Notes under the pieces: model-generated
Databases searched by the model: none
What the model was told of the DNA's origin: nothing
The model's input: the letters and a program-made list of their open reading frames with translations, nothing else
Program-made: the position numbers and the translations under genes
In this document: positions 1-64,000 of the stretch, piece after piece
Numbering within the stretch: position 1 is the first letter of the stretch
Layout: the number at the start of each line of letters is the position of its first letter
Assembly: GCF_026210795.1 (NCBI RefSeq)
Contig: NC_089433.1
Location: 3,224,001 to 3,288,000 of the forward strand
Direction of reading: 5' to 3'
DNA from: Rhizophagus irregularis
Lineage: Eukaryota
Length of the DNA stretch: 64,000 bases

Positions 1-2362
1 TTTGGTTTAAAATGGTTGAACAAAATCTTAAATCCCTAACGAGTTCTGTATATGAAAAAATACCGTCAAAGAATGAAGAAACAATTTTCAAAAACAGGAA
101 ACTGGGTTACTCCGAATTAAAATTCCTCCCTAAAGATAACAAAGGAAATCTGAGACCTATTGTTAACATGAAACGCCCGATGCGTACTTCCAATAATATA
201 AAGTGACCAAAATCAATCAATTTCATATTAAATACGACGTTTCAGATCCTTAAATACGAAAAAGTAAGTTTATTAAATAATTTGAATTGAATGTTATTGT
301 AAATATTTAAATATTAATTATTCTTTTTTTTTTATTTGGTAGGAAAAAAATCCTTCATTACTAACTGGGTCTATATTCAATTATAACGAAGTTCATGCTT
401 GTTTAAAAGAATATAAAAAACACTTATCTAATGATGATAATCCACGACTTTATTTTGCTAAAGTTGATATTAAATGTTGTTTCGAAACAATTGATCAAAA
501 TATTCTTATGGAAATAATCGAAAAAGAAGTTCTTACTGAAGTTTGTACAATAATAATTTCTTGTTTGCATAATATAATATCTTTTTTTAATTTACTAATG
601 ATGATTTTTTTAGTACCAATACTCAGTGAATAAATTTGAAGCTATTTATCTAAAAGGTGGAACTATTTATAGAAAACGTGATAACTTTGTTCATGATTCA
701 AGTAAAAGTTTTTCAACACATTATTTATTGTACTTTAATTTAATTATTTTATTTTTTAAATTTATTTTGTTTTTATCATATATATATATTTAGGTGAATT
801 TTTATCTTTTCCGAAATACAGCGCCAAATTAACTCAAAATTATAAAAATGCAATTCTTATTGATAATGTGTATGAATCTTATATGGAAGTAGAGGATGTT
901 CTTGAATTGTTGAAAGAACATATTCAACAAAATATTATAAAGGTAATAAATACAAGTGAATATTATTTAAATGATTTATTTAATTATTTTAACTGATTAA
1001 ATTTATTAATATAGGTTAATGAAGAATATTATAAACAAAAAGTCAGCATTCCACAAGGATTGGTACTATCATCCTTATTATGTAGTATATATTATGGAGT
1101 TATGGAGCGAGAAGAATTTAAATATATCATTAATGACACGAATGGGGTAAGTATTTTTAAATATTATACTTCAATGTACTTACTGATATATTTAATATTT
1201 AATTAATATTATAATATTATTTAAATATTATTAGTTACTATTGCATTTCCTTGATGATTTTTTGTATATAAGTACAAACAAAAATAATGTTATAAAATTT
1301 ATCACAACAATGCACCAAGATGATTTAAAGTATAAAATCGTTGTAAATGATAAAAAAAGTATGGTAAACTTTGATTTAACTGTTAATAATAATAAAATAA
1401 ATAAAGTTGATGGTTATGGTACGTATTTGCTATTTTATTTTATTTTATTGATTATTTGTTTTATTAATTGTATTGTAAAATATTAACTGAATTTTAATAA
1501 GAGTTCCTGTGGTGTGGAATATTAATTGATACTCGTAATTTGGATGTCAAAGTGGATTATTCAAGATACAGCGATTTATCCCGTTAGTATTCTATAATTA
1601 ATTCAAAAACTATTTATTAATTTACTTATTATTATTTATATTAAATTAGATATTGCTAACATTTTAACTATAAAATCGATAAAGACCCCTGGTACATGTT
1701 TAAAGAAAAAAATGATTGAGTAAGCACTATGATTAATATTATGCAAATTATTAATTTTGAATTAATATAAATAATTATTTATTCAGAATTTTGTTAGCAA
1801 AAAGCCATAAAATTTTTTATGATACTTCGCTAAATACAAGAGAAACTACCCTATTAAATATATACCAAAATTTTTTAATGGCTGGAATGAAATTCCACCA
1901 CTGTATAAAAGGAATGCCTAGACAAAAATCCCAAAGAAATAAAGATTTCGAATTTGGTAAATTTTGATTAAATTTTAATAAATTTAATTATTATTTTTTA
2001 CTATCGCAATTTTTTTGTTATTATTACAGAAGTATTACATAATGCTATTGATCATTTATATTTAGTATTATGTAAAACTGATGCATCAAGTAGATATTCC
2101 TTTAATATAAATAAAAAAGAATTTATGTGGTTAGTGTTGTTATAATTTAAATTTATTTTTATCATAAATATTAACTTCATATTTTTTATTATTTAACAAT
2201 AAGGCTCGGTGCTAATGCTTTTTATTACATTTTAAACAAAAAACAAAGCTATCATAAGTACTTTCACATTTTAAAAAATTTCTTGAAAACTCCCAGTTAG
2301 ATAATTTAAATCATATAGTAGATTGTAAGTTATCATTAATTTTTAATAAAATAACATTTTAA
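1..2362 (+). pseudogene. TERT: Telomerase reverse transcriptase (TERT/Est2), RT domain plus C-terminal extension; 5' part lies outside the window; probable pseudogene
   Basis: Predicted exons <1-263, 343-540, 614-701, 794-942, 1015-1146, 1235-1418, 1502-1581, 1650-1718, 1787-1956, 2030-2129, 2204-2362 give TERT motifs in order: 1 (SELKFLPK), 2 (LRPIVNM), A (LYFAKVDIKCCFETIDQ), B' (YKQKVSIPQGLVLSSLLC), C (LLHFLDDFLYIST), E (FLWCGILID), then FYDTSLNT..LLNIYQNF. In-frame TGA at 204-206; apparent frameshift near 2256. Confidence 0.9.
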
Positions 2363-2461
2363 GTTTTGGTATTGTTTAATATTATTTCTTTTTTATTTAT
2401 TTAAATGAAATAATCTTATGATATTAATTAATTAGTAATACAATAGTGAAATTATAAAAAA

Positions 2462-3309
2462 TTATAAATCCATATTATATACAATATTAGTATGATATCT
2501 TGATTGTAATTTAATAGAACTAGTACAATTATCCATTTTTTTAAGTTCACCTTTTACATCAATTGGAATAAAAAAAGATTTTATACCAATCAATAAACTT
2601 TTTTTAACAAAATCAAAAAGTTTATTTAAAGAAACTTTGTCATTTTCAAAGGATTCTTTATGAACACAAGAAATATGTGTTGCAAGAATTTGTCTACAAT
2701 AATCTTCAGTAATAATTTTATCTAATAGGTTTTCAAATTCTTCTAATCCGATACTTCTAAAAAAGATTGTTAAATAATAATTTACTAAAACAAAATAAAC
2801 TAATATAAAAACTTCAAAACCGCATACCTAAAATGAATTTCAAGGTCCTGAGCTTTCTTTACTATAATACTCTTGTAATTATATCTAAAATCTGAAAATT
2901 TTCCTCTGCAAATATTGATATAATCTTTAAGTTGATCAGGATTAATTGTAGGATCTATTGTTTTTAGTAATACTTCTAATAAATTATCCGAAGGGTTCCT
3001 GACTCTAAGAAAAAGTAATTTTAGCTCATCTATCAGAATCTTGCTAAATTCTCCCTTTATTAGAAAATTATTAAAAAGTCAATTACAAAAAGTTTAAAAA
3101 TATTAAAATTTGCAAATTTCTTTCTTTACCTTGTCCATCTTTATATAAAAAGTACGATCATACAATGTATAACAAAGATGTGTGATATGAATTTTTATTC
3201 ACGGGCTGAGACTTTGGTAGTACAAAAGTTTTTTTAGATTTTTTGGGACAGATGAAATTGGTAATTCGTCCAACCTATTTTCTTTTTTATTTTTAACAAG
3301 ACGCTTCAT
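2462..3309 (-). pseudogene. Three-exon hypothetical gene, probable transposon accessory protein, with an in-frame stop
   Basis: ATG 3309; exons 3309-3130, 3054-2828, 2756-2462 joined by GT-AG introns (MKRLVKN...SP*IKIH...MDK|GEFSKILIDELKLLFLRVRNPSDNLLE...NMDL*). In-frame TGA at 3199-3201. The LF..xNPSD segment weakly resembles the gene at 21971-24111. Confidence 0.6.
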
Positions 3310-3889
3310 TGTTCATTGTTGTATTGTATTTTGTTAGGATCTGGGCTTATTTTGAAATATTTTGGTTTCAAAAAGTATTACTTCAAAAAAATTATTTTTT
3401 CGTTTTCTTTAATGAAATAATATCCATTTGTTGAAATTGACCGATATAAATTCAAACAACATAAAATTATGTGCATAAAAATTTTGTTTAAAGTCTACCC
3501 GCTAAAAGTGTTTATTTACAATTCATAAATAAAAATTTAAATTATTCCAATTATCGTATGCTTTTCAAAGTCAAAATCTTCTATATCAGGACCATTGATA
3601 AAATTTCTGTGCAAAGCTTATTTCGAAGCTTTGTGAACGATATGTAAGAAATATGTGATATATCAAAATGATATACAATTATCATTGGTTGATCCATGAT
3701 TGTGTAATCTGTATAACCAGCGTGTAACCTATAAGATCTTTTTAGTTTGTTTTTTTCCTCACATTCTTTATAGGCGTATTCTCTCTTTATTAAGAACTTT
3801 TAGGCGAAAACTTGTAAGTTTAAAACTTATCTCGTTTCTTAATTCTACAAAGTTTAGATCGAGTTTAATTTTTTCTCTTTCTTAGATAG

Positions 3890-4895
3890 TTTTTCACTTT
3901 CTTGTAAGTCAATTAACGCGTTTATTATTCTTATTTTTTTATTTTTTAAACATGTTTTATTACTCTTATTTCCTAACTAAACCACGTTGATTTATTGCAG
4001 GCGGGTTCTAACTTCCCATTTTCTCCTCCCTTTCTTTGCTTTCTTATTTCATTCTTAGGTGTAATAACGTTATTGTTGTTATTTTTCACTTTCTTGTAGA
4101 CGGGTCCTAACTTTACATTTCCTCTTTGTAAGTCAATTAACGTGTTTTATTATTTTTTTAACATGAATTTTGTTACTCTTATTTCACTAAACCACATTCA
4201 ATTTTGCACTTTCTAACTTTCCATTCTTTTTTTTGCTTTTTTAGGCGACTTTCCTTCATGCCTTTCCCTTTCTCTTAATACCCATTCTTCTTACTTTCAC
4301 CTTCCTTACTTTATGTTTCAAAAGGAAATTAAAGACGTTAGAAACAAAACGGGTAGATTTGCAAGGTTTCCTTGCGAAATTTTTTTTTTTTTCAATTAGA
4401 ACGAATTTCTTTAAGCAAGTTCTTTTAGGCGATATCATAAGATTCCTTTCAAACGAAGAATCTGTAATAATGGTAAATTTTATTAATATATTTGGGTTTT
4501 TTTTTATGGAGAGCAATTTTCTTTAGGTTTTCATTCTTAGATGTAATAACGTTATTGTTGATATTTTTCACTTTCTAGTAGACGGGTCCTAACTTACATT
4601 TCCTCCTTGTAAGTCAATTAACGCGTTTTATTATTTTTTTAACATGAGTTGTTACTCTTATTTCATTAAACCACATTCAGTTTTGCACTTTCTTCTAACT
4701 TTCCATTCTTTCTTTGCTTTCTTAGGGGACTTTCCAATTTCTTTAAGCAAGTTCTTTTAGGCGATATCATAAGATTCCTTTCAAACGAAGAATCTGTAAT
4801 AATGGTAAATTTTATTTGTATATTTGGGCTTTTTTTATGGAGAGCAATTTTCTTTAGGTTTTCATTCTTAGGTGCAATAATGTTATTGTTGATAG
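3890..4895. repeat. Imperfect direct duplications (unit of about 480 bp plus a partial third copy)
   Basis: TTGTAAGTCAATTAACGYGT at about 3902, 4126 and 4607; TTAAGCAAGTTCTTTTAGGCGATATCATAAGATTCC at about 4411 and 4743. Confidence 0.8.
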
Positions 4896-4959
4896 AATTG
4901 ATATTTTTTACTTCTTAGTTTTTTTTAGATGAAATGGGATTTTGTTTAATTATTTTAAT

Positions 4960-5750
4960 TATGTATATTAATATAATTATGAACAAATAAAAATAACAAG
5001 TACATTATTTCAATAAATTAGTTTTGATTTTTATATCATATATATAGTATATAGTATTGTATACATATAAGTAAATATAAAATTATAATATAATTAGTAT
5101 ATTATTTAAATACATTTATAATATTTAAAATATATTCATACGAGTTTCAATTTATATGATATATATATTGTTTATATATAATTACTATATTATATATCAC
5201 ATTAAAAATATATATTAATTATGTATTAATTATATATATATTATATTATTTTAAATATAACAAATATATTGTATCAATATTGTTAATATAATATTTATAA
5301 TATTTAAAATATATTCTTAAGAGTCTCAATTTTATATTATTTATTTATTATTCATATATAATTATTATATAACAAATATATATATAATATATTAATAAAT
5401 ATATTTTAAATATATATATACTAAACATTAAATATATATATACTATATATTTAATATATGTTAAATATATTATATATATATTATAAATATATTATATATA
5501 TATATTGAATATACAAATACTATATCCTAAATATATATATATAATATATTAATTATATAGTATTTATATATTTAATATTAAGTATTTATATATTAAATAT
5601 ATTATTTCAAATATAACAAATATATTGTATTAATATTGTTAATATATATTTATATATTTAAAATATATTCTTATGAGTCTCAATTTCATATTATTTATTT
5701 ATTAAATATATATAATTATAATATTATAAAAATATTGTAAAAATATTTTA
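4960..5750. repeat. Extremely AT-rich low-complexity tract with internal duplications
   Basis: Almost only A/T; TTTAAAATATATTC..GAGTYTCAATTT recurs at about 5124, 5303 and 5657. Confidence 0.8.
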
Positions 5751-5756
5751 AAAAAT

Positions 5757-7521
5757 CAGAGATTTCAGCAAAGAAGGAAAACTCGACAGATCTTATATTA
5801 GATATTGCCAGTATATCTCGTTATCACCATATTACTGACTCCCAATTCAAAAAGATCTTCACAGCTTCAACTCTTAGGCAACAAAACAATATTGCAAAGG
5901 AATATGGTTTACAAACTAGATTGCCAATTCTTGATCAACTTCAACGTGAATGATACTTGCAGTCACCACAAGATATTTATCACATAATAGCCGGGCAAAC
6001 ATTAAAACTACTAAAAGTAACAATTTCCATGTTATCTCCAGAAGTTGAAAGAAATTTTATTAGTGTCTGGAAATCATTTGAATACCCTCGTCAATGGTCA
6101 AAGCTTCCAAATCCTATTAGTCATATCGAAACTTTTATGATGTCTGATCGACTTCGATTGGGAATGGTAAAGCCATTTATTTTAAATAGATCGCTGACCA
6201 TTAATTGTTTAAAGCCACAAGAAATAGAAAAACTACAAGAGCGAACAAACATGAATCGCAATCAAGTAATTTCTAATATTATTAAGTGCTGGGCAACTGT
6301 AGCTAAATATTCCCAGTTGGCATTTAAGATTTCGTTAACAAAGGATGACTATATAGAGCTTGAAAATTATTTGAATAAAGAACGAAAAGCATTGATTGAG
6401 GTAAAATTTATAGTTGTTACAAAAAAAAAAATATTATAAATTTCAATTTTATTAGGCCTTTGAAACCAAAAAAGAATAAATTCCTTACATTTGGGTAATT
6501 TGGATTCAGTTCTACTAACTATGACTATGTTATACTTATTTATACTTATTACAGTTATCCGATGAATTCGTGGATCTCCCTAACCTTCACGCTAATTACC
6601 ATTTATTGCGACATGCAAGAATATTCAGTACTCTTACAAATACGGCAGTCAGAATAAAAGAAATGGTCCATCATATCTTTAAAAACATAGTTCCACATAC
6701 AAATTTCAAGAATATTGAATTAGACTTATTAAAACGGTATACAACTAAACCTTACAATCTATTCGGTATTTTGTAGATGGTGGAATTGATCCTTAAAATT
6801 TACGATCTAGTGTTGAATTTATGAATTTATCTCAAAATTCTGATAGCTTATTCAAAGATTGGTTTATTATGGAAAATTCAGAAATGAATAACGAAAAACT
6901 AGAAGGTAATATTAATTTCTTTATATAGTTAAAGTATATACATTCTAACATTTTTTATTAGTATGTTTACAATCTAGTGAGTTTCGGAATATAGTATTAA
7001 GAAAGCCAGCATCAATTCGCAACACGAATATTGGAATTAATACAATTTCGTTTCATTCTGATTTGGCTCTTGCATATAAAAGTTTTGGATATCACGCATC
7101 ATTGATTAATAAGGCTTGTAATTTTTACGAATATGTATCTTACATCCAAGTTGTGCAAAATGTCGAAATCCAATGTCATTTGAATAAGGGCGATATAGTG
7201 ACGATTAAAGAGGTTGATTATGGGGAAAGTTATGCGGTTATCAAAGGTATTTTTAAACACCAGAACAATGATGGATATTATTATCCATTTATTTATGTCG
7301 ATTGGTTTGAAGATACCTATAAGAAACACAACAAATTGGATTGTCCAATCTTCGTCCTTCGTCACGATGATTATTATTGCAAGATATTTCCATTGACGGT
7401 CATAGATAAAGTTCAGAAGGCGTATTTTGTACATGATTGTAACGCAAGATGCAAGGAATCTGATCATTTTCTGGAAAATAATCATTATTTAAAAAACGAA
7501 TTTTTTTTCGCAGCTGTTTAA
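5757..7521 (+). pseudogene. Decayed CMC-superfamily (Plavaka/CACTA-like) transposase, 5'-truncated
   Basis: Fragments SPQDIYHIIAG, WKSFEYPRQWSKLPNP and PNLHANYHLLRHARIFSTLTNTAVRIKEMVH parallel the PKLH...E..H catalytic region of the Plavaka ORF at 26590. Ends in a beta-rich, BAH-like domain (YAVIKGIF...YVDWFE...YFVHDC). Stops at about 5951 and 6794, frameshift near 6750. Confidence 0.65.
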
Positions 7522-8701
7522 TTAATACAGGTAATAGTATAATAATAAATAATGAGATTATTTTTTGTTTATTTCGTACCATGATCAAATTAACACTTAA
7601 GTTCGTTCATTTTTTATATTTTAAATTTGTTATACTTTCGGAGAACATTAATTATTTAATATTACTTATAGAATATATATTTACAATGCGAAGAATACAT
7701 GAATTTACTTTACATTTAACGTATATTTACTACAACTTTATTACATAGCACCTTTGTATTATCTATATGTTTACTTTAAATTAGCAATACTGTATATTTA
7801 CTTTTACATTTCCTATATAGTTGCTTCATAACTACTGTATCACTTCTATACATTTGTCTATATTAAATATTTAATATCGCGTTGAAAATAACATAAAGTA
7901 GCCGTACGCCTACTATGTAAGTGGTGGCAATATGGATACTACAAAGCCCCGATTTCATGGGTTTCAGTAAAGAATTTAACTAATTTTAATAAGTCACGTG
8001 GGGTGCGCACATGCGCACAAATTTTAAACCCATAATAATAATAATAATAATAATAATATATAATATATAATATATAATATATATGAATGAATATGAATAT
8101 GAATTATGATATGGTTGGCATTCGCAAAGTGAAATCATGATAGACCTGGCGCAGATGCATTATGCATTGCACAATTTAAAATTATCAGTTATTTATACGG
8201 GCTAATCTAAACGTCTCGAATTTTTGAAGAGAGATACTGTATAAAGCCAAATGTAATTAGACTAATTCGATAGAAAAAGAAGAAACAGTCCATGTGTTTA
8301 TTGACAATACAAATAATTAGATATTGAAAACAGTTTGAAGAACTATTATTCTGGTTTATGCTAATCATATAGTTTCTATACCAAGTTTGTAAGTCTTTAT
8401 TAAAGACAATAAAGAAATAAAATAAAATAAAAATTCCGTGTATATTAAATTGCATTAAATTAACTGCGCCTCAAAATTCTCCATGAACAAATTATAAAAG
8501 TTAAAATCAGTTAAGCAAGCTTGTTACATATAGAATAAGCATAAACATGAATAAAGATATACTATAGATGCAGAATAAATGATGTATAGATGCGGAATAA
8601 ATGATATATAGATGCAGAATAAAAAATATACAGATGCGGAATAAAAATATATAGATAGTTACAGAATGAAAAAATTAAAATTAACATAAATAATATTTAA
8701 T

Positions 8702-10569
8702 TCATTTAGCCCTCTTCTCGAAAATGATTCCATTATTACTTGGGAGTGCTACAGGACCTAACCTGAATTTATCCTCAATTTTACCACTTTCTGTACGGAT
8801 ATTATAATTTAAAATAGCATTATGCATAAAAAATTTAATTTCATTTATAGCAAGAAATCTTCCAGGGCACCTAAATAATTTATGATATTTAATTAGATTG
8901 ATATTTTATATTTGTTTCAAAAATAATTAAGTTGAATATTATTCTTACATATGTTTACCACCTCCAAATGTCAGGAAATTTCTACCAACTTTTGATGCTG
9001 GAACGTTATGTCTATGTGGTTCAAATGATGTTGGATTTGGACCTTGTAGTGATTCATCATGATAAGTATCGTAAGAATAAATATCAACTACATGACCTTT
9101 TGGTACTTGCAATCCATTAGAAAATGTGTGATCTTTTAATACCCAATGTGGAAGTGCAGCTACATCTCCGGTAAATCTTAATGATTCTCTAATAAAACTA
9201 TCTAAATTTTTCATTTCTTTAAGTGATTCAAATGGAAGTATACCATTTTCATCAGTCTTTTTATGAATTTCCAATTGTTCTTCATACAATTCTTGCATAT
9301 ACTCAGGTCGAGATGCTAAATCCACAACAACATTTGCACAAGCTCTTGATGTTGAATGAATTGAAGCAAAAATAAATATGCTTAAATTACTTGCCAATGC
9401 AGTATAATTAATATTATTGGGGTCAAAACTTTTTTGTTCCATAAAATCTTGAAGTAAATCAGTAGGTCGCTTCCATGAATCACCATATTTTTGTTTCTCT
9501 CTTAAACGCTTATCAACTTGATGTTTAACATGTTTAATAAGCGTATTTACATGTCTAGTTACCGGATTATACAACCCTAATCTTATTGGAATACGTTTAA
9601 CAAAATCTTGAAGACCCGGAAAAATTAAATCAAAAATTGGAGGAATTAAAAAAAATACTGCTATATCTTTTGTAAATTCCGCGAAAGTGCTTATAACATC
9701 ATCATATTCTGATTCCTCCTAAGAAATAAAAAATCAGAAAGAAAATTTTAAAATTTTAACATATTTTTTTAAACAAAATCTCACAATATTACTTACTTCA
9801 CCAATAAAAACATTTGCGATAGAAGCTGAAATAATTTTTGTTATCGCAGAATAAATATTATAAATTACTTTTTGATCATTACAATCACCAATGTGTTTTT
9901 GAGTGGCCAAATAAAGTGATTTTTGTATGCGTTCAGTATATAAATTCAATTTATTTGAAATAGATGATCCTCTAATCATTTTTCCATAAGATCTTAGATC
10001 GCCAAAATTATCAATACTCGTATACATGACATCACCAGGTATCATTTTTCTAAACAGTACCCCAAAATCAAACACGTCACTTCTTGAGAGTACTTCATGC
10101 GTATATTCTTTTCCTATAAGTATGGTATAATATTAATTCCGCATCACTGAAATGTTAAATCAAAAAATACGGATAACTACTTTACCAACAAACGTAATTG
10201 TTCGACCCCATATATATAAACTAAACATTTCACCATACTAATACAGTAATTTAAAAAAAAGTTTATATTAATGAAGTAAATAAATTTAATGCGCTATTTT
10301 ACCAACCTCTTTTCTGCATTGACCAAGGAATTTTTCACAATTAAACGTATATCTAAACGTATGTCCAATAATTGGAATTTTATAACGAACGAGTGGTGGC
10401 ATATTCTAATGAAAAGAAAATTTTTTTAAGAAAAGGAGCGTTTCCAGTAAAATTTTATTTATAGTAATATTAGTATTAGTTAATATATTACCAATTTTGG
10501 ATCACGCGGATGCTTTAAAATATAGAGCGTTGTCAATAAAATAAATCCTAAAACAATGGTTTGAAACAT
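8702..10569 (-). CDS. Cytochrome P450 (fungal CYP512/CYP503 ent-kaurene-oxidase-like type), six exons
   Basis: ATG 10569, N-terminal membrane anchor, PP..IPIIG, I-helix FASIHST, ExxR (IRESLR), heme motif FGGGKHM|CPGR split by an intron, stop TGA 8702-8704. Frame appears intact. Confidence 0.92.
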
Positions 10570-12299
10570 TTGAAAAAAAGATTGATTAAAAGCTTGTTTT
10601 AAAAAAAAACAAAGGGTAAAAAAGCCAAAATTTAAATTTATAATTTTTGGATACTTTCCATGATATATATTGTATAAAGATCGATGCAATATGATTTCAA
10701 TTTTGCAGTCTATCATTCGGCACAATTAGGCCTTGCCAATTTAAAAGTTCGTTTAACATGATCCCCCAAATTTTATGAATTATTAAATTGATGGAAATAT
10801 TATATTCCGGATACGGAATATTTCATGGTGCAGCCGTGAAAATCATGATATTGCATGTGAATAATCATAGTAATTTATTTGAATTATTTAAACGGGACCG
10901 AACATGGGTTTAAAAGTAAAGATCATATATTTAATATTGTACTGAGAAAAAAATTAATATTTTAATACATTCACATATGTATTTAGTTAAATAAGAAAAA
11001 AAAAGAATTTTCGTTAAGTGTTATGGCAAGTAGTGCTTCGATTCGTTTACGGATTGATCCCGGATTGTCAGATTTCGGATAACTTAAAATATATCCGAAA
11101 CCAGTGATCGGAATTTAACAATTAAAGGCTTGTTCCGATAGTAGCATTGCGCATATAATGGTAGGACCGAAATGATTTTCATTAAATAATAATTTTGAAG
11201 CACTAATGAAACATGAAACATTCCTAATTTGCCGATCATTGCCGATCATTAAATTTATACGCGGTAAATAATAAATTTTAATAAATAGATATATGAAATT
11301 TATTAAAACAAATTAAAATAAAAGTAAAAATATTAAATCCAAAAAGATTTTTACAGAAAATGTGTTAAAATATAAATAACGTGTAAAAAAATACAAAATG
11401 AATTAAAATAAACCCACTATGACGTATCACTAAATCTTGACGCGTCCATCTCTAAATTATCACCTCCTTGATTTTGTTGTTTTATTTCTATTGTCAGGCA
11501 CCGTCTACTAAATTGAACCATATAAAACTGTAAATAAACATTTTATGTTAAAATTTTGTATGTTAATAAATACAGTAGATAAATTTAATACGTACAATCA
11601 CATTTTCTTAATTTTTTGAAATTTTTACATGCATATCTTTTTGATGCGTTATGAAGAAATTCAAAATTACATTAATTTCCTTATCACCAACCACGAAAAG
11701 AGCTGGGAAGGGCGGAAGATTTTTAAAGAAATATGAGCTTAAGTAATTAGTTAAATCTGTTACGGGTGTCTTTTATCAAGTGTTTTACATATTTAAACAG
11801 ATGATTATTTACTATTTATTTATGTATAAGTTTTCAAAATTTATATAATTTTGAAAACAAAATGAAAATGTAATAATATTTTTTAATAAATTGAAATAAC
11901 TCCTTGAATATTATTACTTTTTAGTTAATTGTTTTGATAACTCAAGCGATAAAAATGATGATACTATACATTTTGTCCCAATGGAAAAATAAATCATTTC
12001 GGAATCTCCGTATTGAGAGGATCATTCTGATACGATGATTATCTCCTTGATATTTAAAACACATCAAATAATTCGATAGATTTTTTTGTGCCGAAATGAT
12101 GATCATATCCTGGAATGCATTAGATCATTAACAATCAAAATTTGTACGTTTTTATGGGTTAGTTAGTGCATTTTTATGGTTTAGATTTTGCATTTTAATC
12201 TAACCATAATCCAAATTGGGAAAAAAAGGTCTCAGATAATTTTATATATATGTTAAAAAGTATAGCAAAACTAGGAACCCATTAATAAAAATAAAAGTA

Positions 12300-12800
12300 T
12301 AGCAAAACTAACGTTTTTTAGATTTTTTTTTGATTGAAAAGGAAATAATTTCCCATTTTTGATTTACCCTTTTCTCTTTTCGTAAAAATCTTTTATTTTT
12401 TTGTTAAAAAAAAAATCAACAAAAATTTATAAAAATAAAAAAGGAAATGGTTTTCCTTTTTTGATTGATCTTTTTTCTCTTTTTATAAAAAAAACACTTT
12501 TTTTCGTTGAAAAAAATTCAAAAAAATAATTTATAAAAATAAAAAAGGAAATGGCCTTCCTTTTTTGATTTATCTTTTTCTCTTTTTTTTCATAAAAAAC
12601 GCTTTTTTCGTTGAAAAAAAACCAATAAAAAATAATTTATAAAAATAAAAAAGGAAATGGCCTTCCTTTTTTGATTGATCTTTTTCTCTTTTCATAAAAA
12701 AAACATTTTTTTCGTTGAAAAAATAAAAAAAATAAAATATTTATAAAAATAAAAAAGGAAATGGACTTCCTTTTTTGATTTATTTTTTCTCTTTTCTAAA
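12300..12800. repeat. Tandem repeat, unit about 105-115 bp, 4-5 copies
   Basis: TTATAAAAATAAAAAAGGAAATGGNYTTCCTTTTTTGATT at about 12427, 12531, 12637 and 12741; each unit has an AAAAAGGAA...TTCCTTTTT inverted repeat. Confidence 0.85.
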
Positions 12801-13261
12801 AATTTTGAAATAAAAATTCAAAAAAGTATTTATGATTTATTTAATCGTCCTTATTGTTTTATAATGCAATGAAATAAATCAAATAGCAGCTCCCCTGCTA
12901 ATAAATCAATTTCTTGATTTAATATACTAATAAAATTCCTGTCGATCGGTAACGTTTAGTTTACCCCGTATAAATAATTTTTGAATGGATAATTAGATCG
13001 GACAATTTGATCGGCAGATTTTAAAAATTAGATTTTCAATTAAATTTTCTTTTAAAAAATTAAAAAATTTATATGATGCATTTCTTTTTCCGGTTTTTAT
13101 TTTTTGAAACGTGTGTAATACCGTATTAAGTGATGTACCACGCATGAGTTGCATATGCTATATCATTATATCATTACAAATTTATACTGATATCCCCCGA
13201 TTTTTTAATATAAATAGCTCTGGTTCTCATATGAATCACGAATTAACTATAAGAACAAAAA

Positions 13262-15500
13262 ATGTTTGCTTTAATATTTTTCGCTATTACATTTGGTTTT
13301 ATTATTAATTTCATTCGTAAATTTAATAAAAAAACCTGAAGGTCTTGAGAATATTCCATATATTTCATTTATTTCTTTATTAAAAATATTGTGGGCTTAT
13401 TTCCAACAAAAAAATTACGATGAAGTTGAAGATTTAGTTCAAGAACTTATAGGAGGTCATCATGATATTTATTTGGTAATGTCACATGATACGCTAATTT
13501 TTCTCTTATTTACAATTATATAATTATATTTACTTTTATTAGAGTCAGTTCGGCATTGTTCTCAACAATCCTGAATACGCTAAAATTTTATTAACTGAAT
13601 CAGGTGATTTGTTTTTTTTAATGTTGAAACATAACAAAAACTTTCCTTTAAATAATTAAATTACTTTTTAGAGGATGTTGCTATCAAGTACTATTCAAAA
13701 ACTGATAATGTTTTTTTTGATAAATTTTTCGGATGTGGTTTATCATTAACTAATGGAGACGTGCGTAATCTCGACTTCGATTTTTATAACTTAATTTTGT
13801 TGATTCCTAAGTAAAATCGTTAATACTTAAGTAAAATTAACAGAAATGGAGATCTACTAGAAAATTAGCGGATTCTGCATTAAATCTTGCTTCACATCAA
13901 TATCCAGAGGTTGTTGGTGAAATTACAATGGATCTTTTTACTTTCATGAACCCAAATTTAAATCGACCAATTAATATAATCGAACCTATGCGACGTATTT
14001 CAATTGAAGCATTGGGAAAATTTGCCTTTGGATATAAGTTTGGGGTAAGGGTTGGAAAATATTTTTGTATATTTTTTTTATAATTATTATTTAACTTATT
14101 AAAAAAAATTATTTTAGTGTTTAGAGTCTCAAGAAGTTCCTCGTCTCATAAGTGTTTATGAATATATTGTTTCAGTTCTTGGATCTCCTTTCCGTCGTGT
14201 ATTTCCATGGATAAGTGAATTACCTTTAGAATCTAACAAAAAATACTTGGATGCTATTAAAGAATTTGATGGATTCATTAATGATATTATAGAGACGAAA
14301 AGAAATGAGATGAAGAAAGATTCTTATAATGGTCATGATTTATTAACGAGCATGATAAAACAAGGAGAAATTAATATTGATAAACATCAATTGAGAGATG
14401 AGATAGCGACCTTTTTTACTGCAGGACATGACAGTAAGTAATTTAAAACTGCGCGTTATCTGTTATAGTGCGTATTAGGACATAAAGTTTTTCGGGAACA
14501 GAAAATTATATCCATGAATTACGAAGATCTTTATTTAAAACTTTTTAAAAAATTTTTTTAGCCACTACAACGGCATTGAGTGTTTCGCTTTATTTTCTTG
14601 CAAAATATCCAGTAAGTAGTAGAATTTGCGGTTGATTTTTCAAAATTTACATCTTTTTATTAATCTTTTTGTAATTCAAAATGAATAGGAAATGCAAGAA
14701 AAAGCACGAGCAGAAGTAATCCGTATTCTTGGTAACGAACCAATTATACCAAGTTTAGATCAATTAAAGGTACTATTAAATCATTACAATCATTTATTTG
14801 TTCCCACATTTCACGATTTTATTGTATTTCATCCAAAATCATATATATTAATTATATACTGTATGTCTGTATATAACTATATATATATTAGGAATTGAAA
14901 TATGTCAATGCAATTATTAAAGAAACTTTACGAACCCATCCACCGACACCAATATTAACTGTTAGAAGATTAAAGAAGCCAATTAAGGTTGGCTCCTACA
15001 TTTTACCAATAAACTCTACATGTATGATAAATACTTGGAAAATTCATCGTGATCCAAAATATTGGGAAAATCCTAATCAATACAACCCTGAAAGATTCTT
15101 ATCAAGTGACGAAAAAAGAGACAAATTTGCTTGGATTCCTTTTTCTGCTGGTCCAAGAAATTGGTATATATAGCAAATACTTTTTTTTTTACAAATATAA
15201 AATAATTTTATCATATTTTAAATTTTAAATTTTTCTTAAAACATTTTTATAGTGTCGGACAAAATCTCACTTTATTACAACAAAGAGTTGTTCTTTCAAT
15301 GTTCCGTAAGTAAAGTATATTTGTATTGTTTTATTTTGTTCATAGTTAAGTTATTTAATATCATTTCTATTAAAGTGCTCAGATATAAATGGGTCCTTCC
15401 TGAAAATAACGTTAACAAGGACAAAATATTATTAAGGTCTCATTTTTTACTAACTCCCATTGATATAAAACTTGTGTTTACTGAAAGAATTAATGAATAA
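13262..15500 (+). CDS. Cytochrome P450 (CYP3/CYP4-clan-like), multi-exon; N-terminal frameshift as assembled
   Basis: I-helix FFTAGHDT, ExxR (KETLR), PERF, heme motif FSAGPRNC|VGQN across an intron, stop 15498-15500. The ATG at 13262 (MFALIFFAITFGFII) runs into TGA at 13337 unless one base is removed, e.g. from the A7 run at 13328-13334. Confidence 0.85.
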
Positions 15501-16659
15501 GTTATTAGGATTATTCTCAGAGATGATAATTATGTATAATTTTGTAAAAATGAATCTAGTTATCCACTTGCCTCAACATACACAATTATCTTTGTTGAAC
15601 CTTGATGCAATAACAATACTACTTTAAAGAGTCGAATTTGAAGAGCAATAATTTCATTTATTATTTATTTATTTTATTTATTTTAAATTTTCTTGTAATA
15701 CTATCTATATTCGATTTACATAAATTTTATTATTATAATTGACTCTTTAAGAGTGAAAGGTCATTTTAACTTGAGTCTTCTATAAAAACTTAATTATAAG
15801 ACAAATTTTGGGCAGTAGTTTACATTATGGCTTTGTTTACCTGAAGGCCAATTGAAATTAATTTAGTAGGACGTCTTTGACCCTTGAAACAATGTAAAAA
15901 TTATTAAAATTATTAAAATAAATTTGGCTCAATTCTTCTTTTCAATAATCAAGGCCAATACTAATCGAAAAAAAATATGATAAGCCTTTTCGGTCATTAA
16001 ACCATACATATTCTATTAATTTTTAGATATCTGATAAATGTTCCTTTGCTGAAAAAATGTCATTTTTAATGAATTACAACAATATTGGAAACAGTAATTA
16101 ATATGTATTTTTATTAAGTCAACAAAAATTTATCTTCAATTTTCTCGAATTTTCTAAAGTATTATAATAATCGTGTTGTAACGGGCTTTAATTTTCTCAA
16201 AAAGTGGAGAATTTTTTTTGATTAGCGGGTTAGGTATTAGAGTCTAAAAAAAAGATCTGCAAATATCCAATCATGTGATTAATGAAATTTAATTATTGTA
16301 CAGTACAGGGAGGCGATGTATTCAATCCGATGGATAATCTGATCAATCCGTAATCCGCATTTTTACGGATATACACAGTATGATCTCATTTATCTTTTAT
16401 GTCTACTTTTTTCCTACATCCATTTTGGTCAAATGTCCTCACCAGGTTTCACGGCTTCCTACAAAATCAAGTTTCGTGAAATTTCCAGAAAAACGAAATA
16501 TAACTAACACTTTGCAAGTTCATAGTAGGATTTAGCGGAAATGTAACTCGAAACGTATTCCATACACGGGCGAACGTATTAAATTAAATTATTATTATAG
16601 ATTTACATGGTGCTTTTGTAGACCATACAGTTGGATTAACAGCAGAAAAAATATTTGAT

Positions 16660-16960
16660 ATGTAGACCAAATCAAACCATATCCCATTGGCCTAAATTAG
16701 ATGTTCATCGTTGATATGATAGCCTTAAGGCATTATTAGAATGGGTCGATAATTTAGATGATTTGGAACATGGTAGAGTTTGGTCTACAACAGTTGCAAT
16801 TTCTTCGATTTTAATATGAAATAAAGATATAATGTGAAAATTACGCACAATCCTAATGAGCATGTAATAATATCCCATGTTTACTAATGGGCGCCCGTGA
16901 TTTTTCATAGAAATATCAGGTGTATTTCATTTTACAAAAGATCACTTACTCTAATGAAAA
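16660..16960 (+). pseudogene. Decayed coding fragment of unknown family
   Basis: One frame reads SHWPKLDVHR*YDSLKALLEWVDNLDDLEHGRVWSTTVAISSILI*NKDIM*KLRT..., protein-like but broken by TGA/TAA stops. Confidence 0.3.
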
Positions 16961-17191
16961 CAGATATCATAATGTGCTTTTGAGACATTTTATAACTTTT
17001 AGTTACTGAAAAATCTGTTTTAAACTTGGATAAAGGAAAAATAATAAGACATAAGAAAAAATAGTAATAATTAAAATAACTATAAAATAGTCTACTTTTT
17101 TATCACGGGCGTTAGTTCAAAACGTGTCGCATGAATATCATGATTTTTACGGCGCAGCCGTGAAAATCATTGATAATCCACGATTGACTAT

Positions 17192-17704
17192 GATAAATTA
17201 TAATTAACAAAATGGAGACAAATTTAGATTGTAACACTAAAAATTTTAGCAAAATACCAAATCTATTTATTTTATAATATGACGAATTTAGAATGTCATC
17301 AATAAATAATAAATTTATGATAAACTATCTCTATTATATCTCCGATAAATTAAAATTACAATAATAATCAAATGGAGACAAATTTAGTTTGTAACACTAA
17401 AAATTTTACAAATCTATTTATTTTATAATATGACGATAATCTCTATTATATCTCCGATAAATTAAAATTACAATAATAATCAAATGGAGACAAATTTAGT
17501 TTGTAACACTAAAAATTTTACAAATCTATTTATTTTATAATATGACGATAAACTATCTCTATTATATCTCCGATAAATTATAATTAACAAAATGGAGACA
17601 AATTTAGTTTGTAACACTAAAAATTTTAGCAAAATACCAAATCTATTTATTTCATAATATGACGAATTTAGAATGTCATCAATAAATAATAAATTTATGA
17701 TAAA
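17192..17704. repeat. Complex tandem repeat, four units of about 110-160 bp
   Basis: AAATGGAGACAAATTTAGWTTGTAACACTAAAAATTTTA at about 17210, 17370, 17482 and 17590. Confidence 0.85.
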
Positions 17705-17740
17705 CTAGCTGTAGCCCGTCGCGCTGCGCCGGACGGATGA
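17705..17740 (-). mobile_element. Helitron-like 3' terminus (GC hairpin followed by CTAG)
   Basis: Minus strand reads CCGTC-CGGCGCAGCGC-GACGG GCTACAG CTAG|T, a GC-rich hairpin a few nt before a terminal CTAG followed by T, in otherwise AT-rich DNA. Confidence 0.6.
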
Positions 17741-18120
17741 ATAAGCCAATCAGCATTTAGATTTTGAGGAGTTGACATCTTTGTTCTCTCAGTGCTGCAG
17801 CGAAGGCGTGTTTTAGGTTTTTAATTTCTTTTTTACTATTTATTTTATTTTATTTCTATTTCATCTTTTTGCTTTACCTTCAACTTTGTAATTCTGGCCG
17901 GAATTATGTGATCGTTGGAAAATATTCCCTCTACTGTGTATCAACTAGCTCTAGATAATTTAATATAAATGAGATCATACTGTGTATCAACTAGCTCTAG
18001 ATAATTTAATTTAAATGATGAAAATCTCTATCTATAAAAAGATAAAAAGTCAACAGCAATTAAAATAACCACAATTCTTAAACTTTGAATATACGAAATT
18101 GTTTTTTTTTTCTCTTAAAA

Positions 18121-19985
18121 ATGTATCAAGCGATCATTTTGGGATCCCTTCTGTTTATAACGCTTTACATTTTAAAGCGTAAGCGTGAACCAGAATTGGT
18201 AAGATAATTGATTTAAACAGAATTTTATCGCTTTTTCTCCTTTTTCTCAATTTTATTTTATTTTATTTTCTTAGACCATGCCGCCACTTGTTTCTTACAA
18301 ATTCCCAATTATTGGCCATACTTTTGATTTTTTTTTAAATCCCGAAAAATTTCTTAAACAATGTAGAGAAGAAGTTCGTATATCAACGAATTTTTTTTTT
18401 TTTTTGGCGTAAAAATTCAATTAACGTTAATTATTAATTATATATAATAGTATGGTGATATCTTTTGTCTATATATATGGGGTCAAGTGAGAGTATTTGT
18501 TGGTATAGAGATTGCTCGTATTTTTTTTTGCATAAATATAAAATATTTTATATATTCTAATTTATAAATTCTTTTTAATTACTGCACAAACTTGTAGGAA
18601 AAGAACATTTTGGTGAAGTATATTCAAGAGATGATGTGTTTGATGTTTTAAAAGCATTCAACAAACGATTTCCGATAGATGTATTATGTCCAGATTTGCT
18701 GAAAGTTTCACCAGTTGCACCAAAAACACTTAAAGACACGATCTTTAGCAAATTAAAACTTTATTCTGATCGTATGCAAAAAAGGGTTTATTTATCAACT
18801 CAAAAACATTTTGGAGATTGTGATGAATCAAAAATTTTTTATAATCTATTTGAAATTGTAACAAAAATTATTTCTGATCCTATTGCAAATATTATTATTG
18901 GTGAAGTAAGTATAGATACTTTTTTTTTTATGATACTAGTTAATTTTGAAAGAAAAAAGTTTTAAAAGAAAATTACTTCTTTTATAGGAGGAATCACAAC
19001 ATGAAGAAGTTTTAAATTCATTTGCAAACTTTATAATAGATAGCATGATATTTTTAACTATTCCACCATTTCTTGATATAATTTATCCAGGACTTCAAGA
19101 ATATGTTAATCGTATTCAGATAAGATTAGGATTATATAATCCAGCAGTTAAACATCGAAAACCACTCCTTAAACATATAGAAAAGCAAGTATGTAAACGT
19201 TTACAAGAGAAAGAAAAATATGGTGACTCTTGGAAACGTCCTGATGATCATCTTCAAGATCTAATGGAAGAACATGATCCTAATAATATTAGTTGTCCGT
19301 ATCTTTTAGACAGAATATATCTAATCATTTTTGCATCAATTCATACAACGGCAATAGCCATTACAAATGTTATTTTAAGTTTAGCATCAAGACCCGAGTA
19401 CATGCAAGAATTATATGAAGAACAATTAAAAGTTCATAAAGAAACGAATGTAAATGGTATAATTCCATTTGAAGCTCTTAGTGATATGAAAAAATTAGAT
19501 AGTTTTATTAGAGAAACATTAAGATTAAGTGTAAATGTTGCGGGAATTGACCATCTCGTAAAGAAAGATTATACGTTCTCTAATGGATTGCAAATACCAA
19601 AAAATTGTATAACTAGTATTTATATTGATGATGTTTATCGAGATGAACCAAAATCATTTGAACCATTCAGACATTTAGATATAAATGTAGCATCAAAAGT
19701 CACTAAAAATTTTTTGACATTTGGAAATGGTAAACACACGTGAGTATATTTATGTATATATGTATTGTAGTACAGTAAGTCAACAACTCAGTTATTATTA
19801 AATTATTTAGATGCCCTGGAAGACAACTTGCTGTAAATAATATTAAATTTTTTATGCATAACGTTATCTTAAAATATAATTTTCGTACAGTAAGTAGTAA
19901 AATTGAAGAAAGCAGAGGAACGGGTTTTACGGCATTACCAGTTGAAACAAGTACTGCTGGTGTGATTTTTGAAAAGAGGGTTTAA
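18121..19985 (+). CDS. Cytochrome P450, paralogue of 8702-10569, six exons
   Basis: ATG 18121 (MYQAIILGSLLFITLYILKR), same intron positions as the minus-strand P450, FASIHTT, IRETLR, FGNGKHT|CPGR, stop TAA 19983-19985. Confidence 0.92.
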
Positions 19986-21970
19986 GTTAAATTTTATGCA
20001 AACTAAAATCCATTTTATTTTGCAAATTCTACTATGATACTTAACAAATTATCAATAATTTTTATTTATATATAAATTAATATATAAACTTCTTAATAAA
20101 TTTTTAAAATTTTAGTTTTATGCACCAGAAAATTTCTGTAAAGCTCAAAATATTGCTTAATTTGAGATAAACTAAAATCCATTTTATTTTGCAAAATCTT
20201 CTATTATACTCAACAATAATTTTGTAAATAACAGATAATATTACTTGAGATTTATGTTATCACGTGATCATAAATGATCGACAAATTTATTATTTTCAGT
20301 TTTACTATCTACATGAAACTCTAGTTTAGATACCCTATATGTTAATTATGACTTTAGTTAAAACTTGTTGTATTTATATTCTTAATCAATGATTATTTTT
20401 ATTTTTTTGTGATTTGATTTTTTCTATTTTTTTCTTAAAGGTTGATTTTGAGTTTTGGACGAAACTTCAAGCCATTCCAATGAATCTTGATGATCTTTAT
20501 AACAACTTTTGCAAAGCTTATGATTGTGCTTGTTTTTACTTTTACAACCATAAATGTTGCAATATGAATTATAATCCAAAAAAGTGCAAGTAACGTGTTC
20601 ACATCAGAATACAATCCGAATTTAAATAGCAATTACTACTTCAATTAATGCTTAGTACTTTAAGTTGCTTTGGAAGTATTGTATATGTGATATAAATAGC
20701 GACTTTAATAAGAATATATCAATATCTTATATGGAAATCTCTTTTATTTGCATCAATAATATTTTAAACAAAATAAAATTATTTGCATTTTGTAAAAAAT
20801 ATTGTATTATAAGTATTATTAAATAGTAATTAATAAGTCAATACTATTAAATAATCTGATGCTCTCTTAAAATTTATTTATTGATACGTATTACTATTGC
20901 GATGCTTTATAATAAGTATCAAGTGTTTTAATTATTAATATCTTATTTGTCTAATTTATAAATTCATTATTATTGTTCAAGCGTTTATTTCTTTTTTTTG
21001 AGACGCGGATAAGTAAATGGTAATGATCTTTTATCGAATTTGTTGATGTAATCATTTAATTTCAAAAAATTTTTATGATTAACGAGAAATTCATTTTCTA
21101 ATTTCAAGTATTCATTTTTTAAATCTGGCTTACTTTTAGGTCAAGTTTGCTAAAACTAATTGTAGTTTTCAGATTATTAAAAAATCTTTCTAAAGATTTA
21201 ATGGCGTTATAGAATTCAAATCTAAAATCGGATTCCATATAAAGTTCACAATTTTTGTCAATAATGTGTTTCTCAAGATTATCTTTATCAATTGATAATT
21301 TGTCATAACAAAATATACAAAAGTCATGAAAGTGTTGTGGGTATCGGCATATAATTAACCGCAACCCATGATCATAACTATAATAAATCCAGTAAAATTG
21401 ATTTTATATCTGTGATTTTTAGCTATGTGATATGACAAATAAATATGTATAAAGTCTAATTACTATTTACTAGTAAGAAGTGAATTTATTAATTAATATG
21501 GTTTTTAACAGATTATGATGCTATTAATTGTTCAAAGAGACTAATGTTGATGATCAAATTTCGAAAATTCAAGAAGGATTTTGATAAAAGCGGCAATTTT
21601 ATTAATAACAAAATAATTAATATATTAATAGTGAAAGCAAGCATAATAATCATCGCGATTTTAAATAATTGCTGATCAATGTATTGATTAACGTTTTTAT
21701 TAATTAGGCGTTGATTAATGCAAAATAGAGTTGTTCAACTAACGCTACATGAATCAATGTAATCAACATTAACCTGGATCAACGTAATCATGTGACTAGA
21801 ACAATGACTGGATTAACGTGATAAGATTAGTATAGTTTTATGTCTTGCGATAATAAATCTTCGTTTTATTGATCATAAACAATACATATTTTGCATACAA
21901 TACAAACTATTATTACATAAATATTTTCGCTATAATACTTTTACTTTATACAAATAATGAAATGTAATTA

Positions 21971-24111
21971 TTATTCACTACCCTTATCGCTATCAGTATT
22001 CTCAATATTGTCATTTTCTTCTAAATAATACCTCATTTCATCTTCATTATTGTAATTTTCATTTTCAACATCATTTAAATCAATCTCCTGATCGTTAAAA
22101 AATTCTATATCACGTTCATCATTATCAGCACAATTAATTGTATTATTTTCCGAAGGTTCTTTACCTTCAAGCTAATTTAATATATATGTATAATTATTAT
22201 TAAATTTAAAAGTATCAAATTGAATAAAAAAAATTACCCATTTCTGTACAATTGGATTAGAATCCCATTGGTTCATTCGCTCCTGTACTTTTGAGGATAA
22301 AATTTCAATTGATCGTAAGTTAGATCTAAAAACATTAATGCTACTATAACACCAAATTTAACATTATTTTCGTTTTGTAACTCTTCTTTATTAAAAGCTC
22401 TTTGTAAGATAACTTCAATAATACATGGTGATTTTTGATCGCTATCGTCTATCTTCTTCCAAAGATCGTGCCTTGCTTTTATAATTCTTTCAGACTTTTT
22501 CCACTGTACAATCTCTGTAGGGCTAGCAAACTGATCAAGCTTGTAAGAAAACAAATTAAAGATGTTATAAATAGCATCTTTTATTTTTCGAACATAAAAA
22601 CTCCTATGGTTTCGAAAATATTCTAACATCTAGTATATATAGATAAATAAATTCAAAAGGTCAGATACTCTTATATTATTATATAATAAATGAAATAAAA
22701 CTAATAGACGAAATAAAAAACATACAATTGAATGCATAGCCTTCCACAAATTATTCCATTCATTTGAATTGACAAGCTCCTGCATCTTCTGAGGGAAATC
22801 CGCTTGAACTTGTAATTTAAAAGCCTGTTCAACTTCTGTATCTGATGGGTTCTTGTTTACTTGAAACAATTTATGGCAAGCTGTTGTCATCGGAGCCTAT
22901 CAATGTAGATGAGTTAAATTATTAAAGGTTAACGTTAACAAAAAATTTCAATTGAAAGTCCATTTCGATACTAACATCCCACCACATGTGCTTCGTATCT
23001 CTTCTTTTCAAATATTGTTTTGTTTGTTGAGTCATCATAGTTGGTCCTGATGTTAAGGTTGTAAGAATATTTTGCAAAAGTTTTTAATTCTCAAGAACTT
23101 CACGTTTTAATTCCTCATTACTCTTTTGCAAATTATCAATTGTTATACGTTGCGCCAGCTGCTCTTCAAGTACCTTTTCAAGAGTAGATTGAATGCTTGA
23201 ATTAAGTTTGAAATCTAATTAGTAATACAAGAAGAAAAAAAAATTAATATTATAATTTTAACGTCATAATTTGCATACGATAATAATTGCTAAAAAAACT
23301 TACGTTTTGTTAATAAATTGTTCTGTCCTGATTCTTCTGGTTTCTTACGCTTGATACCTTTATTTCAAATTATTCATCATGTTAGAAAATTAGAAAATTT
23401 TATAAAATAAAATAATAAAATTAGAAAAATAGAAATTAAAGGTGATATTTACTTGATATTCCTGATTTGATAGCTTCGGATGTAGATGATGGCAATAGGG
23501 AATTAGAAATGCCTTTTACTGATTCTGATAAAACAAATCTCGTAGATTGATGTTGAGATTTGTCTGATACTGATCGGCTTTCTGTTATTCTTGCAGATGG
23601 TTTGGCTGAACTAACGTGAGTACTACCTGTATTAAATTCAATTGGATTATGTAATTCCAATTGTTCATTTGACCTTTGAATCTGTTATTAAATAATATTT
23701 TAGTAATAAATAATAAGGTAAATAAACTAGCAAAAAACATACTGGTTTTTTAGTGTTAGTTAAATTAACTTCAACATCTGGTAGTTGTATATATGGAAGT
23801 GGCAAATTTTGTGGTATCGTATTCTGCGATGTGGATGTTTGTGTAGATACAACACCATCCTTCTGTTTTTTAGTGATAACATTAGAGTTCCTAGTCTGTA
23901 ATTTAAAGATAAACAATATTAAATAAATATATAATTTATCACAAATAATTTTAATAAAGTTTACCGTAGATAGGCGAGATGATTTTTTAGTTGAAGACTT
24001 GTTAAACATGTCTCTAAGAGATAAAGGTGATTCAGAAGTAGGTTTATCCACTATACTGGTAGTATTATCAGTTTTTTTCTTTCTACCGCGTCGTAAATTT
24101 GGAGATGTCAT
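21971..24111 (-). pseudogene. Multi-exon accessory (TnpA-like) gene divergent from the Plavaka transposase
   Basis: Starts MTSPNLRRGRKKK (NLS-like), then S/T-rich region, coiled-coil segment, helical domain (KLFQVNKNPSD..., MLEYFRNHRSFYVRKIKDAI) and acidic tail; GT-AG introns; internal stops (e.g. 23665, 22273). Confidence 0.6.
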
Positions 24112-24517
24112 TATAAAGTTTCTATTAATTATTAAATTATTAAAAATATTGTTACTTTTCTTTTTTTTTTACTTTAAATTGAAAAAAGAAAAAGAAAAAA
24201 AAATGTAAGACGTGTAAAATATTTAAGTATTTATACAATTGATCATCAGTTCATCAATAAATTAATAATTATAATTTTCTGACAAATTTAGAAAATAAAA
24301 CAATTACAACAATCATTACGTACATTTTGTTATATTCAATAAAACTTAAAGTGTATTGTTACATTTTACCTTTTACACCATAGTGTATTGTCGCAATTTA
24401 CTATTTACTCCACGGTATACTGTCACATTTTACTTTTTACACCCATTAATAGTTTTCTGCTTCTAATTAATAATTATAATCAATATTGTAGTTCGAAAAT
24501 TTTTAACTTAATAGAAA

Positions 24518-27500
24518 ATGTTTACTTGCCCATTTCAACAATGTCAAAGAACCTTTTCACGTCGACCTGCACTTCGTGAACATACAAAAACACATCAAGG
24601 TCAGGCCTATTGGGAAATATTAAACAGAATTACGGAAAATTCTCATAATATTGTGGAAGATATAAGAGTTGATTATTCTGACGAAAATATAACATTTGAG
24701 ATGGTATTTTTTTAAAAATTTTTTATTTGTGATGTATTTTTTTTTTTTTGATATGATCACAAATGTAATGTAACTTATATTAATTATTTGTACAACGATT
24801 TAATATTATAAAAGGAAGATGAACATGAAGATAATTTTACCGTAAACGAAATTTATGCCATAGATGAACATGATGTAGATGAATATGATGTAGATGAACG
24901 TGATGTAGATAATACTAACGAAATATTAGAATTTGAAGTTGAAGAAGAACCCAATTTTGAACATATCAACAATTATATCTTACGGATTCCTGAAATAACC
25001 TATCAAATAACTTCAATTGATACAAGATCCGTTTCAGATCATAGTGTTCCTCAATTTCCTGATACTGCTTATGCTGAATTTATGAAACTTGTATCAACAC
25101 ATCACTTTTCTAATTCAGCTGGAAACGATATATTAAAGTGGTTTCGAAGACATTATCTCTGAGAAAATGTAATTTTACCAGCAAATACTACACAAGGACG
25201 TGAGTTTGTTAATTCTATGAATATAGAACATTTATTATATCTCAAAACAAAAATATTAGAATATGAAAATGAAGAGTATTATCTTCATCATCGTCCCATT
25301 TTTGATGCTGTTAAAGAACTTTTATCCAATGCTGATATTCTGAAACACTGTCAATGGGATTTTTTACCAGAATATATTGTTAATAATGATGATGGTCATC
25401 ATGAACGTGTATATGGAGAACAATGGTCTGGGATGTGGTGGGAACGTATCCAAAATTTACTTGGAACGAGTGTGAAAAAGGTTTTATCCATAATTTTATA
25501 TTCTGATGCCATCACACTGGACCATCTTGGTAAAAGTTCAGAACATCCTGTTTATTTATCATTGGAAAATATTCCCAATTGGCGTAGAAATAAATGTGAT
25601 GCAAAAGCTTTGCTGGGTTTTTTACCTAAATTAAAACAAATTCACAATCGCAAAGATAATAAAAAAAGTTTTGCATCTGCTAAAAGAATGTTATATCAAC
25701 ATTGTTTTGATATCATGACAAAACCAATCTATGAAAAGTTAGAAAGTGGCTTGGACATCGTAACTGATAATCAAATAATTTGGGCTTTTCCGTTCCTTTC
25801 TGAATTCATAGGTGATCTACCTGAAGATGCTGCATTGACTTTAACTTACAATTCTTCTATATGCAAGCGTCCATGTCATATTTGCACTATCACAATTGAT
25901 GAGTTGAATAAACCTGATTTATCACATTCTCAAATAGAATTGCGAACACCCAATAATATGCAATTTATTCTGGATGCTAATATTTGTCATGAATATTCTA
26001 TTCATCCAACAAAAAATATTTTCTGGAAGTTTCGGTAAGCAATGATGCATTTGATTAATTAATATAAATAAATAAACTAAGTTTTTTTTTTTTGATAGTG
26101 AATTAAACATTTATAGTGCTGCGGTACCAGATCGCATGCACCATTGCGATCTGGGTTTATTTAATTATCAAGTTAATTTTACTCTCAAATATATTCAATT
26201 GCATTGTGGTGAAGAAGGAATTGATGAATTTAATAGACGTTTAGCAGAAATACCACATTTTTCCGGACTCAAATCCTTTAAACATGGTCTTGGTAATATT
26301 GCACGTTTCACAGCAGCAGAATTTCGAAATATGATGAAGCAATTAATTTTCGTTATTGACGGCTTAATTATTGCAAAATATAAGTCAAATTTAAACCAAA
26401 ATCAAGTGAAACAATGTGATAAAAAACTTGTTGATTTATTTTTATCATGGAATAAGATGTATATTTTTAGTCGTAAAGATACCTTTACAGACTCAGAACT
26501 TAATAATTTTCAGGTAAATTTATAATTTTTTAAAGTAATTTTTGAACATGAATATATTATATATGTCTAACTTTAATTTATTATAGGAAATGATTACTGA
26601 CTGGGCAAAAAAATTTCTTGCCTTATTTGCACCAATTGTAGATACTGAAATGAGATATCCAAAATTACACAATTGGTGTTACCATATTGTTACTTCTGTA
26701 CGAGAATATGGAGCAATAAATGGTTTCTCAACTGATACTTATGAATCTTTGCACAAATATTGTGTCAAAATTCCTTACAGAATGAGTAATCGTCGGGATG
26801 CAATTTCACAAATAGTCAAAATGGTATAGTTAATTTTTTAATAGTACATTATGAATTATTATAAATTATTATTATTAATAATTATTTTAAATAATATTAG
26901 GTACGACATGATAGTATTCTTAAATATCTTCAAAGGATAACATCACCTTCACCTTTTATTAAACATCGTCATCGTAGTAGTTCTGTATTAGGAGGATTTG
27001 AAGATAGTTTCGTATTATCTGATTTTAACAAGTTTGTTAATGAATATAAGACTAAACATTTTTTGGCATTTGAAGCTGAGAAGGCATTTGATGTATTAAT
27101 TGATTCTTTAAATCAATATTTCGATATGATTCAAGATATTACTGAAGATGATGTTGAAGCAACCATTATAAAATGGTATACTAATGCATTTATTGGAGGA
27201 ACTGATACTATACGAGCTAAAAGCAACTATTATAATTTACCTGCTTTTAGTAGTATTGCAATTAATATGGATGAAAGAGAAGCTGAAACATATAATACAT
27301 TTAATGGATTATGTTTCGCTAAAGTAAGTTCAAGCTTTATTATTTTGTTTGTTTATTTCTTATTATCAAAAAACTAAATTAATTTTATATAAAATAAAGC
27401 TTTTAATGCTATTTAGCTTAAAAATTCCCGGTCATGAAGAGTAAGAATTAGCACTTATTCAATGGTACGATTTTAAAAATAATAATTCACATAAACTGCT

Positions 27501-27634
27501 TAAATATGATTGCCCGTATATGAAGAGTATTTCAACATTTACCGTTATAGCAGTAGATTCTATTGTTGAACAAGTTCATATTATTCCTCAGTTTGGTAAA
27601 TCTAATGAGTATTTTATAAATTTATTTATGTTTT
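24518..27634 (+). pseudogene. Plavaka-type (CMC superfamily) transposase with N-terminal C2H2 zinc finger
   Basis: C-x4-C-x12-H-x3-H finger (CPFQQC...HTKTH); Plavaka core ERVYGEQWSGMWWERIQ, ILYSDAITLDHLGKSSEHPVYLSLENIPNWRRN, GDLPE, PCHIC, VPDRMHHCDLG, PKLH..YGAINGFSTDTYESLHK. In-frame stops at about 25160 (TGA) and 27442 (TAA). Confidence 0.85.
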
Positions 27635-27944
27635 AAAAGTATAACGTAATTAGGTATAAAGAATAAGCAATTTATAAATGTAAACGGTAAATTTGTAAAA
27701 AAAAAATATTTCCTTGAACTAATATTTTCTTAATATTCATATTAAAAATATATTTACAAAATAAATAAGTAAAATAACAGAAAATTTTTTATGAAATATA
27801 AAATTCGCTAAAACAAGACGTTGAACAATATCTAAATAATCAATGAGTTGTTCGATCCAATAAACAAGACATTAAACAATGCTTAAATGATCAACAGGTT
27901 GTTCAATATTTAAATAGTAATGATTATCACATTGTTTAATACAT

Positions 27945-28793
27945 TAAAATTTCCGTCTTTTATCAATGGATTTATTTACGTTTTCTTAATATCCTGATGT
28001 AGGCGAATATGGCAGGGGTCTTTATAATATTCCACTGGTAATAAAAAAAAATATATTAATATATTATTAAAATCAAAAAGTATAAATCTAAAAATCTTAC
28101 CTAAAAAAAAATTTTTGAATTAATTGTGTTGGTTGTATATAAAAAAAATTTTTGAATTAATTGTGTTGGTTGTATATAATCTTCTTTAAACGGAGGTGTG
28201 ACCCGATCATTAGTACAATTTGTCGATGTTCCATGGATTGGTCCCCAACACTTTATACAAATATTCTGAAGTTCTTGTGCTGTAAAAATTATATTCGGAC
28301 AATTTCTGAATCCATGTCCGTAATATAGGCAAATATGGCAGGGATCTCTATAAAATTCCACTGGTAAAATCCAGTTGGTTGTCGGTCAAATTTTTATATC
28401 TTTCGCCGAATAAAGTTGTACTGGTGGTGGAGATGATGATGGCGGAGGCGGAGATGATGATGATGATGACGGAGATGAAGATGGTGGAGATGATGATGAG
28501 GGCAACGATGATAATGATGATGATAATATTGAAGGTGGTGGTGACGATGACGTAAATGATGTCGGTGGTGATGATGATGATATTGACGTTTTTACCATGC
28601 ATAATAACTCATGTATTGTTTTATCCTGATTACAAGTTAATTCATTTATCGTGTCATTTTGAGTGCGTGTTAATTCAACTAAAAAATTTGATAGATTAGT
28701 GATGACTCCAAAGCTTTTATCGATATTATTGAGTATATCTTTTGTAGTAACGTTATTTTCTATGACTGAAAAACTTTCGTTATCTTCAGTCAT
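27945..28793 (-). pseudogene. Ser/Pro-rich protein with two CCHC zinc knuckles
   Basis: ORF 28793-28386 continues in frame past one TGA (KDIKI*PTTNWILPVEFYRDPCHICLYYGHGFRNC...CIKCWGPIHGTSTNC). A 38-bp tandem duplication lies at 28103-28178. Confidence 0.65.
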
Positions 28794-29579
28794 TTTTGTA
28801 AAAAAGCTTGGTGAATAAAAGAGTACTTAGTGTGAGTAAAAAAAAATTTGCGTGAAAAAAAGTATTTAAAAAAAAAAATTTGCGTATTTAAATAATGTGT
28901 GAAAATTTACTTGGTTCTAATACTTAAATAGAAGTTGATCTGCTTATCTTAAGGCTTTTTACTCATTCTGGTATTTAAGCTTTTTGGTAGTAGTTTTTTT
29001 AATACTTAATTAGAAATCAACCAGCTTATCTTGAGGCTTTTTACTTGTTCTGGTATTTAGATGTTTATTTTTGACTGTAAAACTACCATTCTAATAGGAA
29101 AAATTTTTTTACTGCATTTCTTACGTTAAATGCTAAATATTTAATAATCTTCATTGCTTAAAAATGGTTTGTAATACCAAAATTACCCAATAAATTGATA
29201 TTTAAGTTATTTAAGTCTACATTTGTTTTACTTTATTAATTTCTCATTCACATAGTAATTTTTAATATTAAATAAGGTAAAACAAAAGTTAATTTACTGG
29301 ACACCATGTTAAAATCGTCATACGATTTGCATAATATCGACCATAAACAGTCTAAAATTTAAAAATCACAAGCCATAAATCAAATAAATTGCGTAAAATT
29401 GCGTAATATAGCATAGCCTATCTAAGAAATCAGTAGCACATAAATCAAATAAAGTCATATAGGAAAATTAATTGCGTAATATAGCATAGGCTATCTAAGA
29501 AATCAGTAACACAATATTTATGATCAAATGTTAGTATTTATGGATATTATTAATTTTTATGTAGTCATTCTCTTCAAAA

Positions 29580-29870
29580 TGAATTAGAAGAAATTATGAT
29601 TGAACTAGAATTAATTATTTGATGGTATGTACTGTAAATAGTTTGATAAAAATATATGTATTTTTGGCTTATGCATATATCTAATTATCCATTAGTTAAA
29701 GAAGATAATATAAGACTTTTGTCATTTTTGGGAAATGAATCTCATGAGTTTATTGATGTATGTGCTATTGACCATTGTGTAGGATTTATTAAAATTAATT
29801 AAACTTACTATATAATAGATAAAGAAGAACTAAATAATGATTTAGATGAATGGAAAAATTTTTTTTTTAA
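29580..29870 (+). pseudogene. Remnant of a CACTA transposase C-terminus
   Basis: HEFIDVCAIDHCVGFIKIN*TYYIIDKE aligns by eye with the last exon of the 32328 transposase (LQYVEVIGIDRNIGFFEV...YYIIDK). Confidence 0.5.
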
Positions 29871-30160
29871 AATACATAATATATGAAATAATGATCTAAT
29901 ATAAAATAAAAATTAAATAGAATTCAATACTAAATGATTGCTTGAATTAAAAAAAAGAGCGAAAAAAAATATTTATTTATAATATGATCTGACCCTATAT
30001 CACTATTTTCAAAATAGTGTGAGACTAAAATCGGGTGAAAAACTGGATGAAAACTGGTATTTAAATATACAGATGATCAAGTATTTTTTTTTAATATGTC
30101 AGAGTGGCACAAAGCCAACCAATTCGTATAATTACTAGAAAAAACGGGAAACTGATTAAG

Positions 30161-30274
30161 CCCATCATAAAAAAATTTTTATCTGAATATTTCCATTATT
30201 CCTCTGTAATTCCATAAAAATTCTGTGATAACATGAAACGATAAAACACGGATCAACATTTTTTTTTACATGGG
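30161..30274. mobile_element. Internally deleted, degenerate copy of the CCCTRTA MITE family
   Basis: Matches both ends of 58814-59013 (AAAAATTTTTATCYGAATATTTCCATTATT...GATAAAACACGGATCA) with the middle missing. Confidence 0.7.
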
Positions 30275-30364
30275 GCTTCTTTAATGAGATTAGATAGATT
30301 GGTTTATATAAATTTATATAATTCTGTGATACTGCTTTAGCTAATTTAGTATTAATTAAGGTTT

Positions 30365-30595
30365 TAATTTAAAAATTAAGCAGTATCAAGGAAAATTCTC
30401 GCAAATTTTTCTTGATACTGCCTATTTTTAAAGTTTAAAGACCGATTAGTAACGAATTTAAGAAAAATTCTCACGAATTTTTCTTGATACCGCTTATTTT
30501 TAAAGTTTAAATAAATTGAAATTACGATTTTTTAAGAAAAATTCTCGCGAATTTTTCTTGATACCGCTTATTTTTAAAGTTTAAAGACCGTAAAA
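30365..30595. repeat. Palindromic subterminal-type repeat array (left)
   Basis: Units of about 70 bp containing AAGAAAAATTCTCGCGAATTTTTCTT; inverted relative to the arrays at 35870-36530 and 45200-45660. Confidence 0.75.
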
Positions 30596-31634
30596 AACTA
30601 AATATAGTGCATGTGATATTTAACCTCATTCCTTTTTTACATCAGCTCATGATTTAAACTTATTATAAATAGCAAAGCGTGATACTGTTAAGAATTTGGT
30701 CGATTTATTATTATACGATTGAGGTTGTGAACGGGATCTCAGCCATCTTTTATGAGTCAATTAAATTCAAATCTTTTGACGCCACCAGTTCATTTGATTA
30801 GATTTTATAAAAAATTTGTTTATTATTATTTATTGTATATTTTATGCTGTACATATCCGGATGTAAACTAAAAATATTTGTTTTAATATTTTAAAATAAT
30901 AACGGATTAATTAATTAACAATAATAAAAAATTTAATCAAATTATTTAATTTAATGATCAAGGCTTTTAATAATCAAGGCTTTTTAATGATCAAGGCTTT
31001 TTAACGGTCAAAGCTTTTAATAAACACGGCTTAATTTTAATTAAACATCCTTATTAGATTACAGATTTCTTCTTTTCGATGATACATATGGTACCTTCAG
31101 ATATTGTTTTTCGAATGTTAAAGCTAAGAAATCCGGATCTCAGCCCATCATCTATCTATCTATCTAATTAAAAAAATTTTGTCATATTTAGATTACCCGG
31201 TATAAATAATTTGAATTGTGTAATATTGAAAAGTGTGATATTCTTGCGTTCAATCTATTTCGTAATTATCATATCATAATTAACTAACTACGATAGCCAA
31301 TCTTTAAACTAATACATTTATAGTTAATTAAAATTTTAACTGGATTTTAATACTAACAAAAAAAAAGTATAATTTCTCTTATGCATTTATTTGCGGTCAT
31401 TTCCACTCTTTTAGTTACCACGAACCATTTCTATAATAATAATTTTTACTAAAAAACCGAAACTACCTTTTTAGTCTTTTTTTTATTAATTTTTTATCCC
31501 TCTTTTTATCATTATTGTTTCTTTTGGTTAACTTAACCAAAATTTTTTTATTCTTATTGGATTTTTTTTTAGGGGTTTTTTTTTAATCGGAATTTATCAA
31601 AATTTTGGATTTTTTTTTTAACCCAAAAAATATA

Positions 31635-31834
31635 CCCTGTAAAAAATCTGATCCGTGTTTTATCTTTCCATATTTTTTTCCGTGAATACATCATTTTAAT
31701 GGAATTTATAGCCTTAAATCATGGAAATTTTCATCTCGCTAACACGGATATCCGTGAATGTATCATTTTCACAGAATTTTTACGGAAGACATGAAGAAAT
31801 AATGGAAATATTCGGATAAAAATTTTTTATAGGG
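31635..31834. mobile_element. 200-bp MITE, CACTA/EnSpm-like
   Basis: TIRs CCCTGTAAAAAA / TTTTTTATAGGG; 3-bp TSD ATA; near-identical inverted copy at 58814-59013. Confidence 0.88.
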
Positions 31835-32327
31835 ATAGTTTATTCTTTTTTTTGGTTTAGGTTAAGACTATAGAACTATGTCCTACGGCTTTTTGTGAGA
31901 TTTTTTTTAGTCAATGATATTGTTCTGACTAATAAATTCGTGTGAAAATTTTTTTTTTAGTGAGAATTTTTGATTTAGTGAGAACTTTTTCTGTTTATTG
32001 AGATTTTTTTTTCGATTTAATGAGAATTTTTTTTATGAGATTGATTTTTTCAATATTATTTCTGACTAATAAATTTGTGAAAAATTTTTTTGATATTAAC
32101 GAATTTTTTTTGTGAGATTGTTTATAATTATATAGATATTTTGTATTAAATCAATAATAAATTTTTTGATAAATCTATATAACTAAAAAAACTATATAAC
32201 TAAAAAAATTTGTCTGACGTTTGGACTAGTTTTATTTGATTATATATAGATTGAAATTCGAAGAAAATAGTACCAACAAAACTTTTTTATTAAAAGTCCA
32301 AAATACATATATATTTTATTAATAAGT

Positions 32328-35300
32328 ATGCCTTTGTGTACGTGTACTCACTGTAAAGCTTTAACAAATGGTATTGGAAAAGAAATTCATAGAACAACAG
32401 TAATTCGTCATATGAAAAAAGAACAAGAGGAGCAAGAACTAGAAAATGCATACCAAAGTCTTCATTCTGAAGAAAATTATTTTGAAGAAAATGAAGAAAA
32501 TGAAGAAGAAAACTCATATGAAGAACGCTCATCTCCTATGGAAATATCGGAAATATCTGACAATGAAGAAATTCTTATAGAGGAAGAAAATCTTACTACC
32601 TTACATAATGATGAGGCTTCTATAGAAATTCTCTCCAATTTTCAAGATGAGGATGAGGAAATTGATGATTACTATCATGAAAGCGATGACTTAAACCATT
32701 ATGATTCTCAAAGTGAATTAGAGTTTAATACCTCTGATGATAAAGAAGGTGAATTTCGAAATAATTATAATAATATTTTAAATTAGTAATTTACCAACTT
32801 TTTTTAGATAATACGACTTTTTCTAATGAATTGTTCGAAGGATTAAGGCTTTTATATGTGAAATCGAATTTTAATTTTTCTGAAGCAGCATTTAATAATA
32901 TATATAAAGCCTTCAATAGAAATAAAATAAGTTTTAATAAAGTAAAAAGAAAGCTTGGTTCAATAGTAGGAATTGAACCAAAAATATACGATATGTGCGT
33001 TAATTCATGTTGTGCATTCGTAGGAGTTTTAGAAAATGAAACAAAATGTAAATTTTGTAAGGAGGATCGATATTATAGTAATGGTAAAGCGAGAAAAAAT
33101 CTACCTTTTATTTCTATAATTGAGCGTTTAAAGCTTCAATTTAAAAACCCTGAAAGATCAAAAGAACTATTATATAGGCACAATTATACTTGTAATAAAG
33201 GAGAATTTGCTCATAATAACATAGGTGACATCTTTGATGGACAGATTTATCAAGAATTATTAAATGACGAATATTTTCCTGATCCAAGAGACATCGCATT
33301 TACTGCATCTTGCGACGGCTACCAAATATTTCGTCAAAAGACTGATGATTGTTGGGTGTTCCTGTTTCTAAATAATAATTTACCTCAAGAATTAAGAGTA
33401 AAGAAAGAAAATTTAATGGTAACTTTAATAATCCCGGGGCCAAAACAACCTCAAGATTTTAATTCATTTCTCTATCCATTAATTCAAGAAATGAAATCCT
33501 TACAAGGTATATTTTAAATAAATGGTACATAATAAATGTAATATTTATTAATAATATTTTTAATATTTACAGATGGAATCTCTTGTTACGATGGTAACAA
33601 AGAGGAACAGTTTACTCTACGTGCTCACATTCTGGCTTGGACCGGCGATATCCCTGCCCTTTCAAAGGTTCTATGTTTAACAGGACATAATTCATAGTAC
33701 TCAGGTTGCAGATTTTGTAATCTTCGAGGGACTTTAAATGAAACGAATAGACATGTGTATTATCCATTGCAACAAAATATTGATCCTAAACGATTACCAA
33801 TTCGAACACATGATGAAATACTGAATAGCACAAATCAAATAGAACGTCTGGAGGGAGATCGTAGAGAAACTTATATACGTGACTGCGGTTGGTCCAATAT
33901 TTTAAAATAAAAATAAATTCTTAGTAATTAATTTTCTCAATTTTAAAAATTTTTTGTTTATTAAAAAAAATTAGGAATTAAAGGAAAGAGTATTTTATTT
34001 GTTTTATCTTCTATAAATTTTCCACGTTCATTTCCAGTAGATATAATGCACCTTTTTTTCGAAAATGTTGCACCCCATATGTTTCGACATTGGATAGGAA
34101 AATTCTATCCAAAAAATAATGAATGGAACTCAAATGAATATACAATAAGTTCTAAAACATGGGTTGAAATTGGTGAAATCATGGAACAAAGTAGATCTCA
34201 TATGCCACCTGATATTGGACGTCCTCCACGCAATATCGTTAAACATTCAGCTGGGTTTAAAGCTGTAGAGTGGGCTAATTGGATCATTTTATTCTTTTTA
34301 CCATTACCTAAAAGGGCGATTGCCGCAAAGGTAATAAAAAAAATCAAATTGTTGGCAGATAAAATAATAAAAAGTCTGCTGATAACATTATTTAACTTAA
34401 AATAATAGTAACCTCTTAGGATGGTCAAGATTTGTTGAAGCTGTCAAGTTATGCATTCAACCTCTAATAGAATTTGAAGAGCTAGATTTAATTCGAAATT
34501 TATTAATAGAATTTTACAATCATTATGCAAAGTAATTTTCTTATGAAATTTATATATGCCTTTTTCTTTAAACGATATTTTAATTGATCACGTGAATTTT
34601 TTTGTGCAATAGTTCATATGGCGTTGGAGGAGAAAGATTACCAGCATTTTTAATTTCTTTTCATTATTTATTACATGTAATAGATTCGATTGAAGACTTT
34701 GGCCCTTGTCGTGGATTTTGGCAGTTTCCGATGGAGAGGTTTTGTGGAATGTTAATTCCACTTGTTAGCTCTCGAAAACTACCATATGTGAATTTGTTTA
34801 ATAATGTGTTGATGCAAGAAAGATTTAAGTATCTGCAACTTTTACCAATATATAATGAAAAAGTTTTTTCCAATTTTAAAGAAAAAGAAAAAAAACATGG
34901 CCGGTGCATAGAGTATATTCTAATGAATTATATGTTCACGAATACGAATTTTATTCACCATTTGTTAATTGTGTATTAACAAAAAATGAAGTCATAAAGT
35001 TAAAGCAATGTTATGCAGCTATATTTCAAAAGAATACTAGCGAAATTACGGTGATTTTATATTATAACTCACATAATAATATGTATAAGAATATTCTTTT
35101 TTAAAAAAAATAATATATAATTTTTTTTATATAGGACATTAAAGAAAACTATGCTAAGTATGGAAAACTTCGTACAAAGGATGGTAATATTATATCATCT
35201 AAGTGGTGGAAAAAAGAAAATGATAGTAGTCGAAATGATTTTTGCGTCGCTGTAAGAAATAAATACCGTATTCATCCGAAAATAAGCAACAACTTTTTCA

Positions 35301-35779
35301 TGTAATGCAGGCCAAGATTTTGTAATGCAGGCCAAAAAATGCCATAATTCCGCCCATGTTGCTTATTTTTGGGGGTTGCTTATTTTCCGATGTATACGGT
35401 ATATTAATTATTATTATTGTTTCATTATATATTCAAAATTCAAAATATTAATAAGATAATTTTATTATATAGATTAATTTAACTGTTGATTTACAAGAAA
35501 GAAATTACCGTGCTCCTCTAAATTTGAGAGAAGAACAAATTTTTGGACAAATTGAATATTTTATGGTTCATGAATTTCAAAATCAAGAGCGAATGTTTGC
35601 ATATATTTGAAAAATCAAAAAATTAGAGAAAAATAGTAGTGTGAATTTAAAATTTTTTGATAGTTTTGGTCCTTTACAATATGTGGAAGTAATTGGTATT
35701 GATAGAAATATCGGATTTTTTGAAGTACTCCTTGAAAAAAAAATATTATTATATAATAGATAAATATGAAAATTGGTAA
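32328..35779 (+). pseudogene. CACTA/En-Spm transposase (Transposase_21/TnpD-like)
   Basis: N-terminal CxCxxC; YDMCVNSCCAF..C.FC; DIFDGQIY; SCDGYQIF; NNNLP...IIPGPKQPQDFNSFLYPLIQE; GDIPA; DIMHLFFEN; GFKAVEW; FHYLLH..WQFPMERFCG. Lesions: TAG at about 33695, frameshifts near 34300, 34490 and 34895, TGA at about 35608. Confidence 0.9.
35266..35399. mobile_element. 134-bp Tc1/mariner-type MITE inside a transposase intron
   Basis: TIR CCGTATTCATCCGAAAATAAGCAAC / GTTGCTTATTTTCCGATGTATACGG, flanked on both sides by TA. Confidence 0.85.
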
Positions 35780-35869
35780 TAAAAACCTTTACCTTGAAAA
35801 TTCATATTATTAATTCTCTAATAAATAAGAAATATTTGCTTAAATTTTTTTTTCTTTGAATTTACATAA

Positions 35870-36530
35870 ATAAGAAATTCTCGCGAATTTTTCTTAGTGA
35901 TCGCGATTAGTAAATTCGCGAATTTTTCTTAGTGATCGTGATTTAAATTTACTAATCGGTCTTTAAACTTTAAAATAAGCAGTATCAAGAAAAATTCGCA
36001 AGAATTTTTCTTAAAAAATCGTGATTTCAATTTATTTAAACTTTAAAATAAGCGGTATCAAGAAAAATTCGCAAGAATTTTTCTTAAAATCGTGATTTTA
36101 GTTTACTAATTGGTCTTTAAACTTTAAAAATAAGCAGTATCAAGAAAAATTCGCAAGAATTTTTCTTGAAATCGTGATTTTTAGTTTACCGTATACGGAA
36201 TTTATTTTTATTTTTTTTTTTTACCGTATACGGAATTTAATATGGAATTTATTTATTTTTTTTTTTAATACGGAATTTATAAAAACGTATATCAAATATA
36301 TATAAAACGTATCATTTCCATATACAGATTTCTTATAGTTTGAACTTAAAATAATCAGACCTAAAAATTCAACGATATTAAGGAAAATACTCGTGAATTT
36401 TCTTAACAATAGAACTTTAAAGATTAATAATCATGACTTTAATTTACCAATCAGATTTTGAACTTTAAAATTAAGCAGTATTAAGAAAAATTCTTGTGAA
36501 TTTTCCTTACTAATCAGGGTTTGAAGTTTA
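35870..36530. repeat. Palindromic subterminal-type repeat array (inverted relative to 30365-30595)
   Basis: Units TTTAAACTTTAAAAATAAGCRGTATCAAGAAAAATTCGCAAGAATTTTTCTT. Confidence 0.75.
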
Positions 36531-37459
36531 AATTAAAAATTCTTTTGTAAATTTGACGATTTTCAAATATCGATTATTAGAGGAGCGTCTTTATATTAGT
36601 TTAATCAAAAATCAATTTATCATAGATGGAATTGAAATTATTATATTTATATTAAAATTTATGGTTAAAATTTAATAGAATAAAGAAATAAAAGATAAAA
36701 CGAATGAAAAAACGAATATAAAAATTTATTATTAGTTTAATTAAAAATCAATCATCAGCAAGTTTTAAACAGGCATATAAAGTGTTGAAAAACACCATGT
36801 GTTGCTCAACGCCAAAAAACGTAGGGAAACGAACCCTTTGTCAATCAACACCACTTAAAAATGTTTAAAAACGTGTAAAACAACACCCATTTAAGTGTAA
36901 AGCTACACATAGTAAAACAACGATAGTTTAAAAACGCGTATACAATGTATAAAAACGCGTATATTGATATTAAAAACACGTATAGCAACGGTAGCAATGG
37001 TATTTTTTAGTCATCGTACGATAGTTAACTTTAATTGTAGTATTAGTAATTTATTAACATATATATTATTGTATATTATTAACGTGTATATTTTAAAATT
37101 TTTAAATTGTAAAACATTGTAAATTTATTTATAGAATACAGTACAATACAAATACAATATCTAATCATGTAAAATTGTAAAAATTCATCCTCTTGTTATA
37201 ATTGGATTGCCGCGGATTTTTAAGCGATCAACGTACTAAAATTCCGTTGACATAGCGCCCCTGGTGACACAACCATAACAAGGTGGAAATATGAACTTTC
37301 CCTCGATAATTATATTAATATTATGCTCCTTCATGATAAAAATCAAAACCAAATCTCGTCGTATGTGTCTTAACAACATCAAGTGGTTTAATATTCACAT
37401 TGAGGATTGAGGAATTATCTTCCATTATTCATTCGCTCAAGGGTCGAAATAACCATCAA

Positions 37460-39900
37460 GCTGACCTACAAAAGAAAAATCCAGAGCGCCGAAAAGAAAA
37501 TCTAGGCCTACAAAAAAAAGAGAAACGTTCAGTTAGAACGTTTCTTAAAGAATAAAATTAAAAAAAATAATTAAAAAAATGTAAGTTTCGAATATCGAAA
37601 CTTACCATATCAGCATATCCAAGTCCCAAAGCCAAAAGAATCGATACCTACAAAAAGAAAAGAGAAAATTAAAAAAAAATAAAAAAAATAAAAATAAAAA
37701 ACGTGTTTTATTCAAAACTTACTGATTCTTTAGGTTTTCCGTTCTTCGGAAGCCCACCCGAACCTATAAAAAAAAATACAAGAACGGTTAGTTAACCGTT
37801 CTTAATAATAAAAAAATAAAAAAAAGTTAAGATTCGTACCATACCTTACGAATCTTTGGGTTTTCCGTTCTTGGGAAGCCCACCCGAACCTATAAAAGAA
37901 AAAAGAAAGAACGGTTAGTAAACCGTTCATAATAATAAACAAAGAAAGAAAAAAATAAAGATTCTTACGAATCTTTGGGTTTTTCCGTTCTTGGGAAGCC
38001 CACCCGAACCTATAAAAGAAAAGAAAGGAACGGTTAGTAAACCGTTCCAAAATATTAAAAAAAACAAAAACCAAAATTCGTACTTGTACTTACGAATCTT
38101 GGTTCTCCCGTTTGTCCGAAGTCCACCCGAACCTAAAAAAGAAAGGAACGGTTATTAGTAACCGTTCATAATATTAAAAAAAAAAAATAAAAAAAACAAA
38201 ACCAAGATTTGTATATACTTACGAATCTTGGTTCTTTTCCGTTCTTCGGAACCAGGAAGCCGCCCGAAACCTAAAAAATAGAAGTAAAGAACGGTTATTA
38301 GTAACCGTTCATAATATTTTTTTAAAAAAAAAACAAAAAAAAAACAAAACCAAGATTTGTATATACTTACGAATCTTGGTTCTTTTCCGTTCTTCGGAAC
38401 CAGGAAGCCGCCCGAAACCTAAAAAAAGAAAAGAACGGTTATTAGTAACCGTTCATTAATAATATTAAAAAAAAAAGAAAAAAAAAATTAAACCAAGATT
38501 CGTACTTATCTTACGAATCTTGGTTTTCCGTTCTTCAGAACTCAGAAGCCCACCCGCTGACCTAAAGAAGAAAGGAAAAAAAAATGAAAAAAAATTACGA
38601 AACGTTAATAAGCCGTTTCGTTAAAAAATGTAATAAAAAAAAATCGAACGCTTAGCCAACGTTTCGATTAAAGAAAAAAATCAAAAAAGTTTCGAAACGT
38701 TAAAAACGTTTCGTTAAAAATGAAATACAAAAAAATTGGAACGTTAGCCAACGTTCCGATTAAGAAAAATAAAAAAAAAATGTATTTTGAAACGTTAAAA
38801 AGCGTTTCGTTAAAAAAAATGAAAAATAAAAAAATCGGAACGTTAGACAACGTACTGATTAAAGAAGTTAAAAAAAAAAGAATAAATGAAACGTTTTTCA
38901 ACGTTTCGTTAAAAAAGTAAAATAAAAAAATAATCAGAACGCCAATGTTCTGATTAAAAAAATTAAAAAAATTGTTTCGAACGTTAAAAACGTTCCGATT
39001 AAAAAAAAAGAAAAAAAATATTTTCAAACGCTAAAAAACGCTTCGCTAAAAATGAAAAATCGAACGCTTAACCAACGTTCCGATTAAAAAAATAAAACAA
39101 ATATTTCAAACGCTAAAAAACGCTTTCAAAATAATTTTAATGAAAAATCGGAACGCTTAGCCAACGCTCCGATTAAAAAAATGAAAAAACAAATATTTCG
39201 AACGTTGACAACGCTCCGATTAAAAAATAAAACAAATATTTCAAACGTTAAAAAATGTTTCAAAATATTTTAATGAAAAATCGGAACGTTAGCCAACGTT
39301 CGATTAAAGAATTTTTTAAAAAACAATATTTCGAACGCTTTTCAACGTTCCGATTAAAAATGAAGTAAAAAAATTAATCAGAAGCGTTAGCCAGCGTTCC
39401 GATTAAAAGAATTTAAAAAAAAATAATATTTGAACGTTTTTCAACGTTCCGATTAAAAATGAAATAAAAAAAATAATCAGAACGTTAGCCAACGTTCCGA
39501 TTAAAAGAATTTTTAAAAAAAATATTTTGAAACGTTAAAAAACGTTTCGTTAAAAAATGAATAAATAGTTTCGCAACGTTTTGTTGCGAAACTCACCAAA
39601 CTTTTTTCCGTAAAAGGCTCATATCTCTGGAATTAATGACCTTATATTACGGAATTTATCCACTTATTACATTTTCTGTGAATGGATCTGTGAAGGCTCA
39701 TTTTTACGGAGTTTTTATAGAAATAACGGATAAAACTTTTATAAAGGAAAGGGGAGAAAGGGGAGAACGAAAGGGAAAAGAACGAAACGAAAGGGAAGGG
39801 GAGAAATAAAGGGTAATGGGAAAATAAAAGGGAAGGGGAGAACGAAGGGGAGAACGAAGGGGTAATGGGAAAACGAAAGGGAAGGGGAGAACGAAGAAAA
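37460..39900 (-). other. Predicted spliced micro-exon transcript (ncRNA or short basic peptide)
   Basis: Pyrimidine-rich first exon ending at 39597, then exons 38515-38561, 38371-38418, 38223-38270, 38094-38132, 37969-38009, 37850-37889, 37723-37763, 37606-37647, each bounded by TAG and GTAAG. Confidence 0.6.
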
Positions 39901-39902
39901 GC

Positions 39903-39998
39903 AAAAAAAATTAAGCTTTGCTAAAAAAAGCTTAATTTCTTTTTTTGCTATACCGCAGTCCGCAGCGGTAATCCAGTATCACGTGATACATGTGATAT
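39903..39998 (-). promoter_or_regulatory. Conserved palindromic block upstream of the micro-exon array (copy 1)
   Basis: AATTAAGCTTT..AAAGCTTAATT, TACCGC..GCGGTA and TATCACGTGATACATGTGATA; shared with 50088-50202. Confidence 0.55.
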
Positions 39999-40557
39999 AG
40001 AGTACGGCCATTATAGTATTGCCGAAATGATTTTTTTTTTAAATACTAATTTTAATAAATGTATATTATACTTAAATTAAATAGTACAGTGGTTAGATCG
40101 TGAGATATGATATTGTAAGTTGAGGTAACCGGTTCGGTTCCTAAGGTGAGTAAAAATAAATAAATAAATATAATTTAATTAAAATATACACATGTAATCA
40201 TATATATGCGTTAATATACAGTGCGTTGAACAACAATGCATAATGTGTTGCACTACAAATTAGAGTTGAACGACGCGTATATTAACATTATGCGCTGATA
40301 TACTCCAATATATGGGTGTTGATTAATATTGTTAATCATGTTGAACAACTAGCTGGTGTTGATCAACGCGTATACTGGTGTGAATCAACGCTTTTCAAAC
40401 TTGCTGATGATAGATGGAATTGAAATTATTATATTTATATTAAAATTTATGGTTAAAATTTAATAGAATAAAAAAATAAAAGATAAAACGAATGAAAAAA
40501 AATGAATAAAATTTTAAAAAGAAAAAATTTTAAAAAGAAAAAGAATTTAAATTCATT

Positions 40558-42478
40558 TTATGTATTATAAATTTTATTTAACTTTTCAATTCTTTTTCTT
40601 TTGGCTTCATTCTTAAAGGCTTTGTATAACCGTTTCCCGTCAAAACGGGAAACCAGTTGGTTCGTTCTTACTAATTCCAGCCACCTTTCAAAATTTACCA
40701 CTCCTATTTTTTTTGCGGTAAATAGGTAAGGATCTAAATCTGAAAAGGCATAAACAATATTATAATTATCTGATGCCATTTCCAGTAATCTTTTAGCTCT
40801 CACCGCCTTGTTTAAAATTGTAGATATAGTGGTAGCCTTTAACCGTGGTGCTATTTGATCTGGTAATTTTGATGATTTTTCGATCATCGTAATAACTTGA
40901 GATTTAATAGTTTCCCCTTTGTTTCGCTCATAATTTATACTGCAATAAATTTCGAGCCTTTCATAATATTCTAAGAATAAAATGAGATGCTGAAATTGCC
41001 GGCATCTTAGAATTTCAGTGGATACTTGATCTTTTAATGATAGATCGTATATGTTTAATATAATATTTGTTATTGCCGTACAGGCCAATTTTTTCTTATT
41101 TTCAAATTCTCGTGAGTCAGATAAATTGACCAATAAACTAGGATCATTTATTTCGGCAATAATATCCTGATTTATTATAGGATCATCCGGGCTTATGATT
41201 TGGTGATCCAAACTTCCTTCGCCAGTCTCTTCTTTTTCATCATTTAAAATATAGCTTATGGAAGCTCTTTTAGAAGAAACTTCAATGAGCACGAATTTGT
41301 CAATGTTAGTTGAAAAAAATTCATCCACACTGGCGATTTTGGATAAATGGTCAATAAGAAAATAATGATATTCTTCTTTATTTGGAATATCGTTATTATT
41401 CGTTGGAGGGGGGGTTGGAAGTTTATGGATATTATTGAGGAGGATGTGTAAATGACGTCCCATATTAATTGTCGATTCCGGAATACTATGGTTCTCTTCC
41501 TCATTCACTTCCTCGTCTTCTTTCTTGCCTATTTCCTCGCCTATTTCCTCGCCAAAGATTAACTGATCTTCCTTTCTTTTCTCTTCCTCGTCTTCTTTCT
41601 CATCTTTTTCTTCGCCCAGGATTAACTGCTGATCTTCCTCTCCTTTCTCATCCTCGTCTTCTTCCTCGTCTTTTTCTTCGCCCAGGATTAACTGCTGATC
41701 TTCCTCTCCTTTCTCATCCTCGTCTTCTTCCTCGCCTTTTTTTTCACCCAGGATTAACTGCTGATCTTCCTCTCCTTTCTCATCCTCGTCTTCTTCCTCG
41801 TCTTTTTCCTCGCCTAGAAATAACTGATCTTCCTCTCCTTTCTCATTCTCTTCGTTTTCCTCTATATCCATTTTTTCGTCAGGAGCTATCTTTTCTCCGC
41901 CATCGTCATGGATTATCTTATCCTCTTCGTTTTCCTCTATATCCATTTTCTCACCATCCTCGTCAGGAACTACCTTTTCTCCACCATAGTCATGAATTAA
42001 CTGATCTTGCATTTCCTCATCCTCCTCACCCTCCTCATCCTCAATAATATCAATTGTTTTATCACTTTCATAACCGTAGTGATAAACATCATCTTCTGTT
42101 ACTTCACCATCATTATCATTAATATTATCTTTATTGTGATCTATATCAACGACTGGTACCTGAAATTTATGACCGTTTGGCAATTCTAATAATATGCTAG
42201 ATTCGTCGATAATTGCTTTTTTATAACCACATTCTTTTAAAAATCTTTGTGTCTTTAGTATTGACGACAATAATTCTATTATATATACAATAAAATATTT
42301 AATTATTTACTATATATAATAAATAAATTAATAAATGCAATAAAAATACTTTTATACTTGCTTTATTATTATCGCCTTTTTCTGCTATGAATGTAGAAAT
42401 ATCAGACGTCGCTGCTGCACTTGTTCCTGCAAGTGAAGAATCAGACATTTTTGATGGAATGAATGGAATGAAAGACAT
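40558..42478 (-). CDS. Hypothetical protein with acidic 22-aa repeats and a helical C-terminal domain; probable transposon cargo or accessory gene
   Basis: 570-aa open frame plus a likely first exon (ATG 42478 or 42448, intron about 42357-42276); 66-nt tandem units at about 41550-41850 (GEEKDEEEDEDEKGEEDQQLIL). Confidence 0.7.
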
Positions 42479-43109
42479 TTTTGATGGAATGAAAAAAGCA
42501 GTATATAAGAAAATAATAAGCGATAGCGATAATATAAAATAATTTTTTGGAATTAATATGATGAAATAAAAAAGGCAGTATATAAGAAAATAATAAGCGA
42601 TAGTGATAATATAAAATAATTTTTTGAAATTAGTATGAAAGATGCTGGATGATGAGATAGGGGAAGATAGGCTATTTATATTCAATTTGAGATGACTCGA
42701 ATCAACATTTAGAAAATAAAAACAAAGGAGATTTAGAAAATAAAACAAAGGAGGTAGATATTAGCATCATTGTTTAAAATTTTGTTCTTCCGTTATTATT
42801 AAAAATTTTATTACAACGTATTGTTAAAATTTTATTCTTCCGTTATTATTAAAAATTATATTACAACGTATTGTTTATTCCGTTATTATTAAAAATCATT
42901 TGAGTTTCTTTATTATTGTTCAAAATCTACCGTTTTGTTCACATTTTCTATTTATATATATCTATATTCAGACTCGGATTCTGATTCTGAGGAGGTCAGT
43001 AATTTTTTTTACGAATCAATATTGTTTAAATATTAAAAAAAAACTAATGTAATAAAATAGCCGATCTCCCGCTGTGGCAAAAAATTGGCTGATCCATATA
43101 TTTATTGCT

Positions 43110-43412
43110 GACTAATTATTTTTTTTAAATTTATTTATTACAATTTTAGACTATAAATAGTATTAAGTATCCATATTTAATAAATCATATAAATAAATAA
43201 TAATAAATCATATAATTTAATAAATTATATAAATAAATAATTGTAAAAAATATAGCTAATTATTTTTTTTAAATTTATTTATTACAATTTTAGACTATAA
43301 ATAGTATTAAGTATCCATTATTTTATTATATTTAATAAATCATATAAATAAATAATAATAAATCATATAATTTAATAAATTATATAAATAAATAATTGTA
43401 AAAAATATAGCT
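43110..43412. repeat. Tandem duplication of about 145-155 bp
   Basis: CTAATTATTTTTTTTAAATTTATTTATTACAATTTTAGACTATAAATAG at about 43112 and 43256. Confidence 0.85.
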
Positions 43413-44149
43413 TTAAACAGTCTAGCGCGACAAAGTTGTTACGTATAAACCTAATCTAGTTATTAAATACTAAGTTTTTTCTGTAAGTTCTTTCTGTTTT
43501 TGTCATTTTTGTACAAAATTCTGTTCATATATGCCGATTTTTGGAATTAGTCTAAATTAAGATTTTTATAAAAATTTAATATTTTAGTAAGATTAACATT
43601 ACACAAATCTAAATTAAATATGTGTTACATATTTACGTAACTCAGATTTAATAAAAAATAAAAAAATTTTTTTAATCAATATTCAAAAATAACGGTAATA
43701 ACCACTTCTTTTTCCCCATCACCCCCATCACTTTTCCATCATTTTTCTATTCACTTTTATTAAATATGACAAAAAAGTTTATAAGCAAATATAGCAGTTA
43801 TTTTTAAGTGGTAAGTAAAAGAAAAAACTTAATATTTTATATACATAGATAAGACATATTTTTTCATAATTTTTAGCTTTAATTTATTGTATTTTCTTTG
43901 TAAAAAATACATGCAAATAAAAAATAATTATGATGTAAAATAGTTGTAAAATGAATAATAAGATATTCTTTTTTTTAAAATAACTAATTATATATTTGTT
44001 TTTTATCTTTTAAAATTATTTCATTAGATTTATTCTACTAAAATCCTTAAATGGCAAATAAAATCTTTTAAATAAAGTAAAAGAATTTGGGATTCTCTTA
44101 TGAAAGCATTTTTTGGTAAGAAATAAAATTTTCAGATCGGACTTTATGC

Positions 44150-44800
44150 AGGTGACAAAATCGTGCATTATTATTCCTGGAGATATGCTAACGTCATCAT
44201 TTTACATTCATTTGAAAGCTGAGAATTTGCTCTATCGTAAGAATCAAAGATCAGGAAAATTGGATCACTGGATGAGGCGTAATTAACGATCAAAGTCAAA
44301 TCAAATTTAAAAATTAAAAATAAATATATTAGACGTAATTATTCACAATCCAGTGATTCAATTCATTCGATTTTAGGCTTATTAGATAGACCTCAATTTT
44401 CTCTTTCAAATGAATATAATTTCATTCGTGTAGCTTGCATCTACAGGTATTTAATAAATTTTTTTATATCAGATTTTATCAAACTTACAAAATTTTATAT
44501 TAATAATATAATTGATGATTCCTAAACATCTACATATATTAAACGAATTATTTTAAATTTATTTTAAAGATAAAAGTTGGCATCACCTCAGGGAGCAAAG
44601 ATCATTCAAATTGAATCACTATATGTGAAGTAATTAATGATCAAATTTAGATAAAATTCAATAATATACTGAATGTGATTACTGAACAACTAGTGATTCA
44701 ATTCACTTGATTTTAGATTCATTAGATAGATCTCGATTTTCTCTTTCAAATGAATGTAAATTTATTTGTATAGCTTATTTCTACGAAGAATTATCAATGA
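44150..44800. repeat. Degenerate long inverted repeats, probable old MITE copies
   Basis: CATTCATTTGAAAG...TTGGATCACTGGA (44204-44272) is inverted at 44349-44420 (CCAGTGATTCAA...CTTTCAAATGAAT) and the latter recurs at 44691-44760. Confidence 0.5.
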
Positions 44801-45199
44801 TTTTGTCATGAGAGTTATATTTGATCTTTTAAATTTTAATGATATCTTATATTAAAAAAAAATTAAAAATTATATAATTAATTAGTTTTTTTTGCATTAT
44901 CTGGTATAAATTTATTATTCTTATATAAATGATAATTTATATTTGCTTTAATAAAATTATTTTTGTGTAAAAAAATTAGATTCCAAGGATCGGCCCATAT
45001 GTTATAGTAGTAGTGTGAAGTTCTTCTATAATTATTAGTTACTATTTGCCATTATTATTATGTATTATGAAACTCCCTTTCTGTCGTATTGTTATGATTT
45101 TTGATTACAGAATTCCGTCTGACTGTCAGTCAGACTGTCAGTCATCTTCTTGAACATCATTCATTTTGAATGTCACAATTACAGCTTAAATTTAAAGTT

Positions 45200-45660
45200 C
45201 AAAGTCCGAATAATCAAATTCTTGCGAATTTTCTTAAATTAAACAGTAGATCGGACTTTAAACATTAAAAAATAAGCAGTATTAAGAAAAATTCTCGCGA
45301 ATTTTTCTTAAATTAAGCAGTAGATCGGACTTTGAACATTAAAATTAAGCGGTATTAAGGAAAATTCTCGCGAATTTTTCTTAAATTAAGCAGTAGATTG
45401 GACTTTGAACATTAAAATTAAGCAGTATTAAGGAAAATTCTCGCGAATTTTTCTTAAATTAAGCAGTAGATCGGACTTTAAACATTAAAATTAAGCAGTA
45501 TTTTGCGCTTTAAAAATTAAATACTATTAAGAAAATTTTGCGCGAATTTTTATTGATGATCGTAATTTAAATTGGACGTTAGTAATAAGAAAATTTTACT
45601 GATCAGGGTTTGTACTTTAAAAAAATTTATTAAGGAAATTATCCCGAATTTTTATTAATG
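45200..45660. repeat. Palindromic repeat array, units of about 73 bp
   Basis: AAGCAGTATTAAGGAAAATTCTCGCGAATTTTTCTTAAATTAAGCAGTAGATCGGACTTT in at least four copies; same family as 30365 and 35870. Confidence 0.8.
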
Positions 45661-46079
45661 AATGCGATGGATGTGGTATATGATGAAAGATCGCATTCAT
45701 GCCTTCTGAGCATGTTTTTTCTTTAAAATATTTTTTGGTGACGTATTGTATCTGTTTAAATAGAATTTTTTACCATTTTTATATTGCGTCCATGTAACAA
45801 GAAGGGTTTAGGTTGATTCGAAAAATCTTCCTGATTTAAAATACTATGCGATAGTCTATTCTATCGTTTCACTTGATTTGGCGTTCGTTCGATATCAAAC
45901 CGCAATTTGGAATATTCTTTATAATATACCCGTTTTGGTGAGTGTCACTGAGTGATCGTAAGCAATATTAGCAGGATTTTCCATAACCTTCATTTTTCCT
46001 GTATGGTATTTTCGTAGTGTGACTTATAACTGGCATCTAACCTACTGGAGTGTATTCTTTTAAGTTGGGCGTGGGGTCT

Positions 46080-46804
46080 ACCGTATGTAGGGTTGACAAC
46101 GCCGTATCTAGTATAAAGTTGTAAAGTTAATAAAAACAATAAAAACAAATACAATATCCAGTACAACTATAGAAAATACGTTATAAACGTATGAATTTAA
46201 TATAGTATACACAGTCTATAGAATAATACATTATATACGTATGGATTAAATATACCGTATCCTTCATTTATAATATTTTTTGCGAACAGTATACAAAATA
46301 CTGATATACAGTAGAAATAGTATACGTTTCAAACGTATGAATTTAGATACCGTATCACACAGTATGTTTACCGTATACTTTATTGTATTTTTTGCTAAAC
46401 ACATTTTGCGAACAGTATACATTATACTGTTATACAGTATATAAAAATATGAACCGTATCAAAGATACATGTATACAGTGTAAAAACCGTATGCATATTT
46501 TTTATAGGGCAGTATAAAATATACGATTTATCCTGGAAAAGTATACTCGCAATATAAAATATAAAACAATATACTGTTTATTAGTATAAAACATACGGTT
46601 TTTCTACTGTTTACAAGTATAAAACATATGGGTGAAACTGGAAAAATATACTGTATGCAAACCGTATATATGATACAGTGTGCAGAATACTGAATATATA
46701 CAGTATGTAAAAATACTGTAATTATACGGTAATAATACTATAAATATACTGTTCGCAAAATACGAAAATACAGTATACTAACTGTATATATTTTTTTTAT
46801 AGGG
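46080..46804. mobile_element. Two CCCTATA-type right termini with subterminal short repeats
   Basis: TTTTTTATAGGG ends at 46509 and 46804, the same terminus as the 200-bp MITE, preceded by dense ATACAGTAT/CCGTAT repeats; no matching left ends found. Confidence 0.5.
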
Positions 46805-47235
46805 AATAAGATTTTAATACGTGTGCATATCCATTAAATCGCAATGCAATTTTAAAAATTAATTATTTTTTGATTTATAAATCTAGCAATAGCAAATCCA
46901 TTTACGTTAATAAAAAATGCGAATTTTACAATTCTCATTAAGTCTTACTACTCTTAAAATAAAATAACAATATTAACGTTAATAATAAAATAAATTCAAT
47001 AATCATAATTAATTTGTAGTGATAAACTACATGTTCTTTTCTCTTCTCTAGAATAATGTAAAACTGTAATTTCATTATTAGATAAAATTGATATATATAA
47101 CACGACATGATATAATATAAAACGCGTTAAATTAATCCATCCTCAATTCTTTAATAGTAAAAATGCATTCTCTAAATAAATAATATAAAATTCCCACATT
47201 CTATACATATAATCGAAATATAAAGCAAATATATT

Positions 47236-47935
47236 CTATTTAAATTCTTTTTCAAACATAGGATTAACAGTGATTTGTTTTTCAATAGGTAAAGAAGGAT
47301 TTTTAGTATATCGTATAACTTCCTTAATAATGTCGTACGATAGACCTATATTATTGATAAATCTATTTTCAAATAATTCAAACAATTGCAAAGTATCAGA
47401 TTGATCAAAATAATTTTTATAATCTCCATTACTATTTAATATTTTTCTTATTTCGCCAACAAAATTTTCAAACATTGCGTCATTATTAAACTTTAATAAT
47501 TTACTTGCAGTAACTTTTTTTGCACAAACAATCATAACAGAGGGCATTGAAAAATCCCTATAAACCAAATATGTCCTTTTAGATTTAAGATAAAAATTTC
47601 TCGCCTTCTTACAATCATAAACGAACTTTCGATTTTTTTTAAAAGAAAATAAATGTGCAATTCCAGTTCCTTTTATTAATCCAGTAACTACATTTCTTGG
47701 ATGAATACCCGAGATTTCATCATCAATTGCTAATTCTATTTGATTCAAATATAGCCCAATTCTATAATAATACAACAAATCAATACCATTTTCCGTAATG
47801 GATTTTAAATTGAAATTAAATGGCAAAGAATCAGGTATAGTTATTAATTCGTTTTTTAGTTCTAACAAGTCACTTGCTTCTTCGGTTAAAATTAAACTTT
47901 TATCAATAAGAGATTTTAACGATATTAAATTCAGT
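47236..47935 (-). pseudogene. 5'-truncated hypothetical gene, homologue of 55525-56850
   Basis: KSLIDKSLILTEE..ELKNELITI and LLYYYRIGLYLNQI align by eye with KSLDINKSLKLSK..ELKDSIISV and LLNYYRTGAYLNKV; the frame is cut at the CACTA terminus at 47936. Confidence 0.6.
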
Positions 47936-48749
47936 CACTAGTCGAAATAAGAAATTTCGGACATGTGACTTTCGGCTAAGTTTCGGAATAAATTTCAGCC
48001 AAAATTCGTCTGAATTTAATTTCAGCTTAATTTCGACTCACATGATTTCTGAAGTTTTATTCTGAAGTTCTTCTGAAGTTCTTCTAATGTTCTGATTTTT
48101 CAAAGTTCTGATCATTATATAAAACTCGGTTTCCGAAATTTATTATGAACAAGTGACACTTATGTAAAACTCAAAAAAAAAGAATTTATGTAAAATCCAA
48201 TAAAAAGCAACAACTTCCGTCAAATTTCAACTAACAAAAATGAAGATTTATTATTATTATTTTTAACAAATGTTAAATTTTCTATTAACAGGATTTACGG
48301 CCAAATATTCTCTCGCATTTTTCCTATCCAAAATTTTATATTTTATTGGCACCATCAGTAAGATTTTGGGTGGTGTATACTAGCGTTAATTAACGCCAAT
48401 TGACACTAGTGTAGTTTAATGCTTTAAAATGTAGAAAAACTAACCCTATAATGACTGATACTATCAAAATACGTGTATAAAAATGCAGTTTAGTGTTAAA
48501 CAACACGTATCATGTGTTAGTTGATTTGTATTGTACAATACACACATAGTATTGAAAAATACATTTATTTACATGTATATTTTAGTTGAAAAATGCATAA
48601 AAAAGTGTTGATTTACACATTTATTTACATGAAAATATGCATTTTTTATCTAATTATTTAACTAATGTAAATATCTAATATAGATCTATATATATGAAAT
48701 AAGTTTTCAAAAGTAAACTCAAAAACAATTGTGCTTACAAAAAATAACC

Positions 48750-50085
48750 TCCAGTTTCCAGGTACCGATTTAAAGCCCTTTTGCCGGGTAATCTAATATC
48801 TTGCTTTGAAATCATAAAAATTCTATTTAAACCTACAAAAAAAAGAAAAAAAAACATTAAAAATAATAATAAAAAAAATAAAATAAAACAATCTCATAAA
48901 GAAACTTACTGTTTAGTTCCAATACAGTGAATACACTTTGAAACTTCAGGACCTATATAATAAAAAAAAAAGAAACATTGAATAAGTTTTTTATGAAGAA
49001 AAATAAATAAGTTTCGTTTCAAAATTCGAAACTTACCATCCAAAACCAATTGAAGGCGGAACTAACTAAATAATAATAAAATAATTCGTTTCGCAACAGA
49101 ATGTTGCGAAACTTACAGTCCGAAAATTCCCAACACGTTCCGGTTACAAAAAAAAGTAAAATAGAAATGTTAACTAACGTTTCTAAAATAAAATGAAAAA
49201 AAATTTATTTCACAGCGGGACGTTGTAAAACTTACAATTCAAACGTTTTTAGCGCGTTCCTGATCCGAGGTAACACTTTGATCCTACAAAAAGGATAAAG
49301 GAGACGTTAGCAAACGTTTCCTAATAAAAATAAAAAAATATATTTTAAAGTTTCGAAGTGAAACTCTTCGAAACTTACCTTCAATCTGAAACCAAAACTT
49401 TCTCGAATCTTGGATTTGAAACTGTATACCTAAATAAATAAAAGAAAAAGGAAATGTTAGTAAACATTTCCTAATTTAAAAAAAAATCAAAAAATTAACA
49501 GAAGTTTCATAACGAAATGTACGAAACTTACCGTTTCAGAACCCATATCCAATACTGAATATTTAACTCTATAAAAAATAAAGGAGACGTTTAGTTAGAA
49601 CGTTTCCTAATAAAAAAATTTTTTTAAAAAAGTTTCGAGATAAATGGCTCGAAACTTACCATTCCGTTTCCTCTAAAATTGAATATGCCAAAAGTACTAC
49701 AAAAAAAAAATTATGGAAACATTAGTAACGTTTCCTAATAGAAATTAAAAAAAAAATTATTTAAAAAAAGTTTTGAGGTGAATGCCTCAAAACTTACCAT
49801 TTCGCCCGAAGTACAACAATGGTCCTACAAAAAAAAACCAAAGGAACGTTCCCTCATAAAATTAAGAAAAAAATAACTTTAAAAAAAAGTTTCGAAGCTT
49901 TCGCTTTGAAACTTACTATTTTGGAAATGGGAAAACGAATAAGAAAAGGGGAAAAAGGGAAGGGAATAACGAAAGAGGAGAAGGGGAGAACGAAAACAAA
50001 AAGGGAAAGGAGATAACGAAAGAGAAGGAGAAGGGGAGAACAAAAAGGGAAAGGGGAGAACGAAAGAGAAAAAAGGAAAGTCGTG
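48750..50085 (-). ncRNA. Predicted spliced non-coding micro-exon transcript
   Basis: Pyrimidine-rich first exon ending at 49917, then exons 49798-49824, 49660-49696, 49532-49568, 49379-49429, 49236-49283, about 49117-49143 (acceptor mutated), 49037-49061, 48910-48952. All donors are GTAAGTTT. All three frames hit a stop within the first three micro-exons. Confidence 0.55.
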
Positions 50086-50087
50086 AG

Positions 50088-50202
50088 AAAAAAATTAAGC
50101 TTTTGCTAAAAAAAAAGCTTAATTTTTTTTTTCGCAATACCGCAGCACTGCAGCAGGCGCAGCGGTAATTATTAATCCAGTATCACGTGATACATGTGAT
50201 AT
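50088..50202 (-). promoter_or_regulatory. Conserved palindromic block upstream of the micro-exon array (copy 2)
   Basis: Same three palindromes as 39903-39998, including the E-box TCACGTGA. Confidence 0.55.
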
Positions 50203-53200
50203 GTAGATTTATATAAATAAGGGGCTTTTTCCTGAAATTTTTTTTTATATTTTTTTTAATAGATGTATATATGTGCTTATATATACATATATATATATCT
50301 ATTAACTTTAATACTTTACGAAAAGCCCCTCCTCTATAAATAGGTAGAGGTCATAAAGTACCTATAGGGGGAGAACTATTGCTGCTCCCTCTGCCTGTTT
50401 TATAGTGATAAAAAGAGGGAGTCTTCAGTAGTAAGGTTTGATGTGTATTTATACACATTAATTAGTAATATTAAACAACACAATAAACTACACCTAGTAT
50501 TAAAAAGTATGTATAATGTTAAAAAACACTAATAAAAATGGTTGTATTTCTATACTAAATTGCAGTATAACAAACTTCGTATTTATATATATTGCTTATT
50601 GGCATTTAACAATATGTTAAACTACATTTGTGTTGAAAAATATGTATAGTATTAATAAATGGTAATAACAACTAGTGTATTTTTATACTAAATTTTAATA
50701 AAACAACATTTTGTATTTGTTTACATTGATTGATGGCATTAAACTACATTGCATATCATATTGAACTATACTTGACATCAAACAACATAAAAAAACTTGT
50801 ATAATTATATGTATATAACAGCATTCAGTATTAATCATTACAGTATACAGTATTAAACAATAGGATATATCATATTAAACAACTTCTTAATGTTAATTAA
50901 CACTAAAATTATATAAAGCAACACTTTTAAAACTTGCTGATGACAAATCTACTGAGAATATTATGCACTGGAATTATGCAATCTCGACCTTCAGGGTAAA
51001 ATTCAGTACCCCAAAGTTCGACATTGCAAATTTCATCGTCTTCAATACTGAAATAATAACGAGAATTCGCTGGTTGATACCATTGAATGAATGCCAAATT
51101 ATGTTCCAATTCTCCATCCGGTAAGTCAACCTTGTGAGAAAAAAAGAATTGAACTTGTCCGGGATAACAATCAACGCTACCGTCTTGTGTTATAAATTTG
51201 GCTAAAATATACGAGTTCTTTACGTGTCGAGCAAACATATTTGACCCAAATGTCTCTGAACTGATTCTACATCTACCGAACTGTTTCATTTTGACGGAAA
51301 TGATCTTTGAATTCTCATGGCCTTCTCTGAATGGCTTTTGAAACTCAAGTGTTTCATAAGTCGCCAAATAGTATTCGACCAGTAAATCAAGCATTGAATT
51401 TGATATCACTACATTTTCAGAGGCGGGACCCAACATTTCACCTGGAAATGACTCGCTTCCAGTGACTATTGATTGTTGAATATTTCGCGAATTCAACCAA
51501 AATCGTTTTATTTCATCGGCTGAAAATTCGTCAACCTCTGCCAAGGATCCAACAAAAGTTCGGTTATTGAGAAGTTCTAGTCCCCTTACATTTTCTCCAG
51601 AATTTATAATACTATCAATGTGGATATCAGCCATCATTCGTCGCATAATTTCCAGTTCTATTTTCCTATGGCTATTTGGTAAGACGCCTAAAATTTAAAA
51701 TTACGATTACGCATAAATTAAGAATAAGAATATTAAACCTAAATAAATAGTTATAGTTTACCTAATATACCATTCATGCGTTCGAAGGAGAAACACCAGA
51801 ATGCGTATAAAGGTCCAAAATCATACGTACATTCACTCAAATGAAATGAAAGATGGAAATTAGGAGTAATTTTATTTCGTCCATAATGTTCCTCAATGAA
51901 CTTCACAATTTCAATCAATTTCTCATGCGATTCTCTCATAGCATCAAGTTCTAAAATTTGACTTACGAAAGCTGTACAAACTCTCACAAAATGATGGAGA
52001 ATTTTCTGATCATGTACCGAAAGGTGACTCCATAGCGATACTGTAGCATAAATTGTGAAAAAGATTTGCCATTGATCTGCTGTAAAATTTGAAAATCCTT
52101 CTCTGCAATGGATTTTCCCAGGGATTCGTCCCAAATCGGATGGAATCTGAAACTCATCCATTTTTTTTTGAATTTTTATAAACGATTGTTGGTTTAAAAT
52201 TCCTTCATCAACCCAAATTCTTTTCACTATCCATCTCACAATGCCTAGAAATAAGCAGTACATTGGATTGACAACAATGAACCTTATAGGGTCGAAGTAT
52301 AACAACCACAATAATTCTGACCATCTAACTCCAGTATCTTTCGTAAAATGTTTTCGTGAAGCATTAGAGTTACAACGTCGCCATTCATGTGCATTTTCAC
52401 GAAACTCGGCCAAATCTCAAGTAACAAACCATTCGTCTATATTGTCTATCCTGGCGAAATTATTTTGTCGATTCTCATAATTTGCTCGTTTTTTGCACCA
52501 GTGACATAATGCAAGCGCTAAAATATGTCCGCATATCTTCCTTACCACGGGAACATCACACAAAACTAGTACTAAAACTGCACGAATATTTTTTCCGTTT
52601 TGGCATTCAAATGTTCGATTTAGAGTTATTCCACTCTATAGTAATTCTAAATCATTGACAATTGGTGCTAAATAGTGATTGATTTGGTGTAAGCTCACTT
52701 CGTTAGGACCTGGTAATATTCTGAGAATTAATAAATTTTCTCTTTTAAATCAAATGTCTCGAGGCAAGTTTCAAATGGCGACATATATCACACCGGTGCT
52801 GTGAATTGTCCCTTCATAGGGTTGGAACCAATCCACATTCAGCATTAGACCGAGGTGTGAATCTGCAACTTTAGGCCGGAAAAAATTAGGCGAATCATGA
52901 TAAGAAGTATCCTTAAATGTTTACTACACTTGACCATCGTAAATGTCAGTCAATATATTTTCAGAATGTAATCGATCGGACCAATGTCTGAGTGACCTTT
53001 CGAATTCTGATCGAAGATATAGGGTTGCTAATTGTTGACGAATTGTAGAAAATGGATAAATCATCTCAATTCAATTTGACATTCTATTTAATAATCTTAT
53101 TTGATGAGATAAAGGAGTTTGGCACTTCTGGCGTCTTGATGAATTTGGAAATTCGATATGTTGACATTTCATAATGGCAAGAATTTCATCTTGACGAAAC

Positions 53201-54789
53201 TCCTCTACTTCTTGTTTGTTGTATAATTTGTGACACTTCGTACATGCTGCAAAGCAATGAAATCGATCTTCTATGTTGAGAATATTTCTCGCTTTATATA
53301 AAGTGACGGGAAAATTTTCAAATGCAGTATCGCCAATTTCATCCAATAACAGTTTTATGAACTTTATTAGTGATTCAGTTGCTGTTTCTGGAATGTTAAA
53401 TCTCATTCGAAATTTCATAATCCATATTAAAATCCATAAAAACTTATTATCATCGCTAGTTGGAGTTGGAGTGACATCTGGGTCTTGATATGGTTCGAAA
53501 GAAGGGCATGAATAATCTTCAAAAGTTTCAGATTTGTTATTTTCCGATTCGTCATCTCCATTCAATTCGTTATCATTAGTGTCTTCGCTTTGATCTTTGG
53601 CCATACTTTCTCTCAGTAATAAATCTTGTTCGATGTTACTGATGTTACCAATGGAAACTCTAGTCAAATATACCTTGATCTACGTCTTTGAGGCAATCGG
53701 TCAACTCTTTGCTCATTTAAAATAGTCAATTGAGATGATTCATCATTAATATTTTCAGTATTTTCCAAAACTTCAGATGGTTCATTATCCCAAATTTCAG
53801 TATTTTCCAAAACTTCGATAGTTCGTTATCCCGAATTTCAGTATTTTCGATAATTACTTCTGAAACATCTGACGAAAGTTGGCTTGATAATTTATGTCAA
53901 TTCTTTGTGCGAGGAGCAACTAATATTCCTTCGCAATCGCTACAGAAACAGGGTACTTTATGAATTCTTGGCTGAATGATTGATCGAGTAGTAACTCGAG
54001 GTGATCTGGTAGTAATAGGATTTTCATCAAGTACACTAGATATCGTTCTTTTTCGTCCCATTTTGTCAAAAATTTCAGATAATTTTGATAATTATGGAAT
54101 TGTATCGAAATTTGTTTCGATTCAATAATTATCATATAATTGTTACTAGTGAAGTTTCGACTAATGAATTTTCAACTTGAGCGATCAACTTAAAAGTGAT
54201 TTATCGAATTCTCATCAAACTTTATGAATTTTCCATTAACTTTAAGTGATGTATTGAATTCTCATCAAACTTTACGAATTTTCCATCAACTTTAAGTAGG
54301 ACCCCGGAAAATGCTTATATATGTAAGGTACCAAGGTGCTTAGCCAACATAGTAAAGTTTTATGATGTAAGAATTTTATAATGCTTAATTTTAAGAAAAT
54401 TTTATACTATGTAAGATAATTAAATTGCATATTTTTGGTATTATTTTAAAATACTAAGAGTTTTTAGTTGCTTATTTTTCATATTTATATAACTTTTTAA
54501 AATATTATATATTGAATTTATAATTAATTTTTATTTTATTTTCACTAACGGTGAGTGTTAATTTTGTACTACATTTCACAATTTTATATAAATACATAAA
54601 CAAAAATTTTTTTTTGATGAAATTTCATTTTTTTTTTCAATGTTTTATTAATTATCTGTCAATAGTATCTTTTTAATTTTTATTAAACTCAGTGTATTAT
54701 TTTTAATATAAAATTACTGTATTATACATGTTTATTTTGTTAAATAAAATTACTATAAATATGTTTTACTTTAAAATATAATTTCACTA

Positions 54790-55330
54790 CTCACCACTTT
54801 GGTTATATCAAATTATCTTTTATGCTTAAGTAAGTTTGTTCAGCAAGTTAAATCTACTTGTATTTTAATTTTCATAAGGCTAAGTATGATATTTATATAG
54901 AAAAGCATATTTTTTTTAACGGTAATAACTTTTAAATTTTTCACTTTTTCGTTTATAACTTCAGAGCGTAATTACACCACTTCAGTCAAATGAAATTGAC
55001 TTTCTAAATTAATTGAAAGTTGTTCAGCAAGGTCGAAACTACTTATATATTAATTTTCATGAGTGTGGGTATAATACTTATGGAGAAAAGTGCATTTTTC
55101 ATAACGGTACTAACTTCCGAATTTTTCATTTCTCCGTTTACAACTTCAGAGCGTAATTACACCTCTTTGGTCAAATGAAATCGACTTTCTAAATTAATTG
55201 AAAATTGTTCAGAAAGGTTGAAACTACCTACATATTAATTTTTATGGGTGTAAGTATAATACTTATGGAGAAACTTACATTTTTTGTAATAGTATTAATT
55301 TCGAATTTTTCTTTTACTGTTTATTAACTT
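54790..55330. repeat. Tandem repeat, unit about 183 bp, about three copies
   Basis: AACTTCAGAGCGTAATTACACC at about 54957 and 55142; TGTTCAGMAAG at about 54837, 55021 and 55206. Confidence 0.8.
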
Positions 55331-55524
55331 TATTAATTGAATATTGTTAATCTACTTGTATATTATGTTTAGTTTAGCTTCACAACATATTTAAAATTGG
55401 ATTTAATAAAATATATTAATTAATAAATATATTTTATAAATTATATGTGTTATAATAAAAATTTAATTAGGTTAGAAGATTGATTTGCTTATTTTTATAT
55501 AATTTTTAAGGTTAGATATCAACA

Positions 55525-56850
55525 ATGCTTAGCGATCATAGTAAAAACCTATGCTTAGAGCTACTAATAAAAAATATTTTTGGGATCTTACCTATATAAG
55601 TATTTTCCGGGGTCCTATGGAAGTGGTGAGAGAGAAGTCAATGTGGTTGTTGAAGTTGCTAAAACTAGTGATGAAGACGGAGATAATAGCGAACAATTGA
55701 TAAATAAAAACTCATTAAGTAATCAAGATGTTGATATGATAGAAGTCCCTGGGAACGCTGAAGAATGTGTCCAGGAAGCAGGTTATGAGGTTATTGAAGT
55801 TGCTAAAAAAACTAGTGATGAAGATGGAGATAATAGCGAACAATTGATAAATAAAAACTTATTAAGTAATCAAGATGTTGATATGATAGAAGTCCCTGAG
55901 AACGCTGAAGAATGTGTCCAGGAAGGAGGTTATGAGGTTATTGAGGTTGCTAAAAAAACTAGTGATGAAGATGGAGATAATAGCGAACAATTGATAAATA
56001 AAAACTCATTAAGTAATCAAGATGTCGATATGATAGAGTTCCCTGGGAACGCTGATGTATGTGTCCAGGAAGCAGGTGATGAGGTTGGTAAAATGACCAA
56101 AACTAGTTATTTGTGTCCAGTATACAATAATAGAGGTACCGATGAAGAAAACATGTTTGGCGAACAAATGGTAAACAATAACTCTGAAAGTAATGAAGAA
56201 GATGTAATTTTATTCAAAAATGCTTTCATTAGCGAATACTATGATGACGTAGAAAGTAGTTTTAATGCATTAAATATTACAAATGATTATAATATTTGGC
56301 CTCAATATACATCGTTAAATGCTGTTGAATTGTCACAAAGTCACGAGCTTTCTCATTTTGAACATCAAGTTCATTCGTCTACTTATTTACAACTATCTGA
56401 AATGTACGATTACGGTGATAATTATTCACAAAATATTGATTTATCGTTACGTGATGAAAGAAAATCATTAGATATAAACAAATCTTTAAAATTGTCTAAA
56501 AAACTATTGAAAGAAACAGAATTAAAAGATTCGATTATTTCTGTTGCTTATCCTAAATATAGAAATTCTGAAAATTTAAATTATTTAGAGAATAATAATT
56601 TTTTAAACATACTTGAAAATTGTTTAATTGCAGAAATCAAATCAGAATCACAAAAATGCGAATTATTATTAAATTATTATAGGACTGGGGCATATTTAAA
56701 TAAAGTATTAGAAGACTTAAAGAACGAGTTATCTGATATATCTGAAATTATTGAACGAAATATATGTACTGCTATAGTCGACAATTTTAAGTTCCGTAAA
56801 ATGATTTCCGAAAAATAAGTTTTTAATATATGCAGGGTTATACGTAATTA
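55525..56850 (+). pseudogene. Hypothetical protein with three 49-aa acidic repeats; frameshifted start and premature stops
   Basis: 412-aa frame 55580-56818 with 147-nt repeats; ATG 55525 joins it only with a 1-nt shift in a T run near 55577-81; similarity to the 47236 ORF continues past the TAA (EK*VFNICRVIRN* versus RKFVYDCKKARNF). Confidence 0.6.
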
Positions 56851-57814
56851 AAAGACGCATATTAAAAAAGAAAATTTTGGAATTATTTAGAATATTATTT
56901 TAAATTATTAATACGGACATTCAATAATTCCTCTTATATTTTGATCAAAGTACTTTCTTAAATAAGATTTATTGAAAGTGTTAGAAAAATTATTCACACT
57001 GATATTTTTCGAATTATTGATTTAGTAAATAGTACAAAAAAAAAAACAATCTAATCTAAATTTGTTGTTTTATGTATCACAAAGTATCATTGTACTGACA
57101 TTTATGGCTGTAAATGAAGTCTTTTTTCTTTATATGAAAGGTTGGAGTGTCCTTTTCATTATTTAAATTTAGTTGCATGACATCCATATTTTTACGAAAT
57201 AGAATTTAATTATATTAGGAGTACGGTTATTTGAAAAAATATTCCTGGATACCCTTTTAGTATTGTACATCCGCGGATACCTGTCGCAATTCCGAATATG
57301 TTTTGAAAGCTGTTGTGATTGTTTACATGAATAAGGGTTAACGTTACAATGTTTATTTGTCCAACTTTATCTAACCAAATTGCTTTTTTCAAAATTTAAA
57401 ATCTCATGTGTTAGATGCTGTCGTGTTTTAAACTCGCAGATCTACCTCGGTTGCCATTATTAACTTATTATTAACTGATTTTGCTCGTACGAGCATACAG
57501 GGCTGAGCTGTGCGACAATTAATTTGCAGCATTACTTTATAAGTCGAATAGACCCTCTGAATACGTAATAGAATCTTCCGCGGACAGAGGCTATTAATCT
57601 GTACTTGGGAATACGGTAAATCTGTACACGGAAGCAATAATTCGTACGTACAAAGTAAATGCTTTTAAAACTTTTTACATTACACTTCGGCCGATTTTTA
57701 TACAATAAGAACGACGAACTCCGACCTAAAATTCTTCAAATTCGTGAAATTCGTGCAACTATGTTCCTCAGTGTATTCAGGAGCCCCTGTCTAGGAGTTT
57801 TATTTCTGATTTAC

Positions 57815-58009
57815 CCCAGCATCGCCCCAAGATTTCTAAGTAAAATTCCACCCCACGTGACCGGTGATGTTTAATGGGGAGTGAAAAATATTTTTTTCAC
57901 CACTAAAAATTTCCAGAATACTTATGAAAAAATGAAAACGGTGAGGTGTGACGCGGGGTGACATTTTATGCAGGTCACGTGGGGTGAAAAATCTTGGGGC
58001 GACGCTGGG
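57815..58009. mobile_element. 195-bp MITE with CCCAG termini
   Basis: CCCAGCATCGCCCCAAGATTT / AAATCTTGGGGCGACGCTGGG plus an internal inverted pair CACCCCACGTGACC / GGTCACGTGGGGTG; TSD not clean (TAC/TTC). Confidence 0.8.
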
Positions 58010-58813
58010 TTCTGTACATCGTCACGTGCCTGACAGCGATCACTGATCAATAACCAATCACCCGTTTTGTTTTGAATTATCAGTCCCGATCAAAAATCCG
58101 AGCGATCAGGTTATTGTGTCACCTCTACGTATAATTTTGGTACACTTTGGACTAAAAAAACGTATAAATATGTTAGCTATATTCACTTCTAACAAAACGG
58201 TTCTCTTCAGTATTTTTAATATCAAATTTTTTTAATAAGTGAATAATAAAATGAAGAAATTTTTTTATGCTACAATCACTTTACGACAGGCCACTTCGTG
58301 ACATTTTTTTTAATGAGCCATGTTTATATGACCCAACATTATTATAAACATGAGAAGAATCAATTATTCAATTTAGTAAGGTACAGTATGTAAGTTTAAA
58401 TTTGGTAATCCTTCCATTTTTTTTTATACAGTCCATTATATATAAATGGTATTAACCCAGATACAGTCAAACTGATATGTTAGGATCCATATGAAAATCT
58501 TTGAAAATATCTTTATACCTTATGTTCTCTCATATAGAAGGAAAGTAAAATTTTTATCGTTATATCGATATATCGAGTTTTCAATATATTATCAGTATAT
58601 CGAATATCGAGGTCAAACTGTATGATGTTTTTAAATTGCATTGAAAAATTCCAAAGCATTGTAAATACTTTTGTTTAGTTTTAGTTGGCATGTATTAATA
58701 AAAGTAAAACTTTAAAGTATGAAAAGACTAGCGTCCAATTGAAAAATACAATAATGTTACATATTTTATAAATTTGAACTTTTTAATGATAGGTAAATCT
58801 AAGCAACAACAAG

Positions 58814-59013
58814 CCCTATAAAAAATTTTTATCCGAATATTTCCATTATTTCTCCGTGTCTTCCGTAAAAATTCCGTGAAAATGATACATTCACGGATAT
58901 CCGTGTTAGCGAGATGAAAATTTCCATGATTTAAGGCTATAAATTCCATGAAAATGATACATTCACGGAAAAAACATGGAAAGATAAAACACGGATCAGA
59001 TTTTTTTACAGGG
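58814..59013. mobile_element. 200-bp MITE, same family as 31635-31834, opposite orientation
   Basis: CCCTATAAAAAA / TTTTTTACAGGG; 3-bp TSD AAG. Confidence 0.9.
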
Positions 59014-59119
59014 AAGGATGTAAACAAATCTACTGCACGTAAGAGAAAAAATCCACTGTATCTTATAAACCAGACGAAGATATTGTTAATGAGTCAATTC
59101 ATCTACTTTAATACGTTGA

Positions 59120-59345
59120 TGGCTAATCCAGAAACAATTAGATGTAGTAAAAGGATGCGAATTGGAAATCTTTCACGTCCTCAAAATGCGTTTATGTTAA
59201 TAAAATTGATAGTTTTATTATCTAAAATCTTTGACTAATATACTGTAGATTTGATAAAAAATAAGAAAACTAATAAAGACAATTGAACATAAATTCATAA
59301 ATTGAATGAGGTAGAGATATATCTATACAAATTACTAAACTAGTA
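59120..59345 (+). pseudogene. Possible HMG-box (MATA_HMG-like) gene remnant
   Basis: Only the motif LSRPQNAFML is recognisable; downstream sequence is degraded. Confidence 0.3.
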
Positions 59346-62300
59346 ATAGTTTTGTATATTAGATAAATCACGGACAGATACATTTGGATTGTAATAGAAA
59401 TTTATAGAATAATAAACTTTAAATTTTAGCATGAAATAATTATATAAAGAGTATCGTTAAATCTTTTCTTGACTTAATAAAGAAGAAAAAAAAAAAGGTT
59501 TTAATATTATCATATTATTAACCATGTTTTTATCGAATGTAAATTTATGAGTAGAATTAGGTCAAAAAGGCTGTTATTGAAGCGGAGTTTGTAAAATGTA
59601 ATTGAAAATCATGTGATTAGATATTACTCTGGCCAAATTATAATTTTTGGCCGAAATTAAATAGTGACCCATCACCATTGGTCAAGGTCACCACACTGTA
59701 ATGCCATTTGAACATTTGAAGTAAAATACTCCTTAATTTTGCATTATAATTAGAAATATATAATAAATTCATATATTTTAACGGGAATATAATCAAAAAA
59801 AGCAAAAAGATTATCCGAGAATCATTCTAACTAAAATTTAAATCTGCCAAGCAATAAGGAGAAAAAAAAAATGTTTTTTTTTTGTTTTTATTTCACAGAT
59901 GAATGAAAATGAATAATTAGATCAGATAATATGTTTCTTGTTTGACACTTTTACTTTTTGTATAACAACTCTTTTTTTTTAAAAAAAAAAAAAAAATTCT
60001 TTTCCTTCAATTCCATTTTTAAAAAAAAGAAACTGAATTATATAACCACAATACGAAAAAATAATATAAAAAAAGATAATTTATAAATTATAAAATGAAG
60101 AATATTTTCTTTTTTTGTATATTTGTTTGTTTCATCTTATTTATGAACTTAAAAATAAACAAATATTGATTAAAAATTCAATTTATCTACGAACTTTTCT
60201 TCTCAAAAAAGCCGCGAAATTCTGTGAATGTTTATTTTATGCAATTGGAATTTCGAACAAACACTCTTCATTAAAATATGACACATACCTGGCGTAAAAA
60301 TCGTTCGATAAGTAAAACAAAGTAAACATATAAAATAATTATTTCCATAAATTGTAGCATTCATACAATATGCAAAAAGAAAAAAAGAAATTTATTATTG
60401 TAGTTACCCGTTCCAATTTTTTGATACAATGGCCTTAAAAAAAAAAAAATTTTTTTTTTTTTGATTATGTAAAAGCCCACATTTATTTATTTATTTATTA
60501 TTTATTTATTTATTTATAAATTTTATAATGAAAATTCCCAACTTTAAAAACAAATTATACATTTATCACGTGCAGGGCAGTAAATTGCTGAAAGAATCTC
60601 GGTAATTCATTGGTAACCTAATTTCAACTAATTCTGGCAGTTGTATAATTCAGAGTTCATTCTAGGATATTTTTTTCATTTAGAACTTGGAATTAGTTAG
60701 TAATAGTTAATAATTATCCAATTAATTAACCGATTTGAATGCAATATTCTCGATATTTATTGTTAACCTATAATAAGACACTATATTATGATAATTCAAC
60801 CAACCTTCCTTTAATGTTCATACATATACATATATATGTATTTTTTGTTCAATTATGGATTAGCTACTGCAATTTCACAAATAAAAAAAAATGTCCATTG
60901 TTTGATTTTATCTTAACAAAAATTACATTAATTTTGAAATATATATGCATTTATATTCGGAAATCAATTCGTTTTCGTTATTAAGAAAAAAGAAAATAAT
61001 AAAAGAAAATAATAATAATTTAAGAAAATTTTGTGTATTTAACATATGTACATATGTTAAAGTAGAAATATATAAATAAATATCGATGAATGTTCATTAT
61101 TTTTGTTTTTATTTTGAGAATATTTAAAAAATTTATTTTTATTAATCAAATATTTAAATATTTTATATATATGTTTATATAAATAAAATAATACAAGTAT
61201 GATGGGCATCACCTTTCTATTCTAAATATTAAATTATATATTTTTTCTACATTATTTCAAAATTTAATCATAATTTTTTAAATGTGGTATCATCCAAGCT
61301 TCTAGATTACAACTTGGATAGTCCAGCAACATATTTGTCTCCTCAGGCTTATACATTTTCTAATTTTAAAAGCAAAAAATCATGAGATAAAAGACGAGCC
61401 AATAATGTTGACAATTCAGAAAAACTGAATAAAAACAAAACAGTAATTTGAGTAAACTATTATAATAAATATAAAATAACAAACCTGTTTATGGAACAAT
61501 GCAAATTAGAGGGTAGTGATGACAAGGAAGACGGTGAAATGAGAACGAGGATATAGAACAAGTTTTTTAATAATCCATTAGCATTTTAATATTATAAGAA
61601 AATTTATAATTGCTATCGAGTGGAAGCATAACATTAGGATATGATCAATTGGTGGAAGGAATGACTAGCAAGCAAAGAGAAATGCCGTGAAAGTGGTCAC
61701 TTTAAACAGATGGATTTTGAATAAAGAAAGTTGTCACATTCCGCAGCCAAAGCAATGGAAAAGAAGCTTTATAATTAACACAAATTGTTAAACTGAAGGA
61801 TTTTTATATTTATATGGCAAATAGAATGGTATCATACAACTTCAACCTGAATACGGATAGAATAATTATAATTTAGTAATCTAACCATCAATTATTTTTT
61901 AAATTAAGTATAAAGTATACTCAATTTAATAATATAGTAATTTCTTGGTCCTTTTTTTTAAAAAAAAATAAATAAAATAAAATAAAAATTACATAAAATA
62001 AAATTTTTCTAGAAATTACAATAGCCATTAAATACTGTTAGGCCAATTTTAGGCCTTATTATTTTAACACAAGTTTTTATTTGTTCAAAATTTTATTAAC
62101 TTAGTTTTAATTCTTTGTCTTCTTACATGAAGTGTACTACTAGTATGTTCAGTATGTTCTTGCCTAACTTTGGAAATTAAAACCAAATTGAAATTCGTTG
62201 TAACGCAAATGTACGTATGGAAGGAACGATCAACATGAAGTTGATCCCCGAATTTATTGTTATATTTTTAATCACTCAACTGCCCGATTAGCTTTGTATT

Positions 62301-64000
62301 TTTCAGACGAGATCTACTTTAAAAGGATAATGAACTTTACAAATTTGTCGTAATAACTGGATTCTATAGAGATAACATTTGTAGTAATACAAAATTGTAT
62401 AGATTTGCGGACTGACTTTTAGCAAATGTATTTAATAAGTATCTCATGAACGAATAAAATGTTGTGTTCTTGTGTTATTCTCTCTTACGCGCAGTTTCTT
62501 TAAAACAATAACTAAAATACAGAGATTTGGAATATTATCAACTTGATACGAATAGTAACGCATTATTAGGTTCATTTCCATATATATATATTCATGTATC
62601 TTTTTAGGAGAAATGACACCTTAGATTCAATAATAGATAATGGTTTGATTGGTAATTTGGTACTATGTTAGTTCTGATATAAATTAATAGTATAGTACGT
62701 TATCAAGAAAAAAAAAATATTTAAGCCAAACTTCCTTTTTTTTTTATTCATAAGATATATTGAGTTGTGCCCTCTTTCGATAATAATAAAGATAATCGCA
62801 ATAAGTTCTATTTTAATAAGACTAAAAATATATATGTATTAATTATGTATATTGGGCTGACACATACATTCTTGGCGCTTATTTTTTGGTAATACAAATA
62901 CGTATGGGGGATCTTTCGATTCATCACGTTAACATTTATAGAAATATTAGTTGCAATTAAAGAAAAATTAACCCCTTGCCAATCAGGAATTGACCACAGA
63001 AATGACCTAATGAAAATGCAATTTAATTAAATACGCATGAACTTATCTATATTATTATACTCCTATATTTTTTAAATTAAAATATTAAAATTAATTAATT
63101 TATCAATTTTAAAATAATAAAAAAAACCAAACAAAGAAAAAAAGAAAAACAATAATATGTTATCCTGATCATTTGGTCATTTCTATAAATTATAATTGGT
63201 AAATTATTTGAATTTTATTATAAAGTTATAATTTCAATATTATTCCTAATTTTTTTCTTAATGATATTTTATTGGTAGAAAATTTCTTCATAAAAAATTT
63301 AAATATTTAAAATATTCAGCCTCTCAGGGGAAGAAGGAATAAACGCGATTACAACAACGTTAACAACAACTAATAGCTGCAGCTGTAAATCATGGTATAA
63401 TCATAGTCGGGAATCATCCCATCCATATAAATGCTCTATAATATACTGTGTAAGAAAAGGGTGAGTTTAAGTGAAATAATTCAAATAATTCATATAATTA
63501 TTCGTATTCATAATAGAAATACTTATGACAAATTGCATGATTTTTTTTGAACAACCCATTCGCATTTACTTGGCAATGATTTGTTGGTATTTTACTGCGG
63601 AATTATGCCAAAATTCAAACAATACTAAAACTACCAGATCAAAACAATATCAACATAATAAAAAAAAAACGAACAATATTTCGAAAACTTATAATTATTT
63701 TATTGTTTGAATCACAAATATTATTCAAGAAAATCTTTCCAGAATAAATTGATTATATTATTTATTTATTATTATCATTAATTTACATATTTTTATTCCT
63801 AAAAAAAAATGCCACGTAAAAATGTGAAAATATTAATACATATAATATGATAGGATGCTAAGTAGATCAAAATTTACCATATAAGAGCACAATCATAGAT
63901 TTTTAACGGCAAATTATTTCTAAGTTTATTTTCCAAACCTAGTTAAAATACAATATATGTTTTTTTTTCAGGAGAAGTTGATTATGTTTCAAGTTACAGA

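What the first reader, a model, noticed from the sequence alone, without database searches (positions are those of the whole stretch)
1..2362. TERT copy apparently degraded by CpG transitions in conserved motifs
Seen: catalytic aspartates (motif A VD, motif C DD) and ten introns are retained, but several departures from the TERT consensus can each be explained by one CpG-to-TpG/CpA change: stop at 204 (CGA>TGA), motif B' GIPQGS to SIPQGL (GTC GGC>GTC AGC; TCG>TTG), motif C LLR to LLH (CGT>CAT), motif E FPWCG to FLWCG (CCG>CTG). There is also an apparent frameshift near 2256. Established: TERT is usually single-copy and needed for telomere maintenance. Inference: this is an extra, methylated and dead paralogue made by DNA-level duplication, so an intact TERT should exist elsewhere. 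The ancestral codons are inferred, not observed.
Basis: partly seen in the sequence, partly recalled or inferred. Interest (0 to 1): 0.72.

Follow-up and report, generated by a model that had tools for sequence, protein, structure and literature searches.

The report
Dead copy of extra telomerase gene
The window starts inside an intron-containing extra copy of a telomerase reverse transcriptase-like gene of the mycorrhizal fungus Rhizophagus irregularis that carries a premature stop and a 4-base deletion, so it is likely a young dead duplicate, while a separate full-length telomerase gene model exists in the same species.

Summary
Window 3-2362 (+) holds the 3' two-thirds (RT and C-terminal parts) of a TERT-like gene: 11 exons and 10 GT-AG introns. 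It has one in-frame TGA (204-206) and a 4-base deletion at about 2256-2259.

Sister copies have Arg (CGA) at the stop, GIPQGS where the window has SIPQGL, and FPWCG where it has FLWCG. Their C-terminus runs on in the frame the window loses. One claim fails: "LLH" in motif C is shared by every arbuscular-mycorrhizal TERT examined, so it is not decay.

Contigs of two sequencing runs from different studies carry the TGA. The same runs also hold an ~84%-identical paralogue.

The locus is not a copy of the canonical TERT, a 1320-aa model only ~60% identical. It belongs to a diverged, short-linker TERT-like lineage with two groups:
- Group B has an open frame over all 531 codons.
- Group A has several ~97-99% identical variants on different large contigs; the window is one.

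A-B dN/dS is about 0.2 and protein rates are equal, so decay is recent. All 27 amino-acid variants among A copies are transitions. All 21 that could be polarised are G:C>A:T, and CpG sites are enriched. Methylation and expression were not tested. The locus is an ordinary young pseudogene; the family looks unreported.

The parts
3..263 (+). Exon 1 of the part in the window (the gene starts upstream of the window). It holds TERT motifs 1-2 (…KFLPKDNKGNLRPIVNM, 114-170) and the in-frame stop.
   Evidence: Aligns with R. irregularis TERT-like proteins.
204..206 (+). In-frame TGA (codon 68 of the model). Sister group-A copies have Arg, group B has Gln (CAA), and canonical proteins have Arg or Lys.
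   Evidence: T at 204 is in the contigs of runs X5 (410 of 410 bases identical) and X6 (408 of 410). C at 204 is in the X18 contig and in the paralogue contigs.
162..245 (+). Cryptic 84-nt GT-AG 'intron' (GTTAAC…TTTCAG) that the public gene models P0018 and P0019 use to skip the stop. It removes 28 codons that are coding in every other copy.
   Evidence: P0018 and P0019 read …NLRPI|ILKYEK…; window sequence.
343..540 (+). Exon 2, with motif A (LYFAKVDIKCCFETI, 448-492; Asp at 466-468).
   Evidence: Weak RVT_1 match (E 0.059).
614..701 (+). Exon 3.
794..942 (+). Exon 4.
1015..1146 (+). Exon 5, with motif B' read as SIPQGL. AGC at 1045-1047 (ancestral GGC after GTC, a CpG site); TTG at 1060-1062 (ancestral TCG).
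1235..1418 (+). Exon 6, with motif C LLLHFLDDF (His at 1244-1246, Asp-Asp at 1253-1258). The His is shared by all AM-fungal TERTs examined.
1502..1582 (+). Exon 7, with motif E read as FLWCG (CTG at 1507-1509; ancestral CCG).
1650..1719 (+). Exon 8.
1787..1956 (+). Exon 9, part of the TERT C-terminal extension.
   Evidence: Pfam TERT_C (PF21399), E 8.4e-10, 39.5 bits against a cut-off of 27.
2030..2129 (+). Exon 10.
2204..2362 (+). Exon 11. A 4-base deletion at 2256-2259 shifts the frame, so the present frame stops at TAG 2298-2300. The ancestral frame (2258-2359) is still open and ends at TAA 2360-2362.
   Evidence: The C-termini of P0004, P0018, P0008 (group A) and P0007 and L001 (group B) continue in the ancestral frame.

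Best explanation
Window 3-2362 is the 3' part of an unprocessed (intron-retaining) duplicate of a TERT-like gene of Rhizophagus irregularis that carries an in-frame TGA and a 4-base deletion and is therefore most likely a young, non-functional pseudogene.

Shown:
- It belongs to 'group A', a set of ~97-99% identical TERT-like variants reported on several different large contigs.
- Group A's sister 'group B' (about 80% amino-acid and 85% exon-DNA identity) has an open frame over the same 531 codons.
- A third, canonical long-linker TERT model (1320 aa, ~60% identical) exists in the same species.

Inferred:
- A diverged TERT-like gene was kept under purifying selection and then copied as DNA to several places in a transposon-rich genome.
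- The copies are now decaying almost only by G:C>A:T transitions, with CpG sites over-represented. This is the signature expected from deamination of methylated cytosine in repeated DNA.
- In this copy those transitions gave the stop (CGA>TGA) and the changes in motifs B' and E. A microhomology-flanked 4-base deletion then removed the last 34 residues from the frame.
- Telomere maintenance would rest on the canonical gene, and possibly on group B.
For: Gene model and family:
- 11 exons, 10 GT-AG introns and one in-frame stop.
- TERT_C match at E 8.4e-10.
- tblastn of the canonical protein P0031 against the window gives E about 1e-97.
- Species names come from the named hits.

The stop:
- 7 of 7 other group-A proteins covering the site have Arg.
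- Contigs of runs X5 and X6, from different studies, carry T204.
- Each of those two runs also holds a paralogue contig with C204 (64 mismatches in 410 bases in X5).

The deletion:
- There is a 4-base gap against the group-B DNA L001.
- 3 of 3 group-A proteins covering the site continue in the other frame.

Stepwise decay:
- The public model P0019 equals the window at 336 of 337 compared residues.
- The closest other copy, P0018 (498 of 501 identical), still has Ser248 and the intact C-terminus.

The family was once constrained:
- A-B dN/dS is 0.19-0.20 by NG86, YN00 and ML, and 0.37 by LWL85. The bootstrap interval for NG86 is 0.14-0.26.
- Third codon positions differ at 20.6%, against 11.4% at positions 1 and 2.
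- The relative-rate test gives 27 A-derived against 28 B-derived residues.
- L001 is open over 531 codons with all its splice sites.

Mutation signature among group-A copies:
- 27 of 27 variable residues are explained by single transitions. The A-B baseline for nonsynonymous changes is 53 transitions to 19 transversions (Fisher p 0.001).
- 21 of 21 polarised changes are G:C>A:T.
- 12 of 27 are at CpG, against a background of 50 of 419 (p 2.5e-5).

Background and context:
- R. irregularis methylates CpG, most strongly in repeats and transposons (PMC8647823, section 6 read).
- The rest of the window holds Plavaka and Tnp2 transposase remnants.
Against: - The 4-base deletion is seen only in this assembly.
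- Expression was not tested.
- Public annotation gives the locus a protein (P0019) by splicing round the stop.
- CpG observed/expected at the locus is ~1.0, so long-standing heavy methylation is not indicated.
- All 20 splice dinucleotides and the catalytic Asp residues are intact, and the ancestral frame after the deletion is still open. Any loss of function is therefore very recent and rests on few lesions.
- The mutation spectrum comes from protein models only. Synonymous and intronic differences between group-A copies were seen only in 410 bases, and some models may be alleles from different strains rather than separate loci.
Confidence: 0.85

Rival explanations
1. The locus is a working gene. 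The stop would be removed by the 84-nt intron 162-245 that the public models use, and the protein would simply end 34 residues differently. It would then be a shortened TERT-like protein with altered motifs B' and E.
For: - Models P0018 and P0019 use GTTAAC…TTTCAG, which is in frame and of typical intron length.
- All other splice sites and the three catalytic Asp residues are intact.
- The family shows past constraint.
Against: - The 28 skipped codons are coding in the 7 other group-A proteins, in 2 of the 3 group-B sequences aligned (L001 and P0006; the B model P0007 skips them) and in canonical TERTs, and they include a conserved stretch (…SIN.ILNTT.QIL…).
- The changes fall on residues invariant in every other copy: Gly and Ser of motif B', and Pro of motif E in the canonical proteins.
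- The only contig that spans 162-245 in the run guessed to be RNA (X18) is from another group-A variant (C at 204) and is unspliced, including at intron 1.
- The deletion removes a C-terminus that is conserved between groups A and B.
Confidence: 0.07
2. The lesions are assembly or sequencing errors, or the window shows one allele of a heterokaryon whose other nucleus type has an intact copy at this locus.
For: - The deletion was not verified in reads.
- P0003 (same SIPQGL, but FPWCG) and P0018 (SIPQGS, intact C-terminus) look like alternative states of the same locus.
Against: - The TGA is in the contigs of two runs from different studies.
- A 4-base loss outside a homopolymer is not a typical read error (inference).
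- The models P0018 and P0019 both skip the stop region, which suggests the stop is shared.
Confidence: 0.05
3. The decay is driven by an active, duplication-targeted cytosine mutagenesis (RIP-like, but preferring CpG), not by slow spontaneous deamination plus relaxed selection.
For: - 21 of 21 polarised changes between copies are G:C>A:T and 27 of 27 are transitions. 15 of the 27 are outside CpG (8 at CpA).
- The copies are long (over 2 kb) and over 95% alike, which is the substrate RIP acts on in Neurospora (recalled).
Against: - RIP signatures are reported as not detected in Gigaspora margarita or in Mucoromycotina (statement in PMC8647823, passage seen).
- Each copy has few changes (1-3% of residues), and GC content and CpG observed/expected are almost the same as in group B.
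- Relaxed selection in a strongly AT-biased genome also gives an excess of G:C>A:T.
- Only amino-acid-changing sites were sampled.
Confidence: 0.15

Closest known systems
Canonical TERT of arbuscular mycorrhizal fungi (R. irregularis P0031, R. clarus P0032, Funneliformis P0033 and P0034)
   Same: - Same order of RT motifs 1, 2, A, B', C and E, plus a TERT_C domain.
- Same 'LLH..DDF' form of motif C.
- Forms a 100/100-supported clade with these proteins against Tulasnella and a chytrid.
   Different: - Only 56-60% identical over the window's part.
- Group-A and group-B models lack the ~400-residue linker between TEN and RBD (894 against 1320 aa).
- This copy has a stop, a frameshift and changed B' and E motifs.
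Unprocessed (duplicated) pseudogenes
   Same: Introns are retained at the parental positions, there are a few disabling lesions, an intact relative exists elsewhere, and the location is repeat-rich.
   Different: The parent is itself a paralogue of an essential, normally single-copy gene, and it was amplified to several large contigs.
CpG decay by 5-methylcytosine deamination, and RIP of Neurospora (recalled from general knowledge)
   Same: Only G:C>A:T transitions separate the repeated copies, and CpG is enriched 3.7-fold over background.
   Different: There is no global CpG depletion (observed/expected ~1.0). The density of changes is far lower than in classical RIP, the Neurospora CpA preference is not seen, and methylation at the locus was not measured.
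Organisms with more than one TERT gene, such as the three TERT genes of Euplotes crassus (recalled; no paper read here)
   Same: More than one TERT-type gene in one genome, with a diverged copy kept under selection (A-B dN/dS about 0.2).
   Different: This is a fungus, not a ciliate. There is no evidence here of developmental switching or of activity of the extra genes, and several of the copies are decaying.

Membership tests
TERT (telomerase reverse transcriptase) | TERT-specific C-terminal extension | tested here: met
   Pfam TERT_C (PF21399) on exon 9, E 8.4e-10, 39.5 bits against a cut-off of 27.
TERT (telomerase reverse transcriptase) | RT motifs 1, 2, A, B', C and E in order, with the catalytic Asp triad | tested here: met
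   The motifs are read in the model and align with named TERTs. The Asp of motif A and the Asp-Asp of motif C are present. RVT_1 on single exons is only weak (E 0.02-0.06, collinear). The motif names are recalled.
TERT (telomerase reverse transcriptase) | TEN and RNA-binding (RBD) domains upstream | not testable with these tools
   The window starts inside the gene. Precomputed Pfam gives PF11474 and PF12009 for the clusters represented by P0003 and P0004; the near-identical public model P0019 belongs to the latter.
TERT (telomerase reverse transcriptase) | Uninterrupted reading frame and invariant motif residues (Gly and Ser of B', Pro of E) | tested here: not met
   TGA at 204-206; 4-base deletion at 2256-2259; G243S, S248L and P340L against all group-B and canonical sequences.
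Unprocessed duplicated pseudogene | Introns kept at parental positions | tested here: met
   10 of 10 introns align with those of group-B DNA L001, GT-AG in both.
Unprocessed duplicated pseudogene | Disabling lesions absent from close relatives | tested here: met
   Arg in 7 of 7 group-A proteins at the stop, and the frame kept in 3 of 3 group-A proteins and in L001 at the deletion.
Unprocessed duplicated pseudogene | No functional product (no translation or activity) | not testable with these tools
   No run on record as RNA was listed, and no genome or transcriptome is held.
RIP (repeat-induced point mutation) | Dense C>T/G>A changes confined to duplicated DNA, with a set dinucleotide preference and a RID-type enzyme | tested here: inconclusive
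   Direction and type fit (21 of 21 and 27 of 27). However, density is low, the preference is for CpG (12 of 27), composition is unchanged, and no enzyme search was made.

The most novel reading that the evidence does not exclude
Rhizophagus irregularis carries a second, selectively maintained short-linker TERT-like lineage beside its canonical telomerase gene. One branch of that lineage was scattered over several chromosomes and is being silenced copy by copy by a duplication-targeted, CpG-preferring C>T mutagenesis. That would be the first sign of a RIP-like genome defence in Glomeromycotina, and of a multi-gene TERT family in a fungus.
Probability: 0.15. Interest if true: 0.7.

Novelty: new member of a known kind. 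Interest (0 to 1): 0.4.

Why it matters
TERT is normally a single essential gene. Here one fungal species holds three kinds of TERT-type gene:
- a canonical TERT;
- a diverged TERT-like gene (group B) that was under purifying selection and is still open in the DNA seen;
- several near-identical copies of its sister (group A) in different states of decay.

For annotators, the public models of these loci are patched round stops and should be flagged as pseudogenes or fragments.

For mycorrhizal genome biology, the family is a small natural experiment on how duplicated genes are inactivated in a methylating, transposon-rich, AT-rich genome. It also raises the question of whether the short-linker paralogue has a telomeric or other role. 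Two full-text searches found no paper on TERT paralogues in Rhizophagus.

Tried and rejected
- Whole-genome copy count: no genome is held for this window, so copies were inferred from protein clusters and contig lengths and from run contigs. How many group-A loci one isolate has stays open. Cluster members that share a contig length with the OCT59-tagged models suggest at least two in that assembly; the isolate name is recalled.
- Contig word depth for group A against group B was 75 against 14 in X5 and 20 against 5 in X6. This is only a hint of 4-5 copies, because contig depth is not a copy number.
- Reads over the whole gene: the lay of 1-2400 was not accepted. In X1 nothing useful was laid.
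- Expression: no RNA holder was listed. The run guessed to be RNA (X18) gave an unspliced contig of another group-A variant and may be DNA. This counts neither for nor against expression.
- Splicing rescue: other GT…AG pairs round the TGA break the frame. A 44-nt 'intron' at 2256-2300 would end the protein at once (by eye).
- Alternative genetic code or selenocysteine: there is a single TGA in 531 codons, and relatives have Arg, Gln or Lys there, not Trp or Cys. No SECIS search was made. Judged unlikely.
- Timing of the split from canonical TERT: the tree puts A+B outside the Rhizophagus+Funneliformis canonical clade (support 88/86, not decisive). The AU test does not reject an origin within Rhizophagus (p 0.124). 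Unresolved.
- Short metagenome fragments (P0061 and P0067, 65-74% identical to groups A and B) hint at the lineage in other taxa but are unnamed.
- Earlier notes of this scan: three look-ups returned nothing.
- Pfam on the 24 long ORFs of the window named only 4 of them: two P450, one Plavaka and one Tnp2.

Full report
**What is there.** The window is very AT-rich (22-35% G+C in 2-kb steps). It opens in the middle of a gene on the + strand. Joining open frames across GT-AG boundaries gives 11 exons and 10 introns of 67-92 nt. The exons are 3-263, 343-540, 614-701, 794-942, 1015-1146, 1235-1418, 1502-1582, 1650-1719, 1787-1956, 2030-2129 and 2204 onward. The model of 509 codons has one internal stop, TGA at 204-206, and ends at TAG 2298-2300.

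**Family and species.** Exon 9 alone matches Pfam TERT_C at E 8.4e-10. Exons 2, 5 and 6 give weak, collinear RVT_1 matches. The motif strings for 1-2, A (…VD…), B', C (…DD…) and E are readable; the motif names are recalled. A protein search with exon 2 returned 7 proteins, and all the named ones are from Rhizophagus irregularis. No whole genome is held for the window.

**The claimed lesions, one by one.** The alignment used 12 group-A protein models, 3 group-B sequences and 4 canonical AM-fungal TERTs.
- Codon 68 (TGA): Arg in 7 of 7 other group-A proteins that cover it, Gln in group B, and Arg or Lys in the canonical proteins.
- Codon 243: the window, P0018, P0019 and P0003 have Ser (AGC after GTC). 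7 other group-A proteins and all B and canonical proteins have Gly. Group-B DNA has GGC.
- Codon 248: the window, P0019 and P0003 have Leu (TTG). 8 group-A proteins and all others have Ser. Group-B DNA has TCG.
- Codon 340: the window and 4 group-A proteins have Leu (CTG). 6 group-A proteins and the 3 canonical proteins covering the site have Pro. Group-B DNA has TCG (Ser).
- Frameshift: the window lacks 4 bases at 2256-2259 that the group-B DNA has. The ancestral frame, 2258-2362, is still open, and it is the frame in which P0004, P0018 and P0008 (group A) and P0007 and L001 (group B) continue.
- Motif C: this claim fails. 'LLH' is found in every group-A and group-B copy and in the canonical TERTs of R. 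irregularis, R. clarus, F. geosporum and F. mosseae.

**Independent sequence data.** One run search listed 20 runs holding the stretch, none on record as RNA. The first lay, over 1-2400, was not accepted. The second covered 1-735 in four runs.
- X5 has a contig identical to the window over 1-410, including T204.
- X6, from another study, has a 2418-nt contig with 2 differences that also carries T204.
- Both runs hold a second contig with C204. In X5 it has 64 mismatches and 11 gaps over 410 bases; in X6 it has 39 mismatches over 1-213. This is the group-B paralogue in the same samples.
- X18 holds another group-A variant with C204 (CGA). It also carries 174 C>T and 223 T>C, which match the proteins P0002 and P0004. 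The contig is unspliced.
- X1 gave nothing useful.
- The TGA is therefore not a one-off assembly error. The deletion remains unchecked in reads.

**The gene family.**
- Cluster look-ups show many R. irregularis TERT-like models, mostly fragments, on contigs of 3.46-3.70 Mb, 4.40-4.50 Mb, 5.83 Mb, 7.14 Mb and others.
- P0019 equals the window's model at 336 of 337 compared residues. The single difference is read-through into intron 7. P0019 skips the stop with a cryptic 84-nt intron (162-245).
- P0018 is the nearest other copy (498 of 501 identical) and keeps Ser248 and the full C-terminus.
- A search with the group-B model found a third R. irregularis protein, P0031. It is 1320 aa long, carries TEN, RBD, RT and CTE Pfam domains, and comes with orthologues in R. 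clarus and Funneliformis.
- Over the window's part, the window is 59.6% identical to P0031, 80.5% to group B and 34% to Tulasnella.
- In the maximum-likelihood tree A+B is a 100/100 clade, and the window pairs with P0018 (99/91). A+B lies beside the canonical Rhizophagus+Funneliformis clade (88/86).
- The AU test does not reject an origin inside Rhizophagus (p 0.124).
- Only one TERT-like copy lies in the window.

**Group-B DNA and selection.**
- A metagenome contig, L001 (2902 nt), carries group B and aligns with window 1-2369 at 81% identity.
- Its frame is open over all 11 exons (531 codons), with GT-AG at all 10 introns.
- Exon identity is 85.5% (1361 of 1592 ungapped bases). Intron identity is 82.7% (591 of 715), with 129 gapped columns.
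- dN/dS between the window and L001 is 0.19-0.20 by NG86, YN00 and ML, and 0.37 by LWL85. The NG86 bootstrap interval is 0.14-0.26.
- Third codon positions differ at 20.6%, against 11.4% at positions 1 and 2.
- With canonical proteins as outgroup, A-derived and B-derived residues are equal (27 against 28, and similar with the other outgroups).
- The A lineage therefore evolved under constraint like B for most of its history, and the lesions are recent.

**Mutation signature.**
- After model artefacts are set aside, 27 amino-acid sites vary among the group-A copies. The sites set aside are codons 154, 158, 338, 365, 510-512 and 529-531, plus the deletion codons 496 and 497; all are listed.
- All 27 are explained by a single transition.
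- 21 could be polarised with group B and the canonical proteins, and all 21 are G:C>A:T.
- 12 of 27 are at CpG, 8 at CpA, 4 at CpC and 3 at CpT. The background is 50 CpG among 419 C/G positions.
- Tests: transitions against the A-B nonsynonymous baseline (53 to 19), p 0.001; CpG enrichment, p 2.5e-5; direction, p 1e-6.
- Seven of the polarised changes are derived in the window: R68 to stop, S74F, G243S, S248L, P340L, T375I and E440K. Some are shared with P0018, P0019, P0004, P0003 or P0022.
- Between A and B only 11 CpG sites are shared, out of 28 in B and 25 in A. Most of the others read TG or CA.
- CpG observed/expected is ~1.0 at the locus and in L001, and 1.2 in the whole window, so there is no long-term depletion.
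- Published Nanopore data show bimodal CpG methylation in R. irregularis that is highest in transposons (PMC8647823, section 6 read). The same paper states that RIP signatures were not detected in Gigaspora or Mucoromycotina (passage seen).

**Context.** The rest of the window holds two P450 gene remnants on opposite strands, a Plavaka transposase, a Tnp2-family transposase and several unnamed long ORFs. This is a repeat-rich setting.

**Reading.** The locus is a young, unprocessed pseudogene of a TERT-like paralogue. Three corrections apply.
- LLH is not decay.
- The parent is a diverged short-linker TERT-like lineage, not the canonical TERT.
- Methylation is inferred from the spectrum, not shown.

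The rivals are less likely: a working gene spliced round the stop, an error or allele effect, and an active RIP-like process. Each is stated with its test.

**Limits.**
- The number of copies per isolate, the read support for the deletion, methylation and expression all need the full assembly and raw data.
- The spectrum among group-A copies rests on protein models. Some of these may be alleles of one locus in different isolates.
- Two literature searches found no paper on TERT paralogues in Rhizophagus (listings only). This does not prove that none exists.

Noticed in passing
window 8945-10132 (-) and 18579-19743 (+): Two cytochrome P450 gene remnants (Pfam p450, E 6.5e-30 and 1.2e-27) lie on opposite strands about 9 kb apart. 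Their translated sequences are clearly related, so this looks like an inverted duplicate pair.
   Followed up: partly
window 24812-27377 (+): A run of long ORFs includes a Plavaka transposase domain (E 7.3e-35). This is a CACTA-like DNA transposon remnant.
   Followed up: partly
window 32271-34979 (+): ORFs with a Tnp2-family transposase domain (E 1.6e-10). The ORFs at 50927-53679 (-) gave no Pfam hit, but by eye their Cys/His-rich stretches look like another transposase.
   Followed up: partly
window 40558-42306 (-) and 55571-56818 (+): Two long ORFs (582 and 415 aa) hold tandem acidic repeats (Glu/Asp-rich units of ~20-45 residues). Neither has a Pfam match.
   Followed up: no
window 3900-4900: Direct repeats of ~160-210 bp at 91-96% identity (4047-4254/4529-4735 and 4404-4563/4736-4894) lie downstream of the TERT-like copy.
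   Followed up: no
proteins P0007/P0027, P0024 (group B models): Public group-B models also skip or frame-shift exons: in P0007 the motif C and E exons are absent, and P0024 reads GIPQES. Yet the group-B DNA seen here (L001) is open throughout. These are either strain-specific lesions or annotation artefacts.
   Followed up: partly
L002 (metagenome contig, 2178-2363) and proteins P0061, P0067: Unnamed environmental fragments are 59-74% identical to the A/B lineage. This suggests that related TERT-like genes occur in other, unidentified AM fungi.
   Followed up: partly

What the first reader, a model, noticed from the sequence alone, without database searches (positions are those of the whole stretch)
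1..7926. TERT may be cargo of a CMC/Plavaka-like DNA transposon
Seen: TERT ends 100 bp from a convergent gene (2462-3309) with the same CGA>TGA type of lesion. That gene is divergent from a transposase remnant (5757-7521), the same accessory-gene/transposase layout as at 21971-27634. A candidate right terminus (reverse complement CACCACTTACATAGTAGGCG) ends at 7926, and I see no matching left terminus within the window, so the element may extend upstream and include TERT. Inference: a DNA transposon that captured and possibly amplified telomerase.
Basis: inference. Interest (0 to 1): 0.7.

Follow-up and report, generated by a model that had tools for sequence, protein, structure and literature searches.

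The report
Extra telomerase likely riding a transposon
This is a broken copy of a second, shortened telomerase gene that exists in several near-identical copies in a mycorrhizal fungus, sits tail to tail with a small orphan gene that also accompanies its sister version, and was likely spread as cargo of a DNA transposon, although only the transposon's right end has been found.

Summary
The TERT is real, broken (one stop, one frameshift) and is not the host's native telomerase. Rhizophagus irregularis records hold three TERT types: native (about 1,320 aa, 60% identical), type 1 (this one) and type 2 (79%). Types 1 and 2 form one clade, lack about 300 aa of linker, and diverged under purifying selection (dN/dS 0.16). 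Type 1 occupies at least two loci per genome, at 96-100% identity, with CpG-type decay. The convergent gene is an intact 176-aa orphan; its homologue lies beside type-2 TERT in five database records from two species. The transposase-like remnant is a dispersed repeat with a sharp right end at 7972, not 7926. No left end is in the window. Not shown: that other type-1 copies carry the remnant, the left end, a TSD, and the transposase family. Best reading (0.5): a long-lived TERT-plus-orphan module moved by a CMC-type DNA transposon and recently amplified. A nested second element or segmental duplication remain possible. Ten paper searches found no description.

The parts
1..2362 (+). 3' part of a type-1 paralogous TERT pseudogene; 11 exons in the window (3-263, 343-540, 614-701, 794-942, 1015-1146, 1235-1418, 1502-1582, 1650-1719, 1787-1956, 2030-2129, 2204-2362); the 5' part lies upstream of the window
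   Evidence: GT-AG model, Pfam, 96-100% identity to type-1 proteins
204..206 (+). premature TGA where other copies read Arg
2255..2262 (+). frameshift in the last TERT exon
   Evidence: tblastn pieces change frame at 2258
2462..3138 (-). intact 176-aa orphan gene, tail to tail with TERT (exons 3138-3130, 3054-2828, 2756-2462); predicted all-helical at low confidence
   Evidence: homologue beside type-2 TERT
3901..4894 (.). T-rich degenerate direct repeats (spacings about 330 and 480 bp)
5042..5756 (.). extremely AT-rich block (4-16% GC), a degenerate tandem duplication of about 360 bp, standing where the 5' half of the transposase would be
5760..5773 (-). short likeness (10 of 11 nt) of the 7972 terminus in the same orientation; possible end of a second, nested element; post hoc
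   Evidence: a contig of run X13 begins at 5774
5757..7521 (+). 5'-truncated, broken transposase-like gene, multi-copy; TGA at 5951-5953; PxDxxH and PxLHxxYH...E motifs (motif meaning recalled)
   Evidence: no Pfam family
7879..7972 (.). terminal segment shared with further repeat families; element right end at 7972 (read inward: CTTTACTGAAACCC)
   Evidence: loose ends at 7972 in 4 of 4 runs and at 7879 in 2 of 4

Best explanation
The window holds a broken copy of a second, linker-less telomerase gene that is paired tail to tail with an orphan gene and was likely carried and recently multiplied by a DNA transposon, likely of the CMC type, whose right end is at 7972. SHOWN: (a) it is a paralogue, not the native TERT; (b) it arose by DNA-level duplication (introns present) before R. 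irregularis and R. clarus split; (c) it lacks about 300 aa of the TEN-TRBD linker but keeps the T, 1, 2, A, B', C and E motifs; (d) types 1 and 2 diverged under purifying selection; (e) the orphan gene accompanies both types; (f) type 1 is dispersed at two or more loci per genome and decays by C>T/G>A changes enriched at CpG; (g) the downstream remnant is a dispersed repeat with a sharp end at 7972. INFERRED: the left end lies upstream of the window, so TERT is inside the element; the present copies moved non-autonomously, since this transposase lacks its 5' half and close copies share its stop; selection acted on the element lineage rather than on a fixed host locus, since no database model of either type is full length. 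SPECULATIVE: the benefit would be telomere addition, with the host's telomerase RNA, at breaks left by excision or at the ends of an excised copy.
For: Three TERT types. Types 1+2 form a clade, 100/100, apart from native TERTs; window vs native 60%, vs type 2 79%. Origin from the R. irregularis native gene alone is rejected, AU p=2e-6. Linker 30-39 aa against 280-401 aa in Rhizophagus and Funneliformis natives. dN/dS 0.16, pN/pS 0.25 (95% 0.17-0.36), 154 codons, L001 vs L002. Native TERT is followed by phosphoglycerate kinase in Funneliformis; no PGK in the window. Distinct type-1 copies in one named assembly: OCT59_018479 and OCT59_009112, native at OCT59_030134; also CAB4475098.1 and CAB4475361.1. 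21 of 21 true variable sites among type-1 copies fit a C>T/G>A change, 11 of 21 at CpG against about 15% expected, p=7e-5. Loose ends at 7972 in 4 of 4 runs (1, 4, 3, 4 contigs; agreement 0.57 where several); close copies of the remnant differ by 0-3%, like the TERT copies. No inward-facing match to that end within 3 mismatches in 1-7958. Nearest named Atlas clusters for the remnant: Plavaka (12% of members), DUF4218 (13%), RAG1_ZnH2; leads only.
Against: No call shows a second type-1 TERT joined to the orphan, to the remnant or to the 7972 end; 3139-5744 was not tested for copy number. The last 94 bp are shared with other families, so the different flanks at 7972 need not belong to TERT-bearing copies. 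The transposase's 5' half is missing exactly between the module and the remnant, so a deletion or insertion may have joined unrelated parts. No Pfam, PDB, fold or in-window profile hit identifies the remnant. The end begins CTTT, not the CAC/CCC recalled for CMC ends. The orphan has only 3 clusters in 1.84 billion proteins, the named ones all Rhizophagus, unlike a widespread transposon accessory gene. Type 2 looks like one locus per genome shared with R. diaphanus, which also fits a host gene pair. Adjacency rests on accession numbering, not on DNA.
Confidence: 0.5

Rival explanations
1. Nested elements: TERT and the orphan are cargo of a second element whose right end is near 5773 and which inserted into the transposase of the element ending at 7972. 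TERT would still be transposon cargo, but the remnant would be the target, not the vehicle.
For: 10 of 11 nt match to the 7972 end, same orientation, right where the AT-rich block meets coding sequence (about 0.002 by chance per 60 nt, post hoc). A contig of run X13 starts at 5774. It explains the missing 5' half of the transposase.
Against: The likeness fades after about 17 nt and reads as plausible coding sequence. No loose-end cluster at 5773 among the rows shown; one X4 contig diverges at 5780 (105 rows not shown). Four other one-mismatch matches occur elsewhere in the window.
Confidence: 0.2
2. Host gene pair spread by segmental duplication or ectopic recombination in TE-rich chromatin. 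The paralogue was a host-selected second telomerase, recently copied passively; the remnant next to it is a bystander.
For: The region is dense in transposons. Type 2 seems single-locus and shared between two species. Two type-1 copies lie on one contig. Such TE-assisted TERT relocation is proposed for Nicotiana (PMC7916837, passages).
Against: Copies also lie on different long contigs, at 96-100% identity, with TE-like CpG decay. 0 of 10 type-1 models with the RT core and 0 of 3 long type-2 models are full length, so no intact host locus is apparent, though automatic models can err.
Confidence: 0.22
3. The module is carried by another kind of large element (tyrosine-recombinase, Maverick or virus-like) whose mobility genes lie upstream of the window.
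For: Upstream DNA is unknown (no genome held). A TERT kept under selection would suit an element with a linear stage (inference).
Against: No relative of the TERT or the remnant in IMG/VR. The gene keeps spliceosomal introns. No such gene is seen in the window part.
Confidence: 0.08

Closest known systems
Native Glomeromycotina TERT (R. irregularis GBC53177.1 / OCT59_030134; R. clarus, Funneliformis, Diversispora orthologues)
   Same: Same domains and motifs, catalytic aspartates kept.
   Different: 60% identity, about 300-aa linker missing, multi-copy and broken, followed by an orphan instead of PGK. The native gene is listed as expressed (PMC8647823 supplement row).
Plavaka / CMC (CACTA, EnSpm) DNA transposons of R. 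irregularis (PMC11075540, passages)
   Same: Dispersed repeat with a sharp end, spliced transposase-like gene, resembling motifs; the family is prevalent in this species.
   Different: No Pfam Plavaka or Transposase_21 match in the remnant; end starts CTTT; TIR pair and TSD not seen; no TERT cargo mentioned ('telomer' 0, 'cargo' 0 in the text).
Gene-capturing DNA transposons: Pack-MULEs, enlarged En/Spm of Chondrus (PMC6431247, passages); Plavaka/KDZ with TET/JBP genes (Iyer et al. 2014, recalled; paper not held)
   Same: Host-derived gene inside a DNA element, amplified with it.
   Different: The cargo is a whole, intron-bearing telomerase with long-term purifying selection and a fixed partner gene, not a gene fragment.
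Extra TERT copies in plants (Nicotiana TERT_D and others; PMC7916837, passages)
   Same: Additional TERT loci, partly pseudogenised, TE involvement proposed.
   Different: Those follow polyploidy or one relocation; here a distinct, streamlined lineage with two subtypes and a recent dispersed burst. That paper states TERT is single copy in most eukaryotic genomes.
Penelope-like elements (Athena, Terminons)
   Same: Mobile elements with an RT related to TERT (PMC6431247, passage).
   Different: This protein nests inside fungal TERTs with TEN, TRBD and CTE domains; it is not a PLE RT.

Membership tests
TERT | TEN, TRBD, RT and CTE domains | tested here: met
   Pfam on type-1 database copies P0003 and P0004 together; RT and CTE exons in the window
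TERT | T motif and RT motifs with three catalytic Asp | tested here: met
   motif panel; the window copy has G>S and S>L in B' and P>L in E
TERT | intact reading frame and activity | tested here: not met
   stop at 204-206 and frameshift near 2258 in this copy; activity of the family not testable
Native single-copy TERT locus | orthology with TERTs of related species | tested here: not met
   separate clade; another R. irregularis gene is the orthologue
Native single-copy TERT locus | PGK downstream, as in Funneliformis | tested here: not met
   the neighbour of the native gene in Rhizophagus itself was not seen
CMC/Plavaka DNA transposon | DDE transposase with Plavaka (PF18759) or Transposase_21 domain | tested here: inconclusive
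   that part is missing; the C-terminal part has no significant hit; Atlas lead only
CMC/Plavaka DNA transposon | dispersed copies with a sharp end | tested here: met
   loose ends at 7972 in 4 of 4 runs
CMC/Plavaka DNA transposon | terminal inverted repeats at both ends | tested here: inconclusive
   no left copy in the window; upstream DNA not held
CMC/Plavaka DNA transposon | ends beginning CAC/CCC (recalled) | tested here: inconclusive
   the mapped end begins CTTT; I found no description of Plavaka ends to compare with
CMC/Plavaka DNA transposon | 2-3 bp target-site duplication (recalled) | not testable with these tools
   needs the left end
Gene-capturing transposon | cargo lies between both ends in two or more copies | not testable with these tools
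   no assembly held; metagenome contigs were 1.0-1.3 kb
Penelope-like retroelement | PLE-type RT without TEN/TRBD | tested here: not met

The most novel reading that the evidence does not exclude
A family of fungal DNA transposons has carried its own streamlined, functional telomerase and a dedicated partner gene as selected accessory genes since before Rhizophagus species diverged: telomerase, itself derived from a retroelement, returned to a mobile life, probably to add telomeres at excision breaks or to the ends of excised copies.
Probability: 0.3. Interest if true: 0.88.

Novelty: new variant of a known kind. Interest (0 to 1): 0.68.

Why it matters
[quoted passage not shown] A paralogue kept under purifying selection, bound to a partner gene and spread in TE-like fashion would be a first case, as far as my searches reach, of telomerase as mobile cargo. 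It offers a natural linker-less TERT to test, a candidate new telomerase partner, and a possible cause of chromosome breakage and healing in mycorrhizal fungi. Even under the rivals, R. irregularis has an undescribed multi-copy TERT family that current annotations confuse with the native gene.

Tried and rejected
No genome held, so upstream DNA could not be read. Copy number and junctions over TERT and the orphan could not be read from sequencing runs; only 5745-8020 was laid. No RNA holder listed: no evidence either way. Metagenome scan: 2 short loci. Prokaryote genomes: 1 unrelated weak hit. IMG/VR: nothing for TERT, the remnant or either end motif. Search for longer relatives of the orphan: none. 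Exact look-ups of 3 window ORFs: 0 of 3 found. Structure models were poor (pLDDT 52 and 41); fold searches of the remnant gave nothing; the orphan model was not searched. Atlas on the orphan: no usable hit. In-window profiles and pairwise tests did not place the remnant significantly. Rfam on 1-12000: 0 hits; no telomere arrays and no template-like word in the noncoding DNA of 2363-5756. CACCAC-type end rejected. An N-terminal extension of the orphan from 3309 is not needed but not excluded. Seven look-ups in earlier findings gave nothing that bears. Paper searches found no account of extra TERT in Rhizophagus or of TERT as transposon cargo. The supplement of PMC10234402 and file 1 of PMC8647823 could not be read, and subscription papers are not searched; any of these may bear on novelty. 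PMC3212892 and PMC10085805 (passages) were irrelevant.
Full report
IDENTITY. Window 1-2362 is the 3' part of an intron-rich TERT. Eleven exons with GT-AG introns give a protein 96-100% identical to Rhizophagus irregularis database proteins, which places the window in that species. It has one premature stop (204-206; Arg in the 8 of 10 models that cover it) and a frameshift near 2258. No genome was held, so everything upstream is unseen.

THREE TERT TYPES. A full-length search gave 29 hits among 7,992 scored candidates. R. irregularis has a 1,320-aa TERT with orthologues in R. clarus, Funneliformis and Diversispora; this is the native gene, and it is listed among expressed genes in a supplement row of PMC8647823. 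Two shorter types exist beside it: type 1 (the window) and type 2 (also in R. diaphanus). On 901 columns of 17 sequences, types 1+2 form a clade (100/100) inside Glomerales TERTs; window vs native 60%, vs type 2 79% (short fragments and distant hits left out). An AU test on 10 sequences rejects origin from the R. irregularis native gene alone (p=2e-6), but cannot choose between a split before Rhizophagus/Funneliformis (p=0.70) and one on the Rhizophagus stem (p=0.34). Both types have a TEN-TRBD linker of 30-39 aa against 280-401 aa in Rhizophagus and Funneliformis natives and 133-183 aa in three outgroups, and keep all RT motifs. Two metagenome contigs, one of each type, give dS 0.89, dN 0.14, dN/dS 0.16 over 154 N-terminal codons: the lineage coded for a selected protein for a long time.

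NOT THE NATIVE LOCUS. In Funneliformis, TERT and phosphoglycerate kinase have consecutive tags in three records, and a fused model puts PGK 3' of TERT. The window has no PGK.

COPY NUMBER AND DECAY. Named records show two different type-1 copies in one assembly (OCT59_018479, OCT59_009112; native OCT59_030134) and two on one contig in another (CAB4475098.1, CAB4475361.1). Of 27 variable columns among 10 models plus the window, I dropped 6 as splice or model artefacts; all 21 others fit one C>T or G>A change, 11 at CpG (expected about 15%, p=7e-5; codon context from the window only). This fits the CG methylation of repeats reported for this fungus (PMC8647823, passages). None of 10 type-1 models with the RT core and none of 3 long type-2 models is full length; automatic models can err.

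THE CONVERGENT GENE. It is a 176-aa, three-exon gene from 3138 to 2462 with no stop. Only 3 clusters in 1.84 billion proteins match it; named members are all Rhizophagus. All 7 NCBI models start at the Met matching 3138, so the TGA near 3200 is most likely outside the gene. Its homologue (78-86% identical) neighbours type-2 TERT by accession or tag: RGB23614/RGB23615 (R. diaphanus), CAB4493581/CAB4493580, 15224_t/15223_t, CAB4413175/CAB4413178, CAB5208551/CAB5208554. TERT and orphan have diverged to a similar degree, as a unit. Its function is open; the model is helical at pLDDT 41.

THE REMNANT AND ITS END. 5757-7521 is a spliced, broken gene with a real Mucoromycota family in the Atlas (0.98; recognition score below the reliable level) and nearest named clusters Plavaka, DUF4218 and RAG1_ZnH2. 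Its PxDxxH and PxLHxxYH...E words resemble those of the three CMC/Plavaka transposases in the window, but no scored test was significant. Contigs of four runs from four studies laid on 5745-8020 show many variant copies, mostly transitions, the closest 0-3% apart, and loose ends at 7972 in all four runs with unlike flanks (105 loose-end rows not shown). Listed contigs cross 7926 unbroken. The stop at 5951-5953 is kept in most of the depth of X4 and X11; a diverged relative reads CGT. The last 94 bp are shared with other families, which limits what the flank count means. No inward-facing copy of the end occurs in 1-7958, so a left end is upstream or lost.

THE GAP IN THE ARGUMENT. Between the orphan and the remnant lie T-rich repeats and an AT-rich tandem duplication (5042-5756), and the transposase's 5' half is absent. 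I could not test whether other type-1 copies run through this stretch. A 10-of-11 likeness of the terminus ends at 5773 and one contig starts at 5774, which raises a nested-element rival. Either version makes TERT cargo (0.5 + 0.2; 0.78 with other large elements); segmental duplication keeps 0.22.

MECHANISM. Most likely: TERT was duplicated as DNA on the Glomeraceae or Rhizophagus stem, lost its long linker, became fixed tail to tail with the orphan and entered a DNA transposon (inferred). Selection kept the master lineage intact while single copies decayed under methylation (inferred). Type 1 spread recently, probably mobilised in trans (inferred). A benefit through telomere addition at excision breaks is speculation; no telomerase RNA was found in the window part.

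COMPARISON AND NOVELTY. Plavaka/CMC elements are prevalent in R. irregularis (PMC11075540, passages and one supplement), gene capture by DNA transposons is known (PMC6431247, PMC5751038, passages), and TERT is single copy in most eukaryotes (PMC7916837, passages). Ten searches showed no report of extra TERT in Rhizophagus or TERT as cargo; the genome paper PMC10234402 (passages) mentions telomeres only, and its supplement was unreadable. Verdict: new variant of a known kind, interest 0.68.

Noticed in passing
window 8772-10571 (-), 13275-15500 (+), 18119-19909 (+): Three cytochrome P450 genes right of the element; the first and third are 68% identical and inverted.
   Followed up: no
window 24531-27634 and 21971-24112: Plavaka transposase (PF18759, E 7e-35) with an in-frame TGA at 25160-25162 and a divergent unknown gene; not homologous to the TERT neighbours.
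   Followed up: partly
window 31635-31840 and 58808-59013: 207-bp inverted pair, 95% identical, 27 kb apart, enclosing two CMC-type transposases (32271-34976 +, 50930-53679 -); may be the ends of one large element or two MITE copies.
   Followed up: no
window 54297-54334 and 55580-55617: 38-bp inverted pair (89%) around internal tandem repeats; a possible small TIR element.
   Followed up: no
window 30344-30603, 35912-36538, 45216-45573: A palindromic repeat family with about 73-bp units, in three places.
   Followed up: no
protein P0072 (RGB32189.1, R. diaphanus): A third, 61%-identical homologue of the orphan on another contig; may mark a third TERT module.
   Followed up: no
proteins P0034 and P0069 (Funneliformis geosporum): Two native-type TERT records, each beside PGK, on two contigs.
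   Followed up: no
window 40561-42760 (-) and 55571-56815 (+): Long ORFs (582 and 415 aa) with no Pfam family above cut-off.
   Followed up: no

Follow-up and report, generated by a model that had tools for sequence, protein, structure and literature searches.

The origin and spread of new introns is an open question. Repeat DNA can carry splice sites, as in the transposons that are spliced as introns (maize dSpm/Ds, soybean CACTA) and are removed from host transcripts, and runs of very short exons, with lengths that are multiples of 3, make up the schistosome micro-exon genes, which encode secreted proteins. The known fungal cases of intron spread, introner-like elements (ILEs) and symmetrical stwintrons, are single introns in the coding genes of Ascomycota. 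In the work of Collemare, van der Burgt and de Wit on Dothideomycete fungi, ILEs occur one at a time in protein-coding genes that are unrelated to each other, with copy numbers of up to hundreds, and intron duplications within the same gene are on record (PMC3609843). The sister stwintrons of the Hypoxylaceae are described as having terminal inverted repeats of 45-55 nt that pair the intron ends and an intron nested in the donor (Fekete et al. 2021; PMC8469720). Structure at a single splice site is documented in animals, where stem-loops that embed the 5' splice site reduce U1 snRNP binding at tau exon 10 and SMN2 exon 7, both single regulated exons of coding genes (PMC7404189). The array family described here, from the AT-rich genome of a Rhizophagus-like early-diverging fungus, differs from the fungal cases in that the unit of duplication is an intron with its micro-exon, the family is spliced, and the two hairpins over the U1 and U2 sites are its most conserved parts. 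All positions refer to the window, the whole 64-kb stretch of DNA that was analysed.

Anatomy and tandem growth of the array

Read from the sequence, the minus strand between 38561 and 37606 carries eight micro-exons of 39-48 nt (Table 1), of which E2-E8 are homologous and E9 is unrelated. The earlier note had described eight micro-exons of this size, seven of them variants of one sequence, and this is confirmed. Introns 2-9 measure 75-100 nt and all run from GTAAG to TAG, with a CTAAC or CTAAT motif in introns 2-7 and 9. Each unit of 120-148 bp brings its own 3' splice site, a micro-exon of 39-48 nt, a 5' splice site, a T-rich spacer and a branch site, and all units point in the same direction, with their splice signals complete and correctly spaced. 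Two periods emerge from Tandem Repeats Finder, one of 120 nt (4.0 copies, 79%) and one of 148 nt (2.9 copies, 88%), and copies of one unit follow each other head to tail, as in a minisatellite. U3 and U4 share 98% identity across 105 nt, spaced 148 nt apart (repeat family D14), and are paired as sisters on the unit tree, the remaining units being 60-80% alike, which agrees with the earlier proposal that the array grows by duplicating exon-plus-intron units that then diverge. The units evidently multiply in tandem and diverge later, as judged from these alignments.

Upstream of the micro-exons, putative intron 1 opens with a 5' splice site hairpin of 11 bp (39593-39567; fold -14.8 kcal/mol), followed by about ten copies of a palindromic minisatellite of 98-99 nt (2 x 49 nt) built from GAAACGTT..AACGTTTC and AATCGGAACGTT-GGCT-AACGTTCCGATT; the repeat is defined by Tandem Repeats Finder periods of 48-50 and 98-99 and by repeat families D3, D6 and D11. 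Beyond exon 1 lies a block common to this array and to a paralogous second array in the window. It holds a 30-nt identical core (39969-39998) with a CACGTG palindrome, and a TTAAGCTTT..AAAGCTTAA hairpin; two mismatch-free copies of this 30-mer exist in the window and none in shuffles, and CT-rich repeats are found at 39743-39896. This block may act as a promoter. The micro-exons of the second array are unrelated in sequence, with homologous introns flanking non-homologous exons, likewise at E9.

A 110-nt direct repeat (repeat family D13) flanks the locus, and the sequences downstream of the two arrays resemble each other at only 58-62%. The neighbourhood is transposon-rich, with tnp2 and Plavaka transposase ORFs and with 72-74 nt subterminal repeats containing internal palindromes at 30.4, 36.0 and 45.3 kb. 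No terminal inverted repeats or target-site duplications bounding the arrays were found within the 64-kb window, to which this check was confined (longer elements are possible), and in the window the upstream block is present in direct copies with no inverted copy. A search of the window against Rfam 15 gave 0 matches at gathering score, the sub-threshold matches in 37200-40100 (mir-1252, mir-3051 and L20 leader; 21-25 bits) being at chance level, and a tRNA scan gave none.

Table 1. Positions of the array features in the window
Feature	Position	Strand	Description
Upstream block common to both arrays	39755..39998	-	72% BLAST identity over 271 nt to 49942-50202
Putative exon 1 with ATG at 39622	39597..39622	-	donor GTGAGT at 39596; read from sequence
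Putative intron 1	38562..39596	-	1035 nt; 5' splice site hairpin, then palindromic minisatellite
Homologous exon-plus-intron units U2-U8 (n=7)	37723..38561	-	introns 2-7 of 79-100 nt
Exon E2	38561-38515	-	47 nt
Exon E3	38418-38371	-	48 nt
Exon E4	38270-38223	-	48 nt, identical to E3
Exon E5	38132-38094	-	39 nt
Exon E6	38009-37969	-	41 nt
Exon E7	37889-37850	-	40 nt
Exon E8	37763-37723	-	41 nt
Exon E9	37647-37606	-	42 nt, sequence unrelated to E2-E8
U2 donor hairpin	38490..38526	-	15 bp, loop 7; covers exon end and intron start
U3 donor hairpin	38381-38348	-	13 bp and one mismatch
U4 donor hairpin	38233-38200	-	13 bp and one mismatch
U5 donor hairpin	38104-38069	-	13 bp and one mismatch
U6 donor hairpin	37976-37957	-	8 bp, GUAA inside loop
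U7 donor hairpin	37856-37829	-	10 bp
Intron 2 branch-site hairpin	38430..38457	-	GAACGGTTA-CTAA-TAACCGTTC
Equivalent branch-site hairpins	38310-38289, 38167-38146, 38048-38027, 37928-37909, 37803-37780	-	
Intron 8	37722-37648	-	no hairpins
Intron 9	37605-37508	-	second-array hairpin type: donor 37605-37581, branch site 37545-37521
Last exon	37300..37507	-	putative 3' end; frame reaches stop after 2 codons
Paralogous second array	48650..50202	-	common upstream block; eight internal micro-exons of 27-51 nt plus first and last exon

Hairpins over the donor and branch sites

A palindrome spans the exon-intron junction in six of the seven homologous units, and a hairpin covers the branch site in six of the seven. 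The earlier note had placed the donor inside a palindrome formed by exon end and intron start, and had described paired arms around the branch point; the donor palindrome is present in U2-U7 and the branch-site hairpin in introns 2-7, U8 having neither hairpin though its splice signals are good. In the TACTAAC-type hairpins, moreover, the last three bases, branch A included, belong to the stem and not to the loop. The branch-site pairing GAACGGTT..AACCGTTC extends over 8-10 bp in introns 2-7 and is absent in intron 8, and the pairs of intron 9 differ (GTAAGTTTCGA/TCGAAACTTAC and AGAAACGTTC/GAACGTTTCT). In the second array the introns form donor hairpins of GTAAGTTTCG..CGAAACTT and branch-site hairpins of GGAAACGTT..AACGTTTCC, with distal stems GAGG/CCTC, GAG/CTC, GAAG/CTTC and GCAAC/GTTGC; a donor-hiding design of different sequence had been claimed for this array, and both the donor-site scan and the hairpin list recovered it at 48.7-49.9 kb.

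The donor hairpins have predicted folds of -10 to -18.9 kcal/mol, with 0/200 shuffles equally stable, and the two branch-site hairpins that were folded (introns 2 and 7) give -11.3 and -11.5 kcal/mol; individual hairpins overall range from -8.4 to -18.9 kcal/mol, a stability matched by 0-2 of 200 shuffles. For the two-unit stretch from E6 to E8 the fold has z = -4.2, a stability reached by 0/200 shuffles. Perfect donor hairpins of at least 8 bp occur at 9 of the 148 GT[AG]AG sites of the 64-kb window and all nine lie inside the two arrays, as against 0-3 in thirty Markov simulations. As in introners, the structure is thus more stable than expected, by the shuffles as well as by the donor-site scan.

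Pairing in the donor hairpins extends to 94.6% of cells, and four pairs (7 cells) are altered on both sides; the observed cells or score were reached by 0/500 shuffles, and slid controls gave at most 1. In the related array of a metagenome contig (L001, below) compared with the window array, CTAAGGTTCGTAA/TTACGAACCTTAG replaces AACCAAGATTCGTA/TACGAATCTTGGTT. Such compensatory changes evidently preserve the pairing of the donor hairpin. By reading of the hairpin list, 9 of 13 transition mismatches are CpG to TpG/CpA, which looks like plain decay of the hairpins in some units. There is no G·U bias of the kind that would signal selection on RNA, with 5 G·T against 8 A·C stem mismatches on the transcribed strand, and no strand asymmetry in folding (-83.1 vs -83.5 kcal/mol). 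Because that bias is absent and both strands fold equally, action on RNA and action on DNA are inseparable on this evidence.

Two further ideas were set aside. Precursors for Dicer or of miRNA type were rejected because the stems are only 8-15 bp. The possibility that an exon copy of the branch-hairpin arm (AAGAACGG) offers another partner for pairing was dropped, since the hairpin shows no changes that match the variants of this copy in L001.

Transcripts and the absence of coding constraint

Poly(A) RNA contains transcripts from which intron 7 (37849-37764) has been exactly removed, in 10 + 18 + 27 = 55 reads of runs X19, X20 and X21; the joint 37763|37850 reads CT..AC on the plus strand, that is GT..AG on the minus strand. 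It is the sole junction of the exact locus among the joints listed (15 of 51), and no E1-E2 junction is among them. Array-type exons are also joined directly, "...CCCAAAGATTC" to "GTTCGGGTGGG...", at the joints 37763>37736 and 37889>37736, with 11 letters between and 8-14 reads per run. Between 760 and 1050 of the 831-1119 mapped reads overlap the locus only in part, and only 70-115 reads per run are at least 99% identical to it; most reads are from paralogs or another strain, and 37554-37705 is masked as repeat and so without read data. In run X1, 403 contigs match the 2.7 kb of the locus, and one class of reads, with a loose end at 38019, has the branch-hairpin module beside unrelated exon-like sequence (35-51 reads per run). 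The array belongs to a multi-copy family, because most reads come from close paralogs; members of this family give direct exon-exon junctions, and at least intron 7 is exactly removed. RNA depth is 0-8 in intron 1, and 8-19 in the bin 37473-37563 before it goes down to 0-7 below 37472. In the same runs the second array has 8-22 reads per run and no GT..AG joints. Absence of spliced reads had been named beforehand as the outcome that would make the locus a plain minisatellite; spliced reads were found, so it is not one, and as in introners canonical signals (eight short introns, GTAAG to TAG) go together with real splicing, that of intron 7.

The third locus, on L001, starts ~120-160 nt past the stop codon of a same-strand gene whose 92 C-terminal residues match the end of a 306-aa Rhizophagus irregularis protein at 95% identity and finish on the same residue. 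The exons of the L001 array measure 46, 46, 37, 41, 45, 49, 31 and 45 nt, each of the three frames is interrupted by stops after splicing, and 2/9 of the donors are mutated to ATAAG. Identity between the window array and L001 is 50% in the exon body, 81% in the exon tail with the 5' splice site arm and 83% in the branch-site hairpin; leaving aside the hairpin loop, no block is less conserved than the exon body. By this comparison, it is the splice signals and hairpin arms that are conserved, rather than the exon body.

Splicing from the ATG at 39622 reproduces exactly the 125-aa, R/K/G-rich frame of the earlier note, and the homologous exons are indeed read in different frames (phases 2,1,1,1,1,0,1). 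Together with the L001 stops and the divergence of the exon body, this upholds its view that there is no constraint at the protein level. Frame and amino-acid sequence are not conserved across exons and copies, as they would be in protein-coding micro-exons, and where introners insert within coding sequence with the frame kept, the introns here are flanked by micro-exons free of coding constraint. An open frame was not found in the second array, and a protein search with the unspliced 95-aa frame across the array returned 162 candidates, none significant. Pattern scans gave 0 matches in viral contigs and, with the first pattern, 0 in prokaryote genome contigs; one Flavobacterium match in the latter, to the second pattern, is an unrelated tandem repeat matching by chance. 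The array is very probably non-coding.

Proposed mechanism, alternatives and known systems

We tentatively propose, with a confidence somewhat short of even, that the locus is a multi-copy, spliced, non-coding array of "splicing cassettes" in which the hairpins are predicted to restrain the access of U1 and U2 and thereby to slow or gate splicing. Transcription would begin at the common upstream block, the hairpins that cover the donor and the branch site would fold in the nascent RNA, acting there rather than on DNA, and once folded they would hold back U1 and U2, such that spliceosome assembly would be restrained and splicing slowed or gated. Hairpins of -10 to -19 kcal/mol are stronger than the 6-7 bp duplex between U1 and the 5' splice site. 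The gating effect itself is purely an inference. We consider it more likely that the family would be selfish or neutral, introner-like and tolerated since it removes itself by splicing, than that it would be a host gene.

The palindromes might instead act as DNA, which we regard as possible but rather unlikely. The array would then be a palindrome-rich minisatellite, or the inner part of a mobile or segmentally duplicating element, in which cruciforms or slippage-prone hairpins drive expansion or the palindromes serve as protein-binding sites, with symmetry maintained by template-switch repair; the splice signals would persist by letting the transcribed repeat be harmlessly spliced out, following the logic of a transposon used as an intron or of an introner. 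Strand-symmetric folding without G·U bias agrees with this, as do the hairpin minisatellite in intron 1, which is free of splice sites, the multi-copy nature of the family, the transposon-rich surroundings, the flanking 110-nt direct repeat, the three different contexts in which arrays are found and the reads that join the branch-hairpin module to unrelated exon-like sequence. However, neither terminal inverted repeats nor target-site duplications were found in the window, the copies of the upstream block are direct, and the units are co-oriented with complete, correctly spaced signals. In two unrelated sequence families the palindromes line up with the 5' splice site and the branch site, which a purely DNA role does not require. 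The compensatory substitutions also change the sequence of the half-sites, a point against sequence-specific binding by a dimer.

Several observations were counted against the gating of splicing by hairpins. Related hairpins that lack 5' and 3' splice sites make up the palindromic minisatellite of intron 1, an RNA-specific signature is missing, and some units have undergone CpG-type hairpin erosion; the single locus junction among the joints listed, the near-silent second array and the bare U8 were counted likewise.

A wider claim, to which we give little credence, is that the cassettes form a new structured class of spliceosomal intron spreading in tandem, which locks the U1 and U2 sites in hairpins, the 3' arm of the second-array donor mimicking the U1 5' end (ACUUAC), and that, in an arbuscular-mycorrhizal fungus, arrays behind genes would be tunable spliceosome stalls that feed into the decay of mRNA or into silencing by small RNAs. 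It is likewise improbable, in our estimate, that the array is an appendage of the preceding gene, lying in its 3' untranslated region or read through from it, where 3'-UTR introns or stalled spliceosomes would direct the transcript to nonsense-mediated decay (NMD) or to the production of small RNAs and hairpin stability would set the level of splicing. Coupling to NMD or RNAi is known from other fungi. The position of the L001 array close behind a stop codon fits such a role, and both window arrays lie downstream of same-strand ORFs (40558-42270 and 50927-53679), but three same-strand placements are weak statistics, a conserved upstream block and CT-rich tract belonging to the window arrays themselves lie 0.5-0.9 kb from the upstream ORF, and read depth is 0-5 between the ORF side and the array (39748-39900). 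That the spliced transcript from 39622 simply encodes the 125-aa basic peptide is very improbable: one frame is open across all seven repeated exons behind an ATG exon, but the other two have just 1-2 stops in stop-poor sequence, so that one open frame is unremarkable, and the three phases among homologous exons, the stops in every frame and ATAAG donors of the related array, the poorly conserved exon body and the lack of an E1-E2 junction among the joints listed all speak against it.

If the hairpins of the proposed cassettes do act on RNA, the arrays would be a natural experiment, replicated many-fold, on how local structure gates splice-site recognition, and might in addition supply a stock of ready-made introns. 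If they act on DNA, the arrays would show a palindromic minisatellite gaining splice signals and so becoming invisible to host genes. For annotation they are a warning, as gene predictors could make false basic "proteins" from such arrays.

Among openly accessible main texts, we found no account of such arrays, or of introners, in Rhizophagus. Runs of short exons are common to this locus and the schistosome micro-exon genes, but here the exons are 39-48 nt long, mixed in phase and free of coding constraint. With the transposons spliced as introns the locus has in common splice sites in repeat DNA, and its surroundings are transposon-rich; it differs in that the arrays were found without transposon ends, target duplications or a transposase link. 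As in tau exon 10 and SMN2 exon 7, a hairpin lies across the exon-intron junction, where it competes with U1 snRNP, an effect that is predicted here; unlike in those exons, the donor hairpin is repeated along a non-coding array and joined by a branch-site hairpin, and the effect on splicing is a predicted one (PMC7404189). The Hypoxylaceae stwintrons are likewise proliferating fungal introns with inverted repeats suspected in their spread, whereas the hairpins here are local, of 8-15 bp, and the introns are arranged in tandem with no nesting (Fekete et al. 2021; PMC8469720). Closest are the ILEs, which are multi-copy, near-identical introns with canonical donor, branch point, polypyrimidine tract and acceptor, have an unusually stable predicted secondary structure and tend to degenerate, as do the introns of the array (PMC3609843). 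Unlike an ILE, the intron here travels with its own micro-exon, in head-to-tail arrays and in non-coding sequence, and has two short local hairpins exactly on the U1 and U2 target sites, one of which takes in 11 exon nucleotides (PMC3609843). The array family looks like a variant, apparently new, of the structured multi-copy (introner-like) introns, with a function that is predicted.

The first array and its transcripts

The first array is real, non-random and non-coding, a set of self-contained splicing units that evolves by tandem duplication of those units, with splicing at the level of the family and without coding constraint. Our parse of the minus strand confirms the eight micro-exons of the earlier note, seven of them homologous, and re-splicing reproduces its 125-aa frame letter by letter. 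Introns 2-9 are 75-100 nt long, every one of them GTAAG...TAG, with a CTAAC or CTAAT motif about 20-25 nt ahead of the acceptor in introns 2-7 and 9, while intron 1 consists of about ten copies of a 98-99-nt unit, each comprising two related hairpins without splice sites. Tandem periods of 120 and 148 nt are found by Tandem Repeats Finder, and units U3 and U4, which are 98% identical, form the sole supported pair on the unit tree, supporting the proposal that the array grows by duplication of exon-plus-intron units.

Raw reads of three 2026 poly(A) RNA-seq runs ("organism A", unstranded library) were compared with 37200-39900, with 37554-37705 masked, giving 831-1119 matching reads per run. 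Exact excision of intron 7 is documented by 10, 18 and 27 reads of the three runs (joint 37763|37850, with GT..AG ends on the minus strand), and the array is thus not a plain minisatellite. For further joints, splicing between near-identical exons is the best reading: GTTCGGGTGGG directly follows an exon-8-like body with the tail CCCAAAGATTC (two such joints, 8-14 reads per run), and composite exons with other tails appear in 13-18 reads. The junction of the first two exons is not among the joints listed (15 of 51). Only 70-115 reads per run reach at least 99% identity, 91-94% of the reads lie only partly on the first locus, most reads over exon 7 carry the exon-8 variant, and 403 contigs of one soil run match the 2.7 kb. 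From the read identities, partial overlaps and contigs we therefore conclude that the family is multi-copy, expressed and spliced; either no more than a minority of reads stems from the first-array copy, or the strain sequenced is a different one. The second array drew 8-22 reads per run, and a search for splice joints there in the same runs found none.

RNA depth at the first locus peaks over intron 5 (39-64), where reads run on into unrelated sequence on both sides. In 35-51 reads per run the branch-hairpin module leads into TTATAG and foreign exon-like sequence, and in 52-60 reads (97-99% agreement) exon-5-like sequence plus GTAAGTACA leads into foreign sequence; the modules therefore also have copies in other transcripts. 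A 48-nt stretch just past a TATAAAAG motif has a depth of 20-44 versus 0-5 on either side; two fixed differences (39718, 39736) are present in nearly all its reads, so that it belongs either to expressed paralogs, as their 5' part, or to a further dispersed repeat that is expressed.

Features of the arrays and their surroundings (positions in the window)
Feature	Position	Strand	Details
Plavaka transposase ORF	25217-26038		fungal-type
Subterminal-type repeat clusters	30373-30590, 35962-36198, 36468-36539, 45268-45502		72-74 nt
tnp2 transposase ORF	32831-33517		fungal-type
Direct repeat, 110 nt	36619-36728, 40407-40516		93% identical, 3788 nt apart
Putative exon 1 (ATG exon)	39622-39597	-	donor GTGAGT
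Putative intron 1		-	1035 nt, between ATG exon and first homologous micro-exon
Seven homologous micro-exons		-	47, 48, 48, 39, 41, 40, 41 nt (sequence parse)
Unrelated micro-exon (E9)		-	42 nt, after the seven
Last exon		-	reading frame ends almost immediately
Intron 5	38019-38093	-
Stretch of raised RNA depth	39693-39740	-	48 nt
Related upstream regions	39755-39998, 49942-50202		upstream of ATG exon and of second array
tRNA-like remnant	40085-40145	+
570-aa open frame	40558-42270	-	directly upstream of first array, same strand
Repeats in 570-aa frame	41497-41892		five of 66 nt (22 aa)
Second array	48.7-49.9 kb	-
Open-frame chain	50927-53679	-	upstream of second array; 255, 221, 72, 202 aa
Tandem duplication	54851-55220	+	185 nt x 2, 83%
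Tandem duplication	55661-55954	+	147 nt x 2, 97%; inside 412-aa ORF 55580-56818

Hairpins on the splice signals

The claim that the donor lies inside a palindrome holds in six of the seven homologous units (8-15 bp), and the GAACGGTT..AACCGTTC branch hairpin is found in six of their seven introns; unit 8 has neither. In the TACTAAC-type hairpins the loop comprises UACU only, with the branch adenosine in the stem. Because the donor sits in a palindrome and the branch adenosine in a stem, the target sites of U1 and U2 are both partly paired. A perfect hairpin of at least 8 bp covers the donor at 9 of the 148 GT[AG]AG sites of the 64 kb, all within the two arrays, versus 0-3 in Markov simulations (n=30). 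Eleven hairpins range from -8.4 to -18.9 kcal/mol (equally stable shuffles, 0-2 of 200), and a two-unit stretch of the first array folds with z = -4.2.

Between the first and last exons of the second array lie eight internal micro-exons, 27-51 nt long; these exons are mutually unrelated in sequence, and no open frame was found in the array. Its introns have common GTAAGTTTCG..CGAAACTT donor hairpins and GGAAACGTT..AACGTTTCC branch hairpins, so that the same donor-hiding design does recur here in different sequence; the distal stem varies by intron yet remains complementary (GAGG/CCTC, GAG/CTC, GAAG/CTTC, GCAAC/GTTGC). At the first locus, hairpins of this second type also occur in intron 9 and at the 5' end of intron 1. 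The regions upstream of the two arrays are 72% identical and share a 30-nt block, identical in both and absent elsewhere in the window, together with a short hairpin and CT-rich repeats; judged by sequence, the first locus has a paralog within the window.

When six window units are aligned with eight from L001, a metagenome contig carrying a third locus, 94.6% of cells are paired and both sides have changed in four pairs (7 cells). None of 500 shuffles reached the observed double-change cells or covariation score, and slid controls gave at most 1. Of the four double changes, one arises from two CpG transitions at mutually paired positions and is hence cheap, unlike the rest (C-G to A-U or U-A, A-U to G-C). 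The palindromy is maintained, and RNA and DNA level alike are compatible with the data. We tentatively, and with some doubt, prefer a role at the RNA level, in which the hairpins would fold during transcription, after at most about 35 nt of synthesis, and vie with U1 at the donor and with U2 at the branch site; introns that are only 40 nt apart may thereby be excised more slowly or in a set order. Competition between a hairpin and U1 is an established principle at single exons, namely tau exon 10 and SMN2 exon 7 (excerpts of PMC7404189). Our main reason for this preference is that in each of two sequence families, unrelated to each other, the hairpins align with the U1 and U2 sites, a register that speaks against a DNA-level palindromic repeat merely tolerating transcription by splicing itself out. 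We consider such a repeat rather unlikely, even though folding is no weaker on the plus than on the minus strand, the stem mismatches number 5 G·T versus 8 A·C, and CpG decay makes up 9 of 13 transition mismatches by our reading of the hairpin list, all of which count against RNA-specific selection.

A third locus and the coding question

L001 (1707 nt) carries nine units of the first-array family and then two second-type introns, in the same order of unit types as in the window and with 70-78% identity to the window array. Its exons measure 46, 46, 37, 41, 45, 49, 31 and 45 nt, and ATAAG donors occur in two of nine cases. An ORF on the array's strand reaches its stop codon about 120-160 nt before the array starts; its 92 residues correspond to the C-terminal part of a 306-aa R. 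irregularis protein, with 95% identity and the same end residue. That the arrays are 3'-UTR appendages of upstream genes is nevertheless improbable in our estimate, and we place this reading, like that of an encoded protein, below the RNA-level and DNA-level ones.

Spliced, L001 has 1, 3 and 3 stops in its three frames and the window array has one open frame, with 2 and 1 stops in the others; the window-array sequence is stop-poor whatever the frame. Homologous exons do take different frames, as had been noted (entry phases 2,1,1,1,1,0,1), and the frame is not conserved between copies. In the alignment of six and eight units, identity between the window array and L001 is 26% in the hairpin loop, 50% in the exon body and 60% in the T-rich spacer, versus 81% in the exon tail plus 5' splice site arm and 83% in the branch hairpin; conservation thus falls on splicing signals and stems, the opposite of a coding gene. 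Mixed phases, stops in all L001 frames and the divergent exon body together argue, in line with the earlier note, against protein-level constraint, and a small basic protein encoded by the array is highly improbable.

Surroundings and known systems

The window is AT-rich (22-35% G+C) and contains cytochrome P450 fragments; it has no Rfam matches, and ARAGORN called no tRNA in it. Soil samples are among the sequencing runs in which the window occurs, and together with the gene next to the L001 array they suggest a Rhizophagus-like arbuscular-mycorrhizal fungus. A tRNA-like remnant just upstream of the conserved block of the first array, recognized by eye (D-arm-like AGTGGTTAGA, T-arm-like GGTTCGGTTCC), may be the head of a SINE or a tRNA gene that has decayed. 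The clustered subterminal-type repeats each contain a palindrome (AAGAAAAATTCTCGCGAATTTTTCTT); the first two clusters lie in inverted orientation (92-95% complementary) on either side of the tnp2 ORF and therefore probably delimit a 5.8-kb DNA transposon, and the 45.3-kb cluster is oriented like their right end. The 110-nt direct repeat, which encloses the whole first locus, is a candidate segmental duplication or element boundary. The 570-aa frame, with acidic E/D/K-rich tandem repeats, matches no Pfam family. In the chain upstream of the second array, Pfam gave nothing for the three frames scanned (255, 221 and 202 aa), and a protein atlas gave eukaryotic hypothetical proteins and one DUF4218-bearing cluster (rank 19, score 0.92); a resemblance to a transposon protein is a lead only.

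The array is best filed with structured multi-copy introns, in altered form. Searches of the open-access literature turned up neither arrays of this kind nor introners described from Rhizophagus, and insertion in coding sequence, an introner feature, was not seen at the three loci examined; known from these three loci, the arrays are a candidate introner family whose membership is not established. The closest kind are the introner-like elements of Dothideomycetes, which excerpts of PMC3609843 describe as multi-copy, with canonical signals, stable structure and rapid decay, and the symmetrical stwintrons of Hypoxylaceae are likewise close (excerpts of PMC8469720). Unlike both, as those excerpts present them, the arrays are arranged in tandem, have a micro-exon of their own on each intron, lie in a non-coding context, and carry two local hairpins at the splice signals in contrast to long terminal repeats.

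Follow-up and report, generated by a model that had tools for sequence, protein, structure and literature searches.

Within the window, i.e. the whole 64,000-nt stretch of DNA analysed here, a minus-strand array of nine predicted introns and eight intervening micro-exons is carried by a DNA transposon (element 1) that interrupts a host transposase gene. That the array is transposon-borne had been proposed in a preliminary description of the locus, and is borne out by the element boundaries, the GT duplication at the target site and an empty site in the public run X17. The carrier and the ORF it interrupts comprise:

48353-50942, minus: element 1, a 2,590-bp non-autonomous PlavakaB-type DNA transposon with CATCAG..CTGATG ends and GT on both flanks
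50930-50942, minus: left terminal inverted repeat of element 1
48353-48365, plus: right terminal inverted repeat of element 1, matching the left repeat at 11/13 positions
50943-50944, minus: target-site duplication GT, upstream copy
48351-48352, minus: target-site duplication GT, downstream copy
50927-52416, minus: host CACTA/EnSpm-like transposase ORFs, split by element 1 near the C-terminus, with one intron (51761-51688)
48263-48352, minus: severed C-terminus of the host transposase ORF; the same tail is found in P0004, P0018 and P0096

The empty site consists of a 48350-50943 joint in three X17 contigs, with two letters that fit either side. Beyond element 1 the host transposase frame picks up again, with a tail as in intact homologs; the named homologs among the 120 matches listed are all from Rhizophagus irregularis, which makes an arbuscular mycorrhizal fungus the probable host. 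While a Pfam scan of the three host ORFs themselves returned no match, a weak DUF4218 signal, under the Pfam cut-off, was present in four of eight homologs, which fits a CACTA/EnSpm-like ORF. In the available text of PMC12730594, PlavakaB is defined by 5′-CATCA..TGATG-3′ termini and 2- or 3-bp target duplications, and a row of its supplement has the Plavaka-11_AB consensus beginning CATCAGCAA. Such termini are present at element 1 and at a related copy, element 2, together with 2-bp duplications (GT and AT, respectively). Since the ORF list holds no Plavaka transposase ORF with C(2)C and H(3-4)H motifs inside element 1, we file the element, by its ends alone, as a non-autonomous PlavakaB derivative.

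Element 2 lies 8 kb from element 1 and carries an array of its own:

36753-40409, minus: element 2, 3,657 bp, non-autonomous and related to element 1, whose ends it shares; AT target duplication
37508-39596, minus: element 2 array with nine donors and near-identical tandem exons; the donor stem spans the exon-intron border
37764-37849, minus: element 2 intron 7, 86 nt, exactly excised in an X18 contig

The two arrays have their head in common, namely a CACGTG-containing palindrome, a GC hairpin, an A/U hairpin and pyrimidine repeats. Three hairpin motifs have 28 matches in the window, every one of them within the two elements, which make up 6,247 of the 64,000 bases. The first predicted intron of element 2 (38562-39596, minus) contains at least 14 branch-type hairpins in tandem, with T tracts between them and no exons. 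Upstream, element 2 is adjoined by a 582-aa ORF with glutamate-rich repeats and no Pfam match (40558-42306, minus), and ~128 nt from upstream of the element recur ~15 nt downstream of it.

Elsewhere in the window, a fragmented Plavaka transposase gene with a frame-breaking stop occupies 24500-27620 on the plus strand (Pfam PF18759, E 7e-35 at 25163-26038); CATCAG occurs near 24245 and CTGATG near 28000, and matching 2-bp flanks were not found by eye. A fragmented CACTA-type transposase lies at 32271-34979 (plus; Pfam Transposase_21, E 1.6e-10), and three ORF pieces at 8945-10132 (minus), 14118-14441 (plus) and 18579-19743 (plus) resemble cytochrome P450 exons. A 73-bp tandem repeat with an internal palindrome (45229-45554) has related copies near 30370-30590 and 36380-36500. 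Finally, a pair of 38-nt inverted repeats (89%) spaced 1,245 nt apart at 54297-55617, possibly another non-autonomous element, is followed by a 415-aa ORF with 147-nt repeats (55571-56818).

From its upstream end, the array of element 1 parses as follows:

50075-50205, minus: upstream block common to element 2, with CACGTG-containing palindrome, GC hairpin and A/U hairpin (hairpins z -4.3)
49917-50074, minus: repeat tract rich in pyrimidines, predicted first exon with a provisional start
49825-49916, minus: predicted intron 1, 92 nt; donor hairpin, branch stem without its loop
49798-49824, minus: micro-exon, 27 nt
49697-49797, minus: predicted intron 2, 101 nt; both hairpins
49660-49696, minus: micro-exon, 37 nt; relative in locus L020
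49569-49659, minus: predicted intron 3, 91 nt; both hairpins
49532-49568, minus: micro-exon, 37 nt; part of public gene model P0121
49430-49531, minus: predicted intron 4, 102 nt; both hairpins
49379-49429, minus: micro-exon, 51 nt; part of public gene model P0121
49284-49378, minus: predicted intron 5, 95 nt; both hairpins
49236-49283, minus: micro-exon, 48 nt
49144-49235, minus: predicted intron 6, 92 nt; acceptor TAA, weak stems, decayed
49117-49143, minus: micro-exon, 27 nt
49062-49116, minus: predicted intron 7, 55 nt; donor hairpin, no branch stem
49037-49061, minus: micro-exon, 25 nt; exon type also in L004, L007, L035 and L036
48953-49036, minus: predicted intron 8, 84 nt; unspliced in an X18 contig
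48910-48952, minus: micro-exon, 43 nt
48833-48909, minus: predicted intron 9, 77 nt; no hairpins
48569-48832, minus: predicted last exon with a provisional end; AATAAA occurs at 48625 and 48569

The minus-strand donors, each with the 8-mer GTAAGTTT, start at 49916, 49797, 49659, 49531, 49378, 49235, 49116, 49036 and 48909, and account, inside 1 kb, for nine of the 15 minus-strand GTAAGTTT sites in the 64-kb window. Together with the parsed intron and exon ends, of which those of introns 6 and 7 were placed by hand, these positions agree with the nine introns, eight short segments and segment lengths first described. U2 intron signals (GT donor, branch motif, pyrimidine tract, YAG) are counted as present in element 1: eight of the nine introns end in TAG and one, intron 6, in TAA, the single mutated acceptor that had been noted before, and five have a clear branch motif. 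Three introns match a donor-to-branch pattern for which 100 shuffles gave an expectation of 0.00. This copy seems to be decaying, to judge from its TAA acceptor and from the lack of branch stems in introns 7-9. The upstream block matches element 2 (39998-39755) at 72% over 271 nt by BLAST and is likely the promoter and transcript start. At intron 5, public contigs fuse other upstream sequence to the array, with loose ends at 49379 in X18.

Related arrays were found by scanning metagenomes with a pattern that did not require the donor stem. Ten of the 37 loci returned are related arrays, the other 27 being chance matches without array features; a scan of viral DNA gave two matches, both by chance. 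The ten loci represent about six independent contexts, given that a single contig contains both L030 and L031, that L029 shares 99.6% identity with L031, and that L021/L026 and L035/L036 form near-duplicate pairs. Two of them (L007 and L031) terminate in the same terminal repeat as the elements. Parsing the two elements and eight of these loci (L029 and L030 omitted) yielded 88 donor units, of which seven were dropped (three L026 duplicates, three non-array donors and one truncated unit), leaving 81. In L021 (1-2107) and L026 (1-1293), long, almost donor-free runs of acceptor plus exon (a T tract, TAG and a short GC-richer piece) stand upstream of three hairpin introns, and both arrays continue into other exon-like sequence.

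Within element 1, the exons are as unlike one another as background (identity 0.48 versus 0.46 after shuffling), while the introns are related (0.64 versus 0.54). The preliminary description had called the exons unrelated and unique; the former holds within this copy, the latter does not, given that two of the eight have relatives in other arrays. The 37-nt exon 49696-49660 matches an exon of L020 (p=0.005; eight tested), and the 25-nt exon 49061-49037 is of a type that recurs in four other loci (p about 0.003-0.005; eight tested); one further exon is borderline (p=0.02) and five have no detected relative. Against the rest of the window, nothing clearly exceeds chance, the longest exact matches being 10-13 nt as compared with null maxima of 13-15. 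Seven exons of element 2 form one family of mean identity 0.72 (0.49 shuffled), and the largest exon family has ten members, five of them in a single locus. Comparison across arrays shows three exon types in the same order, 81-100% identical, next to introns of 71-100% identity.

The ordered exon types and tandem copies argue for inheritance and tandem duplication rather than spacer capture. This bears on the earlier repeat-spacer-like reading, in which the exons would be captured foreign pieces acting as guides. The mutually unrelated 25-51-nt exons of element 1 and the fusion of intron 5 to other upstream sequences in public contigs would suit such a memory, but the conserved exon order between arrays, the tandem near-copies in element 2 and the lack of any exon match clearly beyond chance in the rest of the window do not. 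The exon paralogy already largely refutes the idea, and we regard it as scarcely tenable.

The array is non-coding, as had been proposed. When the internal exons of element 1 are spliced together, the three frames hold two, five and two stops, in line with the earlier observation of stops in every frame. Exon substitutions fall on the codon phases without bias (7, 8 and 5), and homologous exons differ in length by 1 nt, which breaks the frame. The features of a micro-exon protein gene (an open spliced frame, frame-preserving exons and codon-phase constraint) were thus absent. Nonetheless, public gene models treat the locus as a gene, and one might read the array as a micro-exon gene for variable peptides: in the NCBI model P0121 (79 aa), four internal exons from element 1 are linked exactly and in frame, 27/61 exon lengths are divisible by three, and the spliced exons of element 2 are stop-free in two frames (P=0.01 versus shuffles; one of seven arrays tested). 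However, P0121 skips the other four internal exons, starts upstream of the shared block and forms a one-member cluster. It was also the single match of a protein query with the element 1 exons, at an E of 2.2, accepted because the four exons map exactly. A protein search with the read-through frame of element 2 gave nothing at E <= 1. We read P0121 as a gene-prediction artefact, albeit one indicating that the introns look real to a predictor, and consider a peptide-coding role highly improbable. Two further candidates were rejected: exons as hairpin RNAs, with only 4/61 at z <= -2, and a structured spliced product, whose fold (z -1.65) was equalled by 15 of 100 exon-order permutations.

The conserved part of the array is the intron, and in particular the stems around its splice signals. 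Donor regions folded at z <= -2 in 53/81 array donors versus 4/96 donor-like control sites elsewhere in the window; in element 1, six of nine reached this value against dinucleotide shuffles. Counting paired donor bases (at least four) failed as a discriminator (65/81 in arrays, 67/96 in controls), so that only the z-score separated the two sets. Eight of the nine element 1 introns have at least 6/8 Watson-Crick pairs at +3..+10, the number of introns in which the donor had been described as entering a stem. The accompanying claim that most branch points sit in a second stem stands with five of nine (introns 2-6), barely a majority. In element 2 the donor stem is unlike that of element 1, as the exon end pairs with the intron start, and the branch stem is GAACGGTT/AACCGTTC as against GAAACGTT/AACGTTTC. 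The family thus has two unrelated stem designs, each burying the donor. The branch adenosine, for its part, is predicted to take part in pairing, at the apex of the branch stem. The stems may also gate splicing, a further option named in the preliminary description.

Stem sequences differ while pairing is kept, as proposed from element 1. Among 26 hand-picked long donor stems (of 75), 93% of cells are paired and 5/12 pairs have changed on both sides; among 50 distinct branch stems, the corresponding values are 91% and 5/9, the double changes in the latter mostly reflecting one subfamily switch. No shuffle out of 500 reached the covariation score of either stem, a score whose tallies count sequences, not events, and are inflated by relatedness. 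Departures from Watson-Crick pairing comprised 11 G-U and 12 A-C in the branch stem and 17 and 8, respectively, at donor positions +9 to +14. As this is not clearly skewed, the data cannot tell a role of the stems in RNA from one in DNA.

Public sequencing runs were used to look for splicing. Runs X17-X20 are represented by contigs, which show presence, not absence, and the RNA label of X18-X20 is a guess. X17 covers all bins of element 1 and looks like DNA. In X18, the host transposase intron 51761-51688 is spliced out at CT..AC, so this run likely contains RNA. The same run contains a joint at 37761-37848 (cut +2, CT..AC) that corresponds to the predicted element 2 intron 37849-37764; among contigs of X15, X18, X19 and X20, which are presence-only data, this spliced joint appeared in X18 only. 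Both X18 and X19 have element 2 contigs in which exon-end letters run into exon-start letters without the T-rich intron, and X18 also has intron-containing element 2 contigs. For element 1, intron 8 and the next exon are unspliced in X18, with 0 differences over 146 nt; none of the contigs from X17-X20 has a joint at its nine introns, coverage in X18-X20 being patchy (19/30, 6/30 and 8/30 bins). The exact element 2 joint and the unspliced forms make it likely that the family is transcribed and at least partly spliced. The splicing proposed earlier is thereby supported at the family level, through one element 2 intron exactly excised in a probable RNA run. At 37755, 37964 and 38508, probable RNA contigs pass from an exon end plus GTAAG directly into exon-like sequence; this GTAAG may be a second donor five bases downstream.

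Could the array be a repeat maintained at the DNA level instead? It would then be an internal minisatellite of palindromic units, with splicing the leftover of one ancestral intron and without a role, and with hairpins that favour slippage and are restored to perfect pairing through template switching, or that bind an element-encoded protein. Such an origin would accommodate the G-U and A-C departures, which show no strand bias, the tandem hairpins of element 2 intron 1, the acceptor-plus-exon repeats with few donors in L021 and L026, the concentration of CpG in introns (observed/expected 2.68, versus 1.20 in the window) and the 8-mer GTAAGTTT that the terminal repeat and the donors have in common. 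Yet a neutral repeat should lose its splice consensus as fast as its exons, and the consensus is kept (G at -1 in 55/61 stem-bearing donors, G at the exon start in 48/61) while exons decay to background. Moreover, the inner stems alter their sequence and retain their pairs, which is unfavourable to a sequence-specific binder, and an exact splice joint exists in element 2. On balance we think a purely DNA-level repeat rather unlikely.

The donor 8-mer lies within the terminal repeat CATCAG[CT]AAGTTT, and in L031 units some 3′ arms of donor stems resemble the right terminal repeat over 10 bases. We rejected the donor hairpin as a plain terminal-repeat remnant, as the donor -1 is G, not A.

The excised, structured introns might themselves be the product, as in a snoRNA host or a source of stable intronic RNA, the exons being waste and the introns serving as protein decoys or cofactors. 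Compatible with this are the conservation of introns against diverging exons, the two stems conserved in each intron, the pyrimidine-rich first exon and the absence of a special fold in the spliced exons. However, a C box was found in 0/74 introns, CUGA in 3/74 and both in 0/74; a loose H/ACA pattern occurred in 5/74, and mirtron-type pairing of the intron ends in 0/74. Rfam gave no match at the gathering score, the 13 sub-threshold matches at E <= 10 being treated as chance, and the conserved bases are mostly the splice signals themselves. The snoRNA-host-like reading of the preliminary description therefore did not hold, and introns as the product appear unlikely in general.

We tentatively favour, as the best explanation though at somewhat short of even probability for the whole, a non-coding, multi-intron transposon cargo that originated by tandem duplication, is under selection for its intron architecture and perhaps serves as an anti-silencing mark. 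The structural part is very probable; the anti-silencing step is speculative, and we would sooner doubt than accept it. Under this model, transcription would begin at the upstream block. The exons of element 1 would have arisen by tandem duplication of one exon-plus-intron unit, followed by divergence almost to background, and long-term selection would act on intron architecture instead of exon sequence. Splice signals and stems appear to have outlasted exon sequence over many module duplications, which points to selection on intron architecture during the spread of the family. An autonomous Plavaka transposase would mobilise the element, and the array might keep it out of host silencing.

For a non-autonomous element, the simplest benefit of such a cargo would be the avoidance of silencing. 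By way of analogy alone, intron-containing transgenes in human cells resist HUSH silencing, even where the introns stay unspliced, according to the available part of PMC8770142, and some PlavakaB families carry TET/JBP genes proposed for escape from methylation or silencing (PMC12730594, available text); HUSH is a human system, and its analogy to a fungus is limited accordingly. An anti-silencing role is harder to reconcile with stems on splice signals, which should impede splicing: in Cryptococcus, transposon transcripts that splice poorly are a source of siRNA (PMC5851062, available text), and that would harm the element.

Alternatively, the array could be a spliceosome trap for RNAi: the hairpins would stall splicing, and the stalled transcripts would give rise to siRNA, which would either keep the Plavaka family in check or titrate away the silencing machinery. 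Besides the route described in Cryptococcus, the unspliced forms in probable RNA runs, the production of transposon small RNA by R. irregularis (10.1101/2021.03.30.436303, available text) and the depletion of stems from splice-site intervals in yeast (PMC12350175, available text) are consistent with a trap. On the other hand, the last of these sources also finds stems near yeast splice sites uncorrelated with the spliced fraction; the Plavaka transposase region of the window (about 24500-27600) has no such hairpin motifs as a target; and a self-silencing cargo would be hard to retain in a spreading non-autonomous element. We hold the trap to be quite improbable. Much the same improbability attaches to a new class of cargo, a gene that yields nothing but the act of splicing or the hairpin introns set free by it, and that mycorrhizal PlavakaB elements would use, through RNA, to counter silencing or to assist transposition. 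In that case each intron RNA, given that the donor 8-mer equals part of the terminal repeat, might in addition be bound by the transposase or base-pair with the element ends.

The family forms a natural series of dozens of introns with stems on donor and branch point in two unrelated designs. With such a series one can test directly what the stems do to splicing (obstruct it, slow it or promote it) and whether carrying introns alone benefits a transposon. Of the transposable elements of R. irregularis, some two-thirds have no assigned class (PMC11075540, available text), and one such family is now defined by its ends and its unusual cargo. The arrays can also mislead gene predictors, one public 79-aa "hypothetical protein" (P0121) having been stitched from array exons; if this is common (a single case is known), mycorrhizal gene counts include orphan genes that encode no protein.

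Several known systems resemble the array in part. snoRNA host genes such as GAS5 and U22HG have short non-coding exons, conserved introns and a pyrimidine-rich 5′ part, as does the array; the latter differs in lacking C/D or H/ACA RNA and an Rfam match, in being transposon-borne, and in that what is conserved are splice signals in stems. Introner-like elements (PMC3609843) and sister stwintrons (PMC8469720) are, in the text available for each, likewise families of similar introns with stable predicted structure and compensatory changes, the introner-like hallmark that the array introns also display. Introner-like elements, however, insert singly at new positions in unrelated genes (PMC3609843), and sister stwintrons have terminal inverted repeats of 45-55 nt (PMC8469720), whereas the array introns are 55-103 nt long, contain two short local stems, stand in tandem within a transposon and are copied with an exon. 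Schistosoma micro-exon genes, as portrayed in the accessible part of PMC10526429, are also chains of very short exons, but they encode secreted proteins and have long introns, while the array has no coding signal and short introns. With HUSH (PMC8770142) and SCANR (via PMC5851062) the array would have in common that intron content or splicing efficiency decides the silencing of a mobile-element transcript; these are host surveillance systems, and the available text of both papers describes no intron-only transposon cargo.

The closest likeness is in the ends. PlavakaB shares with element 1 the 5′-CATCA..TGATG-3′ termini, the 2-bp target duplication and a fungal host (PMC12730594, available text), and Plavaka is reported to be prevalent in R. 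irregularis strains (PMC11075540, available text). Element 1 differs in having neither a transposase nor a TET/JBP gene and in carrying a non-coding exon-intron array as its cargo. Array-type cargo goes unmentioned in the available portion of PMC12730594, and the main text of PMC11075540, as far as available, does not contain the terms intron, exon or non-autonomous; nor is such cargo mentioned in the accessible text of the R. irregularis papers PMC10234402, 10.1101/2021.03.30.436303 and PMC11075540. The literature searched, which misses most subscription journals, contained no description of transposon cargo of this form, and repeat libraries in paper supplements may hold the family as an unclassified consensus. 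Thus, the ends place the family with PlavakaB, a known kind of element, while its intron-array cargo is apparently new.
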